Virus genome (UHGV): UHGV-2031204
From: a virus
Length of the DNA: 64,000 bases
Reading direction: 5' to 3' (one strand)
Shown: in pieces, positions 1 to 64,000 of the stretch
Layout: every line of letters starts with the position of its first letter
Numbering within the stretch: the stretch's first letter is position 1
The notes under the pieces: model-generated
What the model was told of the DNA's origin: nothing
Database searches by the model: none
The model's input: only the letters and a program-made list of their open reading frames with translations
Made by a program: the position numbers and the translations under genes

Positions 1-262
1 GAATGTCTTGACCTGCAGCTTTAACGTTTTGATAGCCTTCGTAGGCTTCTGCCGCAGGTTTAGGCATCCCTTTTAAAATAACCTGATCACGTTTGTTTTC
101 GGGCCAGATAGTCGACAACGCCGACTTACGGGCAGCACGAAATGTGTCCATGACCGGGTTACGCGATTGGTCTTGTTGACGAGGGGGCTCATCAAAATCG
201 TCCCAGTCGTCCATGTTATCAAGATCGATTTCATCGAAATCATCTTTACCTTTTTTAGCCAT
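1..262 (-). CDS. hypothetical acidic protein, 3' end truncated by window start
   Basis: Minus-strand ATG at 262, open to the window edge; translation begins MAKKGKDDFDEIDLDNMDDWDDFDEPP; divergent from the gene at 292. Confidence 0.6.
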   Translation of the reverse strand, partial: MAKKGKDDFDEIDLDNMDDWDDFDEPPRQQDQSRNPVMDTFRAARKSALSTIWPENKRDQVILKGMPKPAAEAYEGYQNVKAAGQDI

Positions 263-291
263 AACGTTTAATCCGTATCAGGAGATTTAGC

Positions 292-1911
292 GTGAATAAA
301 CTTAATTGGGTTGACTTTTATCTGCTCAATGTAAACAAGTCTCTTGTGTCGCGATTACGACCCGTCACGACCACGGATACTTTCCAGGGGTTAACAAAAA
401 ACTTTCACCCCGAAGGTCTTTACTCTACAGAGATTTTTGGACTCACGGGTAGTGAAGCGCGAGACTCTACATTCTCTTATATCGATATTAAGCTCGATAT
501 CATTTCGCCGACAGTGTGTTTGGCGTTATTCCAACTCAAACAACTCTACGAAGAAATTTGTTCTGGAAAACGCTACGCAACGTGGAGCGAAAAAGAAAAA
601 GATTTCGAACCGGCCTTGCCGGGAGACCCAGGCGCAGATACCGGTTTTAACTTCTTCCTCAGTCACTATAACGATTTAAAACCTAAGCGTAACGAGTCTC
701 TACAACGTGACGAAACCGTGGATTTCTTTTTGAAATTCCGTCCCGTTAGTCTTAGTCGATACGTTCTCGTGTTACCCGCGGGTTTACGCGATTTAGTAAT
801 TCGACAAGATGGTAGAGAGCAAGAAGAAGAAATCGGCGGGATGTATCGTCGGTTGGTATCTCTCGCCAGAGCGATCCCTGACCGGGCAACCCGTGTCGAG
901 TTAACTAACCCCGTACGCTGGAAACTTCAACAAACCTTCAATGATATCTGGATGTATTTCTTTAACATCCAGGACGGTAAAGGGGGTTTCCAACGTCGTA
1001 AAGTGACGTCTCGTAAGTTAATGAACGGGACACGTAACGTACTGTCCTCGTTCTCGACGGGGTCTAAATGCATGGGTCGTGAAGACGCTATTCGTCCCAC
1101 CGACACCAAAATTGGTTTATACCAGGGTTTAAAAGCATTACTCCCCGTTGCGCAGTACCAGATACGAGAACGTTACCTCGGTAACATCCGTGCCGGTGAT
1201 GGCAACCTTTACGGCGTAAACACCAAAACCCTTAAACGTGAATTCTTGGAAGTAGGTGGTCGTGTATACGACACCTTTACCACCGACGATGGGATTGAAT
1301 CCTTAATCAACCGAATGGAAGCTCGCGAGCTTCGCCATCAACCGATTATGTTGGACGACACCCACTACGTTGCGTTGGTTTACCAAGACACCAAACATTT
1401 TAAGGTGTTCTACGATATTGAAGAACTTCCTAAAACGTTTGACCGAAAATTCGTCCACGGTATGACGCTCGTCGAATTGCTTTATTTGTCGGGCTACGAA
1501 CTTTGGAACGATTATTTCGGTTTCGTTACACGTTATCCCGTTACAGGCCGAGGCTCGACGTATTCATCGACCATAAGATTGGAGACCACCACGTCATCTT
1601 TATACTTAAAAGAACTGGAAGATGACTGGGAAACTGAAAAACCCCGAGGGGCTATCAGCTACCCTGACCGGTCGGTTCCTACCTTCGTTGAGTCTATGGC
1701 ACCACACCCTTCACGCCTAGGTGGGTTAGGGGGTGACTACGACGGCGATACCGGGTCGTTTAACGCGCCTATGTCCCAGGAAGCGCTCGAGGAAAACCGG
1801 AACTGGATACACTCGAAAAACTACTGGTTCGATTCTGATGGGAACTTTAAAATCAATCCTATCAACAACGTGATTAAACGTGCAACGCAAGCGTTATTAA
1901 AGAACCCATAA
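292..1911 (+). CDS. multisubunit RNA polymerase beta-prime-like subunit, N-terminal module (DYDGD variant of the catalytic motif)
   Basis: GTG start 7 nt after GGAG; PEGLYSTEIFG resembles beta-prime PERDGLFCARIFGP; VLVLPAGLRDLV..DG..YRRLV resembles VLPVLPPDLRPLV..DG..YRRVI; GDYDGDTGSFNAPMSQEA aligns with NADFDGDQMAVHVPLTLEA. Confidence 0.75.
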   Translation: MNKLNWVDFYLLNVNKSLVSRLRPVTTTDTFQGLTKNFHPEGLYSTEIFGLTGSEARDSTFSYIDIKLDIISPTVCLALFQLKQLYEEICSGKRYATWSEKEKDFEPALPGDPGADTGFNFFLSHYNDLKPKRNESLQRDETVDFFLKFRPVSLSRYVLVLPAGLRDLVIRQDGREQEEEIGGMYRRLVSLARAIPDRATRVELTNPVRWKLQQTFNDIWMYFFNIQDGKGGFQRRKVTSRKLMNGTRNVLSSFSTGSKCMGREDAIRPTDTKIGLYQGLKALLPVAQYQIRERYLGNIRAGDGNLYGVNTKTLKREFLEVGGRVYDTFTTDDGIESLINRMEARELRHQPIMLDDTHYVALVYQDTKHFKVFYDIEELPKTFDRKFVHGMTLVELLYLSGYELWNDYFGFVTRYPVTGRGSTYSSTIRLETTTSSLYLKELEDDWETEKPRGAISYPDRSVPTFVESMAPHPSRLGGLGGDYDGDTGSFNAPMSQEALEENRNWIHSKNYWFDSDGNFKINPINNVIKRATQALLKNP

Positions 1912-1920
1912 GGCTAAGCA

Positions 1921-4900
1921 ATGCTGCTCATTAAACAGTTTAACCAACGCTTCTCGGTGCGTAAAACCGATGAGTTTGGTAATCCGAGGATTATCCCGCT
2001 CGAGAAGCTACAGATACCGCGAGGTTCTGTACTCCATGTCATTGATCTCGACCAGGTGGTGTTAGCGCCGCCTGCAACACTCGAGATTATTCAACCGTTA
2101 GAAAAACCTGCACAGGTTCGTCACCACTTTAAATTACCGGAAGACGGTATTAGCGGACATCCGCGCAACAAACCTGTTCAGGGGCAAGAACGTGCTATCT
2201 TTGCCTACCACCGTGCAAACCGCCCGATGCGTCGTCTTACCTCAGACGAACTGGTTCGCAAAGACTTAAAAGTTCTCCTGATCGAGAACTACACGCCGAT
2301 GCTATCGCACTACTACTATCCTGATACCCAGTTAGCCTGGTACGATAGATTGCGTAACATCCAACTGCTGATGATTAACCAGTTCAAATACAACACGCAA
2401 GAATACATGCGTCAGAACTATTTCGTTATTGAACTGGGTTCGGCATTACCTTCGTTCCAGAAGTTTCAAACAACTTATAACGACCGTGTTAAGAGCAAGA
2501 TTGAGAAGTTCCAGGACTTCAACTTGCTGTGGTTATTAGAACTGTTTGCTTGGGCTTATGGAAAACAATCCGATTCCTTATTCGCGGGAATGGATTTAAC
2601 TCAGCTGTCACGAATGAACTTTATCTTCACCCACAACACGGGCTTTACGTCCATGAACATGGGTGTTGTAGAGAAAATGCGTAAGTCCTCCGGCGGTCGT
2701 TTAAGTGACGACCAAATGGCCAGGATGTTCTACCGTACGCTGGTGCGTGTAATGACACAAGCACCGTCTAACGCGTACGAAGCGGAATTCCTAACGCCTG
2801 AAGGTGACGAACGTGTTTTCCTTAAAGACGTCGAAGAAGAAACCGTTGATGTTGTCGATGATGACGACGTTGTTAATGACGCTGTGGTCGAATCCGATAA
2901 CACCTTCGATGAAAAAGAAGACGTCGTTATTGAAGAACCGAAGGAAGACGTCAAACCGACGACAATTGTTGTCGAGAAAGTCATTCCGCACGACGAGATT
3001 ATTAAACAGGAAGCACAACGCTTAGCTGAAGCGGGCCGCTTAAGTTCTAAAGCTTATCAGTTCCTGTCAGAATCGTCTAAACGTTTCGTTCAGCTGCCTA
3101 ACCCGTATAACCCGAAAGAAACCTACGGGGAAGCGCTTACTGTTCACGAGAAAGACGTCGTCGTTAAAGCCGAGCCGAAAAAGGTTCAGCGACTTGTTAC
3201 CGACGAAGGGTGGGCCGAGAACGTCACCGACCAGATGGTGAAACAATACAACCAGACCATGATGACCAAAGACGTGCTGGCGGCGGTCGCCAGTTCACAA
3301 CGTTTGGGTCTGGCGATTCACAATCACACGGTGGAAAAAGAAGTTTCTGTTACAGGGACTATCGAGCACCACACTTTACGTGTTCAACCAGTCGGTGGTG
3401 AGCCGACAACCGTTCGCTTCTCTATCCCAGGCTTGACCGAGGACGGTACTTGGGTAGCTAATGGTGTCGAATACACCATGCGCCGACAACGTGTGGACTT
3501 ACCGATTCGTAAGGTTGCACCGGATACTGTCGCACTGACTACCGCATACGGTAAAAACTTTGTCCGTCGTAGTGATAAGGTCGCAAACGACTACGGTCGT
3601 TGGTTAACCAACGCGATTATCACACGCGCTGTTGACCCGACAAACACCGAAGTCACCGATGCACGTTTAGCAAATGTGTTCGATCCTACGCAACATCTGC
3701 CTCGTCAGTATACGGAGATTGCACGTCGTATTGCCAGCTTTAATGCGAATGGCTATATGTGGAACTTCGACTACAAAGAAGCCGTTAACTTCTTTAATGA
3801 CGAGCAACTCAGAGACGCCGATGCTGCCAAACTTTTGCCAGTGGCGAAACGTCCGCGTAGTGAAACAATCCTGGCAATGGATGACAAATCCATGCTTTAC
3901 GGTGTGAACGGAAACAAAGTTGAGCCGGTGGGAACTATCGCAGAGGTACTGGGCTTTAATAACCAGAAAGTGCCTCGCGAAATGACCGAGCTGTCTTTGA
4001 TGGGTAAATCTTTGTCGCTTGGTTTTATCTTCTCGTTCTACCTTGGACTCCAGGGAATGTTGAAACATTTCGGTATCCAGTACGAGTTGGTTCCCGCAGG
4101 GCAGCGTGTTGATAAGAATGCCTACGACAGTATTATTCGGCTACAAGACTGTAAACTTTTAGTTACATGCGATAACGATCAGCAGAAGATGATTCTGCAT
4201 GGTTTGGATCGCTATCTCAAACACCTGGTTGCTTATACCGAATCAGAAGCAGACCGCGAAGACATTTACCTGAACTTATTACGTGATGCAGATGGCCTAA
4301 CACCACGGTACATCAACGAGCTGAAACAGATGCGGTCCGCGTTTGTTGACGACATGCACGCACGTATCCTCAGGAAAATGGGTGAACCGGAAACCTTTAT
4401 TGGCTTGTTGGAACGTTCTAACGAACTGTTACAAACTGACCACTCTTTACCAGAGATTAACGGCGATGAAATGATGTTCTTAGGCAATCAGAGGATTGCC
4501 TACCACATCTATACTGCGATGGTCAGAGCGATGCGTAACTACAATAACGCACCGGGCAGTAACCGTAAGTTCGAACTGACGCAAGACATGGTTTGGGGTG
4601 CAATTAACTCCGACCCGTCGGTACTTTTGGCACCAGGCGCTAACCCTATCCAGTCAATTAAAGAAAAAGACGTTATTACGATGGGGGGTACAGGTGGCCG
4701 TAATCGTAAAACGATGGTCTACCACACGCGTGAATTCCAACCCAGTGATATCGGGATAGTCTCGGGTAACACCGTAGATAACGGTGACGTAGGTATTACA
4801 GCTTTCGTCACCAATAACCCACGTTTTGACACCGTTGACGGTACTACATTTAAACGTGAAGAGAAACCCCCGAAACCAAGCGATACCCTTTCGTTTATTG

Positions 4901-6087
4901 ACGGGTTAGTACCAGATACGTTAATGGACGACGCAAAGCGTCAAAACTTCGTTGGGATTCAGTTAGGTTCTGCCACCAGTTGTAATGGGGCAACCACAAC
5001 CCCGTATCGTACTGAACAGGAGAAATTCGTCGCACACCGTACGTCGGTGAAACATGCACGCGTTATTGATAAAGCAGGTAAGATTACTGGTCTGTCGAAA
5101 GACCACATTGAAATTACGTACGAAGATGGAAGTAAAGAAGCCTTTCCTCTAGGGCGCTGGTTCGGCCCCCACGAAGGTACCTTCTATCCGCACACCTTGG
5201 TAACACGCTGGAAAGCCGGTGACAAGCTCCCGGCCGGAGCAGTGATTACGTACAACGAGCAACACTTTGAACCTGATATTTACGATCCTACTCAGGTTTC
5301 CTGGAAAAACGGGGTGCTGGCTACCGTTGCTTTATTAGAAGCTGAAGAAGTTATCGAAGACTCCAATGCAATTTCTGAACGGTTCGCGAAGAAAATGGTA
5401 GGGCAGGTAACAAAGCTGAAAGAAGTAACGATTAACAGCAACCAAATGCTTTTGGAAATCGTGAATGAGGGCGACCACGTAGACGTCGATACAATCCTAT
5501 GCACGTTTACTGACGACTTGACAGGCGATATGAGTGCCTTTAGTCAGGAAGCAGCCGCAACGTTGCAAAGTTTAAGTTCGTACGCACCTCGTGCAGGGGT
5601 ACGTGGTATCGTGGATAAAATCGAAGTGGTGTATCACGGTGAAACCGAAGACATGACACCAAGCCTTGCTGAACTGGTGCGTAAATACGACAGAATTCGT
5701 CGTAAAGCCGCACTAGCAGTCGGACGAGGTGATCCGGTTTCAGGCAGTGTAAACGGCGACTACCGTGTCGAAGGTGTACCATTAGCCTTTAACTCACTTT
5801 GTGTTCGATTCTTTATTACACACGACGTTGAGATGGCCGCTGCGGATAAGATGGTTATTGCTAACCAGCTAAAAACCACCGTACAAGAAGTCATGTACGG
5901 CGACAACAAAACAGAGGATGGTGATGACCTGGACGTGTTGTTCGGTCGTGATTCTGTCGATGCGCGTATCGTAGGTTCAATCCAACGTATCGGTACCGCG
6001 AATGCTGTAGGTGAACAAGCCGGGATTCTCATCGGGCGTATACTCGATGGGGAAGCTGTGCCTGATTTACCCGCGACACTTAAATAA
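1921..6087 (+). CDS. RNA polymerase beta-like subunit (N-region homolog), 1388 aa with an acidic insertion
   Basis: [40 protein letters not shown] resembles beta [47 protein letters not shown] resembles HDDANRAL; poly-acidic stretch near 2820..2990; immediately follows the beta-prime-like gene. Confidence 0.5.
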   Translation: [1388 protein letters not shown]

Positions 6088-6093
6088 TCTCGA

Positions 6094-6113
6094 GGGGTGG
6101 GTCGCTCCCACCC
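6094..6113 (+). terminator. GC-rich hairpin after the RNAP gene (possible terminator or RNA structure; no U-tract)
   Basis: GGGGTGGGTCGCTCCCACCC perfect stem, not followed by T-run. Confidence 0.3.
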
Positions 6114-6134
6114 TGATAAACTCCGGAGAAGAGA

Positions 6135-6428
6135 ATGTCTATTCTAGATAAAATCAAACAGCGGCACGGTATTCCGACTGGGAAAAATATTACCCAGCAA
6201 AACGTGGAGGGATACAGTCCCATTCAACGTACCAACTACGTGTCTTTAGGTAATACCGTTGAATTAGCAACGGAGATTGTACATGGACTGATTCGCGGTA
6301 ACTCAGGAATGTCTGACCGTATCGGTGATCAGAAACTGCTGAAACGTGATATCGCAGATCTGGTGGGCGCGCGTTTGTACGCGATGCTTCGGGCGAACAT
6401 CAGCACGAATAAAGAGGTTAAACAATGA
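6135..6428 (+). CDS. hypothetical protein
   Basis: 97-aa ORF with GGAG-type RBS; stop overlaps next start (ATGA). Confidence 0.6.
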   Translation: MSILDKIKQRHGIPTGKNITQQNVEGYSPIQRTNYVSLGNTVELATEIVHGLIRGNSGMSDRIGDQKLLKRDIADLVGARLYAMLRANISTNKEVKQ

Positions 6429-7885
6429 TCAGTTTATACTCGCTGAATGCGGTTACTAACGCCATGAAACTGTGCAAGCAGCATAATGTTCAGCTTGGCA
6501 CAGACGTTGACTCTCCGGTTGATTTACTCAACCGTGCGGTCGACCCTACGCGCGTTTTCGATACCACAATCACCGACGAACAGTTCTTCCAGGAACTGCC
6601 TGCGATTACGCAGCTTAAACGTCCTGTAGACGGTACGGCGGAAGCTTCGATTATTCGTGACGGCGCTGTTGAAGTTGAAGCACTGCGTGTTGACGATCAC
6701 GAAACCACGCTATTCGAACTGAAGAACATGGCCATTCAGCGTTGTAACGGGATGCTGGACTTTGCCCGTAACGTTGTTCAACCATTTGTGCAGCTGGTTA
6801 TCCAAAATAACACGATTGAAGATGTCAAACCGTTGGTCGAAGACTGGAACCTGATTCCGGTAGGTATCGATCCGTGTGTGGATTCCCCAGTTGTCCAGGC
6901 GCTGATTCAAGAAATCGCCAACCCGATGGGTAACGGTACGACTTACGACCCAATCAAGTTCGATGTACCGACCGACATCGAGATTCCGGAAACAGGTGTA
7001 AAAGCGTACGATGAGATGGTGCGTAAATTACTGAACGACCTGAACCTCAGCATGTACGATGCAGCAAAACTGCTGCTGGCAGGTAACTACACCGTACCTG
7101 TTGCAGATAAAGCACCGGAGATGGTAAAAGAACGTGTTCTGGTGCTGCTGTTGTCTTCGTTCTTCATTGAACGTCCGTGGCCTGACTCAGGTGTTGACGC
7201 CCTGAAATGGAAAGCGGAAATGGGTCGTGCCTATTACACGTCTATCGGTTGGGTATACGGCTTTGAAAAAGCGGTGGCTAACCGTGTCGCCACAGGTAAC
7301 ATCGTTTACTCTTACGATACCAACGAGAAAAACGTCTATATCTGTCAGGAAACGATGGATGACTACCTGGAAAAAGGTGGTATCGTTGAAGCCCTGTTGG
7401 GTGCCATTTACCTGATGGACGAAGGCGACTATAACGTTTCCGCACGCGTGGCGTCTCTGCTGGAAAACCAGAAAGCCTACGTTGAAGCTTACAATCGTCG
7501 TGCGATTATCGTTCAGAAACGAAATGAACTCGATTGGGTAAGTCGTAACCGTCAGGCGTTGAAAACAGCGTTCTCGATTGCAATCGACCAACTCGACCAG
7601 GGCTACCTGACTGTTGGCGAACTGACGCGTACTCGCGAAGAAGTCAAGCAGGTTGTTATGGGTATTTGTGATGATTTCTTTGTCAACGCAGACGAAGACA
7701 TTACGTTGTTTATCATCCGGACTGCATGTAACTCCGTATTCTGCGCCTACGAAATTGATCCGCTGATGCGTACGATTCATACAGCAATGATTGAGAACAC
7801 CGACCCGGCAGAAGCCGCAACCAGTTGGATGATTGACTATGTACTGAACTGGATCGCAGGTTCAGTATTTGTCGATAAACTTTAA
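6425..7885 (+). CDS. hypothetical protein
   Basis: 486-aa ORF translationally coupled to the upstream gene. Confidence 0.7.
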   Translation: MISLYSLNAVTNAMKLCKQHNVQLGTDVDSPVDLLNRAVDPTRVFDTTITDEQFFQELPAITQLKRPVDGTAEASIIRDGAVEVEALRVDDHETTLFELKNMAIQRCNGMLDFARNVVQPFVQLVIQNNTIEDVKPLVEDWNLIPVGIDPCVDSPVVQALIQEIANPMGNGTTYDPIKFDVPTDIEIPETGVKAYDEMVRKLLNDLNLSMYDAAKLLLAGNYTVPVADKAPEMVKERVLVLLLSSFFIERPWPDSGVDALKWKAEMGRAYYTSIGWVYGFEKAVANRVATGNIVYSYDTNEKNVYICQETMDDYLEKGGIVEALLGAIYLMDEGDYNVSARVASLLENQKAYVEAYNRRAIIVQKRNELDWVSRNRQALKTAFSIAIDQLDQGYLTVGELTRTREEVKQVVMGICDDFFVNADEDITLFIIRTACNSVFCAYEIDPLMRTIHTAMIENTDPAEAATSWMIDYVLNWIAGSVFVDKL

Positions 7886-7903
7886 CGCGCTTAGGAGGTG
7901 ATC

Positions 7904-8632
7904 GTGAGTGCGATTGAAACAGCCCGTCGTGACCCTACTAAGGTTCATGCGGACTTGGTAAATAACGGCACGGTCACCACTACCAAAGGGGGATGTTACA
8001 TTTACATCCCCGTTGGGTTTGTGGCGAAAGAGTTGGCGGTTATTTCTTCTACGGTAACAATTGTAGGTATCTTTGCGATTTCTACCGACCGTAAAACATA
8101 TGGGGTGTCCAGCGTTACAACGCTTATGGAAATTACCCCAACGGCGTTTGAAGAGATCGACGTCTTTGGTGTTCCTTACTACGAATTTCGTTTTGATCCC
8201 GGTACAGTGGTTTTCCCCAACCGCAATTTACAGGTGTTGTCTCACCCTATTTACAACATTGCGTCGTATATTTACGACTTTGGTAATCGTCCTTTCTGGT
8301 TTACTGCGGCGGATGATGCTGAACTCTTGGCACCTGATAAAGTCAAGAAATGGAACGGTTTTACTGTATTTGCCGATCAGATTACCGCTGACGTTTACGC
8401 AGCACACACGCAGCGTAAAGTAGGTGATCCGAGAACGTTCTTCCGTTATACGCTGAAGAAAGATAGCGATCTTAACAACCCTGTGCAGTTTATTCCGTTG
8501 CGCAGTGGTTCACTTAACAAAACGTCGAGACTGGCGAAACTTGCGGACGTAGAACTTAAACGTGGTATTCGTTCTGCGTTACAGGTTGACCCGGTGCGTG
8601 CCGAACCGCTCGAAGATTTGTTTATGAGGTAA
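7904..8632 (+). CDS. hypothetical protein
   Basis: ORF with AGGAGG RBS at 7893-7898; start taken as GTG 7904 (ORF track begins at 7898). Confidence 0.65.
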   Translation: MSAIETARRDPTKVHADLVNNGTVTTTKGGCYIYIPVGFVAKELAVISSTVTIVGIFAISTDRKTYGVSSVTTLMEITPTAFEEIDVFGVPYYEFRFDPGTVVFPNRNLQVLSHPIYNIASYIYDFGNRPFWFTAADDAELLAPDKVKKWNGFTVFADQITADVYAAHTQRKVGDPRTFFRYTLKKDSDLNNPVQFIPLRSGSLNKTSRLAKLADVELKRGIRSALQVDPVRAEPLEDLFMR

Positions 8633-8663
8633 TCCTACCTTTTACTTTTACTCGGGGAAAACA

Positions 8664-9467
8664 ATGGATAATTTAACACTGCGTTACAACTGTGTAGCGT
8701 TAGCCGGTGTTAACGCTCCAGCCACACTGGAGAAAGACGCGGATGGTTATTACCGCGTACTATTGGGCGCTTTGAATATCTTTAACTCGGAAGGGATTTT
8801 TTACGCCTATAACGAGTCCAAACACGTATTCGAACGCTCGAACATTTTTATGCGTAAAGTGAAAGCAGGGAATCTGTTCGGGGAAGAAGATCACCCAGCA
8901 CCAGAACCCGGTATGACCGAAGCGCAATGGATTGATCGCAACGAATGGATTGAGACGAAAAACGTCTGTATGCACATTCGCGAAGTTGAAGTGATTCCAA
9001 CCGACCAAACCTGTAACGGCTTGCCGGTCATGGAAATCTGGGGCTGGGTTAAGCCGAACCGTGAACGTGGTCCGTACTTAGCAGAAGCGCTCGAAAACCC
9101 ACACCAGAATGTGTGTTTCTCTCTGCGCGCAATCGTACGTGAAGGCTATGTGGGCGGTGTGAAAACACGTCGCTTAGATCGCCTGGTGACGTTCGACTGG
9201 GTTATCGAAGACGGGTTGCAGATTTGTAACAAATACTCTGCAATTCAACGCGGTAGTAAAGTGGCGCAAGAATCCACTCGTGTACTGCTGGACCGTCGTG
9301 TTTCTCTCCAGGCGCTGGAGGACATTCTGCGAAATCCTAACACTACGTCTGCCATCGCGACAGAATCTCGTCGTGGTGAAGTTCGTGCGTTAGCGCAGGA
9401 GTACCTGGCCATCGCTAATAAGAAAACTAACCTACGTGTTATGGGTTTAGGTAACGGGAAGTGGTAA
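8664..9467 (+). CDS. hypothetical protein
   Basis: 267-aa ORF; stop adjacent to next start. Confidence 0.7.
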   Translation: MDNLTLRYNCVALAGVNAPATLEKDADGYYRVLLGALNIFNSEGIFYAYNESKHVFERSNIFMRKVKAGNLFGEEDHPAPEPGMTEAQWIDRNEWIETKNVCMHIREVEVIPTDQTCNGLPVMEIWGWVKPNRERGPYLAEALENPHQNVCFSLRAIVREGYVGGVKTRRLDRLVTFDWVIEDGLQICNKYSAIQRGSKVAQESTRVLLDRRVSLQALEDILRNPNTTSAIATESRRGEVRALAQEYLAIANKKTNLRVMGLGNGKW

Positions 9468-10106
9468 ATGGCTGATACTGTTGAACCTTCGTTGGTGAAG
9501 TGGTTAGAGCAACAACTGCCACGCACCGCAAAGAAAGTTTCTTTGAAAAAGTTAGATAGCGCCCCGTTACATATCAGCGATCGAAAGATTTCGGTTTTCA
9601 CGCCTCGGATTCCTTATAGCGTTTACAGAGACGAAGACAAAACGGTACCCCGTATTTGTTGTTCTGTCGATTTAGAACGTTGCCTGCGTGGTGTCCGTCG
9701 TTACTTTACACCTGCGGAAACCGCAAACGTTGTGCCACGTTTTTATCTGTATGGGTTCGACGAACGTGATGTCGTGCAACCCTCGATAGAACTGTCTGCT
9801 GAACCCTACCGCGCTAATGAAGTGTGGATTGTTCCTCACCGCTTATCAAACTGGGAAATTAAACCTAGTATGATTGGTGAACTGCGTTTAGTTCGACTGG
9901 CAAATAACGGATACACTCACACGTTAGCAGTAGCGCTTAACCAAGACGTTCGTTTGAATGCTAACCAGTTATTAAAGAGTGGTTCATTCTACGAACTTAC
10001 TGTAACGTGTAGTGAACGGGAACCTCAGATTACGATTTCTGATGCAAAGGAAATCTCTCGGGGTATTTTTGACGCTGCGTTAAACGAATACACTGTAACT
10101 CCATAA
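9468..10106 (+). CDS. hypothetical protein
   Basis: 212-aa ORF directly abutting the upstream gene. Confidence 0.7.
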   Translation: MADTVEPSLVKWLEQQLPRTAKKVSLKKLDSAPLHISDRKISVFTPRIPYSVYRDEDKTVPRICCSVDLERCLRGVRRYFTPAETANVVPRFYLYGFDERDVVQPSIELSAEPYRANEVWIVPHRLSNWEIKPSMIGELRLVRLANNGYTHTLAVALNQDVRLNANQLLKSGSFYELTVTCSEREPQITISDAKEISRGIFDAALNEYTVTP

Positions 10107-10155
10107 TCGCCCAGTTCATGGTCTGCAACCCGAATTTGTCGATTGTGAGGGAAGC

Positions 10156-10455
10156 ATGAAAGTGGTTAACATTGCCATACCTCCGACTTTGCAAACTTTA
10201 ACGCCTGAGGAATTGAAAGCACTAACAATCTATGCCGTTCAAGAACGTGCTGGAAAGGAAGTGCTTTCTTCGATACTCGCTGAACGTTTTGACACCAAAC
10301 GTAAAGTCAACAACATTGTCGCAGGTATTTCACAACAAGATATCGCGAAATTTTATTGCGATGTACGTCAAGCAGGTACCGAAATCGATTTTACACGTAC
10401 TTACCTCTTGTTAACTGAACCGTTTCGGTTCATTCTTTCGATTAAGCAGTCCTAA
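10156..10455 (+). CDS. hypothetical protein
   Basis: 99-aa ORF, GAGGGAAG upstream of ATG, T-rich tract downstream. Confidence 0.6.
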   Translation: MKVVNIAIPPTLQTLTPEELKALTIYAVQERAGKEVLSSILAERFDTKRKVNNIVAGISQQDIAKFYCDVRQAGTEIDFTRTYLLLTEPFRFILSIKQS

Positions 10456-10522
10456 TTTTTTATTTTTACGATTTCTACCGTTATTGTGTCGGAGGAACCT
10501 CTACAAAAAAGGATAATCAAAA

Positions 10523-11074
10523 ATGTTCAATTTAGATAGTGACGGCGTGTTCGCGAGTTGGCGTAAATACGTTCTGACTCACCACTTCCAAGGAATGTCC
10601 ATACAAGAATTTCATGGAATGCCGGAATTGCACCGCCGTGCACTGGTCCGGGAAATGTATTTAAAGGACCCGGATCTTTTTTATAAACTGGACCCTATAC
10701 CCGAGGCTGCAAAAATCCTCGAAACGGTAGAAAGTCTGGGGGAATGTTGGGCGATATTAACGTCGGGTTCGGAAGACCATTTCGATCACGACCGTGTTGT
10801 TGAGTGTAAAAAATTATTCTTCGAGAAACACTTTGGTGTGCCTGGTCACAAAGTTATCGTGACTACAAACTCTGCGGAAAAAGCGACTTACGCTGATAAA
10901 GGGAGATTGTTAGTGGATGACTATGGCCGGAATTGCCGTGAGTGGGTGTTAAAGAACGGGACCGCGATTTATACGCGAACGGATGAACCTGACGTCGATG
11001 TGGTTTGTCGACAACTCAGAACATTCGCAGAAAATCCCTTCGAATACTCAGGTCAAATTTTGTGCGTGCAGTAA
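10523..11074 (+). CDS. HAD-superfamily phosphatase, 5'(3')-deoxyribonucleotidase-like
   Basis: N-terminal MFNLDSDGVFASW matches HAD motif I (DxDGV) as seen in NT5C-type phage nucleotidases; AAAAGGA RBS. Confidence 0.55.
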   Translation: MFNLDSDGVFASWRKYVLTHHFQGMSIQEFHGMPELHRRALVREMYLKDPDLFYKLDPIPEAAKILETVESLGECWAILTSGSEDHFDHDRVVECKKLFFEKHFGVPGHKVIVTTNSAEKATYADKGRLLVDDYGRNCREWVLKNGTAIYTRTDEPDVDVVCRQLRTFAENPFEYSGQILCVQ

Positions 11075-11083
11075 AACCTTTTC

Positions 11084-11124
11084 GGCTAGTCTATTCGATG
11101 AATAGACTAGCCCACTTATATTTT
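11084..11124 (+). terminator. intrinsic terminator candidate
   Basis: Long hairpin GGCTAGTCTATTCGATGAATAGACTAGCC followed by T-rich sequence. Confidence 0.55.
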
Positions 11125-11131
11125 AACCCTA

Positions 11132-11166
11132 TTGAAAATTATCTTAGATATATTTTACTTAGGTGA
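11132..11166 (+). promoter_or_regulatory. conserved promoter-like element, variant copy
   Basis: TTGAAAATTATCTTAGATATATTTTACTTAGGTGA, 52 nt upstream of ATG 11219. Confidence 0.45.
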
Positions 11167-11218
11167 GCGTTGTAGAATTACACGCTATTCGACTGTTTAA
11201 CCTAAAGGAGTATTAAAA

Positions 11219-11608
11219 ATGAAAAACGAATTATTTAAAGACCCGTTTGTTGTATTAATGATTTCTACTCGTGCTATCACGCGTCAAGATGACCTGGAAC
11301 GATTAATTACAGATGAAACTTATCTGTGCGAGCAACGTGACAAACTACTGAACAAAGAATGTCCTTATGAAGATATCGGTCCTCTAGTGACTATCGTCCG
11401 TAACCCAGAGTGGCGTAGAAACAACGAATTGTCTGATATCTTGAGTGTTTCGCTTGCAAAACTGGCAATGTTGTTCTCTCTCGATAAAGACCTTAAACAA
11501 TGTCTTACTACGCCAGACCGCATCAAAATGTTTGAAGGCATTCGGGAATCAGTTAAACAGATTAATGCTATCAAAAGCAATTGGATGCTCTCTAGCGTAG
11601 GTAGCTAA
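11219..11608 (+). CDS. hypothetical protein (early-promoter-motif gene)
   Basis: 129-aa ORF preceded by conserved CCTAAAGGAG leader and the promoter-like motif. Confidence 0.65.
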   Translation: MKNELFKDPFVVLMISTRAITRQDDLERLITDETYLCEQRDKLLNKECPYEDIGPLVTIVRNPEWRRNNELSDILSVSLAKLAMLFSLDKDLKQCLTTPDRIKMFEGIRESVKQINAIKSNWMLSSVGS

Positions 11609-11609
11609 G

Positions 11610-11999
11610 ATGAAATGGTCAAAAGAACTTATCAATGCCTGTCGTGATCCCTTTACATTATGGATTCTGTGTAGCTTACGTCGCGATGACAGATTCTATA
11701 CTTTCGTAACAGACCCTCAAGCGCTCGAACTCCACGTAAAACGCGTTGAGGCGCATTTAGAGACGTTAAAAGAGGAAAGCAATACCATCGTACCTAAAGA
11801 TGCGTTTCTGTGCCGTATGGCGTCTCCTAAGTGGCGTGAAGCGCATCGGCTAAAAGCACCTACTCTCCCGGATATGGTGCAAGAGCTTGCAAGGGTAGTA
11901 AGCGCTGACCATATCCTCTATCGAAACATCATCCAAGAACCTGACGATTGGAAAAACCATCGTATTCTGTTGGCACGCTGTCAGTTCACATTCTCTTAA
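11610..11999 (+). CDS. hypothetical protein
   Basis: 129-aa ORF starting 2 nt after the upstream stop. Confidence 0.65.
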   Translation: MKWSKELINACRDPFTLWILCSLRRDDRFYTFVTDPQALELHVKRVEAHLETLKEESNTIVPKDAFLCRMASPKWREAHRLKAPTLPDMVQELARVVSADHILYRNIIQEPDDWKNHRILLARCQFTFS

Positions 12000-12020
12000 T
12001 CGACTTGTAAGGTATTATCA

Positions 12021-12692
12021 ATGGAAGCTACTGAAATTAATAAATTCTGGGAACGTGTACTTAGCCACTTCCGCGATTTCTATCGCTATACCGATAGCGC
12101 GCACCGACTAGACCACATTCTTTCTGTGAAGTCGAACGCTGTTCGTATCGCTTACCTGTTGAATGAAACGCAGCACTTAAAGAATGTTCTGGTTGCCGTG
12201 GCAGCGCACGATATTTTCTCCACACCTGCTGACCGTGCTTCACACCACATCAAGGCATTCAATTACGTGCTTGATTCTGCACCTATACTCAAGCGTCGTT
12301 TTAAACTTAGTTCCGACGATGTGACCGAGGTAGCGTATGCAGTATTAGAACATCGGAGTTCCCACAAAGGTGGTTATAATTCCATTGTTTCTGAAATTGT
12401 CGCTGCCGCCGATCGCGGCATCCCTACCGTCGAGGAAGTTAAAAATTACATGCACCGCTCTTACTTATACGCACGTGACCATGGAAAATCTGTTACTGAT
12501 TCAAAATTCCATGCAATCAGTCACGTGCAAAATAAGTTCGGTCGTAATGGTAAATCTCGTGTTCCTGATTGGTATAACGCATTGTTTGCGAAAGAAATCT
12601 TGGAACGCCAAGAGTACGTTGAAATGCTCGACTTAGCGTATTTCACCGACGAAATCATCACTGGCTTAGAAAGCCGTCTTCAACAACAGTAA
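12021..12692 (+). CDS. HD-domain phosphohydrolase-like protein
   Basis: H..H then VAVAAHDI (HD dyad) and downstream His/Asp residues typical of HD metal sites; motif-level only. Confidence 0.45.
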   Translation: MEATEINKFWERVLSHFRDFYRYTDSAHRLDHILSVKSNAVRIAYLLNETQHLKNVLVAVAAHDIFSTPADRASHHIKAFNYVLDSAPILKRRFKLSSDDVTEVAYAVLEHRSSHKGGYNSIVSEIVAAADRGIPTVEEVKNYMHRSYLYARDHGKSVTDSKFHAISHVQNKFGRNGKSRVPDWYNALFAKEILERQEYVEMLDLAYFTDEIITGLESRLQQQ

Positions 12693-12711
12693 ACCTTAAG
12701 GAATAAATCAA

Positions 12712-13194
12712 ATGGCACAAGTAATGTCTACTAAAGAACTGGCTGCAATGATCGATGCGCTGGAAACTCCGGCAATGACTATGGACGAAAGCGCGGTACT
12801 TAACGCAGACCCGTTAATCAAAATCTACGAAGAATCACTTCCGGTCATCAAAGTGAACGACACCGATTATCGTCTGACGCTACAGGATGCGGATGCGGTT
12901 CGCCAACACGATGCAAACTTCCTGGAAGTCTACGGTAAGGTTGCATCAGAACTTATCGTTGAGAAAGCGAAAGCAGACGACGAATTGGTCGCACTGGACC
13001 TTACCACGAATATTGGTAACGCGTCGTTCTCTACGGTGTTCTCACGTCCAACTGGGGAAACAGTAGGGGCGTCTGAATGGGCAGCTTCTATCGGCTTTGG
13101 TTACGGTGTACCTAAGTCAAAAGAGCTGGAAGGGAAAATGCGCAAAGTGTTTGCCGATGCGATGATGGCGGGCGATGACGAAGACGACGAATAA
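12712..13194 (+). CDS. hypothetical protein with acidic C-terminus
   Basis: 160-aa ORF, AAGGAA RBS, C-terminal GDDEDDE; followed by two intrinsic terminators. Confidence 0.65.
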   Translation: MAQVMSTKELAAMIDALETPAMTMDESAVLNADPLIKIYEESLPVIKVNDTDYRLTLQDADAVRQHDANFLEVYGKVASELIVEKAKADDELVALDLTTNIGNASFSTVFSRPTGETVGASEWAASIGFGYGVPKSKELEGKMRKVFADAMMAGDDEDDE

Positions 13195-13212
13195 GATCGG
13201 TATTATTTCAGG

Positions 13213-13235
13213 AGCCCGACTATATCGGGCTTTTG
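13213..13235 (+). terminator. intrinsic terminator
   Basis: AGCCCGACTATATCGGGCT hairpin followed by TTTTG. Confidence 0.6.
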
Positions 13236-13353
13236 TTCCTGAAGAGAAAATCAATCCTACGAAATGGCAACAACCTCTTTCTCGGAAGCCAGGGCCACCT
13301 AGACCGATTGATGGTCTGGTTTACCTGAGCCACCGACGGAGAAAATAAAATCT

Positions 13354-13384
13354 AGGGCGGTCTTATGACCGCCCTATTTTTTTT
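13354..13384 (+). terminator. intrinsic terminator
   Basis: AGGGCGGTCTTATGACCGCCCT hairpin followed by T8. Confidence 0.75.
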
Positions 13385-13403
13385 GATTTCAGGAGATAAA
13401 ACA

Positions 13404-13961
13404 ATGCAAAACTTATTCGATGGTTATCCCATGGCTCAAGAAAAGCCGAATACAGAACGGCCCGTACCGCTTCCTAACGTCATGAACCGTACAGAAGTCA
13501 TTAGTCATCTTAACCAGATCGGTGAAATCTTTACGTTGTCTATGCAAGCCACTTTAGGTGATGCGTTTCCACACATCGCGGGCTGGCCTGCTGAAACGAT
13601 CCCACACACTATCAACGGCTACCAGCGTTTCTTAACCGAAATACGTAGCAGTTCTGTCGGTAATGTCGTCGCCGGTTACGTTATCCGTTTCAAACAACTC
13701 TTACGGATTGAGTTCGGTGAAGATGTATTAGAAGCGTTAGAATCTGAATTGGTTAGCTTGCACAACAACGAAATTATACGTAACGAAAAAGGAAATGGCG
13801 ACACAGAACTAACACTGTGGCGTGTTGCTTATCCCAGCGACACCACCAACACACCACCCACCACGTTCGATTTACTCTCTACGTTCCTGCTGCTAATGCA
13901 GATGAAAAACTTAATTATTCGTTCTTCTGCCCGTAAACAACTGGCGCAAGAAGAAAAATAA
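13404..13961 (+). CDS. hypothetical protein
   Basis: Start chosen at ATG 13404 after AGGAGA RBS (ORF track begins at 13365 inside the terminator). Confidence 0.65.
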   Translation: MQNLFDGYPMAQEKPNTERPVPLPNVMNRTEVISHLNQIGEIFTLSMQATLGDAFPHIAGWPAETIPHTINGYQRFLTEIRSSSVGNVVAGYVIRFKQLLRIEFGEDVLEALESELVSLHNNEIIRNEKGNGDTELTLWRVAYPSDTTNTPPTTFDLLSTFLLLMQMKNLIIRSSARKQLAQEEK

Positions 13962-13967
13962 AAGCTA

Positions 13968-14008
13968 CCTACCTCCATGACGGAGGTAGGTAAACTTATT
14001 TTTTTTTG
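13968..14008. terminator. bidirectional intrinsic terminator between convergent genes
   Basis: CCTACCTCCATGACGGAGGTAGG hairpin flanked by A-run upstream and T9 downstream. Confidence 0.75.
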
Positions 14009-14009
14009 C

Positions 14010-14885
14010 TTAACGAAGCTGATTTGCCATCTGCTCGTCGGACACAGAACGATAACCGCCAGCCGTAGCATCGACGTCTGGGTTGATGCCGTTGGTCTGT
14101 TGAGACGGAGTAAGCCACAGTTTGCGTTCGTAAGGACGCAGGCCGTAAAGCTTCATGCGCTCCAGTTCTTTCTGAGCTGCCTGCATCGGACCCCAACCTG
14201 TCCATTGCTGGGAGGTGAAGGTGATAGACAGTTCGTTGGTCTGAGGACCGGTGTTCGGGTCACGTTCACCGATATCCTGACCGTTAGACTCAGGAGCCAT
14301 GTTCGTCAGCCACCAAGCGTTCTGCGGTTTACGCTGATACGCATCCGGTTCGAAATACAGCACGGTCATGCTGTACATATCCGGCAGGTGGTCAGGAACG
14401 TTCGGGTTGATTGCCGCCAGACCAGGGTGGCCTGTGTGCGGGTCACAAACACCGTATACCAGCCACGCCCAGAGCATGTTCTGATACACTTTACCCAGTT
14501 TATCCGGGGTCGTGTGCGTAACCGAAGACAGTGCTTCGGTTACCAGACCAGCTTCGTACTGAACGCGGTTGTTACGTCCCTGCTGAGTCTGTACGTACTC
14601 AGCACTCAGGGATTTGTCCAGGCCGGTAATCGTGGTGTGAACCTCGATGAACGATTTGATTGCCTGACGCCACAGTTGTGGGTTCGGCATGTAATCAACC
14701 CAACGAGGGAACTCCATCACACGTGCGATTACGTTACGACGCAGACGGTGGGCGTTGGTAACGAACTTACCAACCTGACCGACCGGACCGTTTTGACCAG
14801 ACGAGAAGGGGTTAACCATATCGTACTGGCCGCCGTCGACGTGGAGGCCCTGGTCAGGTAAAATCATGCGTTCTTTGATAGACAT
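14010..14885 (-). CDS. hypothetical protein, probable abundant virion structural component
   Basis: 291-aa minus-strand ORF; GGAGG RBS and TAATAGATG stop-start coupling with the upstream 685-aa gene; opposite-strand ORF 13977..14861 is Arg-rich antisense-like. Confidence 0.7.
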   Translation of the reverse strand: MSIKERMILPDQGLHVDGGQYDMVNPFSSGQNGPVGQVGKFVTNAHRLRRNVIARVMEFPRWVDYMPNPQLWRQAIKSFIEVHTTITGLDKSLSAEYVQTQQGRNNRVQYEAGLVTEALSSVTHTTPDKLGKVYQNMLWAWLVYGVCDPHTGHPGLAAINPNVPDHLPDMYSMTVLYFEPDAYQRKPQNAWWLTNMAPESNGQDIGERDPNTGPQTNELSITFTSQQWTGWGPMQAAQKELERMKLYGLRPYERKLWLTPSQQTNGINPDVDATAGGYRSVSDEQMANQLR

Positions 14886-14888
14886 CTA

Positions 14889-16946
14889 TTAGACCTCCGT
14901 ACTGTTGCGACGATAAACTTTGATCGTCGTGTTGAACTGCGACAACAGTACACCGCCTTCAGCTTTAATGTCCAGCGTGATAGAGTAGCCATTGGCTTTA
15001 TCGTCCGCTGTCATATACGCACTCGGGGTAATGTCGGCAATATTATCCAGGCGACCTTCCAAACGCTCGGTGATTTTGTTTTCAATCATTTTCGCGCGTT
15101 CGTCGTCCGTCATACGGCTTTCACCGGACATATCTGCCCAAACCTGATCACTGACACGATAAACGTAAGTCAGGATAAAGTTAAACAGTGCATTGTTCAG
15201 CACTGAACGTTCTTCGCTATAGATGGACTGGATAGCTGGGATGAACAAACGATAGTAGTCGCGGGAACGTGCGGTAACCAGAGACACATCCCAGTCGGAT
15301 GCGTAAATCTCGTTACCTTTCCACGGCATACTCAAATCGTACAGATCTTCGATGATCGTCTCTTCACCACGGCTGAAACGATACGCCGGTTTTGCACGTC
15401 CTTCACCGGAACCGAGATACTTCGAGAAGAAGTTCGCAATGCTATAACACATCGGAACCGGTTTCTTGTAGCTCGAGTTACGGATGAATGCAGACTGGCC
15501 AGTAATCATCCCACGGCACGCCGGGGTACCGTAATAGGACGACTCAGGCACGGACGTAATCATTTCGATCAGCGCTGTCTTCACGTTCTCTTCGGTTTGT
15601 AAGTCATTACGACCTTCGTTATAAACGTGAGTACAGAGTGTCAAGAACGTGTTACGAGAACGGCCAATGAAATTGGTCAGCACTTTCTTGGTATCCATGC
15701 TAAAACCGGAGTCCCAGAAGCAGCCTAACGAATATTTCAGTTCGTTATCGTAACGGACTTTACCGCCGTCCGGGAACAGGCTCATCTCACGACGCACGAG
15801 TTTGTCGTAAGCATCGTTACCCATCGTCCCGTCACTACCGCCCTGCAGATAGTGAATATTAGAAGCAGAAAAGACAACTTTACCCACTTCATCAGATGGG
15901 CTAACTTGCAGACCATCGTACATTTGACCGGTTAAATCCAGACCGCCGAAGATATCGACCATATACGGATCGGTAATCGCTGGTTTCGCATTCTGAATTT
16001 TAGACTGTGCCAGTTTCAGAACAGTTTCCAGGTTTTCACGGTAAATGTAGAACTCTTCGAAAGGACCGTAGTCCGGCAGACCGCCGATGTCTGGCATCGT
16101 CTGACGATAGGCATCTGGAACAACGACTTCGAAGTCCAGTTGAGTAGCCATCGGCTGATAGTATGCATCGGGCTTGAAGCTAACATTGATGCTGCTAAGA
16201 CCTTTAATGGTCTTCCAAATTACCGGCGATGTAACCCCTGCTAAGGTTTCAAACCATTGCAGTGCGTACATACGTCCACCTACGTTGGTCTGATAAGCAG
16301 ACGCGATAGATGGGCTGGATTTTTCGTTCAGCGGAACCAGTTTAAAACCGAAACCGTTGACATCAGCACCCGCATACGGGCCTTTAATGTCGAAGATCGG
16401 ATAAAGCTTTGATTTCGCGCTGGTGGTTTCGTCGGTCATTGTCCCTTCAGTAACCACACCTTTTTTCAGGGTGCTTACATCTTCGACAACTTGCAGACGG
16501 AAAACCACTTTCAAGCCATCAACGTCTTCTTTCTTCTTCGGCTTACCGTTAGTTTCATACTGGATAATGCCGTTCACACGCTCGTATGAAGGAACTTTGG
16601 TTTCGAGGACGTCAGCCACCAGACGGACAGCTGCGACTTTCGCATCGTCCGGCACCAGACGCTGATACATACACTCGTTACCATTGGCATTAAACATCGC
16701 CTGGAAGGGTGTGTTGAACGTCGCGTAATCGCCACGCAGGTCGAACAAATCACGACCAAGCAGAGACAATGCATTATCCCCGGATAACGGGAACGCCTCG
16801 TCGTCTACCCCGCGTGATGCAAAGGTGAAGATCAGCGGCTTATGAATCGGATCACCCGTGGGGGTCCGGACAAGCTCAGGGACAGAGTTATCCTGCCACC
16901 CTTGCTTGTTATTCAATGGCGCGCCGTTTCGTGGAATAAAACTCAT
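14889..16946 (-). CDS. hypothetical large protein, probable virion structural component (sheath or capsid class; unresolved)
   Basis: 685-aa minus-strand ORF co-oriented and coupled with 14010..14885; size fits myovirus sheath or major capsid proteins; no diagnostic motif seen. Confidence 0.65.
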   Translation of the reverse strand: MSFIPRNGAPLNNKQGWQDNSVPELVRTPTGDPIHKPLIFTFASRGVDDEAFPLSGDNALSLLGRDLFDLRGDYATFNTPFQAMFNANGNECMYQRLVPDDAKVAAVRLVADVLETKVPSYERVNGIIQYETNGKPKKKEDVDGLKVVFRLQVVEDVSTLKKGVVTEGTMTDETTSAKSKLYPIFDIKGPYAGADVNGFGFKLVPLNEKSSPSIASAYQTNVGGRMYALQWFETLAGVTSPVIWKTIKGLSSINVSFKPDAYYQPMATQLDFEVVVPDAYRQTMPDIGGLPDYGPFEEFYIYRENLETVLKLAQSKIQNAKPAITDPYMVDIFGGLDLTGQMYDGLQVSPSDEVGKVVFSASNIHYLQGGSDGTMGNDAYDKLVRREMSLFPDGGKVRYDNELKYSLGCFWDSGFSMDTKKVLTNFIGRSRNTFLTLCTHVYNEGRNDLQTEENVKTALIEMITSVPESSYYGTPACRGMITGQSAFIRNSSYKKPVPMCYSIANFFSKYLGSGEGRAKPAYRFSRGEETIIEDLYDLSMPWKGNEIYASDWDVSLVTARSRDYYRLFIPAIQSIYSEERSVLNNALFNFILTYVYRVSDQVWADMSGESRMTDDERAKMIENKITERLEGRLDNIADITPSAYMTADDKANGYSITLDIKAEGGVLLSQFNTTIKVYRRNSTEV

Positions 16947-17008
16947 GGAACGTCTCCATATTCAGTCTTTAAGACCTTGAAAAAGGGTCATACTAAGGTA
17001 TCATACTC

Positions 17009-17917
17009 ATGGCACTCAAAAACGCTTACAACGGTACTCCGTTTAATACCATAGACCTTACCCGCTTACATGCGGATTTGGAACTGGCGCGTAAAGTCAA
17101 TCAGACTGTTGCACAGTCTGACGAAGTACATTACGTTATCGAAACCGCCGATGTAAAACCGTTCCCGTTACCGATCGTCATCGGTGATGACGTGTACGTT
17201 GACGCACGAACTTTCACTACGCTCGATAAAAACGGCGTACTGAAAATCCGTAACCCCATTGAGCACCAATTACGTCTCGACGAAGCACGTTGGGAATTAG
17301 TGTGGAAACGGAACAATGATAAGCTCGGTACATTAATGTCACGTATGTCTTATCACCATGAGATCTTCAGCAGGTGGATTAGCGATGCAATTGAACACAC
17401 CTACGCACTTGCTCCATATCAAAGTGGTCAAGTCAAGGCACTCGCTGCCCTGTTCTCCGTAGGACAGTTCTACAACAACTTCGAAGATGAAGTTAAAATG
17501 TTAAGAATGCAGCAGCAGTTAGAACGTGAACTTCGCCTCGGACCACAGATTTTTGAAACTGTTACCGGAAACACAGAGTTCCTGTTCCCACGCAATATCG
17601 GTGAATTTGTCGAGATGGTAAAAGCTGCAGACATTACCGCACGCTTAAAAGATCTCAGCGTAGTAAGTTTGCAAGGTATGCTGGCAACGAGCTTGGGTAG
17701 CTTTATTAGCTACGATCGTCAACTTGTTACCAGCGCCATCGAATATCCGCCGTCTCTCTTTGTTATTACCCGCACTTGCTTAGAGAACGTGATATTTAAC
17801 CGCTCCCGTTTAGGTGGACTAATTAAGAAATGTGACGTGGCAAAACGTAAAGACGCTTTTATCATGGCATACGACACATTACTTAACCAAAACACCAAAC
17901 CGATAAACAACCAGTAA
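17009..17917 (+). CDS. hypothetical protein
   Basis: 302-aa ORF divergent from the 14889..16946 gene. Confidence 0.7.
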   Translation: MALKNAYNGTPFNTIDLTRLHADLELARKVNQTVAQSDEVHYVIETADVKPFPLPIVIGDDVYVDARTFTTLDKNGVLKIRNPIEHQLRLDEARWELVWKRNNDKLGTLMSRMSYHHEIFSRWISDAIEHTYALAPYQSGQVKALAALFSVGQFYNNFEDEVKMLRMQQQLERELRLGPQIFETVTGNTEFLFPRNIGEFVEMVKAADITARLKDLSVVSLQGMLATSLGSFISYDRQLVTSAIEYPPSLFVITRTCLENVIFNRSRLGGLIKKCDVAKRKDAFIMAYDTLLNQNTKPINNQ

Positions 17918-17927
17918 GAGGTCCACT

Positions 17928-20444
17928 ATGGAGAACTGGCTGGTCGCCCACGCCATCCAAAAAGCGTGGCAGCGTCCATATCTTGACGGGGTGCTCAACA
18001 TCGCACCCTTCCGTCTTTCACCCAAGACCGGGGCGATCGGCTTTTTCAAACACGGTCGGATTCCGGTCGCTTTACCGAAAGAGAATTCGTGGTGGCACGC
18101 CTATGCGGTGGACAAACTTCACGTAAACTGGGGGAATCTTGCTATCCCCCTAAACCGTTGGAAGAAACTGTCCACTTGCGTAAACGGCTTTAGCACCTGG
18201 ATTCAGGTCTACAACGAAAACGGAACGACGATTCCTTCCGAATACGTTTATTTCTACCGTAACAGTGCGGGAATGGTTTACATGGCTATTCCGCAATCCG
18301 ATCGGTATGCCTGGTTGGACAACGATCCTTGTTACCTGCGAATTTATCCTGGTTACAACGGGGGTGAAAACGCGCCGTACATCAACCCGACGACCGTCGA
18401 GTTTTATTCACCGCCGAATCGTGAACAGGTCCAAAGGGTCATCGATCGGTTTAATTACCTGAAACAACAAAACAAAGGGTACGTTGAGTTCTGGTTAAAC
18501 GGTGAACTTATCGACTCCCCGAAACCTGCGGATATTAAAACGTGGGATGATATCGACATCCGCGTCGACGGTCGTGTTCGTCGTGTTGTAGAGTTTCGCT
18601 GTGGCGACTTACAAACGTTTATGTCCAAACTGGATAGCAAACGAAAATACTTACTCCATATCCCGAAAAAAGATGGCATCTGGATTTTTAACAACGATGC
18701 GGAGATCCAGCTTTATTGGAAAGGTCGGGGACGTTATTACCATCGTCACCGCCACCAGGCGTTACGCCAGCTAACATGGAACGACTTATCAATCCCGACT
18801 GAACGCATTGCAAAATATCGCAACGTTTTTACCGGTTCAATCACCGACCTAGACGATCTGGTCATCAGGCTGATTATTCGCGATGACTATCTGGATATTG
18901 CGCCGTTGTTTAACTCATCGCACATACACGATTTATACCGATTATCAGATGACCTGATTATCGACGCGATGATCGGTGCGAATGCGAACGTAACAGAGTG
19001 GCAGGCTGCTAATCTGGAACAAGCTGCTTTTAACCGACTGGCAGCGGCTAAGCTTGAGAATATTACGCGCGATTTGTGTACTGATGCCTACGGTTACAAC
19101 GCTGTAAGTCGTTATGCTGCAGATACCCCTCAGCGTCTTACGTTAACGGAAGGAGGGTACCGCGCCACCTTACCTGCGTTATTGGCAACCAACTCGACTG
19201 TGTACGAGTACGACGGCGATGGTTTGCTGTTAGAGGCGCATCAAAACCGTGGTTACGACGTATACCAAGCACGCAACCCCAACACCAGAATTATCGAGGC
19301 GATTGAAGGCGACAAAGCCGAGACAGTAACTATCGTTGATAACGCCGACGATTTCGAGATTCAGGAAGGTCAAAACGTTAACTTGTGGCTGCGTAAGGTT
19401 ATTGATGATATTCCACGAGACGAATATCTGAAGGCAGTGGAAGGGACGGATTACACCCGTGAAGGTAATAGCATTACCTGGACTGTGGACCGTACTCGTC
19501 GTCACCCTACGGTGATTTACGACGATCGCCATCTGTATTTCGAAATCGATGTGGCAGTCAGAGAAGGGGAGATTCGTATTCCTATTCTGGCCCGAAACCA
19601 AGAAGGTAAACAACGCACACTCTGGATTCCGATGGAAACCGTCGAAGTGTGGTTAAACGGGCACCCTCTGGTACACGGTATCGATTATCATGTCATTTGG
19701 CCAGAAATCGTTGTAGTCTGTAAAGCGTGGATGAGTGATTCCGATGAAAACCGCATCGCAGTGCGTTGTCGTGGGGTCACTGGTGAACTTCGTATTCCGA
19801 AACACGGTTTCGTCTCGAGTGGCCTGTTATCAAATAACAACCAATTTGATTGTCGCGACGACAAAGTTATTCGTGTCGTTGCTGGCGGTTCCTTGCTATT
19901 GCGCGACGAGGTAGTGTTCCGCGAGGACAACACGGTAGGTGTCAAAATTGTTGATGATGGTTATCCCTACTCTGTCGACGACCCTACAATACCGTTGCGT
20001 ACACTGGTAACGGGGAACACGTATGCGCTCAGGGACGTAGCTCGTGACCTGGATAGCCGTGTAGAAAATTACATGACTAACTGGTTCCCGACACCGCCTC
20101 CACAGAACCCGGTGCCTTTACCGCACTTGTATCACCTTTATTCACCTACGTTGAATAAAATCCTGTGGGACTACTTACAGGGTGTTCTCACCCTCGTGGA
20201 AGACGATCCAGATTATCGTATTTCAACAACACAGTTGGATGAGATTATGGAGCGGTATAAAGACCTGCTTCCGTTCGACCCCGCGTACATCGGTTACGAT
20301 AAAGCGTTTGTCAAGCTCCATCCGCATGTGAAATACCAAACCGTGGAAGTTAACGAACTCGGGTTCGCGTTTTTGGATCGCGTTAACGAGCGGTATCTGA
20401 ATGGTGAAGTTCAGCTGAACCAGTATCTGAAAATCAAGGGTTAA
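17928..20444 (+). CDS. hypothetical large protein (morphogenesis module upstream of terminase)
   Basis: 838-aa ORF with GAGG RBS, tightly packed with neighbours. Confidence 0.7.
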   Translation: MENWLVAHAIQKAWQRPYLDGVLNIAPFRLSPKTGAIGFFKHGRIPVALPKENSWWHAYAVDKLHVNWGNLAIPLNRWKKLSTCVNGFSTWIQVYNENGTTIPSEYVYFYRNSAGMVYMAIPQSDRYAWLDNDPCYLRIYPGYNGGENAPYINPTTVEFYSPPNREQVQRVIDRFNYLKQQNKGYVEFWLNGELIDSPKPADIKTWDDIDIRVDGRVRRVVEFRCGDLQTFMSKLDSKRKYLLHIPKKDGIWIFNNDAEIQLYWKGRGRYYHRHRHQALRQLTWNDLSIPTERIAKYRNVFTGSITDLDDLVIRLIIRDDYLDIAPLFNSSHIHDLYRLSDDLIIDAMIGANANVTEWQAANLEQAAFNRLAAAKLENITRDLCTDAYGYNAVSRYAADTPQRLTLTEGGYRATLPALLATNSTVYEYDGDGLLLEAHQNRGYDVYQARNPNTRIIEAIEGDKAETVTIVDNADDFEIQEGQNVNLWLRKVIDDIPRDEYLKAVEGTDYTREGNSITWTVDRTRRHPTVIYDDRHLYFEIDVAVREGEIRIPILARNQEGKQRTLWIPMETVEVWLNGHPLVHGIDYHVIWPEIVVVCKAWMSDSDENRIAVRCRGVTGELRIPKHGFVSSGLLSNNNQFDCRDDKVIRVVAGGSLLLRDEVVFREDNTVGVKIVDDGYPYSVDDPTIPLRTLVTGNTYALRDVARDLDSRVENYMTNWFPTPPPQNPVPLPHLYHLYSPTLNKILWDYLQGVLTLVEDDPDYRISTTQLDEIMERYKDLLPFDPAYIGYDKAFVKLHPHVKYQTVEVNELGFAFLDRVNERYLNGEVQLNQYLKIKG

Positions 20445-20446
20445 TC

Positions 20447-22087
20447 ATGGCCTTAACAACCGACATTATTAATAAGGATCGCGGGTTCCGTGTATGGCGT
20501 CCTGAAGAACTCTATGCGCCGGAACGCCCAACCGGATACGTACCGAACCCGAAAGATCTGATCGTTAACGATATCACCTCCGGTTTCGATATCGTCATAA
20601 GCGTTAACTACGCCAAACCATCGTGGGAAACCGAACCGTGGGGCGGTGTAGGGGTGGCTAATCAAGACGGTCGTCTGAACGGGCACTACCCACTGCGTAG
20701 CGATAAATATCGCGTCTACGTGGATTCTACGAAGCTCCCGGCAACGATGGTGTTAGATAACGCCCTCACCTTTGAAGGACCGGATGTGGACGGGGTGCGC
20801 ATTTTCCGAGGCAGTAAAGTTGACGACAGTGCGGAAATACTCTCCGGCTACTACAAAGACGGTAAATTGAAATACACTTACTTACCGGTCCAGACGATTT
20901 CTGTCGAAGGTGCAGAGCGTGTCGTTAAACAAACGTTACCTGGCGCTTGCTTAGCTGAGGTCGAGAACGGTGAAGAATGTATGTTCGCTGTTTACTCCGA
21001 CGTCGGTAACGTGGTACAAATCGGTCACGCGCACATTATCAAAACGAACCTGGTAATGCCGCAAGAAACACCAGCTCGTACTGTGTTGGGTATTAAGTTA
21101 GTGTCGCCGTTCTTGGTAGACAACGACGGCACCACACTGACGCTGCCGATCAACATGCCAATCGAATCTATACCGCTTTGGTGTGATGTTGTTTACAGCG
21201 ATGGCACAAAACGTCTACCTATCGACCAAGCTCGTGTGAAATTCAACGGATTACGTAACGCAGGTTCACACGACACGTTCTACATCGCTTCTAACTCAGG
21301 CAACACGCTGCCATGCGTACTGAGCTATAAGTTATCCAGAGGTGAAACTTACGGGGGTACCGATGTCGTAGGTGACACCATTGTGAAAAACTATACGGCG
21401 GTAACAGAGCAGGTCGACGGTGCCTACAGCATGAAACTTTTCGTTGTGCCGAGATGGCTGGATGCCACACGCGGTTATCGTCTGGACTTCTTGCTGTATA
21501 ACCTGACACGCGGTAAAGTTTACGATGCAACCGCGCACGTTAACTACACCACGGGCACGACCTTCGATCCGTTACTGATGGGTGTTAAACAACGCCTTAA
21601 CGTTCAGGTCGATATCAGTAAAGTAGACAGTAAATTCCGTGCGTTTATTCAGTCTCAGTCATTCGCTATTACGCTTGTGAACCCAGGTAACGAACTGAAC
21701 TCGAACTTCATTCTGGAATACCTCCCAGACGGTATGAAGTATGGGGAAAACGTGTGGGCGGAATTTAAATACTCCAACGTCAATTATTCTGAAATCGACG
21801 TCAGTAACAAAGTGGCCTCTAAGGCAGAATGGTTGAAGCTGTTGTACGAACCGATTTATCCGTTGTACGACCGCCGTAATGAATCAGAGCCACCTGAACC
21901 AACACACTTCGAAATCCACGTCGGGGGTAAAGTTTACACCTATAGCGTAGATGAGTGGTTGGATAAAAAGGTTATCGACTACCGCGTACCGCTGGACGCT
22001 CCGCTAGTGATTCGTTGGATACGTCGCACACCAACAGATACGTTAAACTTAGCCGCGTCGCCAATGTTGGCGCACCACATCGAATAA
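20447..22087 (+). CDS. hypothetical protein
   Basis: 546-aa ORF starting 3 nt after the upstream stop. Confidence 0.7.
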   Translation: MALTTDIINKDRGFRVWRPEELYAPERPTGYVPNPKDLIVNDITSGFDIVISVNYAKPSWETEPWGGVGVANQDGRLNGHYPLRSDKYRVYVDSTKLPATMVLDNALTFEGPDVDGVRIFRGSKVDDSAEILSGYYKDGKLKYTYLPVQTISVEGAERVVKQTLPGACLAEVENGEECMFAVYSDVGNVVQIGHAHIIKTNLVMPQETPARTVLGIKLVSPFLVDNDGTTLTLPINMPIESIPLWCDVVYSDGTKRLPIDQARVKFNGLRNAGSHDTFYIASNSGNTLPCVLSYKLSRGETYGGTDVVGDTIVKNYTAVTEQVDGAYSMKLFVVPRWLDATRGYRLDFLLYNLTRGKVYDATAHVNYTTGTTFDPLLMGVKQRLNVQVDISKVDSKFRAFIQSQSFAITLVNPGNELNSNFILEYLPDGMKYGENVWAEFKYSNVNYSEIDVSNKVASKAEWLKLLYEPIYPLYDRRNESEPPEPTHFEIHVGGKVYTYSVDEWLDKKVIDYRVPLDAPLVIRWIRRTPTDTLNLAASPMLAHHIE

Positions 22088-22097
22088 ATATAACAAG

Positions 22098-22121
22098 CCT
22101 CCTACCCGAAAGGGTAGGAGG
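22098..22121 (+). terminator. hairpin upstream of terminase gene (weak terminator or attenuator)
   Basis: CCTCCTACCCGAAAGGGTAGGAGG hairpin, no U-tract, overlaps terminase RBS. Confidence 0.3.
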
Positions 22122-22133
22122 TGAGGAGTCTGT

Positions 22134-24242
22134 ATGATACTACGTGAATCGGACTGGCGTTATTATCCAGGCGCTATTGTTGACGATAAAACCACAAACA
22201 AATCGTTTATCAAGTTTGCAAATATCCTAAAAAAGCTGGGTGTAAAGCACTATTATATTCATCTCGCCTTACATAACCCTTTACTGCAAGGGGTCGATCC
22301 TTTTGACGAAAACCTAACGGACGAACAGAAAGCGTACATCGCCATCGAGTGTGCTGAAAACCCTTGGTACTGGTTTCGAGAGTGCGTCAGGGTACCTGCG
22401 GACGGTATGAAATACGGGTCGCCGTTCCGTATCGACCGTGGTAACTTTTCGATGTATTGGATTTTCTTCAACAACATCGACGCCGCCGTCGAATTCCTCC
22501 GTCAGCACGGTAAAACCGTCGGGATGAGCGGATTACTGCTGTGGTTAATTCGGTTTCTGGAAAACTCTCGTACGATTCTTATCACAAAAGGACCGGCACT
22601 GCGTGAAGAAACCATTAACAAACTTAAGCAACTACGTAACGGTCTACCGTCGTACTTGTGGCCAGCACATCCAGACGATCCAGATAACCGCGAAACTTTT
22701 GCGTGTTTAGCCCAGGGTAACAAACTGATTACGGGCATCGGCCAAAACGACCCAGAATCAGCTAACGGTATCGGTCGTGGACTCACCGCTGGTCGTCTGT
22801 TCTCGGACGAAGGACCCTTTACCAAAAACGTACACCACATTCTACCGGCAGCGCTGGCATCCGGTACAGCTGCACGTCGTATTAACGAAGCGGAAGGTGT
22901 TCCTTACGGCAACGTATTCGCAACAACCCCGGGTGACTTAGCGACGGAAGAAGGCAAGTACATGTACGAGCTGATGACGTCAGGGATTATGTGGGATGAG
23001 CGCTATATCGACATTCCAACCCGTAAACAGCTCATTGACATCATCCGTTCTAACTCCACGGCAGAAGTCCCACGTATCATGTTCTACGTGAAGTACAACC
23101 ACCGCCAGCTCGGTACCAGCGATGAGCAATTAGCGGCAATGATTGCGAACGCCAAAGGTACTCCTGACCAGATCCGTCGTGACTTCGGGGGTGAATGGAC
23201 GACCGGTGGCTTGAACAAGCCGTTCTCAGCGGAAGATGCAGATCGTATGAATGCTTCCCGTATGCGTGCTGTGTTTAAAGATATTTCACCACAAAACTAC
23301 GTTACCGACTGGTACTACACCGAAGAGGAGATGATGACGAAGCTCAAAGACCGACACGTCATCGGGTTGGATACCTCTGAGGCTGTGGGTCGAGACGCGA
23401 TCGCCATGTCTATTGTTAACTCTGTGACCGCAGAGTACGCAGGTAAATTAACCGTTAACGAATCTAACGTTATCTCTTTCGCGATTCATTTAGCGGATTT
23501 TATGGTGCGATATCCTAACACGGTACTAATCCTGGAACGGCGGTCTACTGGCTCGTCTGTGGCTGATGCGATTATCCTGCAGTTACAGTCTCGTGTCACG
23601 GACTTACATCGTCGTTTATTTGTGAGAATCACTCAGGACTACTCACGTACGGACGATCTCTACAAAGAGTATCACCGTGGGCCTATTGGTAACGCTGAGA
23701 AGTTCTGGAATAAATTCCGTAAATATATCGGTTTCTCAACCGACCAGGAAAAACGTCGTAAACTGTACGGTGAGGTATTCACCACGGCGTTGCGCTTATC
23801 CGCGGATAAACTCCGTTGCGGAGAACTCATCGACCAGATACTTAACCTCGTGGAGAAAAATGGTCGTATTGACCACAAAGCTTCAGGTCATGACGACCTC
23901 GTGATTTCTTGGTTACTTGCGATGTGGTTATTGCTGCTTGGGAATAACCTGGGGCATTATGAAATCAACAACAGTCGATTGATGATGCGCAATCGTAATT
24001 TAGTCGAAAATCGTGAAGGGGTGGATGAGGAATTACAACTCGAGGAGGAGGCGCGACAGCAGGAACTGATGGGGGAAATTGAGCGTCTTGTGCGAACCAC
24101 AAACGGGTTATTAGACCCGGTTCAAGCAATGGCTGCTCGTAACCGTCTCCAGTCCCTCATTGCTCAACTTAACACTGATACACAAAACGTGGCGTCAATG
24201 GAAAGCTTGAGAGAGCTTATCCAACGCCAGAGGATGAAGTGA
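22134..24242 (+). CDS. terminase large subunit (ATPase plus RNase-H-like nuclease)
   Basis: LRQHGKTVGMSG resembles the T4 gp17-type Walker A (RQLGKT); HVIGLDTSEAVG and GHDDLVISWLLAMW resemble terminase nuclease acidic motifs; GGAGGTGAGGAG RBS. Confidence 0.7.
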   Translation: MILRESDWRYYPGAIVDDKTTNKSFIKFANILKKLGVKHYYIHLALHNPLLQGVDPFDENLTDEQKAYIAIECAENPWYWFRECVRVPADGMKYGSPFRIDRGNFSMYWIFFNNIDAAVEFLRQHGKTVGMSGLLLWLIRFLENSRTILITKGPALREETINKLKQLRNGLPSYLWPAHPDDPDNRETFACLAQGNKLITGIGQNDPESANGIGRGLTAGRLFSDEGPFTKNVHHILPAALASGTAARRINEAEGVPYGNVFATTPGDLATEEGKYMYELMTSGIMWDERYIDIPTRKQLIDIIRSNSTAEVPRIMFYVKYNHRQLGTSDEQLAAMIANAKGTPDQIRRDFGGEWTTGGLNKPFSAEDADRMNASRMRAVFKDISPQNYVTDWYYTEEEMMTKLKDRHVIGLDTSEAVGRDAIAMSIVNSVTAEYAGKLTVNESNVISFAIHLADFMVRYPNTVLILERRSTGSSVADAIILQLQSRVTDLHRRLFVRITQDYSRTDDLYKEYHRGPIGNAEKFWNKFRKYIGFSTDQEKRRKLYGEVFTTALRLSADKLRCGELIDQILNLVEKNGRIDHKASGHDDLVISWLLAMWLLLLGNNLGHYEINNSRLMMRNRNLVENREGVDEELQLEEEARQQELMGEIERLVRTTNGLLDPVQAMAARNRLQSLIAQLNTDTQNVASMESLRELIQRQRMK

Positions 24243-24478
24243 TGGCTCCAATTTACTATTTACTTGTGTTCTTTTCGTGGATAGCGACGTATAAAATGAT
24301 CCGCGAGAGTTACCAAGCGATAAAACAATACGGACGTTCGCAAGGTTTCCCACTACGAAAAACACGGTATGTACAGGCATTTGCAGTATTTGGCCTGATG
24401 GTAGCAGGTTCGTCAGCTACCTATGCGCTAAATATGGTCTACTCTATACACCTCGTGGTAATGTCAGGGCCCCATTGA
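24242..24478 (+). CDS. small membrane protein (two predicted hydrophobic helices)
   Basis: ATG overlaps the terminase stop (TGATG); hydrophobic segments IYYLLVFFSWIATY and AFAVFGLMVAGSSATYAL. Confidence 0.5.
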   Translation: MAPIYYLLVFFSWIATYKMIRESYQAIKQYGRSQGFPLRKTRYVQAFAVFGLMVAGSSATYALNMVYSIHLVVMSGPH

Positions 24479-24496
24479 ACCCAGCTAAAATAAACT

Positions 24497-24537
24497 AGCC
24501 AGTAACCCTAACGGGTTACTGGCTAACTCTTTTTTAT
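24497..24537. terminator. bidirectional intrinsic terminator
   Basis: AGCCAGTAACCCTAACGGGTTACTGGCT hairpin followed by T-run; lies between convergent genes. Confidence 0.75.
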
Positions 24538-25910
24538 TTCTGTAACGACCGGATTAAGAAATATAACAGCAACGCATTACGCAAAGCTGCTAACGCGGAT
24601 TCGTGACGGATGTGTGTTTCCTTCGCCGCCAGTTTCTCAATTCTCGACCGCAAGGATAACACGTACGGGTTCGGTGATTTCGATGCCTGATACAACGCAC
24701 GCATACGCTGCAACACCGTCACCGCATCGTTGAAGTTGATACGGTTGGTAACAATCTCATCAAAAGCGTGTGAGAGTGTATCCTCCATAATGCTATTGAT
24801 TTCATCACGCTTCTTACCGATTGGTAAACTGGCGATATAGGTCAGTAACGTTTTCAGCGCAGCAGGAGATGCTTTGGGCACCATTTCTAGCACCACACGA
24901 GCCAACTCTTCCTTGTACAGATTGTTAATGTCGTAAGACGCATCAAACAGATTCTGTTTTGCAATCTCTAGTGCACCGACTTTATCACGAATCACAGACT
25001 GCCCATCTAACTCGATGCGTGCAGACTGACTAACCACGCGAGTATTCTCACGACGTACACGATCGAGCACCGCGTAGTAGTCTTTCACGGTTTGTTTCGT
25101 ACGTGTATTTAAATCGGTGATATAACGCAGTACCAAGTCGGGAGTATCGAAACGTTTTACGGCGTCGTAGTTCGGGTATTCGGGCGAGCAGAAATACGTT
25201 GCACGTTCTGCCATGTGCAGCCCCCAGTTACCCAAACGACGAATATCGAATTTCATTGAGAGCATCGAATACGCCGCTTCTGCTGCGGGAAGATCAACCG
25301 GTTTCGGAAAGAAGTGATAGTAAATACTCGAGTAGAATTTAAACTGGAGTATCGTCACCAGATCGATGGCTGCAGCGAGGATTTCTTTGTCGCCAAACTT
25401 TGGAATCATCAGGTGCAGCAAATACACGATGGTCAGGTTATACGTATCACCCGCGACCTGCCAATCGGTATTAATCGACTGAGACTCTTTAATCAGTTCC
25501 GACAGATAATCTTCGTCAACGTTAATAACTTCATCGAACAGACGATTACGGTCTGAATCGAAAAAACGGATGCTGTGAACACCGAGGAGGTTCGACCCTA
25601 ACCACTCCACGTTACCTTCACGAGAGAGTATTCCGCTTACGTAGTGGCGCAACTTAGACGCCAATTTGCGATCAATCACGAGTTTATTAAACACGCCGTC
25701 AAACGCTTTACGTAAACGGTCGTCGCGACGGGCTTCGTGTGCAACAGAGAATCCCATCGGGACGTAGCCACCAAAACCGTAGTCGTAGTACAAACCCGAT
25801 GAGGTTTCCGCGCCATCGAAGAACGGATCACGGCCGAACGATTCCTGAGCGACGCGAGTTCCAGCTTTCTGGTAGCAGCCGGATGTAAAATCATAAACCA
25901 GTTCAGCCAT
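24534..25910 (-). CDS. hypothetical protein
   Basis: 458-aa minus-strand ORF, convergent with terminase operon, divergent from the 25984 gene. Confidence 0.7.
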   Translation of the reverse strand: MAELVYDFTSGCYQKAGTRVAQESFGRDPFFDGAETSSGLYYDYGFGGYVPMGFSVAHEARRDDRLRKAFDGVFNKLVIDRKLASKLRHYVSGILSREGNVEWLGSNLLGVHSIRFFDSDRNRLFDEVINVDEDYLSELIKESQSINTDWQVAGDTYNLTIVYLLHLMIPKFGDKEILAAAIDLVTILQFKFYSSIYYHFFPKPVDLPAAEAAYSMLSMKFDIRRLGNWGLHMAERATYFCSPEYPNYDAVKRFDTPDLVLRYITDLNTRTKQTVKDYYAVLDRVRRENTRVVSQSARIELDGQSVIRDKVGALEIAKQNLFDASYDINNLYKEELARVVLEMVPKASPAALKTLLTYIASLPIGKKRDEINSIMEDTLSHAFDEIVTNRINFNDAVTVLQRMRALYQASKSPNPYVLSLRSRIEKLAAKETHIRHESALAALRNALLLYFLIRSLQK

Positions 25911-25930
25911 TAGTGAACCTCGAAATAATT

Positions 25931-25953
25931 ACGGATAGATATTATCCTAGTGA
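25931..25953 (+). promoter_or_regulatory. conserved promoter-like element (GATA/TATC inverted-repeat core)
   Basis: ACGGATAGATATTATCCTAGTGA in divergent intergenic region, 30 nt upstream of ATG 25984. Confidence 0.55.
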
Positions 25954-25983
25954 GAGTCTTATTCTACCTAAAGGAGTTTTAAA

Positions 25984-27108
25984 ATGAGAAATTACTTACG
26001 TAAACCCGTTTGGCACAGAATGCTGCGCGAAGGTACCATCGACCGAAATCAAAACGTCAAAATGTGGGTTCTTCCACACGGCGTAATTTGTGATTTAGTT
26101 CGTGTCGGTGGTATGGACATTTTGCGCAACGGTACCTACGATGCGGTCAACTCGTTTCTTGCACGCGAATTGGCAGAGGCAGGTTTACATGGCGAAATTC
26201 TGTTTTACACCACACGCGTTATTCCACAAACCCTGTCGAAATGGTTAACGTACTGGTTGTCTGGTGATCCTGACGCATCGGACCCAGAACTCAACTCAGT
26301 AACAATTACAACGTTGGGACAATACCCAACGAAACCGCTACCATTTCAGGTAAACGTAGTAGAGCCGTTAATTGTAAAAGCAGGTGACGTCTTCGACACG
26401 ATTAAAGCTAAATCCAGAAACCAAGCGGTTTCACAGTTCCTCGTAGAAACTGAAAATGAGGTGTTTCGCCTGGAACCCGTCCGTAAAACGGATGCCACGT
26501 TACTGGCAGTCACCGACTACGGTGTGGTGTGCCGTTCTACAGAAGGTCACACTTTCCTGTGTACAATTTTGTCTCGTCGTATACAAGCCCAGTTAGCGCA
26601 CTACAAACTGAGTTTGAACGACATCATCGGTACTACGTTACGCATCGAATACACGATGTACACCGATGGCAACAGGTTGTGTAACTACAAGTCACCTATC
26701 GCGTATCGAGCACTGGCGTTAGACAGTCTCGGTGATTGGGTTTCAACGACATACGATGGGCCTTCACCGTTTAAAACAATCCCGACACAACGGCCTGCGT
26801 TGCTGACGGTTACACGCTGCAATCGTGCTGAAATCTACGAGGAAAATGGGGTGATTTATGGCTTAGAACGTGAGACAGGATTAACGCTGTTTCGTTTCCG
26901 CCGAGGCCCAGAATACGGGCGTTACGCTGCCGTTTTCGAACGGGAAGGGGAACAAGAAACCTGGCTATTCGATTCCGATTTCTCGGTTGACGTTATCGAC
27001 CCTGAAGGGTTTATTGCTTCGGTCGGAAATCAGGTGTTCTACGCCACCGGTTACAGTTTGGTCGATGTGAAACTGTACTATCCGTCAAAAGAACTGACGA
27101 CTCTGTAA
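25984..27108 (+). CDS. hypothetical protein (early-promoter-motif gene)
   Basis: 374-aa ORF with CCTAAAGGAG leader and upstream promoter-like motif; strong terminator follows. Confidence 0.7.
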   Translation: MRNYLRKPVWHRMLREGTIDRNQNVKMWVLPHGVICDLVRVGGMDILRNGTYDAVNSFLARELAEAGLHGEILFYTTRVIPQTLSKWLTYWLSGDPDASDPELNSVTITTLGQYPTKPLPFQVNVVEPLIVKAGDVFDTIKAKSRNQAVSQFLVETENEVFRLEPVRKTDATLLAVTDYGVVCRSTEGHTFLCTILSRRIQAQLAHYKLSLNDIIGTTLRIEYTMYTDGNRLCNYKSPIAYRALALDSLGDWVSTTYDGPSPFKTIPTQRPALLTVTRCNRAEIYEENGVIYGLERETGLTLFRFRRGPEYGRYAAVFEREGEQETWLFDSDFSVDVIDPEGFIASVGNQVFYATGYSLVDVKLYYPSKELTTL

Positions 27109-27118
27109 AAAATATTCT

Positions 27119-27156
27119 GGGGAGACTTCGGTCTCCCCCGTTTTTATTTTTTTTTG
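27119..27156 (+). terminator. intrinsic terminator
   Basis: GGGGAGACTTCGGTCTCCCC hairpin with TTCG loop followed by long T-run. Confidence 0.8.
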
Positions 27157-27659
27157 CCCAAAATCAAAAAACGCGATGAGAGCGATTCTAACGCATTTTT
27201 CTTCCAGGTGGTACGTTCGTACCCCTTACCCACGTTTATCTCTCCAGAGAGCTTCCTACGAAGAATTTGAGGGTGTTTTGGTTGTGGGTTTTGAATTTAT
27301 TTTCACTCAACGCCATGAAACCGCGATTTTGTCGTTCGTGCTGTCACGCCAACCCCTATCCCTGGGTGGGACGAAAACCCACCCCATCGTAAAACGCTCT
27401 AAAACGCTTTTTGACGCAAAAATCTTCTCAAGGGGTACACTTGGGTACCCGAACCCCGTTTAATTCGTTACAGCTCGATTGAGAGCGTCTGAGGGGCATT
27501 CCCCTCGACCAGTTCCACCCCACCCTCGGGTCGGCGAACCGGCCGCCGCGACGATCAAAAAAACATTCACGCTTCGCGTACTAGCGGATCAGCTGGATTG
27601 ATCAACTTACTGAATCTTCACACACTGAAGATTCAGGTTGAGTAGTTCTCTAGCTTTGG

Positions 27660-27940
27660 TTTTTTGATCTTTTAAAATTTTTAATACTCTTCGAGAGACT
27701 TAGTGTCTCTCGAATCGATCTTAAATTTTTAACTCTTTCAAAAATCTGATCTCAAGATCTCTTCCTTATACGCGTGTGCGCACGCACACGTATAGTATAA
27801 TATATTTATTTATAAATATATTATTCCTTTAGGATCAAAATAATAATACCTTTAGGTATTATTTAATTATATATTTTAATATATATTATATATAAATATA
27901 TATAAAACGCGCGCGATCCTTATTATGAGATCTGATCTCG
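27660..27940. other. candidate replication origin or DNA-unwinding element: AT-rich core with palindromes, flanked by a GATC cluster
   Basis: Eight GATC sites between 27666 and 27937; ~115-bp almost pure A/T core with palindrome AATAATACCTTTAGGTATTATT; no credible ORF. Confidence 0.3.
27767..27794. repeat. alternating pyrimidine-purine tract (Z-DNA-prone)
   Basis: TATACGCGTGTGCGCACGCACACGTATA at the edge of the AT-rich core; a second CGCGCGCG tract at 27908..27915. Confidence 0.8.
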
Positions 27941-28802
27941 CTATGACCCCCCTGAGGGGGTAGGGATCGGTGAGCGGTATTTTCCAGAAAAAACCGAAAA
28001 TCGTACCCGGGGTAATTCGCCAGGGTAAAATCCCCACCTGGGGGATCGGGTAGGGGTCTACCCCGAACACCTGACCGAGGGGTGTAAAACCCATTCCCCT
28101 TTTTCGAACGTTAAAACCCTATGGTATGTTCGGAGGATTTGCGTGGGATGATTTACAAATCCAACCACGAAGATTTTTCGGAGTTCAGGAGTTTACTGCT
28201 CACAGCTCAAACACGATTTCTGTCTGCGAAGATTCAGCAGAGCTCGAAGCCCCCTGACCGGATGTTGGTTTGGGGGTTGTTTTTTCGAGTGCATGGAATT
28301 TATTTCGCCGTGTACTGGGAAAAACAAAACGTTCAGCCTAACACTGGAGTTTGTTTTACTATGGGGTTTGAAAATCGATTTGCCAATCGAACTTACCCCG
28401 AGGGATTTTTGGAATCCCCAGAGTTCAGGTGCTCGGTACCGTTTCCCCGACTTACGAGTGTTGGGGAGCCCGCGCTATCAGTGACGCGTGGACCACATGA
28501 GAAAATCCGAGGGAACCGTGGCAGCCTCTGGGAGCGACGTTGGCGAAAGGTCCGTAGAACTTACCTGCGGGCAGCCGACGGTGGGATACGCTCCCAGAGG
28601 TGCGGCCAGAATGCGAATTACGACGTTGCGTCGAATGACCCTGCTCCAGGTAGCGCTGGCAGTGTGATGTCCTCTAGCTTGACGGCTCGCAAAGACGAGA
28701 GGGGTGCGTACTCCCGTTGAGAAACGCCGGTACGCAGCTGAATTATTTTTTTTTACAGCGTTTCCTGTTGGTGTGACACAAACCACGGCAGGAGATTTTA
28801 AT
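27940..28802 (+). other. hairpin-dense non-coding segment (candidate structured RNA or array of protein-binding palindromes)
   Basis: Stacked inverted repeats: CCCCCTGAGGGGG, AAAACAAA/TTTGTTTT, GGGATTTTTGGAATCCC, and a perfect 12-bp repeat CCTCTGGGAGCG/CGCTCCCAGAGG (28525..28536 and 28589..28600); only SD-less, Arg-rich ORFs. Confidence 0.3.
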
Positions 28803-29165
28803 ATGGATTCCAAAAACACCACTAACGTGGAATTGGATGTTCAGTACAGGCTCGATGAGTTGGCAGCTCTGTTAAAAGCCCCGGAGGACTGGGGATGCAC
28901 GGAGCCAGCGTTACTTGATTTGATCAAGAGCGTGCGGATTTACCAACCCGTCGAGATTTACATCACGGTAGTTGTGGAAGTTCACGATGGTTATTGCGTG
29001 GAACACATCCCTAGCCCTATTGCGCATTATCCGAGCTATCGAGAGTGTCTCCTGGTAGCCGTTCGTGAAGGCTTGGCTCGTGCGATTCGTGAACATGTTA
29101 CGCGATGCACGAACCCGATGGCAGCTGTTGATCAGGTGGACAGCAATGAGTTAGGAATTCTGTGA
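28803..29165 (+). CDS. hypothetical protein
   Basis: ATG 28803 after GGAG at 28791; stop overlaps the HslV-like start; ORF track 5' extension lacks an RBS. Confidence 0.6.
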   Translation: MDSKNTTNVELDVQYRLDELAALLKAPEDWGCTEPALLDLIKSVRIYQPVEIYITVVVEVHDGYCVEHIPSPIAHYPSYRECLLVAVREGLARAIREHVTRCTNPMAAVDQVDSNELGIL

Positions 29166-29665
29166 TGACCACGATTGTTTTTGACGGAAAGACGTTAGCT
29201 TGCGACGGTCAAGTCACCGTGGAAGAGCGTAGTGCTGCCACGCAATACCGTAAGATCCACACGCCGCCCGAGGGTACGACGTGGAATCTTTTGGGTGAAG
29301 ACGTAAAAGCGTTTGGTTTGGCAGGCGATGTCGCCGCATTGCAATCTGTGCGTCAAGAACTCACGCTTGAACGTTTCGGTGGTATCGAACGGGGTGGGGT
29401 TCGTTTTGAAACGACGTATCCCGAACAGATTGATTTTATCGTACTTGCTGTTTTGACAGACGGGCGCGTTATCGACGCCTCGAAATGCAAAGACAACAAA
29501 TACGCCAGTTACGTGTTTGTAGAGCCACCGTATGCGATAGGCTCAGGTGCACACTATGCCCTGGGTGCGTTAGGCGCAGGCGTTGACGCCCCCACTGCGG
29601 TGGAAGTGGCGAAACGTTACGACCTGTACAGCGGTGGACAAACGCAATCACTTAAGCTGTTTTGA
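29165..29665 (+). CDS. hslV: HslV-like Ntn-hydrolase peptidase (proteasome beta-type)
   Basis: MTTIVFDGKTLACDGQVT matches HslV [22 protein letters not shown] including the Thr nucleophile after Met; AFGLAGDVAA resembles AGFAGGTADA; YAIGSGAHYALGALGAG resembles IAIGSGGPYAQAAARAL; ~166 aa. Confidence 0.75.
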   Translation: MTTIVFDGKTLACDGQVTVEERSAATQYRKIHTPPEGTTWNLLGEDVKAFGLAGDVAALQSVRQELTLERFGGIERGGVRFETTYPEQIDFIVLAVLTDGRVIDASKCKDNKYASYVFVEPPYAIGSGAHYALGALGAGVDAPTAVEVAKRYDLYSGGQTQSLKLF

Positions 29666-29672
29666 TGTATTA

Positions 29673-29748
29673 GGGGGTGTAGCACAATTGGTAGTGCAGC
29701 GGTCTCCAAAACCGAAGGTTGGGAGTTCGAAACTTCCCGCCCCCGCCA
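29673..29748 (+). tRNA. tRNA-Trp (anticodon CCA)
   Basis: 76-nt cloverleaf read by hand: acceptor GGGGGTG/CGCCCCC, D-arm GCAC-AATTGGTA-GTGC, anticodon loop CTCCAAA, T-arm GGGAG-TTCGAAA-CTTCC, discriminator G, encoded CCA; very similar to E. coli tRNA-Trp. Confidence 0.85.
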
Positions 29749-29812
29749 GATTTTAGCCACTAAGTTCATTCTCAACACAGAAAACGATATGTGTTATCTG
29801 TGGGAGAAAATT

Positions 29813-30049
29813 ATGAACTTGTATCTAGTAGAAAGAACCGACAGCGTTGGTTGGGATGAATGTTCCGCAATGATTGTTGCAGCCCCTACGGAAGAAGCTG
29901 CATGTGCAATTCTTCCTTGCGAGTCTGGCTGGACTGGTGAGTTGTTATTGGATGGAGATGTGGAAGAGGTTACCCTCAAAGCCACACTCCTCGGTACGAC
30001 ACACTACCCAGAGGGGGAGGTTCTTTACACTGATTACCTATACGGCTAA
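29813..30049 (+). CDS. hypothetical small protein
   Basis: ATG 29813 after GGGAG; 78 aa; followed by hairpin GTGGGCTTCGGCCCAC. Confidence 0.5.
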   Translation: MNLYLVERTDSVGWDECSAMIVAAPTEEAACAILPCESGWTGELLLDGDVEEVTLKATLLGTTHYPEGEVLYTDYLYG

Positions 30050-30219
30050 AACAGTGGGCTTCGGCCCACTAACCTAATTAGAACAATCGAACAAGAGTCA
30101 CAAACTCGTCAGCCTTCAACTGAGGGTCGGTTGTTCTGATAACTTCTGCTCTTGCTCACGGGTAGAAAGCTCCTTAAAAACGTGTAAACACCTACCGATT
30201 AAGTTCGGACTTACGTTAG

Positions 30220-30285
30220 GGTCGTGAGACCCTGGTGGTTAGACCACCTAAACGGTTGTACGGTGGGAGGATAAAACCTCCCACC
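30220..30285 (+). other. three consecutive perfect hairpins in a non-coding leader
   Basis: GGGTCGTGAGACCC, GGTGGTTAGACCACC and GGTGGGAGGATAAAACCTCCCACC in tandem. Confidence 0.4.
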
Positions 30286-30588
30286 TGCACCCACCAAGAA
30301 TTTAATTATTGGGTATTTCCCCTAAGTGTAACGTGAATACCCTGTAATGTGAATTGAGAGTTACGTGTTAACTCGACGGTACTGGTCGATGATCACCTGT
30401 AAACCTTCATCGTCCCATGTCATGCTGTGTTTGACCAGTACCGAACTTTGTCGCTATGCCTGGTGACGTGGCTACACACCGAGGCTGGGGCTCGACACCC
30501 GTTAGCGACACCCTTTTTGCGTTATTGTCAGTATTCTGAAGCTGTGTTCAGTGACAGTAGCGTTTTTTATTCGCGTTGGCGTTTGTAC

Positions 30589-30630
30589 CATTGCTGCCCT
30601 TGCTGTCATTGCTGCCACTGCCTGCTGCGC
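30589..30630 (+). repeat. short tandem repeat of a TTGCTGYCM nonamer (about four units)
   Basis: CATTGCTGCCCTTGCTGTCATTGCTGCCACTGCCTGCTGCGCC. Confidence 0.7.
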
Positions 30631-30724
30631 CTCAACAGACGTTCAACGCGTCCCATTAACCCACACGTCGGGGTATAGCGACGTACAACAGAACGAGTAG
30701 TAGTAACAGAACGAGGTAACAGAA

Positions 30725-31372
30725 ATGCTTACAGTAAAACGCATTATTAACGGTGACCGTGTCATCACTGTGCACGAACGTGTACGTTTAGGTGACAAAA
30801 TGTCCCGTGTTTACAAAGAAGCACTTAAAGTCGCCAATGGCGAAGATAATGAATTGTGTTTTGATAACGCGATTGATTTGCCGAGAAAACCGAAATCGGT
30901 GGGTTATACAGCTTTAACTGATATGTCCGTAGAGGAACAGAAAAGCACCTTAGCCAACCTGCATCCGTTTTTGCACAATGTGTCAGATTGGACCGTTGTC
31001 ATTGGTGGTCGACCTATTCCAGAGGATGTACCACGTGTGGTGATCGTTAACCCGCGTATGCCGTCCTTCGAAGAAAAGAATTCGCCAGTCGACGAAATTT
31101 ATATCCCTGGCAATAATTTCTATTGCCGGTTTTGTGGCTTTACACAGCGTGAAATGACGTATGTGATGCCACCTCAAGAAATCCAATTAGTCCGCGAGTT
31201 GATTAACGAAGATGGTGATACCTTCTATCAGAATCAGCTCCGTAGCGGTAAGCACTCAGTTGACGAGGCTATCGGCGTTTTACTCGTCGATGATGCTTAC
31301 GAATTTTTCTATCCAGGGGATGTGGTTTACATCATGAACAATGAAGGTAAAACCATTGATACCCTGCGATAA
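30725..31372 (+). CDS. hypothetical protein
   Basis: 215-aa ORF; terminator at 31478..31516. Confidence 0.65.
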   Translation: MLTVKRIINGDRVITVHERVRLGDKMSRVYKEALKVANGEDNELCFDNAIDLPRKPKSVGYTALTDMSVEEQKSTLANLHPFLHNVSDWTVVIGGRPIPEDVPRVVIVNPRMPSFEEKNSPVDEIYIPGNNFYCRFCGFTQREMTYVMPPQEIQLVRELINEDGDTFYQNQLRSGKHSVDEAIGVLLVDDAYEFFYPGDVVYIMNNEGKTIDTLR

Positions 31373-31477
31373 CCAGTTTAGCTCCGCCGAAAGCTAAAAG
31401 CCCACCCTTCGAGAACGCCCATTCTCATGCCCTGAAGGGTTTTAATCCTGTAGTTTCATTGCCGATGACAGGGAACG

Positions 31478-31516
31478 TACCTACCTCCGAAAGGGGGTAG
31501 GTATATTCTTTTTTAT
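31478..31516 (+). terminator. intrinsic terminator
   Basis: TACCTACCTCCGAAAGGGGGTAGGTA hairpin followed by T-run. Confidence 0.75.
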
Positions 31517-31520
31517 CGCA

Positions 31521-31550
31521 AATTTTTAGAGATAGATGTTACCTGTATGA
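31521..31550 (+). promoter_or_regulatory. conserved promoter-like element, variant copy
   Basis: AAATTTTTAGAGATAGATGTTACCTGTATGA upstream of 31597. Confidence 0.4.
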
Positions 31551-31596
31551 ACGTTGGTACTAAGCGTTTTAATTCGACTTTTTAGGAGCAGGTAAA

Positions 31597-32037
31597 ATGA
31601 AAATAGATGCCATTGAAGGTTTGATGTGTTTGGGGTATACGTTTGATGAAGCGGCTGTTATTCGACCGTTTTTGTCACGCCGTTTCTCAGTGTGGCAAGC
31701 ACTACCCAAAGATGGACCGACTGGTAAGTTAGTAGAACGATTTGTTGAGCGGGTGCTGAATCGTAATCGGAATGAATTTAGTTTACGGTGGGCGGATGGG
31801 AAAGAACGCAAACACTTAAACCCAAGCCCGTGGTGTATGTTGGTGTTTCGTTGTGATGGCGAAGAATTTACGTTCCCAGCTATTGAATTTGTAAGGCGGT
31901 ACGGGTTAGCAATTTACACAGAGTTAGGAACAAACGGCGCAGGTCGAGTATTAGTTTACGACCGGGGCGAGTTACGGATTAAAACGAAACAGTTGGCGGA
32001 GCTTTACCACGAGCGTCACGCCGTAGAATTAGTATAA
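31597..32037 (+). CDS. hypothetical protein
   Basis: 146-aa ORF with AGGAGCAGG RBS and a variant promoter-like motif upstream. Confidence 0.65.
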   Translation: MKIDAIEGLMCLGYTFDEAAVIRPFLSRRFSVWQALPKDGPTGKLVERFVERVLNRNRNEFSLRWADGKERKHLNPSPWCMLVFRCDGEEFTFPAIEFVRRYGLAIYTELGTNGAGRVLVYDRGELRIKTKQLAELYHERHAVELV

Positions 32038-32053
32038 CTATAGAGGGTGATTA

Positions 32054-32078
32054 GGGGACTATACGTCCCCTTTTTTTT
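32054..32078 (+). terminator. intrinsic terminator
   Basis: GGGGACTATACGTCCCC hairpin followed by T8. Confidence 0.8.
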
Positions 32079-32119
32079 GATTTTTACGGTACTGGTATGT
32101 ATTTATAGGAGGTGGTACC

Positions 32120-32524
32120 GTGAACGTCGAAGAACCACATTACGATTTTTATAGTTTGTTAGAGAACAACATCTTTCCAGAACGGATTTTAGTTCGCAGT
32201 CGTTTAGACGATTTGATTCTGTATACGCTCTTGCCTATATTGGCAAATCACCCTGAGTTTAAAGCATGGCTTAGTGAAATGAAATCCATTGACGAACCTG
32301 CTTTGCTACTAAACGATGAGGTTCCGGTAATACGCACGAATTACCACCTTACGAGAACGGAGGTCCATGCGATTACCCCGAAACTAGTTAATTCGTTTAT
32401 GTGTGAATTAGCCAACGGGATAAAACGTCAACAGATACCGTTAGTTGAAGCTTTCTCTGTGTTATTGGATGCGGTATATAGTTTCCAGTACCAGGCAACC
32501 AATAAGCTGTCAAATATCCATTGA
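32120..32524 (+). CDS. hypothetical protein
   Basis: GTG start after AGGAGGTGG RBS; 134 aa. Confidence 0.6.
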   Translation: MNVEEPHYDFYSLLENNIFPERILVRSRLDDLILYTLLPILANHPEFKAWLSEMKSIDEPALLLNDEVPVIRTNYHLTRTEVHAITPKLVNSFMCELANGIKRQQIPLVEAFSVLLDAVYSFQYQATNKLSNIH

Positions 32525-32543
32525 GTTATAGTGGGAGAGAAAA

Positions 32544-32924
32544 ATGAATACTACACTGCGTCCACTGGACGTGATTTTGGTGCATCCGGACGCATTGAGT
32601 AAAATTAAGATTCGGAGCCAGCTCGACGAGAAGCTGCTTTCGTCTCTGGAATGGGGTTTTGTGATGCACCCCGGTGAGTATAAAAACACACGATACAATG
32701 ATGTTCCAGAAGGTAGTGTGATTGATTGGTCTGTGCCGGAAGGGTTTGAAGATGTCGTTCAGTACATGGCTGAAATGACGGTGCCCTACACGTTACCGAT
32801 TGCGGGACCTGCGGAGAATATCATTAGCCTACGCAGATTGGTGAATGCACAACCTGAAAACATCCGTAATGGGGTGGCGTGGACGACAGGAACGGCATGT
32901 CATTTGAAGAATATGTTGCAGTGA
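32544..32924 (+). CDS. hypothetical protein
   Basis: 126-aa ORF with GGGAGAGAAAA RBS; terminator follows. Confidence 0.65.
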   Translation: MNTTLRPLDVILVHPDALSKIKIRSQLDEKLLSSLEWGFVMHPGEYKNTRYNDVPEGSVIDWSVPEGFEDVVQYMAEMTVPYTLPIAGPAENIISLRRLVNAQPENIRNGVAWTTGTACHLKNMLQ

Positions 32925-32934
32925 AAGAATAGTA

Positions 32935-32978
32935 CCCACTACTCGTTTCTGAGTAGTGGGTAGGTTTTCTTTTTTTTG
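32935..32978 (+). terminator. intrinsic terminator
   Basis: CCCACTACTCGTTTCTGAGTAGTGGG hairpin followed by T-rich run. Confidence 0.7.
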
Positions 32979-33791
32979 TTACGATTTGAAACGACCGCCT
33001 GACATGTAGTTGTAACGGTTGCCCGAGTCGTCGTTGTGCACCATCGCGCGTTGTAGACGTGGTAAATTGTCGTTGAACATTTCACCCGCATCGGAATAGC
33101 CTTCGATGACATTTTTAAACGCACCGAACTCCATACCGTTTTCGAGACGACCAGAATCCATATCGAAAATCATTTTGTTGTAGATATACTGTTTTGTGGC
33201 GTAAAGTGCCATATCTGCAACAACCGGATAGAAGGCCGGTTTGATTTCGTTTAAGTCTTCAGACATTTCGAATTTAACCTGGAGTTTGGTCGCATAAACG
33301 AACATGCCAGGGTCTTTGATTTTAATCGTGTTAGGTCCAAGCTTTTTCACCTCAGGTGAAGAAATGCGTGGCATTGCAGATTGACTATCCACAACAAATT
33401 GGGTAGAGGCTAGTACACCGGACGTTGCACCATCTAAATAAGACCCAGCAGGCGGTAAAGTATAGGCTTGCCCTGCTACGGGTGTGACGGCCATATGGAC
33501 ATCAAGTATTGGACGTCCACCAGTTTTCATGTCGTCCAGGTAATAGATGCGTGAGTAGTAATCCTGGGTGTCGTTTTCAAAAGGGAGACCCTGTAAATCG
33601 ATCTCTGTGTACTGACCTAAACGAGAGACTTCAGGAATTAAGTATTCCCGAAAAACCTTTTGAGTGATTTCATTGTCCAGCGAACTGGCAACACCAAAGT
33701 TGCGAAGATTTTGAGGTACAAAAGCCGCACGAAGAATCGGTTCGGGAATTTCGCGACGTATTCTCCGTAGACAGTAGTCGATGACGCTCAT
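32979..33791 (-). CDS. hypothetical protein
   Basis: 270-aa minus-strand ORF, divergent from the 33958 gene. Confidence 0.65.
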   Translation of the reverse strand: MSVIDYCLRRIRREIPEPILRAAFVPQNLRNFGVASSLDNEITQKVFREYLIPEVSRLGQYTEIDLQGLPFENDTQDYYSRIYYLDDMKTGGRPILDVHMAVTPVAGQAYTLPPAGSYLDGATSGVLASTQFVVDSQSAMPRISSPEVKKLGPNTIKIKDPGMFVYATKLQVKFEMSEDLNEIKPAFYPVVADMALYATKQYIYNKMIFDMDSGRLENGMEFGAFKNVIEGYSDAGEMFNDNLPRLQRAMVHNDDSGNRYNYMSGGRFKS

Positions 33792-33910
33792 TGCGTGCTC
33801 CTAATAGGCTCTGTAAAACGGTTCATAGGATCGGGTAATAGTCCAACCCTGCCTTACTAAAAAATACACTCTGTGCCCTTCCTGTGCGCACTATACTCGA
33901 ATAATTTTTG

Positions 33911-33930
33911 TATAGATATTATCTTAATGA
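33911..33930 (+). promoter_or_regulatory. conserved promoter-like element
   Basis: TATAGATATTATCTTAATGA in divergent intergenic region, 27 nt upstream of ATG 33958. Confidence 0.55.
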
Positions 33931-33957
33931 TGTTCCCTTAAAGGAGTATTAACGTTA

Positions 33958-34281
33958 ATGACGCGCGTGCTATTTGGTTTTCTGCTAGACTCTAGCCATT
34001 CAGTTCGCTATCGTCCTGAGGAGATTTTAGAAGCGATACAAGAACTGATTTTTCCGGGTGTTCACAATTTACCTGGAGATCGGTTGAAGGTGGCAGAAAG
34101 ATATTTTGGTTCGGATGCGTGGTTTATGATCAGTGCGTTGGGTCGTGACCACAGTAGTCCTTTCTCTTATAAAAATGGAGTTGTGCAAACGTGGTCAAAA
34201 TACACTTCAATCCAGCTACAGTTTATCATAACTTCTGGGCAGCGATGGAAAAAACATCCTACGCTTCCGCTTTGCGGATGA
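33958..34281 (+). CDS. hypothetical small protein, first gene of a small-gene cluster
   Basis: CTTAAAGGAG leader plus promoter-like motif; 107 aa. Confidence 0.55.
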   Translation: MTRVLFGFLLDSSHSVRYRPEEILEAIQELIFPGVHNLPGDRLKVAERYFGSDAWFMISALGRDHSSPFSYKNGVVQTWSKYTSIQLQFIITSGQRWKKHPTLPLCG

Positions 34282-34817
34282 CAGTAAAAGAAAAACAGGC
34301 CGTTACTGTACAACTGATACACACAGCATTAGAGGATATTTTTCACTCAATCCCCAGAATGCCGAATAGTCGGCTGCCGGATTTTTTAGACCAGTTCACG
34401 GATGCTTACACCCTAACGAATTTACTGGTTGCAGATGGTCGTGTAAAACCACCTAAAACCATGAAGTGTCGTCAGGTTCTTGTCCATCGTTCAGCGTTTG
34501 GTGAAGTTGCAACAGAACAAGAACGTGAGGTTTGTGTCCTACGTTCGAAGACATATCTCCTGGGGTTGGCGTTTGATGACTGTTACGACGGTTTGTTGTG
34601 TGATGTCGAATCTTTAGTTAGGGAAGGGTTTGAGGCTGTCGGGGAAGTTTTCAATCCTTATTTAACGGTTGAGATTGAACCACACCTTACACCGAGAGGT
34701 CAAATTGCGATGATGGAGCTTCGTCTTGGAGAAGATATCCGATTTATCCACTACCGGAACTGTTTCCCGGATAAAAGATACGATCCGGATTACCTTACTC
34801 GATCACGTGACGTATAA
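34278..34817 (+). CDS. hypothetical protein
   Basis: Start taken at the ATGA overlap with the upstream stop (ORF track starts at 34191). Confidence 0.5.
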   Translation: MTVKEKQAVTVQLIHTALEDIFHSIPRMPNSRLPDFLDQFTDAYTLTNLLVADGRVKPPKTMKCRQVLVHRSAFGEVATEQEREVCVLRSKTYLLGLAFDDCYDGLLCDVESLVREGFEAVGEVFNPYLTVEIEPHLTPRGQIAMMELRLGEDIRFIHYRNCFPDKRYDPDYLTRSRDV

Positions 34818-35157
34818 GGCGTACCAGCGTATACTCGCGGACGAAAGGTTGTCATCGTATTCAGGGACAGATGCTGAACAGTTAAAATATGTCATACTGT
34901 CCCTACTGGAGTATCTCATTCCTAATTTTACGGAATCGGGAATGTGGGATGCTAACTGTGCTGCAACGATAGTACGGTCTTATCGACCTCGGTCTACAGA
35001 GGAAGATGTTCGTCTGATAACATCTTACGTCCGTGGTGCACTATGTGAGGAAATGGGCATTCCTCCCAAAGGGTGGCGTTTTTATTATCGGATAGACGGA
35101 CATTTTCTTCGTTTTATTCCAAAGAAGGTAACGGATGTTTATGACGATCTTTATTGA
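34726..35157 (+). CDS. hypothetical protein (start uncertain)
   Basis: ORF overlaps the previous gene by 92 nt in another frame; in-frame GTG at 34807 is an alternative start. Confidence 0.4.
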   Translation: MEKISDLSTTGTVSRIKDTIRITLLDHVTYKAYQRILADERLSSYSGTDAEQLKYVILSLLEYLIPNFTESGMWDANCAATIVRSYRPRSTEEDVRLITSYVRGALCEEMGIPPKGWRFYYRIDGHFLRFIPKKVTDVYDDLY

Positions 35158-35542
35158 GTTTCCGTGGACAACTGCAGAAATTCTGAAGGTAATAAAACGC
35201 GCCGCGTATCTTCAATACCTGGATGTTTCGGATACAGTAGATTATTACGTAGAACAGCTCGTTAGGCTGGAGGTATTACGTCGAAAGTATTGCATCGACG
35301 AACTTACAGTACGTGAGCTGTTTGCGGACATTATTCGGCGGTATCCGATTGTAGAATCGGAGAGTCCGAACAGTTACTGTATTAATCATGTTATTGAAGT
35401 TGAGCTTCTGAATTCAGTGTCGTTATGGGCGCGACTTGAAGAAGAAGTGGTGGTTTTACCGAATGAAGGTTTTCTTCTGTTCCACACAGGTTCTGGCGTT
35501 TGGCGAATGTTTACAACAGGAGGGGTAGCGTATGGTGCGTGA
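35135..35542 (+). CDS. hypothetical protein
   Basis: 135-aa ORF, 23-nt overlap with upstream gene. Confidence 0.5.
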   Translation: MFMTIFIEFPWTTAEILKVIKRAAYLQYLDVSDTVDYYVEQLVRLEVLRRKYCIDELTVRELFADIIRRYPIVESESPNSYCINHVIEVELLNSVSLWARLEEEVVVLPNEGFLLFHTGSGVWRMFTTGGVAYGA

Positions 35543-36041
35543 GAGTTATTTTATCATACCTGACTATCAATTTATTTGCGGACCGCTGACGGAGTTTGAT
35601 CCGAACGCGATATTGCGCGAAGTCTGTACCGATTTAAATACGGTACTGAATTATGTTTGGGAGTATGCGTTAACGGGGCACTTCCCGAAGTTAAATCGTT
35701 ACGCGTTACAAGGAACGTTTGATTTTATTGGACGGGAACTTAACAGCCACGGCGTCTTGTTGGAGGGTGAGCGTGCGTTAGAGTATGTAAGAGCGACGCA
35801 GGAGGTAGCGAAGGCTTTTGTGACAGCGGTGTCGACAGAGCCGTACTGGTTTACACGATACGGCCAGTGGATAGGTGCACGTTATTGTGCACAAAAGCCT
35901 GGCGCGGTAGAGTTCCTTGTAAGGTACGAAGAGGTGAAGTATCCTGAATACGAGGAACCCGCTTTGTTACAACAACTCACCCCAAAAATACAAACGCTTA
36001 CAGAAATGTTGCTGGGTAATCTGGCTGGGAAGGTCTTATAA
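35532..36041 (+). CDS. hypothetical protein
   Basis: 169-aa ORF with GGAGGGG RBS, 11-nt overlap. Confidence 0.55.
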   Translation: MVRESYFIIPDYQFICGPLTEFDPNAILREVCTDLNTVLNYVWEYALTGHFPKLNRYALQGTFDFIGRELNSHGVLLEGERALEYVRATQEVAKAFVTAVSTEPYWFTRYGQWIGARYCAQKPGAVEFLVRYEEVKYPEYEEPALLQQLTPKIQTLTEMLLGNLAGKVL

Positions 36042-36547
36042 TGCAGTATGTTTATTACGTCGCGCAAGAGGTACAAAGTTACGGTAGAACCCGTTTTTAC
36101 GAAGCAGTACGTGATGTGTTGGTGGACGTTTTAGAAACGAATCGTTTAGACGTTTTCGAACACGATATTCGTCGACTCTATGAAGACTTCGGTACCGCAT
36201 ACATTATCGCGGCGAAGTCCCATAATCCCGAGTTGTTAAAAGAACTGCTTACTGTTACTGCATACGACGAAAATGCTATTCCTGGCGAAACCGTAGAAAG
36301 TATCACCTTCCTTTCTACGATAGGTGATGAAGACAGTCATCTTGCGGCAATTTGTCACGCGGCGGATATTCTACAGCGTGAGCTCCAGTCGCAGACAGGA
36401 TTGGCTGCGTTAATTAATTCTATGTTTCCTGGTTCATTGACGCGTTGGATTGGGGAAACATTCAGCGATCTGGTGTTGGTCTGCTATGAAACTGTTTATG
36501 GAAATTTCGGAAGTGTATCTCCCGGAACGCCTACATTCGCGGGTTGA
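36041..36547 (+). CDS. hypothetical protein
   Basis: 168-aa ORF, TAATG stop-start overlap. Confidence 0.5.
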   Translation: MQYVYYVAQEVQSYGRTRFYEAVRDVLVDVLETNRLDVFEHDIRRLYEDFGTAYIIAAKSHNPELLKELLTVTAYDENAIPGETVESITFLSTIGDEDSHLAAICHAADILQRELQSQTGLAALINSMFPGSLTRWIGETFSDLVLVCYETVYGNFGSVSPGTPTFAG

Positions 36548-36917
36548 GAATGCGGATATTGGTTCGGTAGCACCGTATATGGCGTACTGGTTCCTGGCGA
36601 AGTATGCAGAAGAATCTGTACGTTCAGTGGTACGTCGTTTGGGTGAGGGTGAAACGTTTCTGACGTTCATCCCACCCAACCATCAATTTATTTTCACACA
36701 ACTAGCACAACTGTTCTCAGTCGATGAAGTGCGTATATTCTCCCATTCTTTGTTGCAGTTTGAAATAGAAAAGGATGTGGACTATTTTCGTATCCGTAAT
36801 TTGGTGGAAACACTCTGGCGACAGTCTGGGTTAACGCCGGAAGAAGGATCGAAGAAAACCAAAGTATCTTTGTTTATGAATGAGATTGGGAGTGGTTTTA
36901 TTTGCATAGAGGTTTGA
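36450..36917 (+). CDS. hypothetical protein (start uncertain)
   Basis: ORF overlaps the previous gene by 98 nt; a later in-frame ATG near 36579 is possible. Confidence 0.4.
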   Translation: MGKHSAIWCWSAMKLFMEISEVYLPERLHSRVENADIGSVAPYMAYWFLAKYAEESVRSVVRRLGEGETFLTFIPPNHQFIFTQLAQLFSVDEVRIFSHSLLQFEIEKDVDYFRIRNLVETLWRQSGLTPEEGSKKTKVSLFMNEIGSGFICIEV

Positions 36918-37532
36918 ATGTACAAAGTACGGGGTGATCATTTCATCCGTCCGAACTTAGGGTTACTGGAATACGCCACAGGTGGCGATTTCTATAAAGA
37001 TAAGTTAGTAAGAACCCTAATGCGCTTTCGCTGTATGCGAGTGTCTTTTCCTGCAACGATAGAGACGACGGATGAAGCAACGCGATATATCAATACCGCG
37101 ATTAGCGAGTTATCGAAAGCGTGTAACTTTCCTGGCAATAAAAGGGAACTGAAAGAGTTAGACAGTTACCTGAAACGGTTAAACGATGAATACCGGCAGT
37201 GGGAATTTAACTCAATGATGGAAACCAGTTATACGGAAGACATGATTGAGGATATGCGACCCCTCCTGGAAATCTATGAGTTATGTAAAATACAAGGCGG
37301 GTCTTCTTGGGATGTGTTGCGTGAACACGCGATAGAAATTCTTCGCGATAATATTCTCCAGATTTACGAGAATGATTGCGAACCCGTTATCCAGCTCTTT
37401 CGTACCGCACACAAATGTGGTATTGAGGGCCTGTGTTTAAACTTATCGTTACACGATGACTTAGGTACCGTTTCAGGTGTTTACGCTACGTTCCATCTGG
37501 ACATCACAATGTTGAGGAGTGATAATGTTTGA
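36918..37532 (+). CDS. hypothetical protein
   Basis: 204-aa ORF, TGAATG junction with upstream gene. Confidence 0.55.
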   Translation: MYKVRGDHFIRPNLGLLEYATGGDFYKDKLVRTLMRFRCMRVSFPATIETTDEATRYINTAISELSKACNFPGNKRELKELDSYLKRLNDEYRQWEFNSMMETSYTEDMIEDMRPLLEIYELCKIQGGSSWDVLREHAIEILRDNILQIYENDCEPVIQLFRTAHKCGIEGLCLNLSLHDDLGTVSGVYATFHLDITMLRSDNV

Positions 37533-37938
37533 TTTTAGTAACATTGAACCAGGGTCTATCGTAAATATTGTTTACGATACCCCGTTAAAAGGTAATGAAA
37601 CGCGAGTGCGTGTACTCGCGTCTAAAGTCGGCTATGAGTTTGCAAAAACCGCAGGCGAAGATCTGGCTGCTATCCAGAAGAACATTTATTCGTCGTTAGT
37701 AGCACAACCTTCAAATGACCTCACTGCGTATAACTATATGCTGTTCCGCGATTCTACAGGTAAAGTAGGCGTTGCGGCAGATGCATGGGTACGCGAAGTA
37801 AGGGTAATTACCAGTTTGACAGCACGTTTTGTTGTACAGCTCGATAACAAGCAGGAGAAAGAAGACCTGGAAGCTGCGTTGGCAGCACGTGGGTTTAATG
37901 ATGTGGAAATCGAGATCATTGAAAACGCGGCAGGTTAA
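37519..37938 (+). CDS. hypothetical protein
   Basis: 139-aa ORF with GAGGAG RBS; strong terminator follows. Confidence 0.6.
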   Translation: MIMFDFSNIEPGSIVNIVYDTPLKGNETRVRVLASKVGYEFAKTAGEDLAAIQKNIYSSLVAQPSNDLTAYNYMLFRDSTGKVGVAADAWVREVRVITSLTARFVVQLDNKQEKEDLEAALAARGFNDVEIEIIENAAG

Positions 37939-37943
37939 TCGAA

Positions 37944-37985
37944 AATGTCCTCTCTTCGGAGAGGACATTCTTCTTTCTTTTTTTT
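37944..37985 (+). terminator. intrinsic terminator
   Basis: AATGTCCTCTCTTCGGAGAGGACATT hairpin followed by T-rich run. Confidence 0.75.
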
Positions 37986-38039
37986 CACGTTACCCACCCT
38001 CCTTATAGCCGAGTTAAACTGCCTTTTTAGAGGACAGCC

Positions 38040-40352
38040 GTGGAATACATTTCTCCTTTTCGTTTAACGGTAGATGAATACCATCGTGATATCGATGTCA
38101 ACGATGCCTACCGCGAACAAGTCGCGTTATACATTCATAACGTGACAGCACAAAAATACCCTTTAGAGTTTTGTCGTCAGGAAGTTGATGCTCTTATTGC
38201 ACCTGGCGGTGAGTTAGCAACTGAATCTCCTGTGTGTAAGATGTGGGTGCGTAATCAGAAAACGGGCGATCGTGAGGAAAAATACACAACCGTCGATAAG
38301 TTATTTAAAACCGTCATTGACAAACAGATTATCTCCGCACCTTCGTTAACTTTTTATTTGCCCGAACACGTCAAACGTTCTAAGTTATCTGAATTCACAG
38401 CAGCTAACGTAGCGAAACGTGCCGCGGTAAAAAAGGAAATGTTTGCTGCTGCAGCAGCAGGCAATGAAGTATTAAAGATCAACAAAAAGAACGAACAGAA
38501 CGCGGTCAAGACGCTGAATAACGGAATGTCGGGTGCATTTTCCTCTCCGTACACGATTATTTTCAACCAGTCTTCACACTCCGTACTAACGTCCACTTGT
38601 CGTACTGCAACTTCGTTCGGCAATGCTGGTAATGAACGTTTATTAGGCGGTAATCGGCATTACGATACCCCGTCGCGTATTATCGATCATTTCTTATCTA
38701 TCGGTACCTTAACCGATTGGAATAGCTTTAAGAAATGTATGGAGACGTATGAGCTTCATTACCCGTCGGTAGAAGAGGTGATGGAAGTTATTCATTATTC
38801 TGCCGATTTCTACTTTAAGAGCGAAGCGGGGATGGAGTTCGTTGAGCATTACGTTAGTAATGTATCGCCGTTGACGCGTGCCGCGTTTGTTTACATGGGT
38901 GATTTTTTCCACCTGGCGAAATACAACGATAAGTTCATGCGCGACTTTATTGGCGCATTGATTACCCCTGATGTGCGTGTTGATACTGAGGGCTGGACTG
39001 ATACGGACTGGGTTGCTGCTGAGAAGACCATCGATGGTGATATGCAGATTATTATCTCACAGTTCCGTACCGACGTAGTACCGATGGGTAAGGCGTTCAG
39101 TGACGTTAAGAAATTTGACGGTAATAAAAAACCCTTGCCGTGGGATCAGCAGGACGGTTATAAAGAACTAATTCGTTCCGCGTTGTTCTTACAGAAAACG
39201 ATCGGTAAATACGCACTACTGATTCGCAATATTCTTACCACGAAAAATTTACCGATCAATATTGCCCGAATGCCGGATGTGGTTCGTCGTGTAGGTGTAG
39301 TGTCTGATACTGACTCTACAATGATGACTGCGCAATGGTGGGCAATCTGGTACACCGGTAAACATTACGGTGAAGTAGCGACCCGTGTTTCCAATGCGAT
39401 GATCTATATTGCGACACAGCACTTACGACATTTGATGGCGAGCATGTCAGCAAACATCGGTGTGGCGAAGGAGCGTTTGTTCCTGTATGCAATGAAGAAC
39501 GAATTTAAGTTTGATTCGTTTGCACTGACTACCAAAGCAAAACATTACTTCTCGTTGATTACCGGACAGGAAGGCCAGCTGAAAAAAGATCCCGAGCTGG
39601 AAGTAAAAGGTGTGTCTTTACGTACATCTAACATTCCTCCGATTATCATGAAGGAGTTTAAGAACACCATCAAAGGGTTATGTGAAGTTGTTGCCCGTGG
39701 TGATCAGATCGAAATCATTCCGTTGCTGGAAAAGGTTGCCCAAATCGAACACACGATTATGGATTCTATTCGTTCTGGGAATCCAGGGTATTTGAAAACG
39801 ACTAACATTAAGGAACGTAGCGCTTATAACGAGAAGGATGAAAAGAACTACCATTACCACCGAATGTATAATGCTATCTTTGGTCCGAAGTTTGGTTATT
39901 TGGAAGAACCGCCCTACGATGCTGTGAAACTTCCGGTAACGTTGGAAAACAAAACGAAGATTAAAGAATGGATTGACAGTATCGAAGATCCGATTATCAA
40001 GAACGGTGCATCGGCGTGGTTTGAGGAGACAAATTTCCGTAAATATAAAACGTTGATTCTACCAGAGCATTTGGTGGAAAACTACGGTATTCCTAAAGAA
40101 CTGATCGATATCGCAGATATCCGTCGTACTGCTTTCTCTACGGTTGAACCGTATTATCACATTCTTGAATGCTTAGGTGTGTTCATGATGGATAAGAATA
40201 GGATGAGACTGTTATCAGATTTCTACGATAGAGTCGAGGAAGAAGACGAGCTGTACAAGGAATTAGCAGAAGTACAATACGTTAAGAAATCGGAGAGGGC
40301 AGGAGATGACGAAGAAGATGAAGACGAAGAAGAGGTTTTTGACGACGAGTGA
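38040..40352 (+). CDS. hypothetical large protein with poly-acidic C-terminal tail
   Basis: GTG start after GAGGA; 770 aa; VGVVSDTDSTMM segment; C-terminus AGDDEEDEDEEEVFDDE. Confidence 0.7.
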   Translation: MEYISPFRLTVDEYHRDIDVNDAYREQVALYIHNVTAQKYPLEFCRQEVDALIAPGGELATESPVCKMWVRNQKTGDREEKYTTVDKLFKTVIDKQIISAPSLTFYLPEHVKRSKLSEFTAANVAKRAAVKKEMFAAAAAGNEVLKINKKNEQNAVKTLNNGMSGAFSSPYTIIFNQSSHSVLTSTCRTATSFGNAGNERLLGGNRHYDTPSRIIDHFLSIGTLTDWNSFKKCMETYELHYPSVEEVMEVIHYSADFYFKSEAGMEFVEHYVSNVSPLTRAAFVYMGDFFHLAKYNDKFMRDFIGALITPDVRVDTEGWTDTDWVAAEKTIDGDMQIIISQFRTDVVPMGKAFSDVKKFDGNKKPLPWDQQDGYKELIRSALFLQKTIGKYALLIRNILTTKNLPINIARMPDVVRRVGVVSDTDSTMMTAQWWAIWYTGKHYGEVATRVSNAMIYIATQHLRHLMASMSANIGVAKERLFLYAMKNEFKFDSFALTTKAKHYFSLITGQEGQLKKDPELEVKGVSLRTSNIPPIIMKEFKNTIKGLCEVVARGDQIEIIPLLEKVAQIEHTIMDSIRSGNPGYLKTTNIKERSAYNEKDEKNYHYHRMYNAIFGPKFGYLEEPPYDAVKLPVTLENKTKIKEWIDSIEDPIIKNGASAWFEETNFRKYKTLILPEHLVENYGIPKELIDIADIRRTAFSTVEPYYHILECLGVFMMDKNRMRLLSDFYDRVEEEDELYKELAEVQYVKKSERAGDDEEDEDEEEVFDDE

Positions 40353-40507
40353 GATTAATTCGATCCCGTGTAACGAACGTTGGTTCCGACTAAAGCCTGT
40401 TGTCAGTTTCGAAATCTACTACGACGATCCGTTAAACGGGTGGTTAGCACACGTAACCGGGCAGAATGTTTTTGTCATGGGATACGGATTACGGTAAAAA
40501 GAAAGTA

Positions 40508-40534
40508 AACGTTGCACCAAAGTGCAACGTTTTA
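40508..40534. terminator. hairpin terminator between convergent genes
   Basis: AACGTTGCACCAAAGTGCAACGTT hairpin followed by TTT. Confidence 0.5.
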
Positions 40535-40584
40535 ACTCTATTATATGGGGATTCGAAAGAATCCTCAGCGGGGGAGAGTAAGTC

Positions 40585-41646
40585 TTAATTTTCTAATGCC
40601 TGATATAATGGTAAAATTAACTCGTGTCGATAGTAATTTCTAGCCGACCGTGTAAGTTTTTCCAATATCTTCGCATCTTCGAATCTGGCTATACGCACCA
40701 TTAAATTGGATTTGTATTTGCTCATACTCGAGTTGTCGAACTGTAAGCAGAACAACGCCCAATACCAGTTCACGATGTTTCGATGCCAACTACCCTGAAT
40801 GGTTGAGCCTGGGTCTTTAAAAAGGATGCGGTCTACCGCAGTGGTAGGGTGTGCCGGATCATCAAAGAACTGTGGAATGTGTGCCATGACCACACCAGGT
40901 AAAGGTTTACCTGCACGAAGTGCTTTACACACTTGCGTTGCGTGTTTAATTGAAAGTTCACGTAAAGGCGGTGTAGGGACAACACGAAGTGGTGTTTCGG
41001 GTTCGACTTCTTTACCTGTTGCGACAGCGCGATGAATATTTAAAAATGCGATATTCATGTAGCTGGGTAGCATACGGTAAATGATGTGTCGCTGCGCGTA
41101 AACTACACGGTTAATCGGTTCGGATTGCGTTCGGTAATATTGTTCTGCAAGAACGTATTGCCATAGCAGTGCAACCAGATTAATTTCAATAATACTGATG
41201 CCACGGGGTTTGCCGTTCCCGAGACTCCAGTTAAGATTCGTGTACTCGTGATAAAGATAAACTGCAGGTGTGTAGTCACGAAAAGACAGTTCAGGATCAA
41301 TAGGACGTGCGACGAGTGAAATAATCTCATCTTGCCCTTCGATAAAGATCCCATTGAAAACTTGACCATACTCCCCCACAGAAGTTAGGTGTAGTGCATT
41401 ACCGATATCGGAAAGTTTGCGTCGACATGCCCACTCGATCTCTTCGTAGCTGGGTTCACCCGCATATCCGATAGCCGCTAAGATTTTGAGTACCAGATGG
41501 CCTGAAACAACACGGGTTTGAATGGACTCTAAATAGTTGCGAATGCGCTGATTATTATTTTTTACGGCACTGACCAATTGTATAGCGGAAGGGTCTTCGA
41601 ATTTACCCTTTATGGCTGCTTGGTTTAACTCGGCTTGACTGAACAT
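40585..41646 (-). CDS. hypothetical protein
   Basis: 353-aa minus-strand ORF, divergent from the 41855 gene across a region holding two promoter-like motifs. Confidence 0.7.
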   Translation of the reverse strand: MFSQAELNQAAIKGKFEDPSAIQLVSAVKNNNQRIRNYLESIQTRVVSGHLVLKILAAIGYAGEPSYEEIEWACRRKLSDIGNALHLTSVGEYGQVFNGIFIEGQDEIISLVARPIDPELSFRDYTPAVYLYHEYTNLNWSLGNGKPRGISIIEINLVALLWQYVLAEQYYRTQSEPINRVVYAQRHIIYRMLPSYMNIAFLNIHRAVATGKEVEPETPLRVVPTPPLRELSIKHATQVCKALRAGKPLPGVVMAHIPQFFDDPAHPTTAVDRILFKDPGSTIQGSWHRNIVNWYWALFCLQFDNSSMSKYKSNLMVRIARFEDAKILEKLTRSARNYYRHELILPLYQALEN

Positions 41647-41696
41647 GACTTACTCCTTGGGGTTACACATAGGAAACGGTCACAGTCTCACTCACA

Positions 41697-41731
41697 TTGA
41701 AAAATATCTGAGAAAGATATTATCTATGTGA
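41697..41731 (+). promoter_or_regulatory. conserved promoter-like element, extended copy 1 of 2
   Basis: TTGAAAAATATCTGAGAAAGATATTATCTATGTGA in divergent intergenic region. Confidence 0.55.
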
Positions 41732-41776
41732 TGGTTCGGTAGTTAATCATTTTAAGCTATGTGTGTTTTACGTGTA

Positions 41777-41811
41777 TTCTAAAATATCTTAGCTAGATAT
41801 TATCTACGTGA
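41777..41811 (+). promoter_or_regulatory. conserved promoter-like element, extended copy 2 of 2
   Basis: TTCTAAAATATCTTAGCTAGATATTATCTACGTGA, 43 nt upstream of ATG 41855. Confidence 0.55.
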
Positions 41812-41854
41812 ACCAACACTACAATTGTATTAAACCTTATAAGGATTAAGTAAA

Positions 41855-43702
41855 ATGGCTAAAGAGTTTATTGACAATCAAAACGACGTTGTGACTGGTG
41901 CTGCTGGTTCCGCTGCAGATCCAATTCCGTCTTTCGGTGGCGCGGGAGCTGCTACTGTGGATAATACCAATGCGGCCAACGCTTTTGGTGGGATGTCTAA
42001 AAACATCTCTACTTTCGATAAAGCTTTCGGATACATGTCTTTCGTGTCCACTGCTTCTCAGTTCACCAGCCTGATTGAGAAGATGGCGGAGAAGAATACA
42101 TACCTGCGTAACTTCCGTTGGGGTGTTATTGACGGCATCAACTCTGAAATGGGTTCTGCTGCATACGTGGCTGGTCCGTCTGGCGATAACCATAACGAAT
42201 GGCTCTACGGCATCCTGTTCTTTGAACATGGCCAGTCCATCCGTTTCTACGAAATCAACGGTAAAGAAAACTACTACACCCTGGCGCAGCTGTTCAGCCA
42301 AGAAGGTGTGATGAACAACATCACTAACCAGATTGCAACTCAGCACAACCTGCCAAGCGTACAGTTCATGGTAATGAACTGCGTACCGGAACTGGGTAAA
42401 ACCATGAACGAAGAATGGGCTAACCAGCTCATGGGCCAGATTGCACTGGGTATCTTCGGTCGTCATTCCGGCTACCTGGGCTACCTGAAAATGACCCGTT
42501 CTGATCGCTTCACCGCGCAAGTCAGCGTAGTTGAAGAAGGTTCTGTAACTGATGTTAACGGTTCTGCACAACGTGCTGACCTGATGGTTGTGGTTGACCA
42601 TACTCGCACCGGCAACAACGATAATAACCCGACGCTGTTCTCTTCTGAACGCCTCCAGAATTATCCGAGCGTTGCAGGTGTTGGTTACATCAACCTCCGC
42701 CATAAAGGTAAACCTCAGACCCTGACTAACGGTACTCAGGACCTGCGTCAGCTGGAAGCCGAAGTGGTTGTTTCCCTGATGGATTCTCAGTCCTCTGGGG
42801 CAATGGCACCTATCGAGCGTCAGCTGATTGAACTGGCCGCGTTCGCACAAATCGCCACTATCGGTGGCTGGCGTGAACGTTTCATGCAGTCGCTGAACAA
42901 AACCGATCGCCGCTTCTCCCGCGTTCTGGAGTATGTAGAATGGGGCAGCGAAAAACCTGACCTGAGCAAAATCGACGGTAACCGTGAAGTTATCGAGAAA
43001 TGCCTGGACACCTTCGCTAACCCGACTGCGGCCCTGGTGGTGAACCATCGTGCAGGTAACGGTATCGGTGGTCTGTCTACTCTCCTGAGCGAAATCGGGA
43101 TGGGTAACACCAACGCACTGTACACCCTGTTCAATATCCTGGATAACATGGCCAGCAACGGCGCGACTAAGTTCAGCACTCGCTTCAAAGCACTGCTGGG
43201 CAATGTCACCAACTTCGAGTGCAAACACGTTGTTATTGCCGGTTGCCCGACCATCTCTGGCCAGTATTTCAGCAACAGCCAGAAACGCAGCTTCCAGGAT
43301 ATGGACTTGGTTTCCGCTCTGACTAAAGTGGGTGATAACCAACGCGATGCGATCGACTACATCAGTGCACAGTCCTACTCTCACCGCTATCTGAATGCGC
43401 GTGACCAGCGTCTGTACCTGCTGAAAATGGCTGCGTCCATGTTCGGTAGCAAACAGCCGCAGGTAACGGGTGAAGCGTCTGACCTGGCGATCAATCCGCT
43501 GTTTGGTAAAGCACTGGTGGAATACATTACTGAAAACTGCAACTTCCAGGTGAATGGTGTTACCGCAGCGAACAGCCTCACTCACTCTGTGTTTGTTAAC
43601 ACGGGTAATGAGAACTTCGCGCTGTCTGGTAGCGGTCCTAACGCATTTGGTAGCGATTTCGGTATGTCCTTCGCTGCAACTGACTGGCGTCCGACTTTCT
43701 AA
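41855..43702 (+). CDS. highly expressed protein; candidate chimallin-like phage-nucleus shell protein (alternative: another abundant major protein)
   Basis: 615 aa; markedly host-optimal codon usage (CTG, CGT, GGT, AAC, TTC, ATC) unlike neighbours; two promoter-like motifs upstream; strongest terminator in window downstream; Gly/Ala-rich flexible N- and C-termini; no alignment possible. Confidence 0.35.
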   Translation: MAKEFIDNQNDVVTGAAGSAADPIPSFGGAGAATVDNTNAANAFGGMSKNISTFDKAFGYMSFVSTASQFTSLIEKMAEKNTYLRNFRWGVIDGINSEMGSAAYVAGPSGDNHNEWLYGILFFEHGQSIRFYEINGKENYYTLAQLFSQEGVMNNITNQIATQHNLPSVQFMVMNCVPELGKTMNEEWANQLMGQIALGIFGRHSGYLGYLKMTRSDRFTAQVSVVEEGSVTDVNGSAQRADLMVVVDHTRTGNNDNNPTLFSSERLQNYPSVAGVGYINLRHKGKPQTLTNGTQDLRQLEAEVVVSLMDSQSSGAMAPIERQLIELAAFAQIATIGGWRERFMQSLNKTDRRFSRVLEYVEWGSEKPDLSKIDGNREVIEKCLDTFANPTAALVVNHRAGNGIGGLSTLLSEIGMGNTNALYTLFNILDNMASNGATKFSTRFKALLGNVTNFECKHVVIAGCPTISGQYFSNSQKRSFQDMDLVSALTKVGDNQRDAIDYISAQSYSHRYLNARDQRLYLLKMAASMFGSKQPQVTGEASDLAINPLFGKALVEYITENCNFQVNGVTAANSLTHSVFVNTGNENFALSGSGPNAFGSDFGMSFAATDWRPTF

Positions 43703-43731
43703 TAAGTTGGTAAGTAGTAAGCAGTAGTTGA

Positions 43732-43774
43732 GGGACAGGGGAAAACCCCCTGTCCCTTCCCTCTCTTTTTTTGT
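43732..43774 (+). terminator. strong intrinsic terminator after the codon-optimised 615-aa gene
   Basis: GGGACAGGGGGAAAACCCCCTGTCCC hairpin followed by TTCCCTCTCTTTTTTTG. Confidence 0.85.
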
Positions 43775-43786
43775 TGAGGATTCGGC

Positions 43787-45394
43787 GTGGAACATAAACT
43801 AGAATATTACGGGATTTCGGGGCGACTAATTAGTCACGACAAGATGTTACGTGACTGTATACAAGAAGCGGAGGAAAAAGGCTACAAACCACCGATTATT
43901 ATCAATGACGTTGCTGCAACGATGGATACCATCGAAGCGTCGGAGATGATTAACCAAATACTCCAAAACCGAATCGTTGATGAAACACTCAACTCGGCTC
44001 CTATTTGCAGTCTGACCTGCGAATCACCTATTACCCATCGTTATAATCTTGGGCTACGTTGCCCACATTGCGGACATGTTGTTTCTGAACATCGGATTAC
44101 GTCCGATGTCTGGTTACGCGCCCCCGATGAGATGGGTAACTTTATCAATCCACGTTTTTGGTCTCTCTTTAATGCCTTCTTTGGCTCTAAGCTGAAAAAA
44201 TTTAATCGTAACAAAGTGACGGTAGAGCGCGGGTCTGATTTACTGCTGTGGCTAATCGATCCGTACTACCATCCAGAAAAGGACGAAGGAACACGTGCTC
44301 GCGTGGTGAAAAGAATACTCGGCGAACATGGCTTCGAACGGGGAATTCGAAACTTTATCGACCACCATCGAACCGTCTTTAATATCCTTACGTCCCCGGA
44401 AGCTTGGAAGGAGATTTATCCGCCAACGAAAAATAACCGTTATGAGAGTGAGCGCGTACGCTTAGAATGGCGTGAGTTCTTTCAGGAACAATCGTTCTCA
44501 TTCTTTCCAAGACACCTTCCGATTATTTCATCAAAACTGATCGTTACGGAGGAACGTCGACAAGGTATTTTTATCGATCCGGTTTATACCAGCGCTATCG
44601 ACGCAGTAAAAAATGTGGCGTTGTTGTACACGAATGCACGTCGTATCGAACCACGATTTATTATTCGTCGCGCAATCAAAGCGAATCGACAGCTTGCGTA
44701 TTTCTATATTGACCATCGTCAGGAAGTGATGGAAGGTAAACCTGGGTTCTATCGGGCAAAACTCGGGTCAACACACGTACCGTGGGGCGGACGTGTGACT
44801 ATCTCTCCTATCTCTGAACCTCACGATGCGTTGAAAGTTATTGCGCCTTGGCGTTGGTTGGTTCCGTTGGCGAGTGTTCACATCGAGAACAAGTTAGGTC
44901 GTCGTGATTATACACCTCGACAATGTGAGCGCATTATTGCATTTGCGGCAATGCAGTATGTACCGCTGGTACATGAAATTATTAATGAGTTGATTAAAGA
45001 ATCCCCCGGCGGATTCGGCTTAATGTTGGAAGTTCTGCGTAACCCAACATTGGTTCAACTTTCTATTCAGACATTGTTCATCTCAGCGGTACTGACAGAT
45101 GTAACACAATGTTCTCTGCGTATTTCTGATCGTGTCATCAAAGCGCCTAACGCTGATTTCGATGGCGACCAGTTACAATGCAGATTGGCAATCGACCAGA
45201 TTGAAATGGAACTGGGCATGGCTTATCGCCCAGACAACGGGTTTATGTCAAGCACGAATGTGGACGAGGTTTCGAGTTGTATGATTCTCCATAACGAGAA
45301 TATCAGCAACATAAACAGTTTCTTCCAGGATACTGAAGAGGACTTGGAAGCCGGTATCGCGCTTGACTCTGAATTATTAAAATTGGCGGGGTAA
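43787..45394 (+). CDS. multisubunit RNA polymerase beta-prime subunit, N-terminal module
   Basis: Canonical APNADFDGDQLQ catalytic motif near the C-terminus; Cys cluster CSLTCE...CPHCGH (zinc-binding-like); GTG start. Confidence 0.85.
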   Translation: MEHKLEYYGISGRLISHDKMLRDCIQEAEEKGYKPPIIINDVAATMDTIEASEMINQILQNRIVDETLNSAPICSLTCESPITHRYNLGLRCPHCGHVVSEHRITSDVWLRAPDEMGNFINPRFWSLFNAFFGSKLKKFNRNKVTVERGSDLLLWLIDPYYHPEKDEGTRARVVKRILGEHGFERGIRNFIDHHRTVFNILTSPEAWKEIYPPTKNNRYESERVRLEWREFFQEQSFSFFPRHLPIISSKLIVTEERRQGIFIDPVYTSAIDAVKNVALLYTNARRIEPRFIIRRAIKANRQLAYFYIDHRQEVMEGKPGFYRAKLGSTHVPWGGRVTISPISEPHDALKVIAPWRWLVPLASVHIENKLGRRDYTPRQCERIIAFAAMQYVPLVHEIINELIKESPGGFGLMLEVLRNPTLVQLSIQTLFISAVLTDVTQCSLRISDRVIKAPNADFDGDQLQCRLAIDQIEMELGMAYRPDNGFMSSTNVDEVSSCMILHNENISNINSFFQDTEEDLEAGIALDSELLKLAG

Positions 45395-45400
45395 TGAAAC

Positions 45401-45988
45401 ATGGGCATGTGGAACTTAGGCGGAACCATCTGGACGCGACAAACTGAAAATAGCGGGATGTATCGCTATTTCAGAGACAATTTCGATATTAACGCCTTTG
45501 CTCCCGACATGATCGAAAGCGTTAAACGAAAATGTAATGAGTTAATTTCATTAGAGCGTTTCCGTGAGATGTATGCAGCCGCACGCAAAGTACAGCACAG
45601 CGATGCGACTGACGTTGTACGACAATTGGAGAAGATAGGACAATTCCAGTTTGCAAACGCAACTTTACAGCCGTTGCTGATGGCATTGCCAGAATATCGA
45701 CAATTGTACAATAACAACATGGCGACCGGTTACGAGAACGGGTATTCGAAAATCGATAACTTCCGTGGTTCGGCGTATATGCATACGGACGATAACTTCC
45801 GCGAAGTAACGTCGGGTATGTCCAACGAGTACGATGAAGATCGTATTTGGAACTGGGTATCCAACGAAGATCGATCCAACAAACTCACGCGTGTAGAGCA
45901 AGTTGACATGCAAATCAACTGGGCACGTATGCGGAGTTTTGATTGGGAAGACGAAGATCCGTGTTCTGAACTCGGCGCTTCGTGTTAA
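45401..45988 (+). CDS. hypothetical protein
   Basis: 195-aa ORF starting 6 nt after the RNAP gene; terminator follows. Confidence 0.65.
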   Translation: MGMWNLGGTIWTRQTENSGMYRYFRDNFDINAFAPDMIESVKRKCNELISLERFREMYAAARKVQHSDATDVVRQLEKIGQFQFANATLQPLLMALPEYRQLYNNNMATGYENGYSKIDNFRGSAYMHTDDNFREVTSGMSNEYDEDRIWNWVSNEDRSNKLTRVEQVDMQINWARMRSFDWEDEDPCSELGASC

Positions 45989-45995
45989 TCGAAAA

Positions 45996-46026
45996 GAAGG
46001 GGATTGGGCACCCCCTTCTTTTTTCT
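45996..46026 (+). terminator. intrinsic terminator
   Basis: GAAGGGGATTGGGCACCCCCTTC hairpin followed by T-run. Confidence 0.8.
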
Positions 46027-46065
46027 TATTTACAGCAGCAGCTATCAATGTGATAGGAGTAGAGA

Positions 46066-46449
46066 ATGGCGATTGCAGTAGGCACGGTTTCTACACGCGG
46101 CTGGGCAAAAACTCCCCGTGAACGTATTCGTGAGATGATGAATCATTACACGGAAGCGGGGTATAGCCAATCGCAAATTTATCAAGGCAATGTCCGGTCA
46201 CTTGCGAAAGCAAAGCAAATGTTTGCTCAAGATCCCGACGGCTTAGCCAATCGGGTGAAAACAGACTTAACCACGCTTTACGAACATATTTTTCCTGAGG
46301 GGGTTGAAGTAGAGACAACCTGGGAATATTTGCCGGATACCGATGTACGCTACCGTATCATCATTCAAGCTCGCGTTATGTCGGGTGGGGTGTGGTATGA
46401 TGTGGAACGTTACGTTGAAACTGAATCATCAGTCATTGAGGATGAGTAA
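46066..46449 (+). CDS. hypothetical protein
   Basis: 127-aa ORF with AGGAGTAGAG RBS. Confidence 0.65.
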   Translation: MAIAVGTVSTRGWAKTPRERIREMMNHYTEAGYSQSQIYQGNVRSLAKAKQMFAQDPDGLANRVKTDLTTLYEHIFPEGVEVETTWEYLPDTDVRYRIIIQARVMSGGVWYDVERYVETESSVIEDE

Positions 46450-46451
46450 GG

Positions 46452-47120
46452 ATGGATCAAGAACCGGGAAAATTTAATGGTGTACCCATTGAAGAACTTT
46501 CTGGCCGTGCTAAGTTTGAGTTTGAGAAACTTCTTGAAATGGAAGAGATGCTTAAACAGGGCCAGGGTGTGTGCAGCGTGTTTACTGAATCGATGTTCCG
46601 TCGACAAGGTTTGCCGTTGTTGTCGGGGATGTTGGACGGTACGTTTAACGAAGATACCTGGACGGATTATGTAGGTAGTGCTTTCGTTCCGTTACAGATT
46701 GTTTCGGATTCGGATAATTCAAAACTACTCTTTACGATCCCGCCTCTGCTTAATACTGGTCGGTCACTCCAACACGTCGATGGCCAACCGTCGCTCACTG
46801 AAGAAACAGAGATGATTCGGCAACAAGCCGATATCATTTCCGAGGTCGGTGAACGGCAGATGTATCAGATGATCGACTATACGTTGGACGGTATCGAACA
46901 GTTGTCGTACGAAGAAAATGCACTTCGTGCGAAACAGACTATCGATCTGTTAAACTGGATCTTCCGTCGTTATAACGTGTCAGGACAATTACCTTATCCT
47001 GAAGGACTTGAAGAATTGTGCAATCGTATCCAGGGACAAAAGAAACCTATAACGGCGGCACAACCTGAACAGTCCTCCCCTGCTAAGGGAAGAAGAATCA
47101 TCGATGAAGAGGATTACTAA
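46452..47120 (+). CDS. hypothetical protein
   Basis: 222-aa ORF with AGGATGAGTAAGG upstream. Confidence 0.65.
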   Translation: MDQEPGKFNGVPIEELSGRAKFEFEKLLEMEEMLKQGQGVCSVFTESMFRRQGLPLLSGMLDGTFNEDTWTDYVGSAFVPLQIVSDSDNSKLLFTIPPLLNTGRSLQHVDGQPSLTEETEMIRQQADIISEVGERQMYQMIDYTLDGIEQLSYEENALRAKQTIDLLNWIFRRYNVSGQLPYPEGLEELCNRIQGQKKPITAAQPEQSSPAKGRRIIDEEDY

Positions 47121-48252
47121 TCCGCCACCGAAACCAGTTGGCGTTAAGCGCATTTTCTCAACGGGCGATGTACATTTATTGCACCGTCGTGTACCGACGT
47201 GGCATATTGTTAACGTGCTCAAGGAAACCTTAGAACGGTTCGATAATACGATTGACGCTATTTATATAGCTGGTGATTTATTTGATGATTCCCGGCATTT
47301 GCGGCAAGAAGATTCTCAGGAAGCCATAGGGTTTTTAACTTGGTTATTGCTCTGGGCCAAACAGACGAATACTGCTATTCGTGTCTTGGAAGGAACACCC
47401 TCCCACGATCACAAACAATCGAAAATCGTCGAAGAGTTAAATCAGGCGGTGGGTGCAGATTGTTTGTATCTGGATAAGATTGGCGTGTTTTACGACGAGG
47501 CGTTAGAAGCGACAGTCGGTTGGGTCCAGGACGAGTATAAAGCCCTGGGTTCCGAATCCATTGATGCTGCCGCAACAGAACAGGAAATGGCTGAATTATT
47601 AGCCACGCGTGGTATACAGCAGATGGATTTCTGCTTTATGCATGGCTGCTTTCAGTTCCAAGTTCCCGTTGAGTCTACCCGCTTTTTCCATACGGATTTT
47701 TGGGAACCGTTAGTCAAGCATTTGATTATCATCCATCACGATCATCGTAGGAAACAATTGGGTAAGATTCGTGTACCAGGCAGCCCTGATCGCCTGGCAA
47801 TGGGTGAAGAAGAGGACAAAGGCTTTGCTATTGTCGATTTCACTCCTGATTTAGCCAGAGATTATTTCTTGGTTAATGAACGCGCTTGCCCGCAGATTAA
47901 AATTGCTGCGGAGGAGGACTATGAATCGCAGTACGCGAAATGTCTCTCTGCGCTTGAGTACATCGATACTCATCCGTCCTCAGTGATAGGACGATTGGAA
48001 ATTGAATATTACCCTGATTCTCCATTGGCGGAAGCCATCACTCGTTGGAAATCACAATATTCATTCCATATTTCAGGTACGCGTATACGTACGCCTGAAG
48101 AGGAGCAAATTCTCGCAGCCGGTTTTGCCATCGACGCAGAGGTCGAGGAAACCATCTCTGAAGAGAATGTTGAAGCGATTTTGTTAGAAGCATTAGTGCC
48201 GTTTAAATACGATGCACAAATTGTCACTGACATTATCAGGAGCATCAAATGA
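47104..48252 (+). CDS. calcineurin-like metallophosphoesterase, Mre11/SbcD-type nuclease candidate
   Basis: Ordered phosphoesterase motifs: STGDVHL (D-x-H), YIAGDLFDD (GDxxD), GTPSHDH (GNHD-like), FMHGCF (His motif). Confidence 0.6.
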   Translation: MKRITNPPPKPVGVKRIFSTGDVHLLHRRVPTWHIVNVLKETLERFDNTIDAIYIAGDLFDDSRHLRQEDSQEAIGFLTWLLLWAKQTNTAIRVLEGTPSHDHKQSKIVEELNQAVGADCLYLDKIGVFYDEALEATVGWVQDEYKALGSESIDAAATEQEMAELLATRGIQQMDFCFMHGCFQFQVPVESTRFFHTDFWEPLVKHLIIIHHDHRRKQLGKIRVPGSPDRLAMGEEEDKGFAIVDFTPDLARDYFLVNERACPQIKIAAEEDYESQYAKCLSALEYIDTHPSSVIGRLEIEYYPDSPLAEAITRWKSQYSFHISGTRIRTPEEEQILAAGFAIDAEVEETISEENVEAILLEALVPFKYDAQIVTDIIRSIK

Positions 48253-49085
48253 CCCCAATCAGTGTTGATCGCACGTTTGGGTTTTATCAAATGTCAATTG
48301 CTACATCGTTGGCTTTTGAAGGGCTTCTCCATGAAGGAGAATATGCCGATTGGAAGGGTCCAGTCCCTATCCACAAGTATCAGGATATTTACCTGAATCT
48401 ACGGACGTTGTTCCGTAACGCGTTTTACGCGTTTGAAACGAATCGTGAACGATTAACACCTGAAGTGTTGCTGGCATCGATTGAAGAAGATATTGCTTCT
48501 ATTAACGCTACCGCGAAAGCGGTAGCGCCTTCGGTGCTATGTGTCCCCTATATCTGTACGTATAAAAGTGCGAACAGAATCTTCCCCGAAGCAGCGTTCC
48601 GTACGATTGCGGGAGGGCAGGAAAAGATGACACCTAACCAGCACCACTTTAATGCGTTAGAACATGATACGTTAAAGTTATACGGTGAAAAATACCCTGA
48701 GCAATTCAAAAGCTTTGATGTGTTTCCGAAAGGGCAGCATGACACATTGATTTTAACCCATTACCCCGCCGATCTGTTGGCCTACAAAGATTTCCCGCTG
48801 TTGAATCTGTTAGAATCACACACGGGCAAGATTAAAGGTCGGTTAGAATGGTACACGAAGCTTTACGGTAAACCCGAACAGATCCCGTTTAACAAGGCGT
48901 TTCTAACGCTATTTGGCGATGGGTATATGTTCTCCCCACTTGACAGAAAGGTTCGTAAGGTGGTGTTGAATACCGCCGAGAAATACCACTGGCGACAAGA
49001 TACGACCATGGATCGTATTTACAGTTGCTTGAAGTTGGTTAACGAGCCCTTTGTCATTGAGTTCCTTCGTAGATTGTCTCGCTAA
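48249..49085 (+). CDS. hypothetical protein
   Basis: 278-aa ORF, ATGA overlap with the upstream gene. Confidence 0.65.
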   Translation: MTPISVDRTFGFYQMSIATSLAFEGLLHEGEYADWKGPVPIHKYQDIYLNLRTLFRNAFYAFETNRERLTPEVLLASIEEDIASINATAKAVAPSVLCVPYICTYKSANRIFPEAAFRTIAGGQEKMTPNQHHFNALEHDTLKLYGEKYPEQFKSFDVFPKGQHDTLILTHYPADLLAYKDFPLLNLLESHTGKIKGRLEWYTKLYGKPEQIPFNKAFLTLFGDGYMFSPLDRKVRKVVLNTAEKYHWRQDTTMDRIYSCLKLVNEPFVIEFLRRLSR

Positions 49086-49143
49086 TTTTACAGATCGTTT
49101 TGTTAGTTTGAGCACTCCGAAAATGTAAAAATAGGATAAGTAA

Positions 49144-49788
49144 ATGGTCAATAAAAACTTCCTTAAAGAGAAATGGCTTTACCCGCAGACTGAGCCGGAT
49201 CAACAGGGCCGTACTCGTAAACTGGGCATTGAATTGAACGAGTTCAATGGTGATGTGGAACTGATGAAATTCCACTATTCCTTTGGTAAAGGCGAAGGTC
49301 TTTATTTCACCGCAGGCTATACTGTCTGTGTTGATATCTTTGAAACCCTGCGTACGGTGATGCAGAAACCCGAAAAAGTTGTTTTCAAATGGGAAGATAC
49401 AAAAGGTAAGAAGGCACCGGTTAGCTTACACGTAGGTCGTGATGAAAATCTGACACCGTTCTTTGCACTGAGCGGTGAGATCCCAGGGGTTGGTGCGCGT
49501 CAGAAGAAATTCTATTTCACCTATCCGAAAGGTTATCGTGTTTTCCGTAATGGACAACTGGTCTCCGATCTGGAACTGGCAGAGCGTCAGCTACGCGCGT
49601 TCCTGAAAAATGCAGATGTATTCCTGGAAGATTTCCGTGACAACTACAAACCGCGTGAGTTTAATAATGCGGCTGGTGGTAGTTACGGTCGCGGCGGTTA
49701 CAATAACGGCGGCAACGGCGGCGGTTATAACAACCAATCTGCCGCAAAAGCCCCAACACCAACTAACGATTTTGACGATATTATCTAA
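49144..49788 (+). CDS. single-stranded-DNA-binding-protein-like protein (Gly/Tyr/Asn-rich linker plus acidic tip)
   Basis: C-terminus GGSYGRGGYNNGGNGGGYNNQ...PTNDFDDII resembles the SSB glycine-rich linker and acidic DFDDDIPF tip; host-optimal codon usage; N-terminal fold not assessable. Confidence 0.45.
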   Translation: MVNKNFLKEKWLYPQTEPDQQGRTRKLGIELNEFNGDVELMKFHYSFGKGEGLYFTAGYTVCVDIFETLRTVMQKPEKVVFKWEDTKGKKAPVSLHVGRDENLTPFFALSGEIPGVGARQKKFYFTYPKGYRVFRNGQLVSDLELAERQLRAFLKNADVFLEDFRDNYKPREFNNAAGGSYGRGGYNNGGNGGGYNNQSAAKAPTPTNDFDDII

Positions 49789-49808
49789 ATAATGTAAAAC
49801 TATAACAT

Positions 49809-49837
49809 AGCCCCAGGATATCCTGGGGCTCTTTATC
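49809..49837 (+). terminator. intrinsic terminator candidate after the SSB-like gene
   Basis: AGCCCCAGGATATCCTGGGGCT hairpin followed by CTTTATC. Confidence 0.6.
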
Positions 49838-49860
49838 GTGTATGTGTGTAGAATACAGTC

Positions 49861-49893
49861 GAAGTTATCTGAGATAGATTTTATCTTAGTGGA
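49861..49893 (+). promoter_or_regulatory. conserved promoter-like element
   Basis: GAAGTTATCTGAGATAGATTTTATCTTAGTGGA, 28 nt upstream of ATG 49922. Confidence 0.5.
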
Positions 49894-49921
49894 CGACTAT
49901 GTTATTCCTGGAGATTTTAAA

Positions 49922-51550
49922 ATGCGCATTGAAAAGAATCGTGACCGTTTAGTGATAAAGTACGGCGAAAAAGAGGTCGCGTTTAATGGTTTCCGAAATG
50001 GACGTAAAGACGTGAATGTGCCAGACGTACGCGATAGTTTCGGACAGATCGTAACGCACGATAAAATTATGTTCATGGAAATCGAGCGTTATTGGTCAAC
50101 TTTAACACCCGAAGAGAAAAGCGAACTGTTTTCAGTTTACGAAGAATTAGAGTTGTTAGCTAATGAACCCCCAGAAGTTATTCGTGAACACGTCCCCACG
50201 CTCGTCGCGAGAATTGCTAAATTTCATCACGCAGATAGATTCCGCCAGCTTTATCCACACGGTTCGGTGTGGATTCCTCAAAACGTCCACGAAACGTACG
50301 AAGAGATGTCGTCGAATTATCCAAAAGAGATGACGTATATCGTACAAGATTATTACGAATTGGTGATTTTGTCTTTGATGACAAAACCGTTTATTCCCGT
50401 ATTCTTGATTTTGGACGCTTTTCCTGCAACACGTGCTTCTGTTGAGTCGAAGCGCAAAAGTGTTTATAACCTGACCTACTGCATGGAACTGTTGTCCGAT
50501 ACCGAGATTGCTACACTGCCAGCCATTACAAAGTTGCGTGAGTTTTTAGTGTCGGTGATTTCGAAAGTTCAGGACGGGGGGAGTAAAGGACCCAATACTG
50601 CAAACCTTACCGTCCTGGCATCTATCTGTGGCTACGGTACGGATATGGTAGAGGAATACATCATAGCGTTCGCTGTTATCCGATTAATTGCGATGAAGTT
50701 AATCGGTGCCGAACTACCACCAGGTACGATGGTTGAAAACAACATCGTGGCGGGGATGTATTTCAATATTCGACAAGAAATTGAAACGGGCTTCGCGGGA
50801 AAAATTTCCGGTCAAAACGTGATGCTAAAAGCGAATCCTGAGAAAATCATGTTCAACGGCGAGAAGGGGAAAACTTCGTCGATTGACCTGGTTCAAGCTC
50901 GGACTAAAGCACCAATGAAGGAATTCGTTCGTACTCAAGAATTCTTTAATGACTATCGTCGTGCGGTGCGTGCTTTGAATCTCGATATTGCTCCCGCTGA
51001 TGTGAAAGTGTTGATAGATTCCATCAACATTAACCATCAATATCCTTTCTACGAACTCTACGAATGGTTGGTGGCGGCAGTGATGCACCGATTTGCAGAT
51101 CGTCGTACATACAAGGAAATCGACGCAGAAGCGTTTAAGAATGCGATGGGTATATCCCAAGCCGTTTACATCTATTACGGAATGGCTGAGATTGCACAGT
51201 TGTTAAGTTGTGAAATGATCCGGGCACCGCTAAATGGCGGGTATCCCATCGAGCCAATCGATAATGAGATTAAAATAAAAACGGATAGATATTATCCACA
51301 AGCATACCGTAAGCATCGTAATACTTACGAACAATCAACATTGAAGGATTCTCTCAGCTTGTTGGTTCGTGAACATATCGCGCCGTTCAACTTCAATCTC
51401 AGGGCAACACCGGAAGCAGCCAGAATGTTACGGTGTGGGACAGTGATGTTGGACTATTCACCTCATCCGCGACTTCAGAACATGTTAGCAGAATTTCTGT
51501 TAATTCAAAACAGAAAGAAATGCGAAGAAGTAGCATGGTTTAATCAATAA
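49922..51550 (+). CDS. hypothetical protein (early-promoter-motif gene)
   Basis: Start taken at ATG 49922 after GGAG (ORF track starts at 49838 inside the terminator/promoter region); 542 aa. Confidence 0.65.
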   Translation: MRIEKNRDRLVIKYGEKEVAFNGFRNGRKDVNVPDVRDSFGQIVTHDKIMFMEIERYWSTLTPEEKSELFSVYEELELLANEPPEVIREHVPTLVARIAKFHHADRFRQLYPHGSVWIPQNVHETYEEMSSNYPKEMTYIVQDYYELVILSLMTKPFIPVFLILDAFPATRASVESKRKSVYNLTYCMELLSDTEIATLPAITKLREFLVSVISKVQDGGSKGPNTANLTVLASICGYGTDMVEEYIIAFAVIRLIAMKLIGAELPPGTMVENNIVAGMYFNIRQEIETGFAGKISGQNVMLKANPEKIMFNGEKGKTSSIDLVQARTKAPMKEFVRTQEFFNDYRRAVRALNLDIAPADVKVLIDSININHQYPFYELYEWLVAAVMHRFADRRTYKEIDAEAFKNAMGISQAVYIYYGMAEIAQLLSCEMIRAPLNGGYPIEPIDNEIKIKTDRYYPQAYRKHRNTYEQSTLKDSLSLLVREHIAPFNFNLRATPEAARMLRCGTVMLDYSPHPRLQNMLAEFLLIQNRKKCEEVAWFNQ

Positions 51551-51580
51551 TTTTCGGCTTGACCTAAAGGAGCATTTACA

Positions 51581-53287
51581 ATGGCAATGAAACTTTTGAA
51601 ACTACAAATGTATCCAGTGTACGAAATCCCAGAGCAGATTCGTCGTCGCATTGGGTTCTTTGAATCGCAGCACGCTTTGGATGAGTTAGTGGATGTGGTT
51701 GCAGAACACGGTGATAAAGCAACAGGTTCTCGGGCTTATCAAGAAGCCTTGGGGCAGATTGTGGGTTTCGACAACACCCCAACTGGCATTGAACGTCCAT
51801 TCATTAACGTGAGTGATAACGAATCGCAACCAATCCATTTTGCGTATAATTCTCGCGATACTGGTGTGTATAACTTCGTGGCGATTATTGTTTCGAACTC
51901 GTTAAATGACACACGGACTCAAGAAACACGTTATGTTGTTTCCGGGTATACGTCCCAGGCAGAACGATCCATGTTTAATCACCTGCCGGATGACATGGTT
52001 CTGTATATCAACGAAATATACGGGTTACAATGTACGTATATCACCGATGCGTTTGGTGGACGTCGTATCAACCCGGATTCCTTCCGTTTGATAGACAACT
52101 ATGTGTTGTCCAAGACATTAACCGCAGACAGTTATGTAGAGCACACCATTGACGTTATTTCTACCGCGAAAGCAGCTGATATGGTGCGTAAAGTGGTGAA
52201 AGCTGGTGAGCAGATTGAGCTGGATAACAACACTGTTATCTCTGCTAATTGCCAGCGTGCACCACAGTTGATGTCTAGTCAATTAACACGACCAGAATCT
52301 TTCGTGACAGCTATCTCCAATTCCTTCATTAATACCATGGGGATTGAAACGGAGTTGAGTGCAGTGGACAGTTTCTTCGCAGGAGATCATTCTCTTGGGG
52401 TAGAATCTGAACTTAGCCAGATCGGGGTGATGCGTAATTTCAATAGTTACGAATTGGTGAAGGCTTTTAGAACCGCCATATCCAACGCCACGTCCGATAT
52501 GACTAGCGGTTGGAACGTTGCGAACCGTGCAGCATTCAAACTGTGCGACCTGCGTAACGCGGTGATTAATCCCGAAGACGTAGATGCTGCAATTGCGCAC
52601 TCACTGGCTGTCGCAGCCCGTCGCGGTTTTGGTGAAATTGAACGCACCGATGATTGGGTAGGACGTAACAACTATTCTACTCAGGGTTCGTTGGTGGCAT
52701 TTGATTTAGCCATGTTACTGGGGCCTGTGGTCACTCGTAACCTTATCGGCGAAGTGACTTTCTTCTACGATAACCGTATGGCGGATATTGCAACACCTCC
52801 TCTGCTGCAAGTGTCAAAACACAACGTTGGGGCATTAACTGAAGACGGATTACCGGATGTGTTAGCACGTCGCTTCTTAAGTGACTTACAAGGCGTATTC
52901 TTGCAAGTGACTAAACACAACCGTATTCGTTGTAAGATGACCGTAACGTGTATCGTTGGGGTGGTTTCACGTATTGAAATCGAAATCGATGGTGAGCTGC
53001 CTGAGTATTATACTCATGCGTCGTTCATGAAAGCACGTCTGCATTGTGGTACAACGACTGACCTTCAGTACACGAACCAGTTAGCTGCAGAAACAGCGCA
53101 GCTGATGAACAAAGTGGAAGAAGGGTACCAAGAATTCAACCGTGGTCAGAACCGTTCGAATATCCTGTCGAATATTCCAACTGCCCCTGTGTCTGCACCT
53201 ACGAGCCTGGGTAGCTTCGGTAGCTTTGGTGGTGGCGATATGTCAACCTCTGCGCCAGTGTCTGGCTTTGGTGCATTCGGCGAGTAA
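51581..53287 (+). CDS. hypothetical protein with Gly/Phe/Ser-rich C-terminal tail
   Basis: CCTAAAGGAG leader; 568 aa; C-terminus SLGSFGSFGGGDMSTSAPVSGFGAFGE. Confidence 0.7.
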   Translation: MAMKLLKLQMYPVYEIPEQIRRRIGFFESQHALDELVDVVAEHGDKATGSRAYQEALGQIVGFDNTPTGIERPFINVSDNESQPIHFAYNSRDTGVYNFVAIIVSNSLNDTRTQETRYVVSGYTSQAERSMFNHLPDDMVLYINEIYGLQCTYITDAFGGRRINPDSFRLIDNYVLSKTLTADSYVEHTIDVISTAKAADMVRKVVKAGEQIELDNNTVISANCQRAPQLMSSQLTRPESFVTAISNSFINTMGIETELSAVDSFFAGDHSLGVESELSQIGVMRNFNSYELVKAFRTAISNATSDMTSGWNVANRAAFKLCDLRNAVINPEDVDAAIAHSLAVAARRGFGEIERTDDWVGRNNYSTQGSLVAFDLAMLLGPVVTRNLIGEVTFFYDNRMADIATPPLLQVSKHNVGALTEDGLPDVLARRFLSDLQGVFLQVTKHNRIRCKMTVTCIVGVVSRIEIEIDGELPEYYTHASFMKARLHCGTTTDLQYTNQLAAETAQLMNKVEEGYQEFNRGQNRSNILSNIPTAPVSAPTSLGSFGSFGGGDMSTSAPVSGFGAFGE

Positions 53288-53309
53288 AAGATTAATCAAG
53301 GACTCTTAA

Positions 53310-54689
53310 ATGAAAATTATTGAATTCTACAAATCGTTTCTTAAATCACAAGGATTCGATTTTGAAAACGATTTACTCACTCGTGACGGTGGTGAACCGG
53401 CAGAGTTTACGTATAACAAAGTGAAGCGCCGTTTGGCGCTTCCTACCCCAGCGATGATTAAGCGTGGCATGGAAGACGACGATGGTCGTGAATGTCAAGC
53501 ATTTCATCCACTGTGTGAATCGGTACTGGCAGGTGAATCAGGGACAATTCGTTTCCTGAAGAAATCCATTAATGCGAACCTGTTCATTCGTTCCTTTGCA
53601 TTAATCGACGCGATTCTGGAAACGGGGGCAAGTGGTAAAGCAGTACGTTCAGCTTCCTACAAGAAGTTCTTAACAGAACAGATTTGCGAAGGGATGAAAG
53701 ATCCGACGTTCGATGAGCGTTTGGTAAAATCCTGGGAAGCGGTTAAGGCGTTCGTTTACGCACAATTGGAAAAAGATAAAAAGCACAAGATCACCCAGCT
53801 TTTTATCGCATCTGATTTAGTTATCGATGGTGTGAAGTTTAACCGCGTAGCTAATTATCGGAATATGTTCGAAGAAGAATCGTTAGATGGTACCGCAATG
53901 TACTTCTCTGCGAAGCTTCAACGTAAACAAGACAAAATCATTATCCACCGTTTACTGACCACCGTGTTCGGTTGGTATCCGAGCGTAACGGGGTCTAATG
54001 ATTCGCGTCCGTATTTCGGTTGCTTAGCGCGTGGTTGGGCGCAGTACGTTGTGAATTATAACAACGTCGTTAAGGGATTGCGCGACCACACTTCTTTACG
54101 TCCGTTGGAAGATGAATGGATTTCTCAGCTGGACAATATGGATATTTACGATAACGTCATTCAGACCTTACCGTATAACACCGGCCCACGTTCTGACAGC
54201 CCTGAACGTGATACCACGGCGCATGACTTCCGTATTGATCGTGCACAGGCACCGCAGCAGATCCCACAAAAACGTGCATCGGATGCAGATAAAGCAGATA
54301 AGTCCGATCCGATGGAATTCTTCCGCGCTCGTGAACGTAACATGGCCGCGCATAGTCCTTATGGGAATTTGACGCCAGCGATGCAACGTTACGCTGAGCA
54401 GCACGGAACAACTAACCCCGCCAACGGTATGGTAAGTCGAATTTCTGTTGTGGATGCGTTTGGTGGTGAGCGCAAGGTTTCACCTTTCGGTGGTCAGAGT
54501 AACTTCGGTGTAGGGAATACTGGAGGTTCTTTGGCAAGCACCTTTGGCGGAGGGAATAATTCTTTCGGCGGGAATGTAGGGGGGACTAGCGCATTTAGCA
54601 CAAGTTCAGCATTTGCATCGAATAGCAGTTTTGGCGGGCAGCCGCAAAGCAGCTTCGGCGGATTTGCAACTTCGGCATTTACGCGTTAA
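53310..54689 (+). CDS. hypothetical protein with FG/SFGG-repeat C-terminal low-complexity domain
   Basis: 459 aa; last ~90 residues hold about nine xFGG/xFxS repeats (AFGG, PFGG, NFGV, TFGG, SFGG, SFGG, SFGG, GFAT); terminator follows. Confidence 0.7.
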   Translation: MKIIEFYKSFLKSQGFDFENDLLTRDGGEPAEFTYNKVKRRLALPTPAMIKRGMEDDDGRECQAFHPLCESVLAGESGTIRFLKKSINANLFIRSFALIDAILETGASGKAVRSASYKKFLTEQICEGMKDPTFDERLVKSWEAVKAFVYAQLEKDKKHKITQLFIASDLVIDGVKFNRVANYRNMFEEESLDGTAMYFSAKLQRKQDKIIIHRLLTTVFGWYPSVTGSNDSRPYFGCLARGWAQYVVNYNNVVKGLRDHTSLRPLEDEWISQLDNMDIYDNVIQTLPYNTGPRSDSPERDTTAHDFRIDRAQAPQQIPQKRASDADKADKSDPMEFFRARERNMAAHSPYGNLTPAMQRYAEQHGTTNPANGMVSRISVVDAFGGERKVSPFGGQSNFGVGNTGGSLASTFGGGNNSFGGNVGGTSAFSTSSAFASNSSFGGQPQSSFGGFATSAFTR

Positions 54690-54702
54690 GTGAAGTATAA
54701 AA

Positions 54703-54728
54703 GAAGGGACCGTGTCCCTTCTTTTTTT
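54703..54728. terminator. bidirectional intrinsic terminator
   Basis: GAAGGGACCGTGTCCCTTC hairpin followed by T7; between convergent genes. Confidence 0.75.
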
Positions 54729-55050
54729 AATCATTACCGATGGTGCTAATAATCTCACTGACCGTTCCGACGTCGGGTACGATTAGTTGCGTGATTTCAG
54801 GGGTGAAATTCATGGGGTCTTCTAGCCCGTTTAATAGCATCATCGGATAGATAATGATATCGGCGTAACCTTTGAGTTTACAGTAGGCGTAGAAATTGTG
54901 GACCTCAGGCCAACTGTAGCGTGGGTCAACATTTTCTATTTTAGTTTTCGGGTGTTTACGCAGATAGTCTGTGTAATCGTGCATCACTTTCCATGTCGTG
55001 GTGTAAGGCGCAGGTATGAATTCTTCTAGGGTAATAAAATTGTCTAACAT
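54727..55050 (-). CDS. hypothetical protein
   Basis: 107-aa minus-strand ORF between a terminator and a divergent promoter-like motif. Confidence 0.55.
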   Translation of the reverse strand: MLDNFITLEEFIPAPYTTTWKVMHDYTDYLRKHPKTKIENVDPRYSWPEVHNFYAYCKLKGYADIIIYPMMLLNGLEDPMNFTPEITQLIVPDVGTVSEIISTIGND

Positions 55051-55051
55051 A

Positions 55052-55082
55052 ATCGTTCCTAAAATAAGTGAGATAGATATTA
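55052..55082 (+). promoter_or_regulatory. conserved promoter-like element
   Basis: AAAATAAGTGAGATAGATATTATCCTACTGA in divergent intergenic region, 31 nt upstream of ATG 55114. Confidence 0.55.
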
Positions 55083-55113
55083 TCCTACTGAATCAACCTA
55101 AAGGAGCATTAAA

Positions 55114-57351
55114 ATGAAAACGCCAGTAGAGCTAATGAGCAGTGTGGCTGACCGTGAGATTAATATCACCGAAGTATCAGGTGCAAGGGCATCGATGGTA
55201 GGCAACCATATGAAGTCTGCGGTCCCTATCGACAATCCTGAACCATCGCCACATTTTACAGGGGCAGATATAAACTACCACGATTTTCTGTTCAATGACG
55301 TTGTAGAAGATCCCGGTAGCATCTGCCACTATATGACCAAAGACGGTCGTCAGCGCCGCGCGACGTTTACACGTTATGGTCGTCGTGGGGATTCTAAAGC
55401 GTTGGAACATGCTATCTTCTTCCGCCGTGCAGAAATGAAGGGCGGTAAAACCATGATAGATGTGCTGGAGATTAACTTCTATACTAACCACGACAACATC
55501 TTCTCATCTGAGAAACGTGAGTCGATGAAACTGCGTAGTATTTTACGTGGCGAAACCGATCAGTTGGAAAAGGATGAAATCCTTACAACGATGTCGTGTA
55601 TGGTGGAAGGCGAGTACGCCGATAGCGTCGTGTTACCAACCGTTACGATTTCGCATCCTGATATCATCGAGGATTCTTACACCATCTCTGAGTACGCCGC
55701 CCAAAAACTCCACGGTTATGGTTTGAAAATCGTTGAAAAGACGCTACGTGAAGACGAGTTTTTACTGGATACTTACGGTTATATCGATCCGAACGGTAAT
55801 CGCGTCCCACGGTATTTCCCGGATGTGGGGGAGGCTATTCGTGACGATGGGTTGGTCATTGCATCGCGTCGTTTCGATGAGCTTTACGGTGCAATTGATG
55901 CGTCGCTTGGGGAAACCCAACACGTCTCTCCGTTCTTTGATAGTTGCGAATATGTGGATGCCGATCCCGTCCATTATAAAGCACGTCTTGCAGGCGACAA
56001 AGAACTGATGGAACGTAGCGGTACACGTATCGTCGATATCCAGGTGTGGCGTGATGAAACGTCTTGCGCGAATGGTGCTAACAATATTTCTTGTACCGAA
56101 GAGAACAAACGAGAACTGGATAAATACGCATTAGCATTGAAAGACTATTACAATGCCATCGTACGATTCTATTTCTCAATGTCCCGTGACAAAAATATTA
56201 TCTGGTCGCCGAAAGCGTGCGTGTTGTTGGAAAAAGCGTTCGCTTCTGAAACATACGAGGTCTATCACGAGTTTCGTGAAGAGATACGCGTGGTGATTGA
56301 TGAAGCAATTCGTCGTGGTGAATACGGTAAAGAAAATGTCAGTCAGCAGATTCTTTCTAAGTTGACCTCGCCAGTACAACGTGGACTCAGCGATCCCATC
56401 AACACGTATACCATTCGTATTGCTGTTCGTTATCCGATCCCGGTAACGGTGTCGTCTAAGATTACCGACCGCTCGGGTACGAAAGGGATTGTTGGGCGTG
56501 TATTGCCCGTTGAGCAGATGCCGATTAACGAATTCGGTGAACGTGTTCACGTTTTACGTTCGATGAACGCTGTAATTCGTCGCTCGACTTATGCAGCATT
56601 ATTCCACATGTATTGGTCAGCTGCGTCTGAACAGTTGAAAATGCGTCTTAAACCATTGCTGGATGAAGGACGTATCAGCGAGAGCTGGGAAATCCTGATG
56701 GATTATCTATCACGCTATAATCCAGAATGGGCCAATACACTACAGGCAACGCATCCTACGGAGGATTTACAACGCGAACTTTTCAAAGAGATTTACGATT
56801 TTACAATCCGTATTTACTTACCACATGAACTTGACGACACGCCAGTCGATATCAGTGAACGGTTGGGTGAATTTAAACCGCGTAAATCCAAACTCCTGAT
56901 TACTAATTTCGATGGTAAACAGGAATGGACAAAAAATGAGTTTTACGTAGGTGGTGTGGAAACATTACGTCTGGATAAAACAGGTCGTGAGTTTTCCAGC
57001 ATCTCGTCAATGTATCTGAATTATCTGGGTACGATAGATGCGTCTAACCAAGGCCGTGGTTCGTATCCGATAAACTATAAAACGCTAAAATGGGCTGGTC
57101 CTTCGGAAGAACGACTGTTAGCGGGTTATGGTCCAGGTAACTACGAAGAAGTTCACGACAGGGCAAATAACCCTGCGGTGCATCGTGAGATTTTAGTAGG
57201 GCTTTATCGATCTCAAACCCCGTCTAATCCGGGTCCACTGGTAGACCGGAATAAATTCCCGTTAGGGGATTCACAGATTGACAGGATGATGAAAAACATC
57301 CACAGCTGTGAAGGGTTTGAATTGGTGAAAATGAAAAGGGGCGATGAATAA
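55114..57351 (+). CDS. multisubunit RNA polymerase beta subunit, C-terminal module
   Basis: DRSGTKGIVGRVLPVEQMPINEFGERVHVLRSMNAV aligns with beta [41 protein letters not shown]; downstream GRGSY...LLAGYGPG resembles RSTGSYS...EAYGAA; CCTAAAGGAG leader and promoter-like motif. Confidence 0.8.
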   Translation: MKTPVELMSSVADREINITEVSGARASMVGNHMKSAVPIDNPEPSPHFTGADINYHDFLFNDVVEDPGSICHYMTKDGRQRRATFTRYGRRGDSKALEHAIFFRRAEMKGGKTMIDVLEINFYTNHDNIFSSEKRESMKLRSILRGETDQLEKDEILTTMSCMVEGEYADSVVLPTVTISHPDIIEDSYTISEYAAQKLHGYGLKIVEKTLREDEFLLDTYGYIDPNGNRVPRYFPDVGEAIRDDGLVIASRRFDELYGAIDASLGETQHVSPFFDSCEYVDADPVHYKARLAGDKELMERSGTRIVDIQVWRDETSCANGANNISCTEENKRELDKYALALKDYYNAIVRFYFSMSRDKNIIWSPKACVLLEKAFASETYEVYHEFREEIRVVIDEAIRRGEYGKENVSQQILSKLTSPVQRGLSDPINTYTIRIAVRYPIPVTVSSKITDRSGTKGIVGRVLPVEQMPINEFGERVHVLRSMNAVIRRSTYAALFHMYWSAASEQLKMRLKPLLDEGRISESWEILMDYLSRYNPEWANTLQATHPTEDLQRELFKEIYDFTIRIYLPHELDDTPVDISERLGEFKPRKSKLLITNFDGKQEWTKNEFYVGGVETLRLDKTGREFSSISSMYLNYLGTIDASNQGRGSYPINYKTLKWAGPSEERLLAGYGPGNYEEVHDRANNPAVHREILVGLYRSQTPSNPGPLVDRNKFPLGDSQIDRMMKNIHSCEGFELVKMKRGDE

Positions 57352-59450
57352 TGAAGGGCACTCCAGTTCACGTGCGTGATCTGTGTAAACTGAACTCGGA
57401 TCAGGTGTGGCTATTGCGCGGCAGATATGAAGTGACGTTCGATGACGGGATAACCTTAAACATGTCAGGACGCCACATTAAAATCAGTTGGCCTTATTGG
57501 GGGCTAACACGATTTTATCCGCAGATCCCAATCAGTTCGCAAATGGCGTATAAACATGGCGACACCGCTACAGATGACGCACATCTGAAGTTTATGTCAT
57601 TGGCAGCTGTGGCAGCACGTAAAGCGGGTGTGGATTTAGCAGATACCCGCTATTTATTGCAGCAGCACGTCTATGCGGATGCGTTTAACTTATCGGTGAA
57701 AAATCTGTTGTCGTATTGTGTCACGATTGACTACGATACGATGATGGAAATTTACCAACACCGAAATTTTACGCAGATTCATCAGTGGGCACAAATGTAT
57801 CCTACTGGGTACGACGAAGAAGGTCGGGATATGATCGAAGAAGCGTATCTTCTTATCGAAGATATCTTCAAAGACCCACAACTTCGTTTAAACCCTGTGG
57901 TGATGTCGGTCTTGGATAAAACCATCAAAATGAACCAGGTTCTCCAGGCGTATATACGCGGGAAAACGTCAGAGATTGATTCTCGCGTTTATTCTAACCA
58001 GGTATGGGAAGGTTTCTTTACGGGCCTACATTCTGTAATTAGCCGTCTGAAAGAAGCGGGAGCGACGTCACGTTCTCACCTGTATAATACCGATAAAATC
58101 GCCGATGCGGAATATGCGTCACGTAAGCTACAGTTAGCAGCCAACGTGTTAATGTATTTCGAATACGACGATTGCGGTACGCATCATGTTCACCGCCACA
58201 CGTTTACAGAAAGTAAACTGGAGCGTAAGAAGTACGATGCGATGGTAGGGATGCGTTATCGTTTTGAAGGCGTGGGAGGCCCGTGGCTACGATTCGAGAA
58301 AGGGGAGTTTGAGAAAGTCTTAGGTAAACCTATTGAGTTTCGTACCGCGATGTGCTGTAAGGGGATGGCACGTCAAAGCATTTGTGCAACGTGCATGGGT
58401 GATTTGATTTATAACCTTTCGCCGGGAACGTCCCCAGGTCACTTGGCTTCAACCTCGATATCTGAAAAGGGTACGCAGGGGATTCTCTCAACGAAGCACT
58501 TGGACTTCTTACGTTATCTGCTGAATCTGGTACTGACTCCGAGAATGCGGGATTATCTTGGGGAGTATAAACACAACTCCGTAAAAGGGTTGAGTTTACG
58601 GGAGAAACCGCAGTACGGTAATTGGGATGAATACCAACTCGTTATTTCTGATGAAGTCTATTCTGAAATCAGCCAAATCGCGTATCATGACGATTTGGAA
58701 GTGATCGACGAAACGGCATTGCCGGAGATTAACGAACTGACCTTTTTGCGGTTGGATGAAGCTGGGAATGTGTTGGCTGAAGATCCCATTGACGTCCGTA
58801 TGGGGGTTTGTGGTAACTTCTCGAAAGCCTTCTTGCATTTCTTCCTGAAACAGCGCGATAACATTACCTTCCCGTCGAAGAAGCTGGTACGGATTCCCCT
58901 GAAAGGATGGAAACCGAGTTGGCCGATACTAATTTATACGAATCGGTCTGAATCTATGGCGGAGTTTGTAGCAGGGTTAGAATTGAAACTTCGTTCGGTT
59001 GCGTCTGATAAATCGGATACTTTCGAACAGTTCTCTGATGACTCAATGCGTTTGAGCAAGAAGTCGGGTAAGGTAAAACCAACGACTCTGGTTCAGATGC
59101 GCGGTGCTACGGAGAAACAATGTACGCACGCGTTATTTGATGTGTTTAAATATATCCAACGTAAGCTCGGTGGTATTCCGATGACACACATCGCGATTAT
59201 GCTGGCGATATCACGCGTTGAATCACCGACCAATCCTTTCCCGGCGGTTGGGTTTGATAGTGAAGATGCTGATGTGATGGATGGCAAACGTTTCGAGGAT
59301 CACAATACGTTGATTGCGATGCGTTCAGCTGTACCGATGTTGTTATTCGAAGGCCAACAGAAAAACCTGGACAACGTGCGTTTCTACACGTCGCGTAAAC
59401 GTCCGGCGTCGTTATACGACAATACGGTGGCCGCGACTATCATTGAGTAA
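57351..59450 (+). CDS. multisubunit RNA polymerase beta-prime subunit, C-terminal module
   Basis: CATCMGDLIYN...SISEKGTQGILSTKHL aligns with beta-prime CAHCYGRDLARG...SIGEPGTQLTMRTFH (trigger-loop region G); start overlaps upstream stop (ATAATG). Confidence 0.8.
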   Translation: MKGTPVHVRDLCKLNSDQVWLLRGRYEVTFDDGITLNMSGRHIKISWPYWGLTRFYPQIPISSQMAYKHGDTATDDAHLKFMSLAAVAARKAGVDLADTRYLLQQHVYADAFNLSVKNLLSYCVTIDYDTMMEIYQHRNFTQIHQWAQMYPTGYDEEGRDMIEEAYLLIEDIFKDPQLRLNPVVMSVLDKTIKMNQVLQAYIRGKTSEIDSRVYSNQVWEGFFTGLHSVISRLKEAGATSRSHLYNTDKIADAEYASRKLQLAANVLMYFEYDDCGTHHVHRHTFTESKLERKKYDAMVGMRYRFEGVGGPWLRFEKGEFEKVLGKPIEFRTAMCCKGMARQSICATCMGDLIYNLSPGTSPGHLASTSISEKGTQGILSTKHLDFLRYLLNLVLTPRMRDYLGEYKHNSVKGLSLREKPQYGNWDEYQLVISDEVYSEISQIAYHDDLEVIDETALPEINELTFLRLDEAGNVLAEDPIDVRMGVCGNFSKAFLHFFLKQRDNITFPSKKLVRIPLKGWKPSWPILIYTNRSESMAEFVAGLELKLRSVASDKSDTFEQFSDDSMRLSKKSGKVKPTTLVQMRGATEKQCTHALFDVFKYIQRKLGGIPMTHIAIMLAISRVESPTNPFPAVGFDSEDADVMDGKRFEDHNTLIAMRSAVPMLLFEGQQKNLDNVRFYTSRKRPASLYDNTVAATIIE

Positions 59451-59452
59451 AC

Positions 59453-59480
59453 GAGAGGGGCCTGCGCCCCTCTTTTTTTG
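59453..59480 (+). terminator. intrinsic terminator after the RNAP beta / beta-prime pair
   Basis: GAGGGGCCTGCGCCCCTC hairpin followed by T7. Confidence 0.8.
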
Positions 59481-59492
59481 TAAGAGGGGAGC

Positions 59493-61202
59493 ATGTACGA
59501 ATTCCACATGACCTTTACGAGTATGGGCGTGAGGGTCGAAGTCCCTTGTCGACCTATAGAGTCGGCGATCCTAAAGTGGGCAGAAGAGAATATGCACGCC
59601 CCGAAAATGGGTAAACAATACGGAAGAATCATCACCGAACGTGGCGATCCGTATTACGCGCATATACCTTCTATCCGTACCTTTATATTCCACCGGAATT
59701 TTTCCGAACGTTTACGAATCATTATTAACCGAACTGCCGCTGAGTTTGCGATTGACTTTAAACTCTACGAGCATCACTTAACCCAGGGAACACCTTACCG
59801 CTGTACGTTTGAAAACTACGGCTTTAACATGATAGAAGAAGATGAGTCGTCACGCTTCTTTTATCAGAATGGCGTTGTAGAAACAGCGTGCCAGCCTAAC
59901 CGCTTACAAACCATCTTTGAGATTGGTACAGGGATGGGTAAGTCGAAGACGAACATGAAAGTGATGGTTCGTAAAGGGGTAAGAACGTTATTGATTCATC
60001 GACCCACGTACATCTCTAAATGGTTATTCGACTTAACGGAAGACCCTACTGGACTTCGTGAATCGAAAGAGGACGTCTTGGTTATACAGGGCGTACAAGC
60101 GGTCTACGAAGCGCTAGAAATGGGTGAAAGTGGTGAGTTGGATAAACGTGGCATCAAAGTTATTATCGTCTCTACAGTGACGTTACAGCGGTTTTTGAAA
60201 GAATATATCAACACCGCTGCGACTAACCCGGTGAACATCGATGATTTCTATAACACGCTAGGTGTTGGGTTTTTATCGATGGATGAAGTGCACGAACATT
60301 TCCACTTGGTGTACATGGCTGGAATTATGTTGAATCCGCCGCCCTCTGTTGAAATGTCAGCCACACTCCAACCGGGTGAATCGAAAGCGTTCTTGGCAGA
60401 ACGGTATAAAGAACGTTTCCCACAAGAGGCACGCATCACCATTCCGATTATTCCTGCGGTACACGTGAAAGCGTTGTATTACCGAATTGAGAATAAACGG
60501 TTTGCGTGGTGGGCAACGAAGATGACCCCGTATAACCACAAACTGTTTGAAGGGAAGCTGATTAGCGAAAACCTTCATCAGTCGTACGCGGATATGGTCT
60601 GGGATGTAATAGAACGGACGTATCTGGCAGGTTATCAACCTGGTCAGAAAGTGTTGGTGTTGTTTGCAACCGTCGCAATGTGTGAGTTCTTTACGGATTA
60701 TGTGCGAGAGAAGCTTGCACAATCTGATAAGTTCCACGCTTTGATGGTTGCGAAATATAACGCAGGAGATTCGTATGACGACTTCATTCAAGCGGATTTC
60801 TCTATTTCAACACCAGGGAAAGCGGGTACTGCGGTTGACAAACCGGGGTTGGTTCACATGTACATTACCACCCCTGTGGAAGACCAGCAGTTAAACCGTC
60901 AGATGGCCGGACGCCCACGTAAGATCCTCCACAACGACTGGGGTGAACTCGATCCCGTTGTGTGGTTATTCCATTCTTATTCGATACCGAAGCATTGCAA
61001 TTACTTGAATGCGCGTCAAAAATCACTGAGTGATTCTGTGTTGTCGTTTAAGATAGCCACCTCACCGTATATTGTAAGGAAAGCTGATGTTACTACCGCC
61101 GCAGCCAACAGAGCCAACCGCGCCGTATGCCGGTCTGAACTTAGCAAGTTTTCTCGAAAAAGTTTTAAAGGCGTATCCCGACGTTTTAGACGTCGTAAAT
61201 AA
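59493..61202 (+). CDS. superfamily-2 helicase (DEVH box)
   Basis: Walker A GTGMGKSKT and Walker B/DExH LSMDEVHEHF in correct order and spacing; GAGGGGAGC upstream of ATG. Confidence 0.7.
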   Translation: MYEFHMTFTSMGVRVEVPCRPIESAILKWAEENMHAPKMGKQYGRIITERGDPYYAHIPSIRTFIFHRNFSERLRIIINRTAAEFAIDFKLYEHHLTQGTPYRCTFENYGFNMIEEDESSRFFYQNGVVETACQPNRLQTIFEIGTGMGKSKTNMKVMVRKGVRTLLIHRPTYISKWLFDLTEDPTGLRESKEDVLVIQGVQAVYEALEMGESGELDKRGIKVIIVSTVTLQRFLKEYINTAATNPVNIDDFYNTLGVGFLSMDEVHEHFHLVYMAGIMLNPPPSVEMSATLQPGESKAFLAERYKERFPQEARITIPIIPAVHVKALYYRIENKRFAWWATKMTPYNHKLFEGKLISENLHQSYADMVWDVIERTYLAGYQPGQKVLVLFATVAMCEFFTDYVREKLAQSDKFHALMVAKYNAGDSYDDFIQADFSISTPGKAGTAVDKPGLVHMYITTPVEDQQLNRQMAGRPRKILHNDWGELDPVVWLFHSYSIPKHCNYLNARQKSLSDSVLSFKIATSPYIVRKADVTTAAANRANRAVCRSELSKFSRKSFKGVSRRFRRRK

Positions 61203-61470
61203 ACTCTGTACCGATCCTGTGATGGGCGTTGCATTTCACTATTACATGGTGAATGAACACTATGCAGGAATGCAGATTTTCCAACGTGGTAAATGCTATT
61301 ATATCACACGTAACTCCAGTATTCGTAATACTTCGTCTTATGAATTGTACAGTTGGGTTCTGTGGTCTGAAAACCCCGCAGGTAATGTAGACCAAAACCC
61401 GAAAGTGGCCTATCGGTTATACTCCGAGAAATGGCACAGTTGGGTAACCGTTCCTCATGATAACGGTTAA
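61087..61470 (+). CDS. hypothetical protein (start uncertain, overlaps helicase 3' end)
   Basis: AGGAAAG RBS 4 nt upstream of ATG 61087; overlaps helicase ORF by 116 nt in another frame; alternative start ATG 61222. Confidence 0.45.
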   Translation: MLLPPQPTEPTAPYAGLNLASFLEKVLKAYPDVLDVVNKLCTDPVMGVAFHYYMVNEHYAGMQIFQRGKCYYITRNSSIRNTSSYELYSWVLWSENPAGNVDQNPKVAYRLYSEKWHSWVTVPHDNG

Positions 61471-61482
61471 AAAGAACAGAAC

Positions 61483-61515
61483 GGGTGTATATTGTGTACA
61501 CCCTTTCTTTTTTTG
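61483..61515 (+). terminator. intrinsic terminator
   Basis: GGGTGTATATTGTGTACACCC hairpin followed by TTTCTTTTTTTG. Confidence 0.8.
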
Positions 61516-61531
61516 CTAAAGGAATATAAAA

Positions 61532-62104
61532 ATGTCACGTCGTAAAAAGAAACCCGCTTATAATCCACGTGCTCTGGCGAAGAAAACCCTTCGTGATAGC
61601 GTGAAGAACGTGTATAAACTGGTCATTCTGTTCGAAGACCAAATGAAGATTTTGGCTGAGCGTATCGACAAAGAACGCGAGATTCTGGACGCGCTGCAAG
61701 AACCAGAATACAAAGAGTTTGCCATTAACGCGTTAGACGAAGCGAAAGCGGCTTTCGTGGGACTGATGGCAGAGGGGAAAGAAAAGCTGGGTGCTAAATT
61801 GATTGCGATCGATGAAGTGGCAACCAAAACCAAAACGATGTTGGAAAGCACAAATTGGGCCAATGTCAAAGAGCAATACGAGCTGGATACTCTGCTGGTG
61901 ACTAACCTGGAAACCGATGCGATCTTCCTGGGCAAAGATATTCAGGGTGCCGCGATTGAAATCTTGTCATTGTACAATAGTCGCGCGGATTTTGTAAAAC
62001 GTGCAATGCAGCAAGGCAGCACGTTCGCCGAAGCGTACGAACTTCTACAGCAGGCTGAGCAGGCTGTAAAACAACCAGACACCGTCGTTGAAGCAGAGGG
62101 TTAA
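61532..62104 (+). CDS. hypothetical protein with basic N-terminus and helical Glu/Lys/Ala-rich body
   Basis: 190-aa ORF, AAAGGAATATAAAAATG leader, N-terminal MSRRKKKP. Confidence 0.65.
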   Translation: MSRRKKKPAYNPRALAKKTLRDSVKNVYKLVILFEDQMKILAERIDKEREILDALQEPEYKEFAINALDEAKAAFVGLMAEGKEKLGAKLIAIDEVATKTKTMLESTNWANVKEQYELDTLLVTNLETDAIFLGKDIQGAAIEILSLYNSRADFVKRAMQQGSTFAEAYELLQQAEQAVKQPDTVVEAEG

Positions 62105-62107
62105 TTA

Positions 62108-64000
62108 ATGTCAGATACTTTAGACCAACGCCCAGGCAATGGGCGTCGTCGGGTTCAGGAAGACACACCTCATGTCGTCGTGCCTGAGGCTGACTTGTCT
62201 ACGATGTCCGCCGACGATGGGATTATGGCAATCAAACGCAGTAATCCCCATTTTTCATTTGCTCAAGCAGAAGAGATGTATCACAACCTCGTAAAAGCGA
62301 AACCTGCTGAAGAACCCGTTTTACCTAAACCGGTTTATGAGGAAGAACCTGCTCCGGTAGTAACGATTGCTGAGCCAGAACCCGTTGTCGTTGAGCCGGT
62401 TATTCAGCAACCTGATCCTGCCCCTGTCGCAGACAAACCTGCGCCGGTGGTAGAGAAGAAAGCCGAAGAACCTTACGTTCCTCAAGCGATCGAAGGTTCA
62501 CAGATTGCCGCTGATCATGAACCTGAAGCATCCCCGGCAGTGAAAGAACAACCAGCTGAGCACCATGTGAATTTTGGTACGCAAGCACCACATGAGGAAA
62601 TCAGCGAATTGCCCGAAGACGATCCAGGTCGAGTTCTGACGGAGTTCAACACACTGATTGGTTTACGTGAAGACCCGAACCTCATTGGTAGCGAACTGAA
62701 GAAATTCTTTTCCAGTGTTCCGCGCGGTAGTGACGGTCGGCTCCTGTTTAAATCGGAAGAACAGCGTGACCTGTACGAGCGTTTGTATCGTGCCCTGAAC
62801 ATGATGCCACCGCGTTTACAAAACCAGCAGCAAGCATTCGATGGTGCATTGTCTCGTGAAGATACCGCCTGGGAACAGCGTGTACAGTTGCCGGGAATGT
62901 CTAAGCCGGTTGGCTTCATTACACCACGTAACAGTCAGCACACCGGTGCTATTGCGGCACTTCGTCGTCGCCGTAAGTCAGGTATCCCTAACTGGGTATG
63001 GTTACCCGCAACGGGTATCTTTGTAGGCTTCCGTGCACCGTTAGAACGCGAAATCTGTGATTTTGATATTCAGCTGACCCTGGAAACTGCAAAAATCGGT
63101 ATGCAGACCTACGGTCTGATGTTATCCGCATCTTCGGGTATCTATTTAAGCCATATGGTTGAATTTGCGTTACGCTTCGTTACTGACTGCACGTTGGATT
63201 GCGAAGGGAACGACATGAAGACCGTGCTGTTGGATACTATCGATCTTGCGGATTATTGGCTGTTGCTGATTGGTGTGATGCAAGCGAAATATCCCGGCGG
63301 TTTGCCGTGGACGTTAATCTGTGGCCATGAGGGATGTGGTTATCAAGAAGATATTCGTCTGAACCTGGCCCGTTGTATCCGTATGGGGACGTCACTTTAC
63401 ACCGATATGCAGCGTAGCCTGTGGGCTCAGCAGCGTGGTAAAGAAGACGTTACGATCAGTCGTTTGGAACAACGTAAGTTTGTTGAAGAACACCTGAAAG
63501 ATCCGTCTGCGACATTCGTAAGCGACGGGATTACCGTTAAATTCGGTCGTTCGACGTTAGGTAAGTTCTTTGATAATACAGAACGTTGGGTGGAAGAGAA
63601 CAACACCGCGTCTACATCTGCGTTGGCTGAGAAAGGCACCGAGCGGGAGCGTGAAGATCACCTTCGTCTCATTACCGAAGCACGTCGCTTAACACGTTAT
63701 GCGTATATGGTGGAATCCATTACGGTAACTGAAGAAGTTATGCAGGACGATGAAATTCGTGAGGTAAGCACCACAGAAACGGATACCGATAAGATTATCC
63801 AGATTCTGGAGGAGCTGTCTTCCGATCGTCACTATGTGTACGAGTTTGAGGCGGCTGCGGCGAACTATAACGAACGTAGTCGTTTGGCGGTGTTCGGATA
63901 TATGGGTCAGAAATGTCCGTCTTGCGGTAAAACCCATGAGGGCGAAAAAGAAGGTACTTACCGTGGTATCGTGACGATCTCACCGGACCGCGTTTTTTTC
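62108..64000 (+). CDS. hypothetical protein, 3' end truncated by window end
   Basis: ATG 62108 four nt after the upstream stop; no in-frame stop read through to 64000 (at least 631 codons); Pro/Glu-rich linker near the N-terminus; not in the ORF track because it has no stop in the window. Confidence 0.65.
   Translation, partial: MSDTLDQRPGNGRRRVQEDTPHVVVPEADLSTMSADDGIMAIKRSNPHFSFAQAEEMYHNLVKAKPAEEPVLPKPVYEEEPAPVVTIAEPEPVVVEPVIQQPDPAPVADKPAPVVEKKAEEPYVPQAIEGSQIAADHEPEASPAVKEQPAEHHVNFGTQAPHEEISELPEDDPGRVLTEFNTLIGLREDPNLIGSELKKFFSSVPRGSDGRLLFKSEEQRDLYERLYRALNMMPPRLQNQQQAFDGALSREDTAWEQRVQLPGMSKPVGFITPRNSQHTGAIAALRRRRKSGIPNWVWLPATGIFVGFRAPLEREICDFDIQLTLETAKIGMQTYGLMLSASSGIYLSHMVEFALRFVTDCTLDCEGNDMKTVLLDTIDLADYWLLLIGVMQAKYPGGLPWTLICGHEGCGYQEDIRLNLARCIRMGTSLYTDMQRSLWAQQRGKEDVTISRLEQRKFVEEHLKDPSATFVSDGITVKFGRSTLGKFFDNTERWVEENNTASTSALAEKGTEREREDHLRLITEARRLTRYAYMVESITVTEEVMQDDEIREVSTTETDTDKIIQILEELSSDRHYVYEFEAAAANYNERSRLAVFGYMGQKCPSCGKTHEGEKEGTYRGIVTISPDRVFF

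Follow-up and report, generated by a model that had tools for sequence, protein, structure and literature searches.

The jumbo phage SPN3US packs a five-subunit RNA polymerase (the virion RNA polymerase, vRNAP) into its head in an all-or-none manner (PMC5105663, PMC5694885). Two of the subunits, gp240 and gp241, were detected in heads by mass spectrometry and are essential according to amber mutants (PMC5105663, PMC5694885); in the published nomenclature gp241 is betaN and gp218 is betaC (PMC5105663). Particles free of the vRNAP look intact and are not viable (PMC5694885). Presence in the virion and ejection into the host are established for the orthologs of the proteins considered here (PMC5105663, PMC5694885, PMC10052503). 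Early transcription in phiKZ-like phages depends neither on the host RNA polymerase nor on new protein synthesis (PMC7598289, PMC13282480), so an injected polymerase is required. These jumbo phages are not known to have genes for alpha, omega or sigma, and no jumbo-phage virion RNA polymerase had been purified as of a 2020 review (PMC7598289). The middle residue of the catalytic DxDGD loop need only be bulky (PMC7598289), and the DD site of the beta subunit constitutes the intron-homing site in PhiPA3 and phiKZ (10.1101/2023.09.30.560319).

The first two complete genes of the 64-kb window (the whole stretch of DNA that was analyzed) in all likelihood encode beta'N and betaN of such a virion-packaged multisubunit RNA polymerase, in an SPN3US/phiEaH2-like jumbo phage. 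Over their full lengths, beta'N and betaN are 86% and 77% identical to SPN3US gp240 and gp241, respectively, beta'C is 86% identical to gp244, and the gene order gp239(-)/240/241/242/243/244/protease...sheath...terminase is the same as in SPN3US, which bears out the assignment of the pair to a virion polymerase in an earlier note on this DNA; both open reading frames of that note were recovered at the same positions (Table 1). The closest proteins, from Salmonella assemblies, share 96% (beta'N) and 93% (betaN) identity with those of the window. The gp239-like gene and the beta'N gene are separated by a gap of 29 bp, and their divergent layout is also present in phiEaH2 and SPN3US; the ATG of the betaN gene lies 9 nt past the stop codon of the beta'N gene. 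The beta'C gene (gp244-like) belongs to the same gene block, 1.8 kb downstream of the betaN gene. Three of the five vRNAP subunit genes (beta'N, betaN, and beta'C) are located within the window; judged by synteny with SPN3US, those of beta'M (gp42-like) and betaC (gp218-like) would lie beyond its ends. The vRNAP biology of the pair is already known, and the new points presented here are refinements of it.

Table 1. Features of the virion polymerase locus and of the second polymerase set (nucleotide positions within the window)
Feature	Position	Strand	Remarks
gp239-like giant tail-fibre/virion protein gene, 5' end	1-262	-	divergent; start codon 262-260
Shine-Dalgarno AGGAGA	281-286	+	5 nt 5' of the beta'N GTG start
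vRNAP beta'N gene	292-1911	+	539 aa, GTG start; SPN3US gp240 ortholog; double-psi beta-barrel with Mg-binding loop
Catalytic loop D482-Y483-D484-G485-D486	1735-1749	+	equivalent to E. coli beta' D460-F461-D462-G463-D464
vRNAP betaN gene, large subunit	1921-6087	+	1388 aa, ATG start; SPN3US gp241/phiKZ gp178 ortholog (PMC5105663; 10.1101/2023.09.30.560319)
vRNAP-specific N-terminal alpha/beta domain of betaN	1921-2775	+	aa 1-285; pI 9.7, basic
Acidic linker of betaN, predicted disordered	2776-2958	+	aa 286-346; 25 D/E and 5 K/R in 62; pI 4.05
Rif-cluster-I-like segment	4633-4701	+	aa 905-927; aligned with E. coli beta 516-538
D1003-D1004	4927-4932	+	aligned with E. coli beta D674-D675; gene uninterrupted here
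E1146-D1147	5356-5361	+	aligned with E. coli beta E813-D814, active-center acidic pair
D1309-K1310...K1318	5845-5874	+	aligned with E. coli beta GDKMAGRHGNK (D1064, K1065, K1073)
vRNAP beta'C gene	7898-8632	+	244 aa; SPN3US gp244 ortholog; third of five vRNAP subunits (PMC5105663, PMC5694885)
Non-virion RNAP beta'N gene	43787-45394	+	gp23-like by position and annotation; NADFDGD at 45155-45169
Early-promoter-like motif	55074-55084		upstream of the non-virion RNAP gene at 55114
Two non-virion RNAP subunit genes	55114-57351, 57351-59450	+	gp34/gp35-like by position and annotation

The second polymerase set, at 43.8-59.5 kb, is distinct from the pair, as had been proposed: its three open reading frames match RNAP PHROGs and correspond to the non-virion genes gp23, gp34, and gp35 of SPN3US in position, ORF size, and annotation. 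A single AT-rich motif, TAGATATTATC, is strongly over-represented, with 10 matches at no more than one mismatch (0.93 expected), all of them within 25.9-55.1 kb. It lies upstream of early-region genes, including the non-virion polymerase gene at 55114, and SPN3US carries it at the equivalent places. Judged by its location, enrichment, and conservation, the motif is a candidate early promoter. Between positions 1 and 6200 no match with fewer than two mismatches is present, and 5' of the beta'N gene none with fewer than three, in agreement with the earlier remark that the pair has no early promoter motif; at the vRNAP pair the motif was found neither in the window phage nor in SPN3US. Sigma70-like promoters are fewer than expected (3 versus 10.0 +/- 2.5). 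An exchange of roles, with the pair as the non-virion polymerase and the 43.8-59.5 kb set as the virion enzyme, could appeal to nothing beyond the beta/beta'-like character of both sets, and its probability is negligible: the pair is orthologous to gp240/gp241, which mass spectrometry detected in heads, and the other set resembles gp23/34/35 by position and annotation (PMC5105663); the early-promoter-like motif precedes that set and not the pair; and a beta subunit split into a large betaN and a small betaC, in an enzyme of five polypeptides, is the arrangement of vRNAPs (PMC7598289).

The first gene of the pair encodes a beta' N-terminal module, a reading of the earlier note that is supported by both profile and fold comparisons. 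The beta'N family profile matches the beta' subunit of the AR9 non-virion RNA polymerase (nvRNAP) in the PDB with an E-value of 2.4e-13, and plastid and bacterial beta' subunits with E-values of 3e-9 to 1e-5; beta'N also matches PHROG 2986 (E 7e-234). In a Foldseek search of the PDB, the AF2 model of beta'N (pLDDT 81) retrieves beta' chains (E 6e-14 to 1e-10), and the top 50 matches listed are all beta' chains with a probability of 1.00. The TM-scores of the model are low (~0.3) because an isolated multi-domain subunit was modeled outside its complex conformation, and the catalytic loop is modeled with moderate confidence (pLDDT ~61-64). Single-sequence searches of Pfam and NCBIfam with the gene pair gave no match, so the link to cellular RNA polymerases rests on profiles and fold.

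The motif GDYDGDTG was read correctly from the DNA: GGDYDGDTG occupies residues 480-488 of beta'N, with G480 and G481 corresponding to E. coli N458 and A459. Its homology to the catalytic loop, named beforehand as a point on which the reading could fail, is evident from hhalign, which pairs beta'N residues 468-529 with residues 446-508 of E. coli beta' (E 3.5e-6) and places D482, D484, and D486 on D460, D462, and D464. A 155-aa sub-profile yields RNAP beta'/A' chains, at the catalytic-loop region, for all of the best 60 of 79 matches in the PDB, and in HMMER alignments the beta'/A' subunits of plastids, bacteria, and archaea match on the same loop. As D.DGD is found just twice among the six-frame ORFs of 100 aa or more within the window (the other copy being NADFDGD at nt 45155), DYDGD is not a chance match. 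Residues D482, D484, G485, and D486 are invariant across 32 aligned homologs.

The view of DYDGD as an unusual departure from a near-invariant motif does not hold. Among 111 sequences (110 family members and beta'N of the window), the middle residue of the loop is Phe in 63, Tyr in 38, and His in 10, and the tyrosine form is carried by both SPN3US and AR9 nvRNAP. The three residues interchange between close relatives, with at least 11 changes on the neighbor-joining tree. The Asn-Ala that precedes DxDGD in E. coli is not conserved in the family: the position equivalent to N458, which is Gly in the window, is Gly (16), Gln (4), Val (3), Asn (2), Thr (2), or Ala (2) across the 32 homologs. DYDGD is thus a common clade-wide variant that fits the rule of a bulky middle residue, and no special trait of the window phage; the change from Phe to Tyr is a conservative swap tolerated in the family, with no sign of altered chemistry. 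A small new detail is a strict covariation within the loop, as Tyr always follows Gly (0 of 38 without it) and Phe follows Ala in 61 of 63 sequences.

This Gly-Tyr/Ala-Phe coupling, together with the repeated changes on the tree, argues for a constraint on the structure near the side chain and could be taken as a mark of a specialized active site, in which Tyr and the loss of Asn-Ala would alter NTP/dNTP selectivity, metal preference, or fidelity in a manner suited to transcription after ejection, the enzyme still being a vRNAP. The residue equivalent to N458 touches the NTP ribose in cellular RNA polymerases and is called universally conserved (PMC7862312), and its replacement by Gly here and its variation in the family would agree with such a specialization. 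Nevertheless, this explanation is improbable. A bulky residue suffices at the middle position, Phe, Tyr, and His alternate even between close relatives, and AR9 nvRNAP, which also contains GDYDGD, was purified and characterized as an RNA polymerase (PMC7598289) and crystallized on its promoter (PMC9209446). The E. coli N458S substitution shifts selectivity less than 5-fold, R425 being its main determinant (PMC7862312). This arginine appears to be kept: the invariant T-R-Y-P of the family, with R414, resembles N-R-A-P of E. coli beta', a correspondence matched by eye only.

The relationship of the 1388-aa product of the second gene to beta subunits, the other point on which the earlier reading had been made to depend, is likewise clear. 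The betaN profile matches Thermus beta (E 6.5e-14), the protein matches PHROG 3148 (1907 bits), and hhalign pairs residues 905-1350 with residues 516-1107 of E. coli beta (probability 92.7%, E 4.4e-7), a range that includes the Rif-region-like segments noticed before. The classical rifampicin-resistance positions are replaced in this alignment (D516 by Pro, H526 by Glu, R529 by Val, and S531 by Thr), and D1003, E1146, D1147, D1309, K1310, and K1318 are invariant across the homologs. The description of the protein as larger than a whole beta subunit is true of its length (E. coli beta has 1342 aa) but not of its content, as the alignment stops at residue 915 of 1119 in Thermus beta and 1107 of 1342 in E. 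coli beta. The protein consists of about four fifths of beta, without the last ~200 residues, and of a phage-specific N-terminal module of ~350-450 residues; the last ~200 beta residues are encoded elsewhere, in keeping with the published division into betaN and betaC (PMC5105663).

Residues 1-285 of betaN have no homology to cellular beta, and no structural neighbor of this N-terminal domain was detected. The domain is represented in 1007 clusters and, among the matches listed, always sits at the N-terminus of vRNAP beta homologs or close to it. It is sometimes also a stand-alone protein of ~460 aa. The acidic insertion, previously placed around 2820-2990, indeed falls in this range: the 17-letter stretch corresponds to residues 310-326 (nt 2848-2898), inside the linker. 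The interval aligned to residues 280-359 varies from 70 to 135 residues in length and is acidic in all 22 of the 22 homologs.

Such a large non-polymerase module might suggest that the pair represents degenerate, polymerase-derived internal head or ejection proteins that have lost RNA synthesis. The extreme divergence from cellular RNA polymerases, seen in the empty Pfam and NCBIfam searches and in the 14% identity that the literature gives for the bacterial beta' nearest to it (PMC5105663), and the disturbed capsid assembly of phiKZ upon loss of the orthologous subunit (10.1101/2023.09.30.560319) could be cited in its favor. However, the catalytic residues of both subunits are all invariant among very divergent homologs, and such a degeneration is hard to reconcile with the polymerase that phiKZ-like early transcription requires to be injected (PMC7598289, PMC13282480) or with the inviability of intact-looking SPN3US particles devoid of the vRNAP (PMC5694885); it is thus very unlikely.

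With the pair as active vRNAP subunits, what has been published on SPN3US and phiKZ allows its course through infection to be outlined. The two genes would be expressed late, along with the structural genes, and beta'N and betaN (with beta'C) would join beta'M and betaC in a five-subunit enzyme without alpha, omega, and sigma. Loading of the enzyme into the prohead would be all-or-none and dependent on betaN. Ejected with the DNA, it would transcribe the early genes, among them those for the non-virion polymerase, with no need of the host polymerase and unaffected by rifampicin. It is possible, although rather doubtful, that the front end of betaN (the basic ~285-aa domain and the acidic linker of variable length) is an undescribed fold that acts as an assembly and capsid-targeting platform of the alpha-less polymerase, and that the Gly-Tyr/Ala-Phe coupling reflects an active-site property that can be tuned and not neutral drift. 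If true, the platform would account for the all-or-none packaging of the five subunits.

For annotation, the three vRNAP genes and the three non-virion polymerase genes of the window (Table 1) can be named with confidence, and DYDGD should not be taken for inactivation or special adaptation. As profile searches of the PDB with both subunits found no structure of a jumbo-phage virion RNA polymerase, and none had been purified by 2020, the domain map of betaN, the Gly-Tyr covariation, and the substitutions in the rifampicin pocket may be of help to those working on vRNAPs. The N-terminal domain, which has no known fold, and the conserved acidic linker are part of this map.

Among the known systems, the SPN3US vRNAP shares with the window pair the GGDYDGDTGS loop, the N-terminal extension and acidic linker of betaN, and the neighboring genes (gp239 divergent upstream; downstream gp242-gp245, among which are beta'C gp244 and the prohead protease), whereas the linker of gp241 is 13 residues longer. 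Of the records in the phage collection, phiEaH2 comes closest, with ~75% nucleotide identity to the window phage. The vRNAP of phiKZ (gp178 beta and gp180 beta'N) and other Chimalliviridae is likewise a split enzyme of five polypeptides that lacks alpha, omega, and sigma, is carried in the head, and performs early transcription (PMC7598289, PMC13282480), and the N-terminal domain of its beta subunit is common to betaN of the window; nevertheless, its beta'N is just ~32-33% identical, and many of these relatives contain ADFDGD in place of GDYDGD. A group I intron follows the DD of beta in PhiPA3 (10.1101/2023.09.30.560319) and another lies inside DFDGD in a metagenomic relative, whereas the window genes are uninterrupted. 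E. coli RpoC/RpoB and Thermus thermophilus RNA polymerase have the same double-psi beta-barrel active center, with beta' D460/462/464, beta D674/D675, E813/D814, and D1064/K1065/K1073, and the Rif-cluster-I backbone NP...GGxGG all aligned; in contrast to them, the enzyme type of the window is split into five polypeptides, has no NA before DxDGD, shows replaced rifampicin-contact residues, and contains the ~350-450-aa betaN module without cellular counterpart. The best match among solved structures is the beta' subunit of AR9 nvRNAP (PDB ID: 7S00 and 7S01; PMC9209446; E 2.4e-13 by profile and 6e-14 by fold). Although this non-virion enzyme comes from a uracil-DNA phage of Bacillus, is ~14-15% identical, and has another subunit set and another promoter-recognition subunit, its SGDYDGD contains the same G-D-Y-D-G-D form of the loop as beta'N of the window.

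The two adjacent genes that open the table very probably encode the β′N and βN subunits of a virion-packaged RNA polymerase (vRNAP), an assignment backed by homology, orthology, conserved catalytic residues, the domain map, and the distribution of a promoter motif. Both ORFs described in the earlier note are present and that observation holds in all its parts, including the acidic run, which is located within the 1388-aa protein. In megablast comparisons with phage genomes, the pair is ~75% identical in nucleotide sequence to the Erwinia phages phiEaH2, Stratton, and Asesino (query coverage 99-100%), while its 3′ half gives a ~74% match to SPN3US-like Salmonella phages. The closest proteins in a large protein collection come from Salmonella assemblies (96% identity for the 539-aa and 93% for the 1388-aa protein). 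Gene order is that of SPN3US (divergent gp239, then gp240, 241, 242, 243, 244, prohead protease, sheath, and terminase at 22134-24242), and phiEaH2 agrees with it. The phage adds a new member to the SPN3US/phiEaH2 group; by synteny, the gene for a gp42-like vRNAP subunit would lie just past the 3′ end of the window. The spacing between the gp239-like and β′N start codons is also found in phiEaH2 and SPN3US, and with only 29 bp available the promoters of both divergent genes must sit within coding sequence.

Features of the vRNAP gene pair and of related loci (window coordinates)
Feature	Position	Strand	Remarks
β′N ORF, 539 aa	292-1911	+	GTG start; AGGAGA Shine-Dalgarno at 281-286; 86% protein identity to SPN3US gp240
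βN ORF, 1388 aa	1921-6087	+	Start 9 nt past stop codon of β′N ORF; 77% protein identity to SPN3US gp241
DYDGD of 539-aa protein	aa 482-486, nt 1735-1749	+	Context ...SMAPHPSRLGGLGGDYDGDTGSFNAPMSQEA...
Acidic run of 1388-aa protein, 17 residues	aa 310-326, nt 2848-2898		
Divergent gp239-like giant tail-fibre gene	Start codon 262-260	-	29 bp (263-291) from GTG of β′N ORF
gp244-like ORF, 244 aa	7898-8632		86% protein identity to SPN3US gp244
TAGATATTATC 11-mers, seven sites	25936, 33913, 41714, 41794, 49875, 51286, 55074	+	
ORFs matching RNAP PHROGs	43787-45394, 55114-57351, 57351-59450		Positions of SPN3US gp23, gp34, and gp35

The SPN3US vRNAP consists of five subunits (gp240 β′N, gp241 βN, gp42 β′M, gp244 β′C, and gp218 βC); mass spectrometry found all five in virions as well as in tailless heads. 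Amber mutants of gp241, gp218, or gp244 yield particles without all five, and the authors concluded that assembly of the enzyme precedes its incorporation into the prohead; the N-terminal ~400 residues of gp241, without homology to bacterial β, were proposed to act as the head-targeting element of the complex (PMC5105663, PMC5694885, PMC10052503). According to reviews, the vRNAP is co-ejected with the DNA and itself transcribes the early genes, without the host polymerase and regardless of rifampicin (PMC7598289, PMC13282480). As of a 2020 review, no vRNAP had been purified (PMC7598289), and PDB searches with the β′N and βN family profiles found no vRNAP chain.

Single-sequence searches with the β′N protein (Pfam, NCBIfam, and phmmer against the PDB) returned nothing useful, and family profiles were needed. 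A profile of 32 β′N homologues matches β′ of the non-virion polymerase (nvRNAP) of AR9 in the PDB (E = 2.4e-13) as well as plastid and bacterial β′ (E = 3e-9 to 1e-5), and D(F/Y)DGD is aligned there with NADFDGD. With hhalign, the whole family aligns with E. coli β′ just at aa 140-252 (E. coli 218-356), and with the window's own nvRNAP β′N in the middle region only (probability 40%). The former alignment stops short of the motif, so the catalytic loop was tested with a sub-alignment covering just the last 155 residues. It places window aa 468-529 on E. coli β′ 446-508 (probability 87.6%, E = 3.5e-6), pairing D482/D484/D486 with D460/D462/D464, Y483 with F461, G481 with A459, and G480 with N458; the best 60 of its 79 PDB matches are, without exception, RNAP β′/A′ chains at the catalytic-loop region. 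An AlphaFold model built from the family alignment has a mean pLDDT of 81, and the 50 listed Foldseek matches of this predicted structure are all β′ chains (E = 6e-14 to 1e-10). Sub-alignment, profile matches, and model fold thus bear out the proposal that DYDGD is homologous to the catalytic loop. None of D482, D484, G485, and D486 varies across the 32-sequence alignment. It is unlikely that the pair encodes a catalytically dead head protein. The reading of DYDGD as the mark of an inactive paralogue is ruled out by the conservation of all catalytic residues and by the same motif in the essential SPN3US enzyme.

The earlier note took DYDGD for an unusual variant of the catalytic motif; it is in fact ordinary in the vRNAP β′N family and in the SPN3US/phiEaH2 group. 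When the residue ahead of the first Asp is paired with the middle one, 110 family members and the window sequence give Ala-Phe (61), Gly-Tyr (38), Ala-His (6), Gly-His (4), Gly-Phe (2), and Ala-Tyr (0). The middle residue is Tyr or His, never Phe, in the listed relatives above ~65% identity, including SPN3US, phiEaH2-like, and CR5-like phages. The crystallised AR9 nvRNAP (PDB ID: 7S00) carries SGDYDGD, and the published rule is DxDGD with a bulky x (PMC7598289). The position of the cellular Asn before the motif is unconserved in the β′N family (G16, Q4, V3, N2, T2, A2; n = 32).

Within aa 480-486 (nt 1729-1749), the two variable residues covary: Gly precedes Tyr in 38 of 38 cases and Ala precedes Phe in 61 of 63, while His occurs with either. 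At least 11 changes of the middle residue and at least nine of the preceding one on a neighbour-joining tree indicate that the Gly-Tyr coupling arose repeatedly. The pattern has apparently not been reported before; Gly may provide steric compensation for the extra hydroxyl of Tyr. The coupled substitutions could alternatively be read as specialisation of the active site, which is unlikely. Although N458 of E. coli touches the NTP ribose, its replacement by Ser shifts selectivity less than 5-fold, and the main selectivity determinant is R425, within NRAP (PMC7862312). The TRYP motif (R414), equated with R425 by eye only, is invariant in the β′N family.

For the βN protein, single-sequence searches of Pfam and NCBIfam were of no use, and phmmer against the PDB gave only spurious laccase matches (E > 0.1). 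A profile of 22 βN sequences matches Thermus β (E = 6.5e-14), with window aa 985-1114 corresponding to Thermus 530-655 and aa 1299-1389 to 822-915; hhalign places aa 905-1350 on E. coli β 516-1107 (probability 92.7%). Residues D1003/D1004, E1146/D1147, and D1309, K1310, and K1318 correspond to E. coli D674/D675, E813/D814, and D1064, K1065, and K1073, respectively; all are invariant in the βN family except D1004, which is nearly so (≥90%). A 23-residue segment (905-927) aligns with Rif cluster I (E. coli 516-538), where D516 is replaced by Pro, H526 by Glu, R529 by Val, and S531 by Thr; the swapped contact residues would be consistent with the rifampicin-independence known for these phages. 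Another 23-residue segment (~aa 501-523) resembles the N-terminal β motif IPLMTEDGSFIINGADRVIVSQ by eye, with a weak HMMER alignment. The β homology ends ~200 residues short of the C-terminus of β, in agreement with the published βN/βC split. The partner is therefore β-like, as proposed, but not larger than a whole β. A complete β or a β-β′ fusion is ruled out, as the alignment stops at E. coli 1107 and the ORF contains no β′ segment.

The N-terminal part of βN (aa 1-285) is well conserved and basic (pI 9.7), and is confidently modelled as an α/β domain (pLDDT ~90). It is followed by a segment predicted to be disordered (aa 286-346; 25 D/E per 62 residues). In 22 homologues, the stretch aligned with window aa 280-359 differs in sequence and length (70-135 residues) and is acidic in every case. 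A Foldseek search of predicted viral structures with the N-terminal domain retrieves, at E ≤ 1e-3, only jumbo-phage vRNAP β homologues (eight, 12-20% identity), two of them free-standing proteins 461-462 aa long. When the 285-residue profile was run in an exhaustive HMMER search, 1007 sequence clusters were recovered; every one of the 150 listed matches has the domain at its N-terminus or no more than ~40 residues from it, and the lengths of the proteins carrying it cluster at ~1400-1470, 1000-1110, and 540-630 aa. On account of these Foldseek and HMMER matches, the module is a hallmark of vRNAP β. According to a published hypothesis, it may serve in head targeting or in assembly without α.

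Of the short motifs in the window, TAGATATTATC is the most over-represented (10 sites with at most one mismatch versus 0.93 expected). A longer AT-rich consensus, AAAATA..GA-TAGATATTATC-ytAnTGA, is common to its plus-strand sites, and several of these lie ~30-40 nt 5′ of a ribosome-binding site with its start codon (e.g., 55074, which precedes the polymerase gene at 55114). SPN3US has TAGATATTATC at corresponding places, including 28972 before gp34. Early promoters have been described as AT-rich (PMC7598289); from position, conservation, and literature, TAGATATTATC probably serves as early (vRNAP) promoter in the phage group. It is missing near gp240/gp241 in both the window phage and SPN3US, in line with the earlier remark that the pair has no early promoter motif, which suggests that the pair is expressed late, alongside the structural genes. 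Scans of window 1-9600 for Sigma70 promoters and terminators gave nothing above shuffled background; Sigma70-like sites are depleted there (3 versus 10.0 +/- 2.5 in shuffles), which fits a phage not using the host polymerase.

The D.DGD pattern has just two copies in the window (six-frame scan, all open frames ≥100 aa), the second of which, in the first of the three RNAP PHROG-matching ORFs, reads NADFDGD, the canonical form, at nt 45155. By their PHROG matches and positions, these ORFs constitute the non-virion set. A swap of identities between the pair and this set is unlikely, given the orthology of the pair to gp240/gp241 and the placement of TAGATATTATC. Elsewhere in the window, two ORF pairs overlap almost fully in antisense (41846-43795, minus, with 41855-43702, plus, 649/615 aa; 13977-14861, plus, with 14010-14885, minus, 294/291 aa). 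Judged by SPN3US synteny, the plus-strand gp22-like and minus-strand gp255-like ORFs are the real genes, and their partners look like shadow ORFs.

Both genes of the pair are free of introns, and an Rfam scan of the whole window gave a tRNA only, a tRNA-Trp (anticodon CCA, 29673-29748); a tRNA-Trp occurs in SPN3US too, close to the start of its record. The pair differs in this from a metagenomic relative (JGI 3300035493; 4001-6080 and 6109-9165), in which the β′N ORF ends in ...ELGAD and the frame resumes ~390 nt further on with FDGDTGSGD. Between the halves (5453-5839) lies a group-I-intron-like RNA (Rfam RF00028, 32.2 bits, E = 1.4e-5, below the gathering score), which places the intron within the DFDGD codons. 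The adjacent β ORF of this relative stops just after ...MHDD, the homing intron site of PhiPA3 gp210. Similar stubs of 475-497 aa make up 10 of 120 listed β′N homologues.

By analogy with the orthologues, the pair would be expressed late and its products would join a five-subunit assembly, with packaging probably βN-dependent and all-or-none; the enzyme would then be ejected and carry out early transcription. The analysis thus reads a known system correctly in a new group member, in which the motif variant is ordinary for the SPN3US/phiEaH2 group, and its additions are modest: the Gly-Tyr covariation, an N-terminal domain without structural relative, and an acidic linker found family-wide.

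Follow-up and report, generated by a model that had tools for sequence, protein, structure and literature searches.

GOLLD and ROOL RNAs are abundant and assemble into cages made only of RNA; they are known mainly from prophages and metagenomes, in which experimental manipulation is difficult, and we know of no function for either. GOLLD is a phage RNA of more than 800 nt that occurs near tRNA islands and has a conserved 3' region and a variable 5' region, and ROOL (Rumen-Originating, Ornate, Large), likewise large and ornate, occurs in phages and prophages, often near tRNA islands (bioRxiv 10.1101/2024.12.08.627333). Both assemble into homo-oligomeric RNA-only nanocages. The likeness of the RNAs described here to GOLLD and ROOL is one of context and architecture only. 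Non-tRNA RNAs are also found in the tRNA region of phage T4, where the stable RNA species 1 and 2 (about 120-140 nt) lie within the tRNA gene cluster and are processed from it. The RNAs described here resemble these as non-tRNA RNAs of a phage tRNA cluster but are 0.65-0.84 kb long and multi-domain.

The locus lies in a window of 64,000 nucleotides, the whole stretch of DNA that was analyzed, from the virus genome UHGV-2031204. Our analysis suggests that it is probably a conserved non-coding hub whose two arms hold new, GOLLD/ROOL-like large phage ncRNAs, beside a candidate promoter, origin or pac site. Evolution has maintained a + strand secondary structure in both RNAs, neither of the arms is protein-coding, and the cassette between them turns over.

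Setting and synteny of the locus

The window comes from an SPN3US-like, nucleus-forming (Chimalliviridae) jumbo phage; its 458-aa virion protein is 80-84% identical to the counterparts in SPAsTU, SPN3US and phiEaH2. The block has the structural/terminase module on one side and the replication/transcription module on the other. A first-pass annotation had described two arms, 27109..28802 and 30050..30724, as lacking any credible CDS and as bracketing a cassette that includes an HslV-like gene and tRNA-Trp. Coordinates and content were as described, and the features are as follows:

27119..27146, + strand: intrinsic-terminator hairpin GGGGAGAC-UUCG-GUCUCCCC with U-run, closing the 374-aa gene
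27390..27760, + strand: conserved array of non-coding hairpins, 5' of the AT core (alignment A6)
27551..28050, unstranded: GATC cluster, 13 sites in 500 bp (counted in 500-bp windows)
27767..27794, unstranded: alternating purine-pyrimidine tract TATACGCGTGTGCGCACGCACACGTATA, left of the AT core (read from the sequence)
27795..27907, unstranded: AT-rich palindromic core (about 90% AT, with palindromes)
27905..28745, + strand: left-arm large structured RNA, about 840 nt, approximate ends (fold z = -9.2, covariation)
28121..28720, + strand: spurious 199-aa ORF inside the left-arm RNA
28424..28742, + strand: conserved 3' domain of the left-arm RNA (covariation across four genera)
28803..29165, + strand: 120-aa orphan gene (ORF kept in relatives)
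29162..29665, + strand: HslV-like (Ntn-hydrolase) gene (phrog_1040, E 1e-35)
29673..29748, + strand: tRNA-Trp(CCA) (detected by ARAGORN and Rfam)
29789..30049, + strand: 86-aa gene (phrog_5444)
30077..30724, + strand: right-arm large structured RNA, about 650 nt (alignment A8; fold z = -6.2 for 30050-30724)

The control region, left-arm RNA, HslV-like gene, tRNA-Trp and 86-aa gene form a syntenic block in Seoulvirus, Erskinevirus, Wellingtonvirus and Machinavirus. With synteny in four genera and turnover confined to the inner cassettes, the earlier proposal of an acquired accessory island is not supported as worded. The parts that turn over are the tRNA, which is swapped, an inserted HNH gene, small ORFs and the right-arm RNA. 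The 86-aa gene accompanies tRNA-Trp across genera (40-52% aa identity) and is followed here by a UUCG-loop hairpin at 30053-30070; the pair is missing from the close relatives L007, L022 and L023, where tRNA-Ile(AAT) takes its place. The HNH endonuclease ORF is inserted in Kwan and Wellington only, their closest relatives L014, L025 and L027 being without it. A group I/II self-splicing intron was rejected on this distribution, the non-coding flanks and the lack of an Rfam intron match.

The 120-aa orphan ORF matched no Pfam or PHROG family, and it persists as an open frame in L022 (99% aa identity) and in L007 (44%). It is the first ORF 3' of the left-arm RNA in the window, a position held by the HslV-like gene in SPN3US and by other ORFs in Kwan/Huxley. 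The product of the HslV-like gene resembles a protease subunit; it retains an N-terminal MMTTIV and a GSG motif, and its relatives carry the HslV family annotation. Between the 374-aa gene and the control region, where the window has 27146-27390, related phages carry one to three extra small CDSs. ARAGORN and the Rfam tRNA model found tRNA-Trp alone, and relaxed ARAGORN gave scattered noise on both strands; a tRNA, tmRNA or pseudo-tRNA array was rejected on these results. In relatives, tRNA arrays occupy the right-arm position, lying just downstream in SPAsTU, pEa_SNUABM_29 and pEa_SNUABM_9 and comprising up to 15 or more tRNAs.

Structured RNAs in the two arms

Perfect hairpins with stems of at least 7 bp occurred at 13.6/kb in the left arm and 5.9/kb in the right arm, compared to 2.2/kb in the remaining window. 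The roughly 6-fold enrichment of the left arm was concentrated in 27109-27905. Folding energy was well below that of shuffled controls for both 27905-28745 (z = -9.2) and 30050-30724 (z = -6.2). Local 120-nt z-scores were strong in patches only, and since comparable patches occur at other intergenic sites, the claim that the hairpins are unlike the rest of the sequence holds for their density and not for individual hairpins.

The sole long ORF of the left arm, the 199-aa frame, matched no Pfam or PHROG family, and its similarity to relatives was spread over several reading frames. When both arms were compared with relatives by tblastx, all six frames matched equally, and conservation is therefore at the nucleotide level rather than the protein level. 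The first-pass annotation had named conserved protein-coding genes across the arms of related phages as evidence against it; the relatives have no conserved CDSs across the conserved arm segments. Compared to L007, conserved blocks of the arms exceeded the adjacent genes in identity (89-99% in 27701-28200 and 28501-28800 and 99-100% in 30101-30700, against about 70-90% in the neighboring genes), although recent recombination, and not selection, may explain why the right arm is nearly identical.

The left-arm RNA is found in four genera and in metagenomic contigs, almost only those of 220-250 kb, and its SPN3US equivalent is SPN3US 150-1140. It starts with the box GATCCTTATTA-GAG (27915-27928), which is missing from two Machinavirus-type sequences and differs by one base in Kwan and L025. 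There follow a variable 5' domain (27930-28270), a central helix (28279-28289/28315-28325) and CCUAACACU (28337-28345); the part 5' of the 3' domain measures 202-589 nt in relatives and is poorly alignable. Invariant motifs alternate with hairpins of variable length in the four genera.

In the 3' domain, a long-range helix pairs UUCAGGU (28424-28430) with a 3' GCUGA. The invariant or nearly invariant motifs are CCGYGG, a GAACUUACCU loop, a CGACG-UUG-CGUCG hairpin and AGACGAGAGGGG, and the terminal hairpin (28705-28736) has a GNRA loop, GAGA, at 28719-28722. RNAalifold predicted 41 pairs, 18 of them compensatory. Pairing was kept in 97.8% of cells, compared to 32-44% when the partners were slid, and none of 500 shuffles was as high; with 25 distinct sequences, including metagenomic ones, the value was 96.1%. 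Across alignments, 96-98% was base-paired with 18-19 compensatory pairs. A covariance model of the domain (R1) gave 194 bits and found one copy in the window and one in the SPN3US genome. GNRA and UUCG loops and abundant G-U pairs assign this RNA to the + strand.

The right-arm RNA starts at the tRNA cassette junction and extends as far as the start codon of the following gene. Its alignment, A8 (seven sequences of four types), has 174 predicted pairs, with 17 compensatory, few broken and many G-U pairs; the G-U pairs of left and right arm alike indicate the + strand. By nhmmer, the right-arm RNA was matched in the window's sub-lineage only. The suggestion that the arms are one or more large non-coding RNAs is supported by conserved secondary structure and many compensatory changes in both.

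It is very improbable that the arms are instead decayed genes or a recently acquired mobile island, in which pseudogenized CDSs or tRNA remnants form hairpins by chance. The small CDSs of relatives are missing here, relatives have tRNA arrays at the right-arm position, and cassette turnover and HNH insertion mark a plastic locus, as this explanation would have it. However, the tblastx similarity is independent of reading frame, no credible extra tRNA emerged from relaxed ARAGORN, the conserved blocks are more conserved than the adjacent genes, and synteny extends over four genera. The helices of both arms are kept by compensatory substitutions, and it is this covariation that largely refutes decay.

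In every genus examined, the left-arm RNA ends 30-60 nt 5' of an ORF on the same strand, and in some lineages, including that of the window, a U-run follows its terminal hairpin. Because of these two observations, the RNA could be a giant cis-regulatory leader, acting by attenuation or RBS masking on the HslV-like/tRNA operon; the right arm, which starts at the tRNA cassette junction, would then be a trailer or tRNA processing platform. We regard this as unlikely, as the first downstream ORF differs among genera, the U-run is not conserved, and a conserved multi-domain structure of 500-1000 nt is far larger than known bacterial leaders. T-box and other riboswitch leaders in particular were rejected, with no Rfam match and a U-run past the terminal hairpin in some lineages only.

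The control region and the AT-rich core

At the position of the terminator, most aligned relatives have a UUCG-loop hairpin with a different stem sequence, and the hairpin of the window is readable as a terminator on the - strand too. SPLA1a/MET_P1 and Kwan align less clearly there. The conserved DNA/RNA control region (about 27390-27930) combines covarying UUCG-loop hairpins with 13 GATC sites in 500 bp. Its hairpin array carries the motifs AAAACGCTCTA, GGTACACTTGGGT and CGACGATCA, a UUCG hairpin at 27569-27579 and further hairpins at 27610-27636 and 27690-27714. Alignment A6 has 21 consensus pairs, 11 of which show compensatory changes, and G-U pairs and UUCG loops point to an RNA of the + strand. 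Identity of the array to L007 is merely 57-71%.

Across the window, 500-bp segments contain 1.53 GATC sites on average (sd 1.41), and after the 13 at the cluster the next-highest count is 5; the segment 27550-27930 is the densest cluster in the window. The genome-wide GATC maximum of SPN3US (10, mean 1.0) falls at the same locus. A second CG tract, ACGCGCGCG, lies to the right of the AT core at 27907-27915, and equivalents of it and of TATACGCGTGTGCGCACGCACACGTATA are conserved in all genera. Within the core, TAGGTATTATT, which nearly matches the phage's recurrent promoter-like motif TAGATATTATC, lies in a conserved hairpin (27842-27863); the core is a candidate promoter and/or DNA-unwinding element.

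In SPN3US this locus is the most AT-rich 150 nt (79% AT) of the 240 kb genome. The detrended cumulative GC skew reaches its minimum 1.4 kb away and its maximum on roughly the opposite side of the genome (113 kb), but the skew largely tracks gene orientation, so that the minimum may mark merely an orientation or module boundary. The skew of + strand genes in the window changes from about 0 upstream to about +0.1 downstream of the locus, and - strand genes shift likewise, a step that is confounded, as is the SPN3US minimum, by gene orientation and the module boundary. For a replication/regulatory hub, as had been proposed, the support is circumstantial: the densest GATC cluster and, in SPN3US, the most AT-rich segment and proximity to the skew minimum.

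Structured transcripts serve as primer or regulator in ColE1 (RNA II), and T4 oriF and oriG are origins with a promoter and an unwinding element. With oriC-type, P1 pac and ColE1-type control regions the locus shares an AT-rich unwinding-type segment, dense GATC, an adjacent candidate promoter and a structured transcript; it differs in that some assemblies read through the AT core site, and is a candidate origin or pac.

As a replication origin or RNA-primed origin, the locus would use the AT core as unwinding element, the GATC sites for methylation-sensitive control and the transcript as primer or regulator. We consider this possible but doubtful. An origin is expected to combine the AT-richest segment with GATC clustering, and this was found, both as genome-wide maxima in SPN3US and as the 13 sites in 500 bp of the window; alternating CG tracts and palindromes lie beside the core, and the skew minimum and the shift in genes of both strands could fit as well. 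On the other hand, the SPN3US skew mostly follows gene orientation, and a search that was incomplete for iterons identified no DnaA boxes, iterons or initiator gene. Moreover, constraint is strongest in an RNA domain 0.6-0.9 kb from the AT core, whose tertiary-type features (GNRA loops, a closed multi-helix junction) are needless for a primer, and the right-arm RNA would be left unexplained.

The pac site of phage P1 is Dam-regulated, and the GATC cluster, about 3 kb from the large terminase gene, could likewise be a Dam-regulated pac site or part of a terminus region. Such a site would account for the many genome records and contigs that start at the locus. About a dozen GenBank records have the conserved 3' motif 840-1130 nt from the record start, and contigs in IMG/VR and ENA either stop at positions equivalent to 27796 and 27808 or begin about 730-910 nt 5' of the motif. 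However, the AT core is crossed without a break by three metagenomic contigs (222-229 kb) and by the window itself, and the starts of GenBank records are frequently taken over from SPN3US. In IMG/VR contig 113438 the core is split, with one side at each end of the contig, the pattern expected where the assembly of a circular or permuted genome breaks at a palindromic segment of about 90% AT. A pac or terminus region is quite improbable.

Comparison with GOLLD and ROOL

Like GOLLD, the left-arm RNA is phage-encoded, with a 3' domain conserved in four genera, a variable 5' part (202-589 nt) and a length of about 840 nt compared to about 800 nt or more. tRNAs lie just downstream, tRNA-Trp at 0.9 kb. 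It differs from GOLLD in that protein genes separate the RNA from the tRNAs, and its hosts are Enterobacterales nucleus-forming jumbo phages. Rfam cmscan gave no match to the left-arm RNA, and the GOLLD covariance model none, in the window at the gathering threshold or in slices of 4 kb and 0.9 kb at E<=10; an Rfam scan of the homologous SPLA1a RNA gave no GOLLD match. The right-arm RNA, directly 3' of the tRNA cassette, is similar to ROOL in size and context but is confined to one sub-lineage, and the ROOL covariance model had no match in 26900-30900 at E<=10.

On the + strand, the order runs from the terminator of the upstream gene through the control region, the ~840-nt RNA gene and the protein/tRNA cassette to the ~650-nt RNA. 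The AT core would supply the promoter, and both RNAs would be made together with the tRNA island. Rather than serving as mRNA leaders, they would be stable RNAs that fold and act on their own, as scaffolds or particle-forming RNAs in the manner of GOLLD/ROOL. The AT/GATC region may also be a replication origin or a packaging/regulatory DNA site. Since the upstream hairpins also resemble + strand RNA, the AT core may not be where the promoter lies, and the arm as a whole is possibly one longer transcript.

More tentatively, SPN3US-like phages may possess an unrecognized class of giant structured RNA, autonomous RNA machines produced from the AT/GATC hub together with the tRNA island, as the jumbo-phage (Gram-negative) counterpart of GOLLD/ROOL. 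It could be speculated that such machines are cage or scaffold RNAs that handle tRNAs or ribosomes, or that they couple origin firing to early transcription. The RNA of about 0.84 kb is conserved in four genera, and further RNAs would be specific to single lineages.

The arms of this island are not junk but hold genes for two large structured RNAs with no match among described RNA families. This finding fills the unannotated start, of about 1.2 kb, of the SPN3US reference genome and flags the likeliest promoter, origin or pac region in this group of phages, and the AT core accounts for many assemblies of these phages breaking at one spot. SPN3US is a genetically tractable model phage for which an amber-mutant collection exists. 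The ~840-nt RNA, with no Rfam match, is present in SPN3US, Asesino and relatives, which are cultured phages, and it would offer a direct experimental handle on the role of such RNAs beside tRNA islands.

Coding content and conservation of the locus

By its protein content, the window is that of an SPN3US-like jumbo phage, because its 458-aa protein (24534..25910, minus strand) is 80-84% identical to virion proteins of the Salmonella phages SPAsTU and SPN3US and the Erwinia phages phiEaH2, Asesino and Stratton. Nucleus formation has been shown for two members of this group, SPN3US and Asesino (PMC13282480). Megablast identified no close DNA-level relative among GenBank phages, and relatives were reached via protein anchors and motif scans. 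The nearest sequences were metagenomic contigs, at about 80-94% identity. On the SPN3US map, the locus sits between modules, with structural and terminase genes upstream and the genes for DNA polymerase, RNA polymerase subunits and helicase downstream.

The first-pass annotation had described two arms (27109..28802 and 30050..30724) with no convincing CDS on either side of a gene cassette (28803..30049). The ORF listing bore this out, as neither arm contained a credible gene. The sole long ORF (28121..28720, 199 aa) had no family match in Pfam or PHROG and its similarity to relatives was scattered over several reading frames. When both arms were compared to relatives by tblastx, all six frames scored equally, which reads as the signature of conservation at the nucleotide level. 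Together, these results ruled out protein coding in the arms. The cassette itself is real and the features of the locus are as follows.

Features of the locus (window positions)
27119-27146: terminator, made up of a UUCG-loop hairpin and the U-run after it
about 27390-27930: control region, with short motifs and hairpins common to several genera
27767-27794: alternating CG/CA tract within the control region
27795-27907: AT core, about 110 nt and full of palindromes; a second CG tract also lies in the control region
about 27905-28745, + strand: left-arm large structured RNA, from alignment and covariation
28803-29165: 120-aa orphan gene, its ORF kept in the related sequences L022 and L007
within the cassette: HslV-like gene (phrog_1040)
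within the cassette: tRNA-Trp, the sole Rfam match above chance level
within the cassette: 86-aa gene (phrog_5444), which accompanies tRNA-Trp in other genera
30077-30724, + strand: right-arm structured RNA, from consensus pairs in the window's sub-lineage

An unannotated stretch of 1-1.7 kb occurs at the same position in members of Seoulvirus, Erskinevirus, Wellingtonvirus and Machinavirus. In all four genera small ORFs come next, then the HslV-like gene, tRNA-Trp and the 86-aa gene, usually with further tRNAs behind them (six in SPAsTU, as many as 15+ in pEa_SNUABM_9). The block is therefore not a recent insertion, and the proposal of an acquired accessory island is not supported as it stood. 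Comparative evidence instead describes an old locus with inner cassettes that turn over.

The tRNA/protein cassette between the RNAs varies. In relatives, one to three extra small CDSs, absent from the window phage, separate the 374-aa gene from the conserved non-coding part. In L007, L022 and L023, a tRNA-Ile(AAT) takes the place of the window's tRNA-Trp and 86-aa gene, and the alignment reads as a clean cassette swap at 29672/30077. The anticodon of this tRNA is unusual (L007 10721-10797; L023 1675-1751; L022 1810-1886).

Structured RNAs of the two arms

Both arms had been noted as rich in hairpins, and the counts agree: per kb, the left arm has 13.6 perfect hairpins and the right arm 5.9, compared to 2.2 elsewhere. 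Folding of the arms is also much stronger than that of dinucleotide shuffles (z = -9.2 and z = -6.2). Secondary hot spots of perfect hairpins are found at 13000-15000 and about 37000-38000 (8-9 per kb bin), and sliding local folding, with mononucleotide shuffles as controls, gave strongly negative z-scores at such spots (e.g., 13261, 37861, and 40501).

In an eight-phage alignment, the left-arm RNA has the invariant blocks GATCCTTATTA.GAG, UUUUUCGA, CUAACACU, UUCAGGU, ACCGUGGCA, GAACUUACCU, CGUUGCGUCG and AGACGAGAGGGGUG, separated by hairpins variable in length and sequence. For its 3' domain (28416-28755, 19 sequences), RNAalifold predicted 41 pairs, 18 of them compensatory, and these pairs include a domain-closing long-range helix as well as a terminal hairpin capped by a GNRA loop. 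Paired cells amounted to 97.8%, compared to 32-44% when partners were slid, and the observed values were reached in none of 500 shuffles. The set was enlarged using a covariance model of this domain (R1) and motif scans of IMG/VR and metagenomes, and 25 distinct sequences gave the same result (96.1% paired, 19 compensatory pairs). About two thirds of the 29 motif-scan matches lay on contigs of 220-251 kb and the rest on shorter ones (1.6-152 kb). Read on the opposite strand, its many G-U pairs would turn into A-C mismatches, which places this RNA on the + strand.

Ahead of the 3' domain, the RNA is shortest in Huxley (202 nt) and longest in SPAsTU (589 nt). Relatives share within this variable stretch a central helix, formed by 28279-28289 and 28315-28325, with 87% pairing. 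The RNA is single copy in both the window and SPN3US, and in the SPN3US RefSeq record the first ~1.2 kb, which holds it (covariance-model match 881-1134), carries no annotation. No homologues were found at the syntenic loci of the more distant Chimalliviridae Phobos, Ea35-70 and phiKZ. In Kwan (L009 5178-5687) and Wellington (L013), a variable hairpin of the 3' domain is interrupted by an inserted HNH homing-endonuclease ORF; the closest metagenomic relatives of these phages (L014, L025, and L027) are without it.

The complement of the invariant loop GAACUUACCU was not enriched in the window in a search for targets. The invariant 3'-domain loop GAACUUACC has two occurrences, at 28389-28400 and 28557-28566; the additional copy, the one in the middle domain, is confined to the window lineage. 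The loop sequence looks like a 16S rRNA segment and like the U1 snRNA 5' end, probably by coincidence.

The right-arm RNA (30077-30724) starts at the exact junction of the swapped tRNA cassette and is conserved at 75-99.5% in L007, L022, L023, L042, L043, L046 and L048, the window's own sub-lineage. Seven sequences of four types gave 174 consensus pairs, 17 of them compensatory and very few broken, with a 14-bp closing helix and a long-range helix (30379-30388 with 30445-30454) changed via C-G and G-U substitutions. Outside the sub-lineage, nhmmer returned no match, the whole SPN3US genome included, and relaxed ARAGORN gave only noise for hidden tRNAs or pseudo-tRNAs in this arm. An imperfect tandem CATTGCTGCC/CTTGCTGT repeat (30582-30632) carries an indel of 18 nt in L023 or 17 nt in L048 and L043. 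In SPN3US, the counterpart (L032 2154-3456) spans about 1.3 kb of different, likewise non-coding sequence, where an annotated 'tRNA-OTHER' overlaps a minus-strand CDS; this stretch may hold another lineage-specific RNA.

The right arm is 99-100% identical (99.5%) to L007 10801-11448, while the flanking genes are only about 80% identical and the small gene at 28803-29165 only 47-69%. This mosaic suggests recent recombination among phages of the same metagenome (3300045988), and the near-identity of the right arm would reflect both constraint and a recent exchange among phages that co-occur.

The compensatory pairs in both arms show two + strand RNA structures kept by evolution, in agreement with the suggestion of one or more large non-coding RNAs, and this covariation largely ruled out decayed genes as the origin of the arms. 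The arms might instead be a giant cis-acting leader and trailer, given that an ORF adjoins and some lineages have a U-run; this is unlikely, as the downstream gene changes between relatives and the sheer size of the RNAs weakens the idea.

Control region and AT core

At the terminator site, a hairpin is kept in most aligned relatives with a different stem sequence. In the control region, 11 of 21 consensus pairs show compensatory change, and UUCG loops and G-U pairs favour + strand RNA for its hairpins. A hairpin in the AT core (27842-27863) is likewise kept in other genera with different sequences, and it contains TAGGTATTATT, which is close to TAGATATTATC.

It is TAGATATTATC, instead of GATCCTTATTA, that appears as the recurrent promoter-like motif. 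It has six + strand sites, exact or with one mismatch (25936, 33913, 41714, 41794, 51286, and 55074; one reads AAGATATTATC), and a GAAA(A)TAA-like sequence stands in front of them. At four sites, an ATG with an AGGAG-type ribosome-binding site follows after 20-55 nt; no start codon was seen within the 60 nt examined at 41714 and 51286. Jumbo-phage early promoters have been described as AT-rich ~10-mers centred near -10 (PMC7598289), and TAGATATTATC is probably the phage's own promoter consensus. As a general promoter motif, GATCCTTATTA was ruled out, being unique to the locus except for one match within a gene.

The locus includes a DNA segment of extreme AT content and GATC density. Overlapping the control region are 13 GATC sites in 27551-28050 (window mean 1.5 per 500 bp, next-best 5). 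In the complete SPN3US genome, the same locus is the most AT-rich 150-nt window and also ranks first in GATC density (10 per 500 bp, with a mean of 1.0 and 6 in the runner-up); the detrended cumulative GC skew reaches its minimum 1.4 kb away and its maximum at 113 kb. In the window, + strand GC skew is about 0 for genes upstream and about +0.1 downstream, regardless of gene orientation. This coincidence of AT, GATC and skew extremes could mark a replication origin, possibly RNA-primed. We regard this as possible but doubtful, since the coincidence is confounded by gene orientation and an origin leaves the distal, tertiary-type RNA constraint unexplained.

The AT core is where many records and contigs start or stop, as a pac or terminus site would predict; the contigs that read through weaken this explanation, which we consider quite improbable, and they contradict fixed physical genome ends at the core. 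As the flanks of the core are found at opposite ends of IMG/VR contig 113438 and three other contigs continue across the core, assembly breaks at AT-rich palindromes offer the simplest reading. Such DNA-level roles are compatible with RNA genes and may coexist with them.

Relation to known large phage RNAs

Rfam searches at the gathering threshold and at E<=10 (4 kb, a 0.9-kb slice, and the SPLA1a homologue) returned only tRNA-Trp and chance-level matches, and no prior description of these RNAs was found in Rfam 15 or the searchable literature. Their closest analogues are GOLLD and ROOL, large ornate phage RNAs close to tRNA islands that assemble into RNA-only cages of unknown function; GOLLD is more than 800 nt long and combines a conserved 3' region with a variable 5' region (bioRxiv 10.1101/2024.12.08.627333). 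Because the likeness covers architecture and context but does not extend to a covariance-model match, the window RNAs are most likely a new family of the GOLLD/ROOL kind rather than members of either. Transcription would start in or near the AT core, and the RNAs would be made along with the tRNA island and then act as stable folded RNAs.

Follow-up and report, generated by a model that had tools for sequence, protein, structure and literature searches.

Organization of the locus

The stretch of DNA analysed here (the window, 64 kb) is part of a jumbo phage of the SPN3US/phiEaH2/Asesino group, and its conserved genes share about 75% nucleotide identity with those phages. SPN3US and Asesino are among the phages that build a phage nucleus (PMC13282480). 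The closest relatives of the window were three IMG/VR contigs (151-225 kb) that come from a single metagenome; a flanking protein was 89-99% identical in two of the three and in a fourth contig from a different sample. A partial protein of the window's lineage (99% identical) is filed under Shigella flexneri, which hints at an enterobacterial host for the lineage.

The element described below lies within a long non-coding stretch, between a conserved gene followed by a terminator-like hairpin on its left and a gene array on its right. The array continues in relatives with an HslV-like peptidase, tRNA-Trp, DNA polymerase, subunits of RNA polymerase and a helicase. In the window, a homologue of the HslV-family peptidase (PHROG 1040) is followed directly by tRNA-Trp (CCA) at 29162-29748, the same order as in SPN3US, SPAsTU and pEa_SNUABM_29, and this tRNA was the only match of an Rfam search of 27000-30800. 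Pfam, PHROGs and PDB sequence searches of the flanking ORFs returned no initiator, small terminase or DNA-binding family. Upstream of the element, non-coding islands kept across genera were observed at 27370-27540 (TTTTTAACCAG, AAAACGCTCTAgAAA and the hairpin ACCCgGTACACTTGGGT); they gave no match in Rfam and could represent a non-coding RNA or additional protein-binding sites.

Alignment with relatives resolved the element into ordered modules over about 430 bp: block U, hairpin A, block P with hairpin B, a variable GATC stretch, box L, a (CG/CA)n palindrome, CAGGATCTTTTAAAA, an AT core with one or two short palindromes, a CG tract, box R, and GATC sites with a GC hairpin. The features in the window are as follows.

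22134-24242: large terminase gene; the element lies about 3.4 kb downstream of it
25984-27108: conserved 374-aa gene, left of the element
27119-27138: terminator-like hairpin, left of the element
27543..27603, + strand: block U, CCGCCGCGACGATCAAA...ACGCTTCGCGT with a small hairpin; GATC at 27553, 27587 and 27600
27610..27636, + strand: hairpin A, a 5-nt loop on an 11-bp stem (CTGAATCTTCA / TGAAGATTCAG)
27666..27715, + strand: block P, comprising GATC, the A/T tract TTTTAAAATTTTTAATA and hairpin B
27717..27759: left GATC cluster, GATC at 27717, 27748 and 27756; ATCTGATCTC at 27744-27753
27760..27774, + strand: box L, TCTTCCTTATACGCG
27767..27794: left GC clamp, the 28-nt alternating pyrimidine-purine near-palindrome TATACGCGTGTGCGCACGCACACGTATA
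27795..27908: AT core, about 9% GC, with palindromes at 27797-27824 and 27842-27863 and one GATC (27833)
27908..27929, + strand: right GC tract CGCGCGCG and box R, CGCGCGATCCTTATTATGAG
27927..27968: right GATC cluster, with the palindrome GAGATCTGATCTC (GATC at 27929 and 27934) and GATC at 27965; a further GATC at 28044
27947-27960: GC hairpin, within the right GATC cluster
about 28121, + strand: start of the downstream gene array, right of the element

The region had been put forward as a candidate origin of replication on the basis of a GATC cluster around an AT-rich core with palindromes, alternating borders and a flanking repeat. Indeed, every one of these features was found in the sequence, confirming the observation, and the element reaches well past the interval 27660-27940 to which it had been assigned. 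The eight GATC sites noted in about 270 bp were located at 27666, 27717, 27748, 27756, 27833, 27915, 27929 and 27934 (8 in 272 bp), and those noted out to about 27550 and about 28045 at 27553, 27587, 27600, 27965 and 28044. Together the 13 sites in 495 bp (27553-28047) form the densest GATC cluster of the 64-kb window, in which GATC is slightly under-represented overall (198 sites, or one per 323 bp; 241 expected). The Poisson probability was 3e-6 for at least 8 sites in 272 bp and 1e-8 for at least 13 in 495 bp.

The nearly pure A/T core of about 115 bp was placed at about 27795-27908. It is the sole 100-bp stretch below 25% GC in the 64 kb (minimum 9%) and the least stable 100-bp duplex of the window (z = 7.5, vs 4.1 for the next outside the element). 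Within the core, at 27842-27863, lies the palindrome AATAATACCT-tt-AGGTATTATT. As for the alternating borders, CGCGTGTGCGCACGCACACG lies inside the run at 27767-27794, and CGCGCGCG at 27908-27915; the former run, a perfectly alternating near-palindrome of 28 nt, is the longest of its kind in the window, the next being 18 nt. The repeated unit ATCTGATCTC occurs at 27744 and 27930, once on each side of the core. In addition, TCCTTAT is common to boxes L and R in the same orientation, so that a direct repeat brackets the core. Block U was written as CGATCAAA plus a small hairpin in the cross-phage alignment, the hairpin being predicted by folding. Hairpin A had a folding energy of -10.1 kcal/mol (z = -6.4). 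Hairpin B, TTCGAGAGAC-ttagt-GTCTCTCGAA, includes the conserved GACTTA, and its stem was likewise predicted by folding.

Conservation and the phage-encoded methylase

At least five genera carry the element, always in one orientation and at one locus, between a homologue of gp003 and the HslV/tRNA-Trp/DNA polymerase gene array. Its carriers are SPN3US and SPLA1a, and also SPAsTU and pEa_SNUABM_29, in Seoulvirus; Asesino and phiEaH2 in Erskinevirus; Huxley, pSal-SNUABM-04 and Caitlin in Machinavirus; Wellington and pEa_SNUABM_11 in Wellingtonvirus; and the window's own lineage. These genera and lineages share only about 75% identity in coding DNA. In the complete SPN3US genome (240 kb), the element is the sole 100-bp stretch below 25% GC (5%; next lowest 26%) and the densest GATC cluster (8 in 300 bp vs 4 for the next). 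In the complete phiEaH2 genome (243 kb), it is likewise the one stretch below 25% GC (8% vs 25% for the next) and the densest GATC cluster (7 vs 5).

Conservation was distributed unevenly over the modules, two boxes showing almost no variation. The right GC tract with box R is the best-conserved piece: CGCG.GATCCTTATTA.GAG was identical in 8 of 8 phages and almost unchanged across 12 of 12, and short matches of 90-94% identity extended to distant genera. Block P, TTTTTAAAAca..gACTTA (TTTTTAAAA...GACTTA), was kept in 12 phages and occurs once in the 240-kb SPN3US genome. Block U has CGATCA in 11 of 12 aligned phages, and its hairpin covaries. The consensus of box L in most lineages is cTTTC[AC]TTATACGCG. 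The sub-motifs of boxes L and R that were tested had 1-5 copies per strand in SPN3US and were paired solely at the element. A scan of bacterial genomes for box R returned a single contig, which is of phage origin; this 13.7-kb contig of the phage lineage sits in a 'Bacillota bacterium' MAG, probably through a binning error.

In other modules the symmetry was retained while the letters changed. Several stem pairs of hairpin A were maintained through changes on both sides (10 phages). The central core palindrome covaries, reading ACC-TTTA-GGT, ATC-TTTA-GAT or ATCCC-GTA-GGGAT, and each lineage has its own, still palindromic (CG/CA)n tract at the position of the left GC clamp. The core measures about 115 nt in the window and about 190 nt in a close relative. 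That the palindromes keep their symmetry, that the pairs of hairpin A are retained and that the length of the core varies argues for conservation of structure over that of sequence. This covariation and the free length of the core are as would be expected of a structural or unwinding role.

Changes were also seen at short range. Close relatives have about 70 nt more in the core (contigs L016, 7795-7975, and L138, 2870-3050, vs 27795-27908 in the window), and the GC palindrome differs between contigs with 99% identical flanks (L015). The core and the GC palindrome tracts change fast, apparently by slippage.

The GATC sites behaved differently from their surroundings. Within 300 bp of the core, 7-13 sites were counted in most relatives and 4 in Caitlin, and about one per 600 bp in the flanks. 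Many of the clustered sites lie in otherwise non-conserved sequence; in the left cluster, for example, the surrounding sequence differs among relatives and the GATC sites stay. Because the sites persist in such a context, GATC itself is apparently under selection. A Dam-like methylase is encoded by the phages themselves. In SPN3US it is gp161, an adenine methylase of the D12 class (Pfam PF02086, E = 2.5e-52); among solved structures, E. coli Dam is its best match (E = 1e-54). Orthologues of gp161 were found in every genus with the element, and in contigs of the window's own lineage at 67-68% identity; the dam gene of this lineage was read from those contigs and is located beyond the 64 kb of the window.

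Cronobacter phage CR5 (Derbicusvirus) provided a contrasting case. The corresponding spacer, with a minimum of 23% GC, is no more than moderately AT-rich, holds a single GATC and retains a GGTATCC...GGATACC palindrome, and no Dam was detected by tblastn within the syntenic 50 kb (65-115 kb). In the same 65-115 kb, GATC occurs at 0.72 per kb vs 3.9 expected, an avoidance of about five-fold. Avoidance is much weaker in the relatives that encode Dam (3.1 per kb in the window, 2.0 in SPN3US and 1.4 in phiEaH2).

The anatomy, uniqueness, conservation and covariation of the element, and its co-occurrence with a phage Dam, are thus matters of direct observation. Judged from its sequence, the element represents a genuine cis-acting site, conserved and present in one copy, that accompanies a phage-encoded Dam. 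The link to the phage methylase suggests that adenine methylation has a cis-regulatory job in the phage nucleus, beyond anti-restriction.

Candidate functions of the element

The element is most likely, as a tentative assignment from sequence features, the replication origin of the phage, phage-autonomous and marked by Dam. Of the functions weighed, origin is the best supported because of the architecture of an unwinding element, the tolerance of core length, the palindromes that preserve structure, the uniqueness of the site and a weak skew signal. The build is origin-like in that an easily melted AT core is clamped by GC tracts and flanked by conserved boxes, with GATC sites under apparent selection. 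The core of about 115 bp would act as a DNA-unwinding element, and the GC-rich alternating palindromes on either side would confine the melted bubble. Once single-stranded, the short core palindromes could extrude as hairpins that signal loading or priming. A phage-encoded factor would bind boxes L and R, which form a direct repeat, and blocks U and P. The flanking GATC sites would be methylated by the phage's own Dam, the full or hemimethylated state marking a site that has just been replicated. Unwinding, factor binding, the role of methylation and the initiation of replication itself are what we infer from this arrangement.

The genes around the element were counted in favor of an origin, a ligase-fold gene adjoining it upstream and genes for DNA polymerase and helicase lying downstream. 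Counted against it were the lack of classical-type iterons in the element and of an identifiable initiator gene next to it. Many large lytic phages, as exemplified by T4, mostly use recombination-dependent replication and may need no strong origin, which also weighs against the assignment. The original prediction of an origin was accordingly upheld in part: uniqueness, the conserved locus, the origin-like build, the phage Dam and the weak skew speak for it, and the likeness to oriC on which it had drawn broke down on defining features (see below).

Cumulative GC skew had been named as a check on the origin. Raw skew was dominated by gene orientation and was uninformative on its own. In SPN3US, the raw minimum at the start of the record was rejected as trivial, the curve rising near-monotonically with most genes on one strand. 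Gene-wise skew was fitted as the sum of an orientation term and a half-circle step, the position of the step was scanned, and p values were obtained by permutation. The switch positions were as follows.

SPN3US (element at 0 kb), all-site GC skew: switch at 236-240/0 kb, p about 0.01
SPN3US (element at 0 kb), four-fold-site GC skew: switch at 8 kb, p 0.08
SPN3US (element at 0 kb), four-fold-site TA skew: switch at about 192 kb, p 0.06
phiEaH2 (element at 165 kb), all-site GC skew: switch at 160 kb, p 0.14
phiEaH2 (element at 165 kb), four-fold-site TA skew: switch at 168 kb, p 0.27
phiEaH2 (element at 165 kb), four-fold-site GC skew: switch at 112 kb, p 0.27

The switch fell 0-8 kb from the element in four of the six analyses and elsewhere in two (p 0.01-0.27). 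The effect was small (r of the step term about 0.01-0.03) and non-significant in phiEaH2 (p = 0.14-0.27), and the tests are non-independent since SPN3US and phiEaH2 share their gene order. The corrected skew thus lends weak support to an origin at the element.

The arrangement of the GATC sites also brings to mind a pac-like packaging start, which was considered an unlikely alternative. Here the terminase or an accessory factor would recognise the GATC-rich arms and make the first cut in or near the core, timed by Dam, with headful packaging to follow. The 161-bp pac site of P1 contains seven Dam hexamers that form two groups around the point of cleavage, and cleavage there is controlled by the methylation state (PMC10028697). 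The element shares with P1 the GATC clusters that flank a central region and the phage's own Dam; it is present in one copy per genome (SPN3US, phiEaH2) and lies merely about 3.4 kb downstream of the large terminase gene. Dam-site clusters on either side of a central region, being also a hallmark of the P1 packaging site, were therefore counted against the origin. The finer details did not follow P1. The context TGATCA/G was found at 1 of 13 GATC sites (27600, TGATCA), and no IHF consensus occurs at the element (27400-28200). The element is intergenic, outside the genes for terminase subunits, and the genes between it and the terminase gene bear no terminase signature. Moreover, the terminase resembles that of T4, and packaging in these phages is regarded as headful and sequence-independent (PMC5694885, PMC5000459).

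Packaging from the element would also account for the assemblies that start or end in or beside it, namely SPN3US, EC001, Lh1B, JN03, SPFM2, Proteus phage 7 and three IMG/VR contigs. The SPN3US record starts about 80 nt left of the core, and about 55 nt are missing at its end/start junction relative to SPLA1a. Of the three metagenome contigs, one stops at the left border, one stops 17 nt inside the core and one starts inside the core. The breaks of Proteus phage 7 and SPFM2 lie at the central palindrome, those of EC001, Lh1B and JN03 at the right edge. The break points thus span about 250 bp, the leftmost lying left of the core and the rightmost at its right edge, and some assemblies run straight through the element, both of which argue against packaging from a fixed site. 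Because of this scatter and of the assemblies that read through, assembly failure fits better: the breaks probably reflect failure of coverage, sequencing or assembly in DNA of 5-9% GC rather than a defined end. The element accounts in any case for a practical nuisance, the tendency of assemblies of these phages to break there.

It is similarly doubtful that the region is a transcription control hub without a role in replication. Terminators would then close the upstream late genes, and a one-off promoter located in block P or box R, for which the AT core would act as upstream element, would drive the downstream array, possibly under modulation by Dam methylation. Hairpins A and B are indeed covarying stem-loops in the position of terminators, and the downstream genes need a promoter, known motif families being absent between the element and 28121. 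In the syntenic spacer of Derbicusvirus (CR5), a copy of the promoter-like motif AGATATATATTACTTAGGTGAG stands just ahead of the downstream genes, and early promoters of the phiKZ type are AT-rich (PMC7598289; PMC5312081). The phage group has two repeated, strand-specific promoter-like motifs, found in the window as follows.

25935, 33912, 41713, 41793, 51285 and 55073, + strand: ATAGATATTATC, six copies
11145, + strand: TAGATATATTTTACTTAGGTGAG, the sole window copy of the SPN3US motif tttCAGATATATATTACyTAGGTGAG

The first, ATAGATATTATC, had 20 matches at up to two mismatches vs 4.3 expected. The second, CAGATATATATTACYTAGGTGAG, has six copies in SPN3US and was matched in the window at 11145 only; it resembles the AT-rich vRNAP early promoters of AR9 and phiKZ (PMC5312081; PMC7598289). 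Both motifs are absent from the element, which argues against a hub. A variable core of 115-190 bp, GC clamps and 13 GATC sites would be unneeded for a promoter, the spacing between box R and the first gene downstream differs among relatives (about 50 nt to about 1 kb), and a single copy in 240 kb would be unusual for a promoter class. A scan for sigma-70 promoters gave no excess over the shuffled expectation. Boxes L and R were also considered as a repeated promoter class, and this was rejected on the low copy number of their sub-motifs in SPN3US and the lack of a second paired site there.

Least probable by far is a telomere resolution site, in which the left GC palindrome would be cleaved by a protelomerase-type or other structure-specific enzyme to give hairpin-ended molecules; although box L with the palindrome of Asesino and phiEaH2 (CATTATACGCGCGTA) shares with the centre of telRL, the target of N15 TelN (PMC12624138), an identical 15-mer that is the longest telRL match anywhere in the phiEaH2 genome (position 165085), and although the tract is an alternating pyrimidine-purine near-palindrome in all lineages, this reading was rejected for want of a TelN homologue by tblastn in the window, SPN3US or phiEaH2 (best E-value 0.3). 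The window shares just 9 nt with telRL, a stretch found elsewhere by chance; the site is a 28-nt near-palindrome that lacks the outer telO arms; and the genomes assemble as circles or permuted molecules without inverted terminal hairpins. The ORF at 24534-25910, which matched a small telomere resolvase in size, was discarded since its homologue is annotated as a virion structural protein.

Sequence does not separate a replication origin from a Dam-controlled packaging start or a one-off transcription control region. In the literature searched on SPN3US and phiKZ topics, partly by loose term matching that returned mostly irrelevant papers, no description of the element was found, and the searchable literature, including a 2026 review, named no origin or packaging signal for Chimalliviridae, the nucleus-forming jumbo phages. 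A published origin-prediction program gave low-reliability calls on giant phages. The element is put forward as the best sequence candidate so far for the start of replication, or possibly of packaging, in the clade of nucleus-forming giant phages that carries it along with a Dam methylase. It offers a precise, conserved, single-copy target of a few hundred bp in tractable phages such as SPN3US and Asesino. As an origin, it might further be the single origin of one clade of nucleus-forming jumbo phages, its firing or the hand-over to packaging timed by the phage Dam inside the nucleus; this extension is speculative and we consider it improbable. If true, it would constitute a self-contained methylation clock that runs without host DnaA or SeqA and is read by a phage factor.

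Comparison with known origins and signals

The original prediction had likened the region to Dam-regulated origins such as oriC. The AT-rich core and the over-representation of GATC agree with this, but the analogy fails on features that define oriC: DnaA boxes, an IHF site and convincing 13-mers were lacking. No DnaA box (TTATCCACA or TTWTNCACA) was present in 27400-28200, even with one mismatch allowed, and the IHF site WATCAANNNNTTR had no match in the same interval. The oriC 13-mer GATCTnTTnTTTT had two matches with 2 mismatches each, both outside the core. Like the element, oriC of E. coli combines an AT-rich, easily melted region with an excess of GATC, there 11 sites in 245 bp and here about 8-13 in 270-500 bp. 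Unlike oriC, the element is accompanied by a methylase that the phage encodes, and its GC palindromic clamps and covarying palindromes have no counterpart at oriC. The protein shell of chimallin around the phage nucleus would be expected to keep out host DnaA and SeqA.

The P1 pac site differs from the element in lying within a gene, pacA; the central region of the element is an extreme AT tract of variable length. The vRNAP early promoters of the phiKZ type resemble the element in being AT-rich and intergenic; their motif family is absent from the element, which is single-copy and far larger.

The primary origin of T7 and oriF and oriG of T4 share with the element an AT-rich unwinding element, an intergenic position and a large lytic phage with its own RNA polymerase. 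We know of no GATC clusters or GC clamps at the T7 and T4 origins, and, in contrast to them, the element has no recognisable phage promoter motif upstream of its core. The unique and conserved block P could itself be a one-off promoter.

Follow-up and report, generated by a model that had tools for sequence, protein, structure and literature searches.

The question raised by this locus is whether a hairpin-dense segment traversed by a long open reading frame (ORF) encodes a protein or an RNA. The segment lies in a stretch of viral DNA of 64,000 nucleotides (the window), which also encodes phiKZ-type split RNAP subunits. An earlier note had proposed that positions 27940–28802 specify a large non-coding RNA (ncRNA) rather than a protein gene. 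Judging from sequence comparison, the segment indeed specifies a ncRNA of about 0.5–0.7 kb with a conserved elaborate fold and not a protein gene, because its homologues lack a conserved reading frame and its stems are maintained by compensatory changes.

The five stems on which the proposal was built are all present, four of them listed in Table 1. The fifth is a perfect 12-nt inverted repeat, CCTCTGGGAGCG/CGCTCCCAGAGG (28525–28536/28589–28600), with arms 52 nt apart; by our arithmetic, about 0.005 perfect 12-nt inverted repeats within 100 nt would be expected by chance in 863 nt. The + strand of 27935–28760 folds with a predicted energy of −330.9 kcal/mol (z = −4.87), dinucleotide shuffles averaging −281.3 ± 10.2. 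The − strand reaches −279.4 kcal/mol (z = −2.18), about 50 kcal/mol weaker than the + strand. The description of the segment as GC-rich is apt only beside the neighbouring AT block, its GC content being 0.48–0.56 and the window mean about 0.46.

The 199-codon ORF exists as described, but it is a chance ORF and not a gene. Its translation matched neither Pfam nor PHROG entries. The frame is lost in five of six close relatives through frameshifting indels and stops at amino acids 34–125, and substitutions fall evenly over the codon positions (22/20/25 and 24/21/26) without third-position bias. Across clades, indels of 1–2 nt occur in conserved loops, and no reading frame is conserved in the homologues. 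The GenBank records of Huxley, Machina, Parshik, Stratton, Asesino and phiEaH2 place hypothetical proteins on the corresponding stretch, whereas SPN3US and most records carry no annotation there. A small ORF starting from a conserved UUG in the core was also considered and discarded, as loop indels of 1–2 nt break its frame in SPLA3, Proteus phage 7 and L016. That this ORF, or the small annotated ORFs, represents a protein-coding gene has next to no probability; on the comparative data, the coding interpretation is already refuted.

The element occurs at the equivalent place in all SPN3US-like jumbo phages, namely Seoulvirus, Machinavirus, Erskinevirus, Wellingtonvirus and uncultured clades, with one copy per genome (47 GenBank records). 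It is intergenic in all lineages, with a phrog_8136 gene and an AT block on one side and the HslV–tRNA-Trp operon on the other. In the window, tRNA-Trp lies 930 nt downstream; relatives carry tRNA arrays downstream. The gene that directly follows varies, being a 120-aa ORF in the window and HslV in SPN3US, while Huxley has two small ORFs there. The shortest natural version, that of Huxley/Machina, measures about 415 nt and the longest about 815 nt; in Kwan and Wellington the element is interrupted by an HNH endonuclease gene. The 3′ core is 87–89% identical to that of SPN3US-type phages, the flanking HslV protein only 35%; selection appears to act on the nucleotides of the 3′ core. Megablast of the phage collection gave no match to the element, and relatives were found only through blastn and protein-anchored retrieval. 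Matches from a metagenome scan (L021/22/24, L030/36) proved to be GC-rich chance pattern matches and were dropped after alignment. Phage EL has an HslV gene, and the 650-nt gap upstream of it contains none of the motifs of the RNA. A PDB sequence search with the two upstream proteins gave no match. This RNA family, so far uncatalogued, is probably confined to the SPN3US-like jumbo phages that infect Enterobacterales.

To assess covariation, 22 distinct sequences representing six lineages were aligned with plain MAFFT. The 51 pairs examined are 92.4% paired, compared with 36–48% when the partners are slid, and 24 of them show double compensatory changes, compared with 5–8 in the slid controls. 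The covariation score of 0.353 (0.06–0.09 in controls) was reached by none of 500 shuffles. The 5′ module covaries too (alignment A6), so that at least 10 helices comprise 51 + 12 pairs, of which 24 + 6 show double changes; these counts are not independent events, since only about six deep lineages are represented. By our sum, G–U pairs make up 152 of 1097 paired cells. A G–U pair would be an A–C mismatch on the opposite strand, so the structure belongs to the + strand RNA, to which the abundant G–U pairs and the GNRA-capped terminal hairpin together point. Stems of the 3′ two-thirds, the 12-bp inverted repeat among them, keep pairing across the six lineages through compensatory change, and the proposal thus passes the checks on coding and on stem conservation that the earlier note had set. 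The two 5′-most stems (27948–28064) vary even among close relatives, and other clades lack an equivalent of them. The element thus exceeds 400 nt, has many covarying helices and no conserved reading frame, and is phage-encoded beside tRNA genes, as are large ornate phage ncRNAs.

Table 1. Features of the locus (window coordinates).
Feature	Position	Strand	Basis or remark
Upstream partner element	27767..27939	.	equivalent arrangement upstream of RNA in every lineage
Clade-specific GC-rich hairpin segment	27940..28123	+	indels in hairpin loops
Stem CCCCCTGAGGGGG	27948–27960		
Two GGGATCGG repeats	27963, 28042	+	within 27940–28123
Degenerate P1-like site TATTTTCCAG ... TCGTACCC	27978–27987 ... 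28001–28008	+	
Stem GGGGTCTACCCC	28053–28064		
Terminator-like hairpin and T run	28079–28104	+	
Weak candidate promoter TTTTTCG, N13, TATG	28100–28106, 28120–28123	+	
Chance ORF, 199 codons, not a gene	28121..28720	+	no family match, frame broken in relatives
Universally conserved core (5′ module, 3′ domain, terminal hairpin)	28249..28743	+	collinear motifs, covarying helices; 22 sequences, six lineages
GC-rich hairpin H1, GCCCCCTGACC...GGTTTGGGGG, then U run of UUUUUCGAG	28249..28276	+	in every clade
Helix Px, UUGUUUUUUC/GGAAAAACAA, around hairpin H2b	28277..28327	+	inverted repeat I1, covariation in A6
Stem AAAACAAA/TTTGTTTT	28321–28328/28350–28357		
Motif M0, CCUAACAC, in hairpin loop flanked by AAAACAAA/TTTGTTTT stem	28337..28344	+	
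Clade-specific hairpin GGGAUU-UUUGG-AAUCCC (stem GGGATTTTTGGAATCCC)	28402..28418	+	A–U pair to G–C in L006/L007
Motif M1 UUCAGGU and 5′ strand (GGU-G-CUCGG) of helix to 28507–28517 (CCGAG-GGA-ACC)	28424..28436	+	
Motif M2 (ACCGUGGCAGC) and long hairpin with 12-bp inverted repeat, closing GGC/GCC	28515..28607	+	helices 2–4
Inner hairpin with 7-nt AACUUAC loop, within long hairpin	28551–28571	+	
Small hairpin CGACG-UUG-CGUCG	28621–28633	+	helices 5 and 6 are the two small hairpins of 28621..28662
Small hairpin CUGCUCCAG-GUAGCG-CUGGCAG	28641–28662	+	as above
Invariant core CUUGACGGCUCG-CAAAGA-CGAGAGGGG	28678..28704	+	most conserved island
Terminal hairpin: 8-bp and 4-bp stems, 2×2 internal loop, GNRA tetraloop, then invariant GCUG	28702..28739	+	helix 8
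Promoter-like site P2: T run, TTTACAG 28752–28758, N13, TGTG 28772–28775	28746..28780	+	next gene ATG 28803

Within the 5′ module, the stem sequence of H1 differs by clade; inside clade A, ACC/GGU changes to GUU/GGC, and an A–U pair is replaced by G–C. The invariant UUUUUCGAG (28281–28289) lies inside helix Px, where pair 39–88 is CG in 10 sequences, UA in 9 and GC in 3, and pair 54–73 is AU in 10, CG in 9 and UA in 3, none being broken. The AAAACAAA/TTTGTTTT pairing competes with this longer helix (28277–28296/28308–28327), which covaries across all clades, so the two are mutually exclusive. Clades A, C and M keep motif M0 unchanged or nearly so; it is replaced by UCUAACAC in B and by GCAACAC in D and E. 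The hairpin at 28402–28418 belongs to a segment missing from the shortest versions, such as that of Huxley.

Further 3′, the UCAGGU of motif M1 is invariant in the 22 sequences, and its helix, compared by eye, stays complementary despite clade differences (CUCGG/CCGAG, CUCAG/CUGAG, AUCGGC/GCCGGU, UCCUGUC/GACGGG(A), UUCGGUC/GACCGG). Double changes affect 10 of the 18 pairs of helices 2–4 (for example, 139–234 with CG:12, UA:7 and UG:3, and 141–231 with AU:13 and UA:6). Helix 6 is only 74% paired because its register differs in clade A. In the invariant core, ACGG (28682–28685) pairs with CCGU (28516–28519), CUCG/CGAG forms a hairpin, and shifts of 1–2 nt in loop length disrupt any reading frame. 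The CCGU/ACGG pairing is mutually exclusive with GGU/ACC at 28516–28517. Helix 8 shows double changes in 9 of 14 pairs, with 98% of cells paired; its tetraloop, GAGA at 28719–28722, is GAGA, GUGA, GGGA or GCGA according to lineage and conforms to GNRA in all. A putative closing helix, UUCAG/CUGAA, was left out of the structure because the only two variants observed both break the pairing.

The originally proposed span of 27940–28802 holds for the core at about 28249–28743, and both ends need trimming. At the 3′ side, 28746–28802 consists of the promoter-like site P2 and the ribosome-binding region of the next gene. At the 5′ side, no homologue of the segment 27940–28123 was found outside clade A, and its clade-specific part at 27940–28100 may belong to the upstream GATC/AT-rich element. 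The first 160–300 nt of the proposed segment, restricted to one clade, may lie upstream of the transcript, which may start further upstream than the core, between about 28008 and 28123. P2 is a bipartite motif, present in only three intergenic copies in the window, that would act as a promoter. It follows the RNA in most lineages and is absent there in SPAsTU, SNUABM_29, SNUABM_9, SNUABM_4 and Huxley. In clades B–E and M, a copy (P1) also precedes the RNA, which is thereby bracketed by TTTACAG-N13-TRTG motifs. The clade to which the window belongs has only a degenerate upstream motif, which reaches at best 6.2 and 3.7 bits with the PWM, good sites scoring 24–36. The late promoters of the phiKZ nvRNAP are defined by TATG, in which G is the start (PMC5312081). 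After the terminal hairpin there is no canonical intrinsic terminator: a T run begins 6 nt after the terminal helix, is part of the next promoter-like site and is not shared by other clades. Transcription may therefore continue into the HslV operon. An intrinsic-terminator-bounded sRNA gene would end in a GC hairpin with a U run directly behind it, and this arrangement is lacking. Complementarity to the 16S anti-SD is real in several clades and absent from the window's clade.

The earlier note had named group I and II introns, RNase P, tmRNA and retrons as classes to be considered; neither Rfam nor ARAGORN gave a match to any of them. All 4227 Rfam 15 families were searched with cmscan, at gathering thresholds and then at E up to 10 for the window or 5 for six homologous loci. 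At gathering thresholds, the window and the six loci yielded only tRNAs, and under the permissive settings no family recurred among 27100–28900 of the window and the six loci. In particular, the models for group I and group II introns, RNase P RNA, tmRNA, 6S, Y RNA and ROOL had no match in the window or the six loci, and that for GOLLD had none at its gathering score, at E up to 10 (27100–28900) or at E up to 5 (six loci). ARAGORN detected tRNA-Trp only and no tmRNA. Flanking exons are lacking as well, because the element lies between genes in every lineage. The domain V of group II introns has an asymmetric bulge; the internal loop of the terminal hairpin is symmetric (2×2), and this, together with the absence of a model match, led us to reject its identification as domain V. 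Reading CCUAAC...UAUGG as an 11-nt GNRA receptor was likewise rejected because only clade A conserves the GG partner. The size and complexity of the element are within the range of these known RNAs and the HNH insertion in Kwan and Wellington recalls introns, but a divergent group I or II intron, RNase P RNA, tmRNA, GOLLD, ROOL, 6S or Y RNA remains very improbable.

The closest parallels are nevertheless found among large phage RNAs. GOLLD, reportedly the subject of Weinberg et al. in 2009, is like our element large (over 400–800 nt), encoded by phages between genes and near a tRNA island, with many covarying helices and a universally conserved 3′ region beside a less conserved 5′ region. The two share no sequence or covariance-model similarity, and their hosts differ, GOLLD being known from Lactobacillales, mycobacterial and marine phages and our element from jumbo phages of Enterobacterales. 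GOLLD and ROOL are both phage-borne, lie near tRNA islands and have a conserved 3′ and a variable 5′ region, and the structure of GOLLD has been determined by cryo-EM (PMC12286853). ROOL, about 600 nt long, is encoded near tRNA islands of phages or prophages and thought to work without protein partners (PMC12286853); in our element, no ROOL-type pseudoknots were identified, and its motifs differ. Multimers or nanocages like those of GOLLD would be hypothetical for the element described here. Non-tRNA stable RNAs beside phage tRNA genes are also represented by T4 RNAs C and D (species 1 and 2), which are shorter (about 120–140 nt) and show no similarity to the element.

Two further explanations make the RNA part of a neighbouring system. 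It could be a cis-acting leader, that is, a long 5′ UTR controlling the HslV-peptidase/tRNA operon by attenuation, antitermination or a switch, rather than a free RNA. The element is always directly upstream of this operon and co-oriented with it, no canonical terminator separates them, and H1 with its U run is terminator-like, the U run being able to pair alternatively with the A-rich strand of Px in an attenuator-like manner. Most non-A lineages also carry a GGGG...CUCC...GGAGG triple with two alternative pairings. This module is absent from the window's clade, however, and 400–800 nt with a multi-helix junction and GNRA loops far exceeds known leaders. The gene that would be controlled changes with the lineage, and in most lineages P2 stands between the RNA and that gene, so the operon would have its own start. 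We consider a leader unlikely.

The other explanation places the RNA within an origin or pac site, as a primer or R-loop transcript, a genome-end cofactor or hairpins in single-stranded DNA. The upstream element comprises an alternating CG/TG palindrome (27767–27794), an AT-rich block (27781–27935), the only long one in 64 kb, and a conserved motif CGCGCGCGATCCTTATTATGAGATCTGATCTC (27908–27939), all enclosed by a GATC cluster (27553–28044). The order GATC cluster, AT-rich block, CGCG(T)GATCCTTATTAnGAGATC and RNA is fixed in every lineage, GATC is enriched seven-fold (13 in 27500–28100 against 1.9 expected), the slope of the cumulative GC skew shifts at 27–28 kb, the large terminase gene is 3.5 kb upstream, and several independent metagenome contigs end in or at the block. 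Clusters of GATC hexamers flank the central region of P1 pac, and the block may be an origin or a pac site. A phiKZ-type early promoter was also considered, the edge of the block being similar to the AR9 early consensus, and was rejected since this edge occurs only once in the window and another motif, TAGATATTATC, recurs upstream of genes. The phi29 packaging RNA (pRNA), encoded at the genome end, is likewise a structured phage RNA beside packaging-related DNA; it is only 120–174 nt long and comes from protein-primed podoviruses. ColE1 RNA II, which needs a specific fold, and the T4 oriF/oriG and T7 primary-origin transcripts are origin RNAs that adjoin AT-rich unwinding regions. They are transcribed into the origin, however, whereas the RNA here points away from the AT block, and neither a primer nor an R-loop needs a conserved 350-nt tertiary-looking fold with GNRA loops. 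G–U-rich helices speak against a DNA structure, assembly failure alone predicts contig ends at an extremely AT-rich repeat, and adjacency in syntenic phage genomes is weak evidence of a functional link. Involvement in an origin or pac site is in our view distinctly improbable.

The reading that we favour, and hold to be fairly probable, is that of a large structured ncRNA read from the + strand, with its own transcript and working as a folded RNA; it would be best described as the first member of a further family of large phage ncRNAs, comparable to GOLLD and ROOL. Its conserved body would consist of three parts: a 5′ module in which a GC hairpin is joined by a U-run/A-run helix and by the CCUAACAC loop; a 3′ domain forming a multi-helix junction closed by CCGU/ACGG, in which the long hairpin carries the 12-bp inverted repeat and an AACUUAC loop; and the GNRA-capped terminal hairpin. 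A phage-type promoter directly upstream would yield the RNA as a transcript separate from the downstream operon. By analogy with GOLLD and ROOL, it may serve as a scaffold or an RNA-only or RNP particle, and not as a message, its invariant single-stranded loops touching a partner. A bolder version, rather unlikely at present, is an essential RNA-only or RNP machine of the SPN3US-like (phiKZ-related) jumbo phages, either a GOLLD/ROOL-style multimer or a cofactor of the AT-rich/GATC element in replication start or packaging.

New families of large, intricate bacterial and phage RNAs are rare, and the few known (GOLLD, ROOL, OLE) have revealed unexpected RNA-only architectures whose biology is still unsolved. 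The giant phages that carry the present family infect Salmonella, E. coli and Erwinia (SPN3US and Machina are examples) and can be cultured and manipulated genetically, and its variants of about 415 to about 815 nt make expression, knock-down, partner pull-down and cryo-EM feasible. Our analysis also shows that the ‘hypothetical proteins’ entered at this place in several GenBank records are spurious, and flags a conserved candidate origin/pac element in SPN3US-like jumbo phages. Should the bolder version be true, either role, multimeric assembly or replication/packaging cofactor, would be a first for this phage group.

Five stems had led the earlier note to propose a structured RNA at 27940-28802. 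All five are present in the window, among them a perfect 12-nt inverted repeat with arms 52 nt apart, and no convincing gene was found in 27109-28802. In RNA folding, the + strand of 27935-28760 gave -330.9 kcal/mol vs -281.3 +/- 10.2 kcal/mol for dinucleotide-preserving shuffles (z -4.87); the corresponding values for the - strand are -279.4 kcal/mol and z -2.18. Our analysis confirms this observation and supports the non-coding interpretation: the element defines a new family of large structured RNA with a lineage-restricted distribution.

The preference of the earlier note for RNA over a protein gene was borne out by family search, broken frames, codon-position counts and covariation. Searches of Pfam and PHROG matched the real genes on either side but not ORF 28121-28720. 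Its nearest relatives show indels of 5, 1, 1, 1 and 2 nt, and translation in its frame meets stops at codon 34-125 in five of six of them. Substitutions at codon positions 1/2/3 number 22/20/25 vs L006 and 24/21/26 vs L007, two loci of the window's own clade, and length changes of 1-2 nt occur across clades in the best-conserved loops of the RNA. Several GenBank records (Huxley, Machina, Parshik, pEa_SNUABM_42/43, Stratton, Asesino, phiEaH2, Kwan, pEa_SNUABM_29) annotate hypothetical proteins where the homologous RNA lies, on one strand or the other; these are probably spurious.

RNAalifold, applied to a MAFFT alignment of 14 sequences made from sequence only, predicted 49 pairs; compensatory double changes occur in 22. 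Covariation was then tested for 51 pairs in eight helices over 22 distinct sequences. Standard pairs fill 92.4% of cells vs 36-48% when the 3' partners are slid by 1-3 columns, 24 pairs are changed on both sides (5-8 when slid) and the covariation score is 0.353 (0.055-0.090 when slid); none of 500 shuffles matched the observed values. The 12-bp inverted repeat corresponds to covarying helix 3, which reads CCUCUGGG/CCCAGAGG in the window and CGCCAGAG/CUCUGGCG in SPN3US-type phages. In the terminal hairpin, 9 of 14 pairs show double changes, and the tetraloop is GAGA, GUGA, GGGA or GCGA by lineage, GNRA in all. The 5' module also covaries, both in its helix Px (pair 39-88, CG:10 UA:9 GC:3), which the AAAACAAA/TTTGTTTT stem overlaps, and in its hairpin (pair 54-73, AU:10 CG:9 UA:3), with none broken. 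Summed over the pair table, G-U pairs occupy 152 of 1097 paired cells. On the complementary strand they would be A-C mismatches, which, with the folding asymmetry, establishes the + strand and points to RNA rather than DNA. Another helix, GGU-G-CUCGG/CCGAG-GGA-ACC, varies in sequence and is complementary in every clade; it was read by eye because bulges shift the alignment register. Its two Cs at 28516-28517 would also be needed by a CCGU/ACGG helix. A UUCAG/CUGAA closing helix was rejected, its only two variants contradicting the pairing.

Features of the window
Feature	Position	Detail
Large terminase	22134-24242	
Terminator-like hairpin	27119-27138	bidirectional
Island	27518-27579	84% identity to Stratton gp286
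Candidate origin/pac element	27553-28044 (core 27767-27939)	GATC cluster flanking AT block
AT block	27781-27935	only long AT-rich block in 64 kb; small palindromes inside
Weak promoter-like candidate 1	27978-28008	TATTTTCCAG...TCGTACCC
Terminator-like hairpin and T run	28079-28104	precede candidate 2
Weak promoter-like candidate 2	28100-28123	TTTTTCG-N13-TATG
Universally conserved body	~28249-28743	
AAAACAAA/TTTGTTTT stem	28321-28328/28350-28357	
GGU-G-CUCGG/CCGAG-GGA-ACC helix	28428-28436/28507-28517	
12-nt inverted repeat	28525-28536/28589-28600	
Second-site bipartite motif	28746-28780	
HslV-family peptidase gene	29162-29665	phrog_1040; downstream of segment
tRNA-Trp	29673-29748	single ARAGORN match

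Of the segment first delimited, the conserved body stood; the first 160-300 nt (27940-28240) are conserved within the window's clade only, with indels in hairpin loops and compensatory changes in only 5 of 138 predicted pairs. The shortest version, of Huxley/Machina type, spans ~415 nt from the upstream TATG to the terminal hairpin and keeps every motif, while SPN3US-type copies reach ~815 nt. Motif order is collinear in every lineage, 5' to 3': a GC hairpin followed by UUUUUCGAG; an A-rich partner strand; CCUAACAC; UUCAGGU; ACCGUGGYAGC; a hairpin with an AACUUAC loop; GGCCA; a CGGCG-UUG-CGUCG hairpin; CUUGRCGGCUCG-GAAAGA-CGAGAGGGG; and the terminal hairpin followed by GCUG. The GAACUUACC of a conserved hairpin loop (28558-28566) is repeated at 28387-28394, in a clade-specific insert between CCUAACAC and UUCAGGU. 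In several lineages (e.g. L010, L046, L038, L042), GGAGGUGAUCC lies 19-25 nt upstream of the core and is complementary over 9-13 nt to the 3' tail of 16S rRNA; an adjoining CUCC segment has two possible pairing partners, this complement and an upstream GGGG. The full match is absent in the window's clade, Huxley-type phages and the uncultured lineage L016.

The window encodes subunits of a phiKZ-type split multisubunit RNA polymerase, a tail sheath and a DNA polymerase. The best isolate relatives of its HslV (31-40% identity) are SPN3US-like Salmonella, Escherichia and Erwinia jumbo phages and Pseudomonas phage EL; in close uncultured relatives from IMG/VR and metagenomes, HslV is 96-98% identical. 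With isolate HslV at most 40% identical, this phage is without an isolate representative; near-identical uncultured genomes of ~224.5-224.8 kb occur in several metagenomes (whole window; L006, L023 and L029 contigs). Megablast gave no match, and blastn gave short islands in collinear order in SPN3US-type and Erwinia phages, within a stretch unannotated in most records. Homologues were retrieved with the invariant core CGGCTCG-N3-5-AGACGAGAGGGG as probe and by protein anchoring. Each genome carries a single copy of the element, and its syntenic position is the same in all lineages found, 3' of the phrog_2921 (-)/phrog_8136 (+) gene pair and 5' of the HslV-tRNA operon: in Seoulvirus (SPN3US, SPLA3, Proteus phage 7, SPAsTU, pEa_SNUABM_29), Machinavirus (Huxley, Machina, Caitlin, pEa_SNUABM_4/9/43, pSal-SNUABM-04), Erskinevirus (Stratton, phiEaH2, Asesino), Wellingtonvirus (Kwan, Wellington, uncultured relatives), L016 and the window's own clade (L006, L007, L008, L028, L031, L032). 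It is absent from phage EL. A blastn census with the Huxley copy as query found it in 47 GenBank records (Erwinia 27, Salmonella 19, Escherichia 1). Identity between the window and SPN3US-type phages is 87-89% for its 3' core and ~35% for the adjacent protein. In Kwan (L005, 3369-4002), a 634-nt cassette that carries an HNH endonuclease gene has taken the place of 21 nt of the RNA, immediately 5' of the invariant core, as also in Wellington and L019; it sits in a module absent from the window's clade and re-creates a GGGGTGATCC...ATCTTGG junction. The uncultured relative L020, 99% identical, is without it.

Scanning the whole window with cmscan against all 4227 Rfam 15 families at gathering thresholds detected only tRNA, as did relaxed scans of 27100-28900 (E <=10) and of six homologous loci (E <=5). 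A full-text literature search found no account of an RNA of this kind in chimalliviruses, SPN3US-like phages included. Tests for membership placed the element in neither GOLLD nor ROOL, which are its nearest analogues in kind: both are phage-borne, lie near tRNA islands, form RNA-only cages and are of unknown function, and in GOLLD the 3' region is conserved and the 5' region variable (PMC12286853).

A cis-acting leader is an unlikely, though not negligible, reading of the element. In the other clades carrying the RNA (B-E and M), a bipartite motif, (T run)-TTTAC(A/G)N-N13-15-T(A/G)TG, lies directly 5' of the RNA, 50-70 nt downstream of a conserved GATCCTTATTA, and a second copy lies ~65 nt 3' of the core, before the next gene. 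We infer that this motif is a transcription signal; late promoters of the phiKZ non-virion RNA polymerase are defined by TATG, with the G as start site (PMC5312081). The window has the second copy, at 28746-28780; other good intergenic copies in the 64 kb occur only at 10459 and 46023, and the rare N13 form (10459-10493, 28746-28780, 46023-46057) stands 25-35 nt before start codons. Upstream of the RNA, the window's clade has a degenerate site, with two weak candidates, and no canonical terminator follows the RNA. Another motif, AAATAA-N-TAGATATTATC (+ strand; 25936, 33913, 41715, 41794, 49777, 51286, 55074), in several cases ~40 nt before start codons (25984, 55114), may represent a further phage promoter class.

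It is still less probable that the role of the RNA is coupled to the element directly upstream, which all SPN3US-like lineages conserve and which may be a replication origin or pac site. That element contains the motif CGCG(T)GATCCTTATTAnGAGATC, likewise conserved in all these lineages, ATCTGATCTC on both sides, an alternating CG/TG palindrome and the densest GATC cluster of the window (13 sites in 27500-28100 vs 1.9 expected, seven-fold). The cumulative GC-skew slope is about zero before 27 kb and steadily positive from 28 kb onwards, despite a predominance of + strand genes on either side. At least eight independent metagenome contigs (L007, L008, L023, L025, L027, L031, L033, L011/L026) and the SPN3US and Proteus phage 7 records (starts of JN641803, MT679221) begin or end in or at the AT block, 730-915 nt upstream of the RNA core; others read through. 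An origin or a pac site would be consistent with this, but assembly breaks in extreme AT-rich repeats would explain these ends just as well as physical genome ends. In relatives, the interval from the phrog_8136 gene to the AT block holds one or two genes of ~170-200 aa; window 27109-27760 holds only a 95-codon ORF (27176-27463) with no family match.

The element very probably functions as a folded + strand RNA in these phages, and we lean, by a modest degree, towards a stand-alone transcript that would act in trans.
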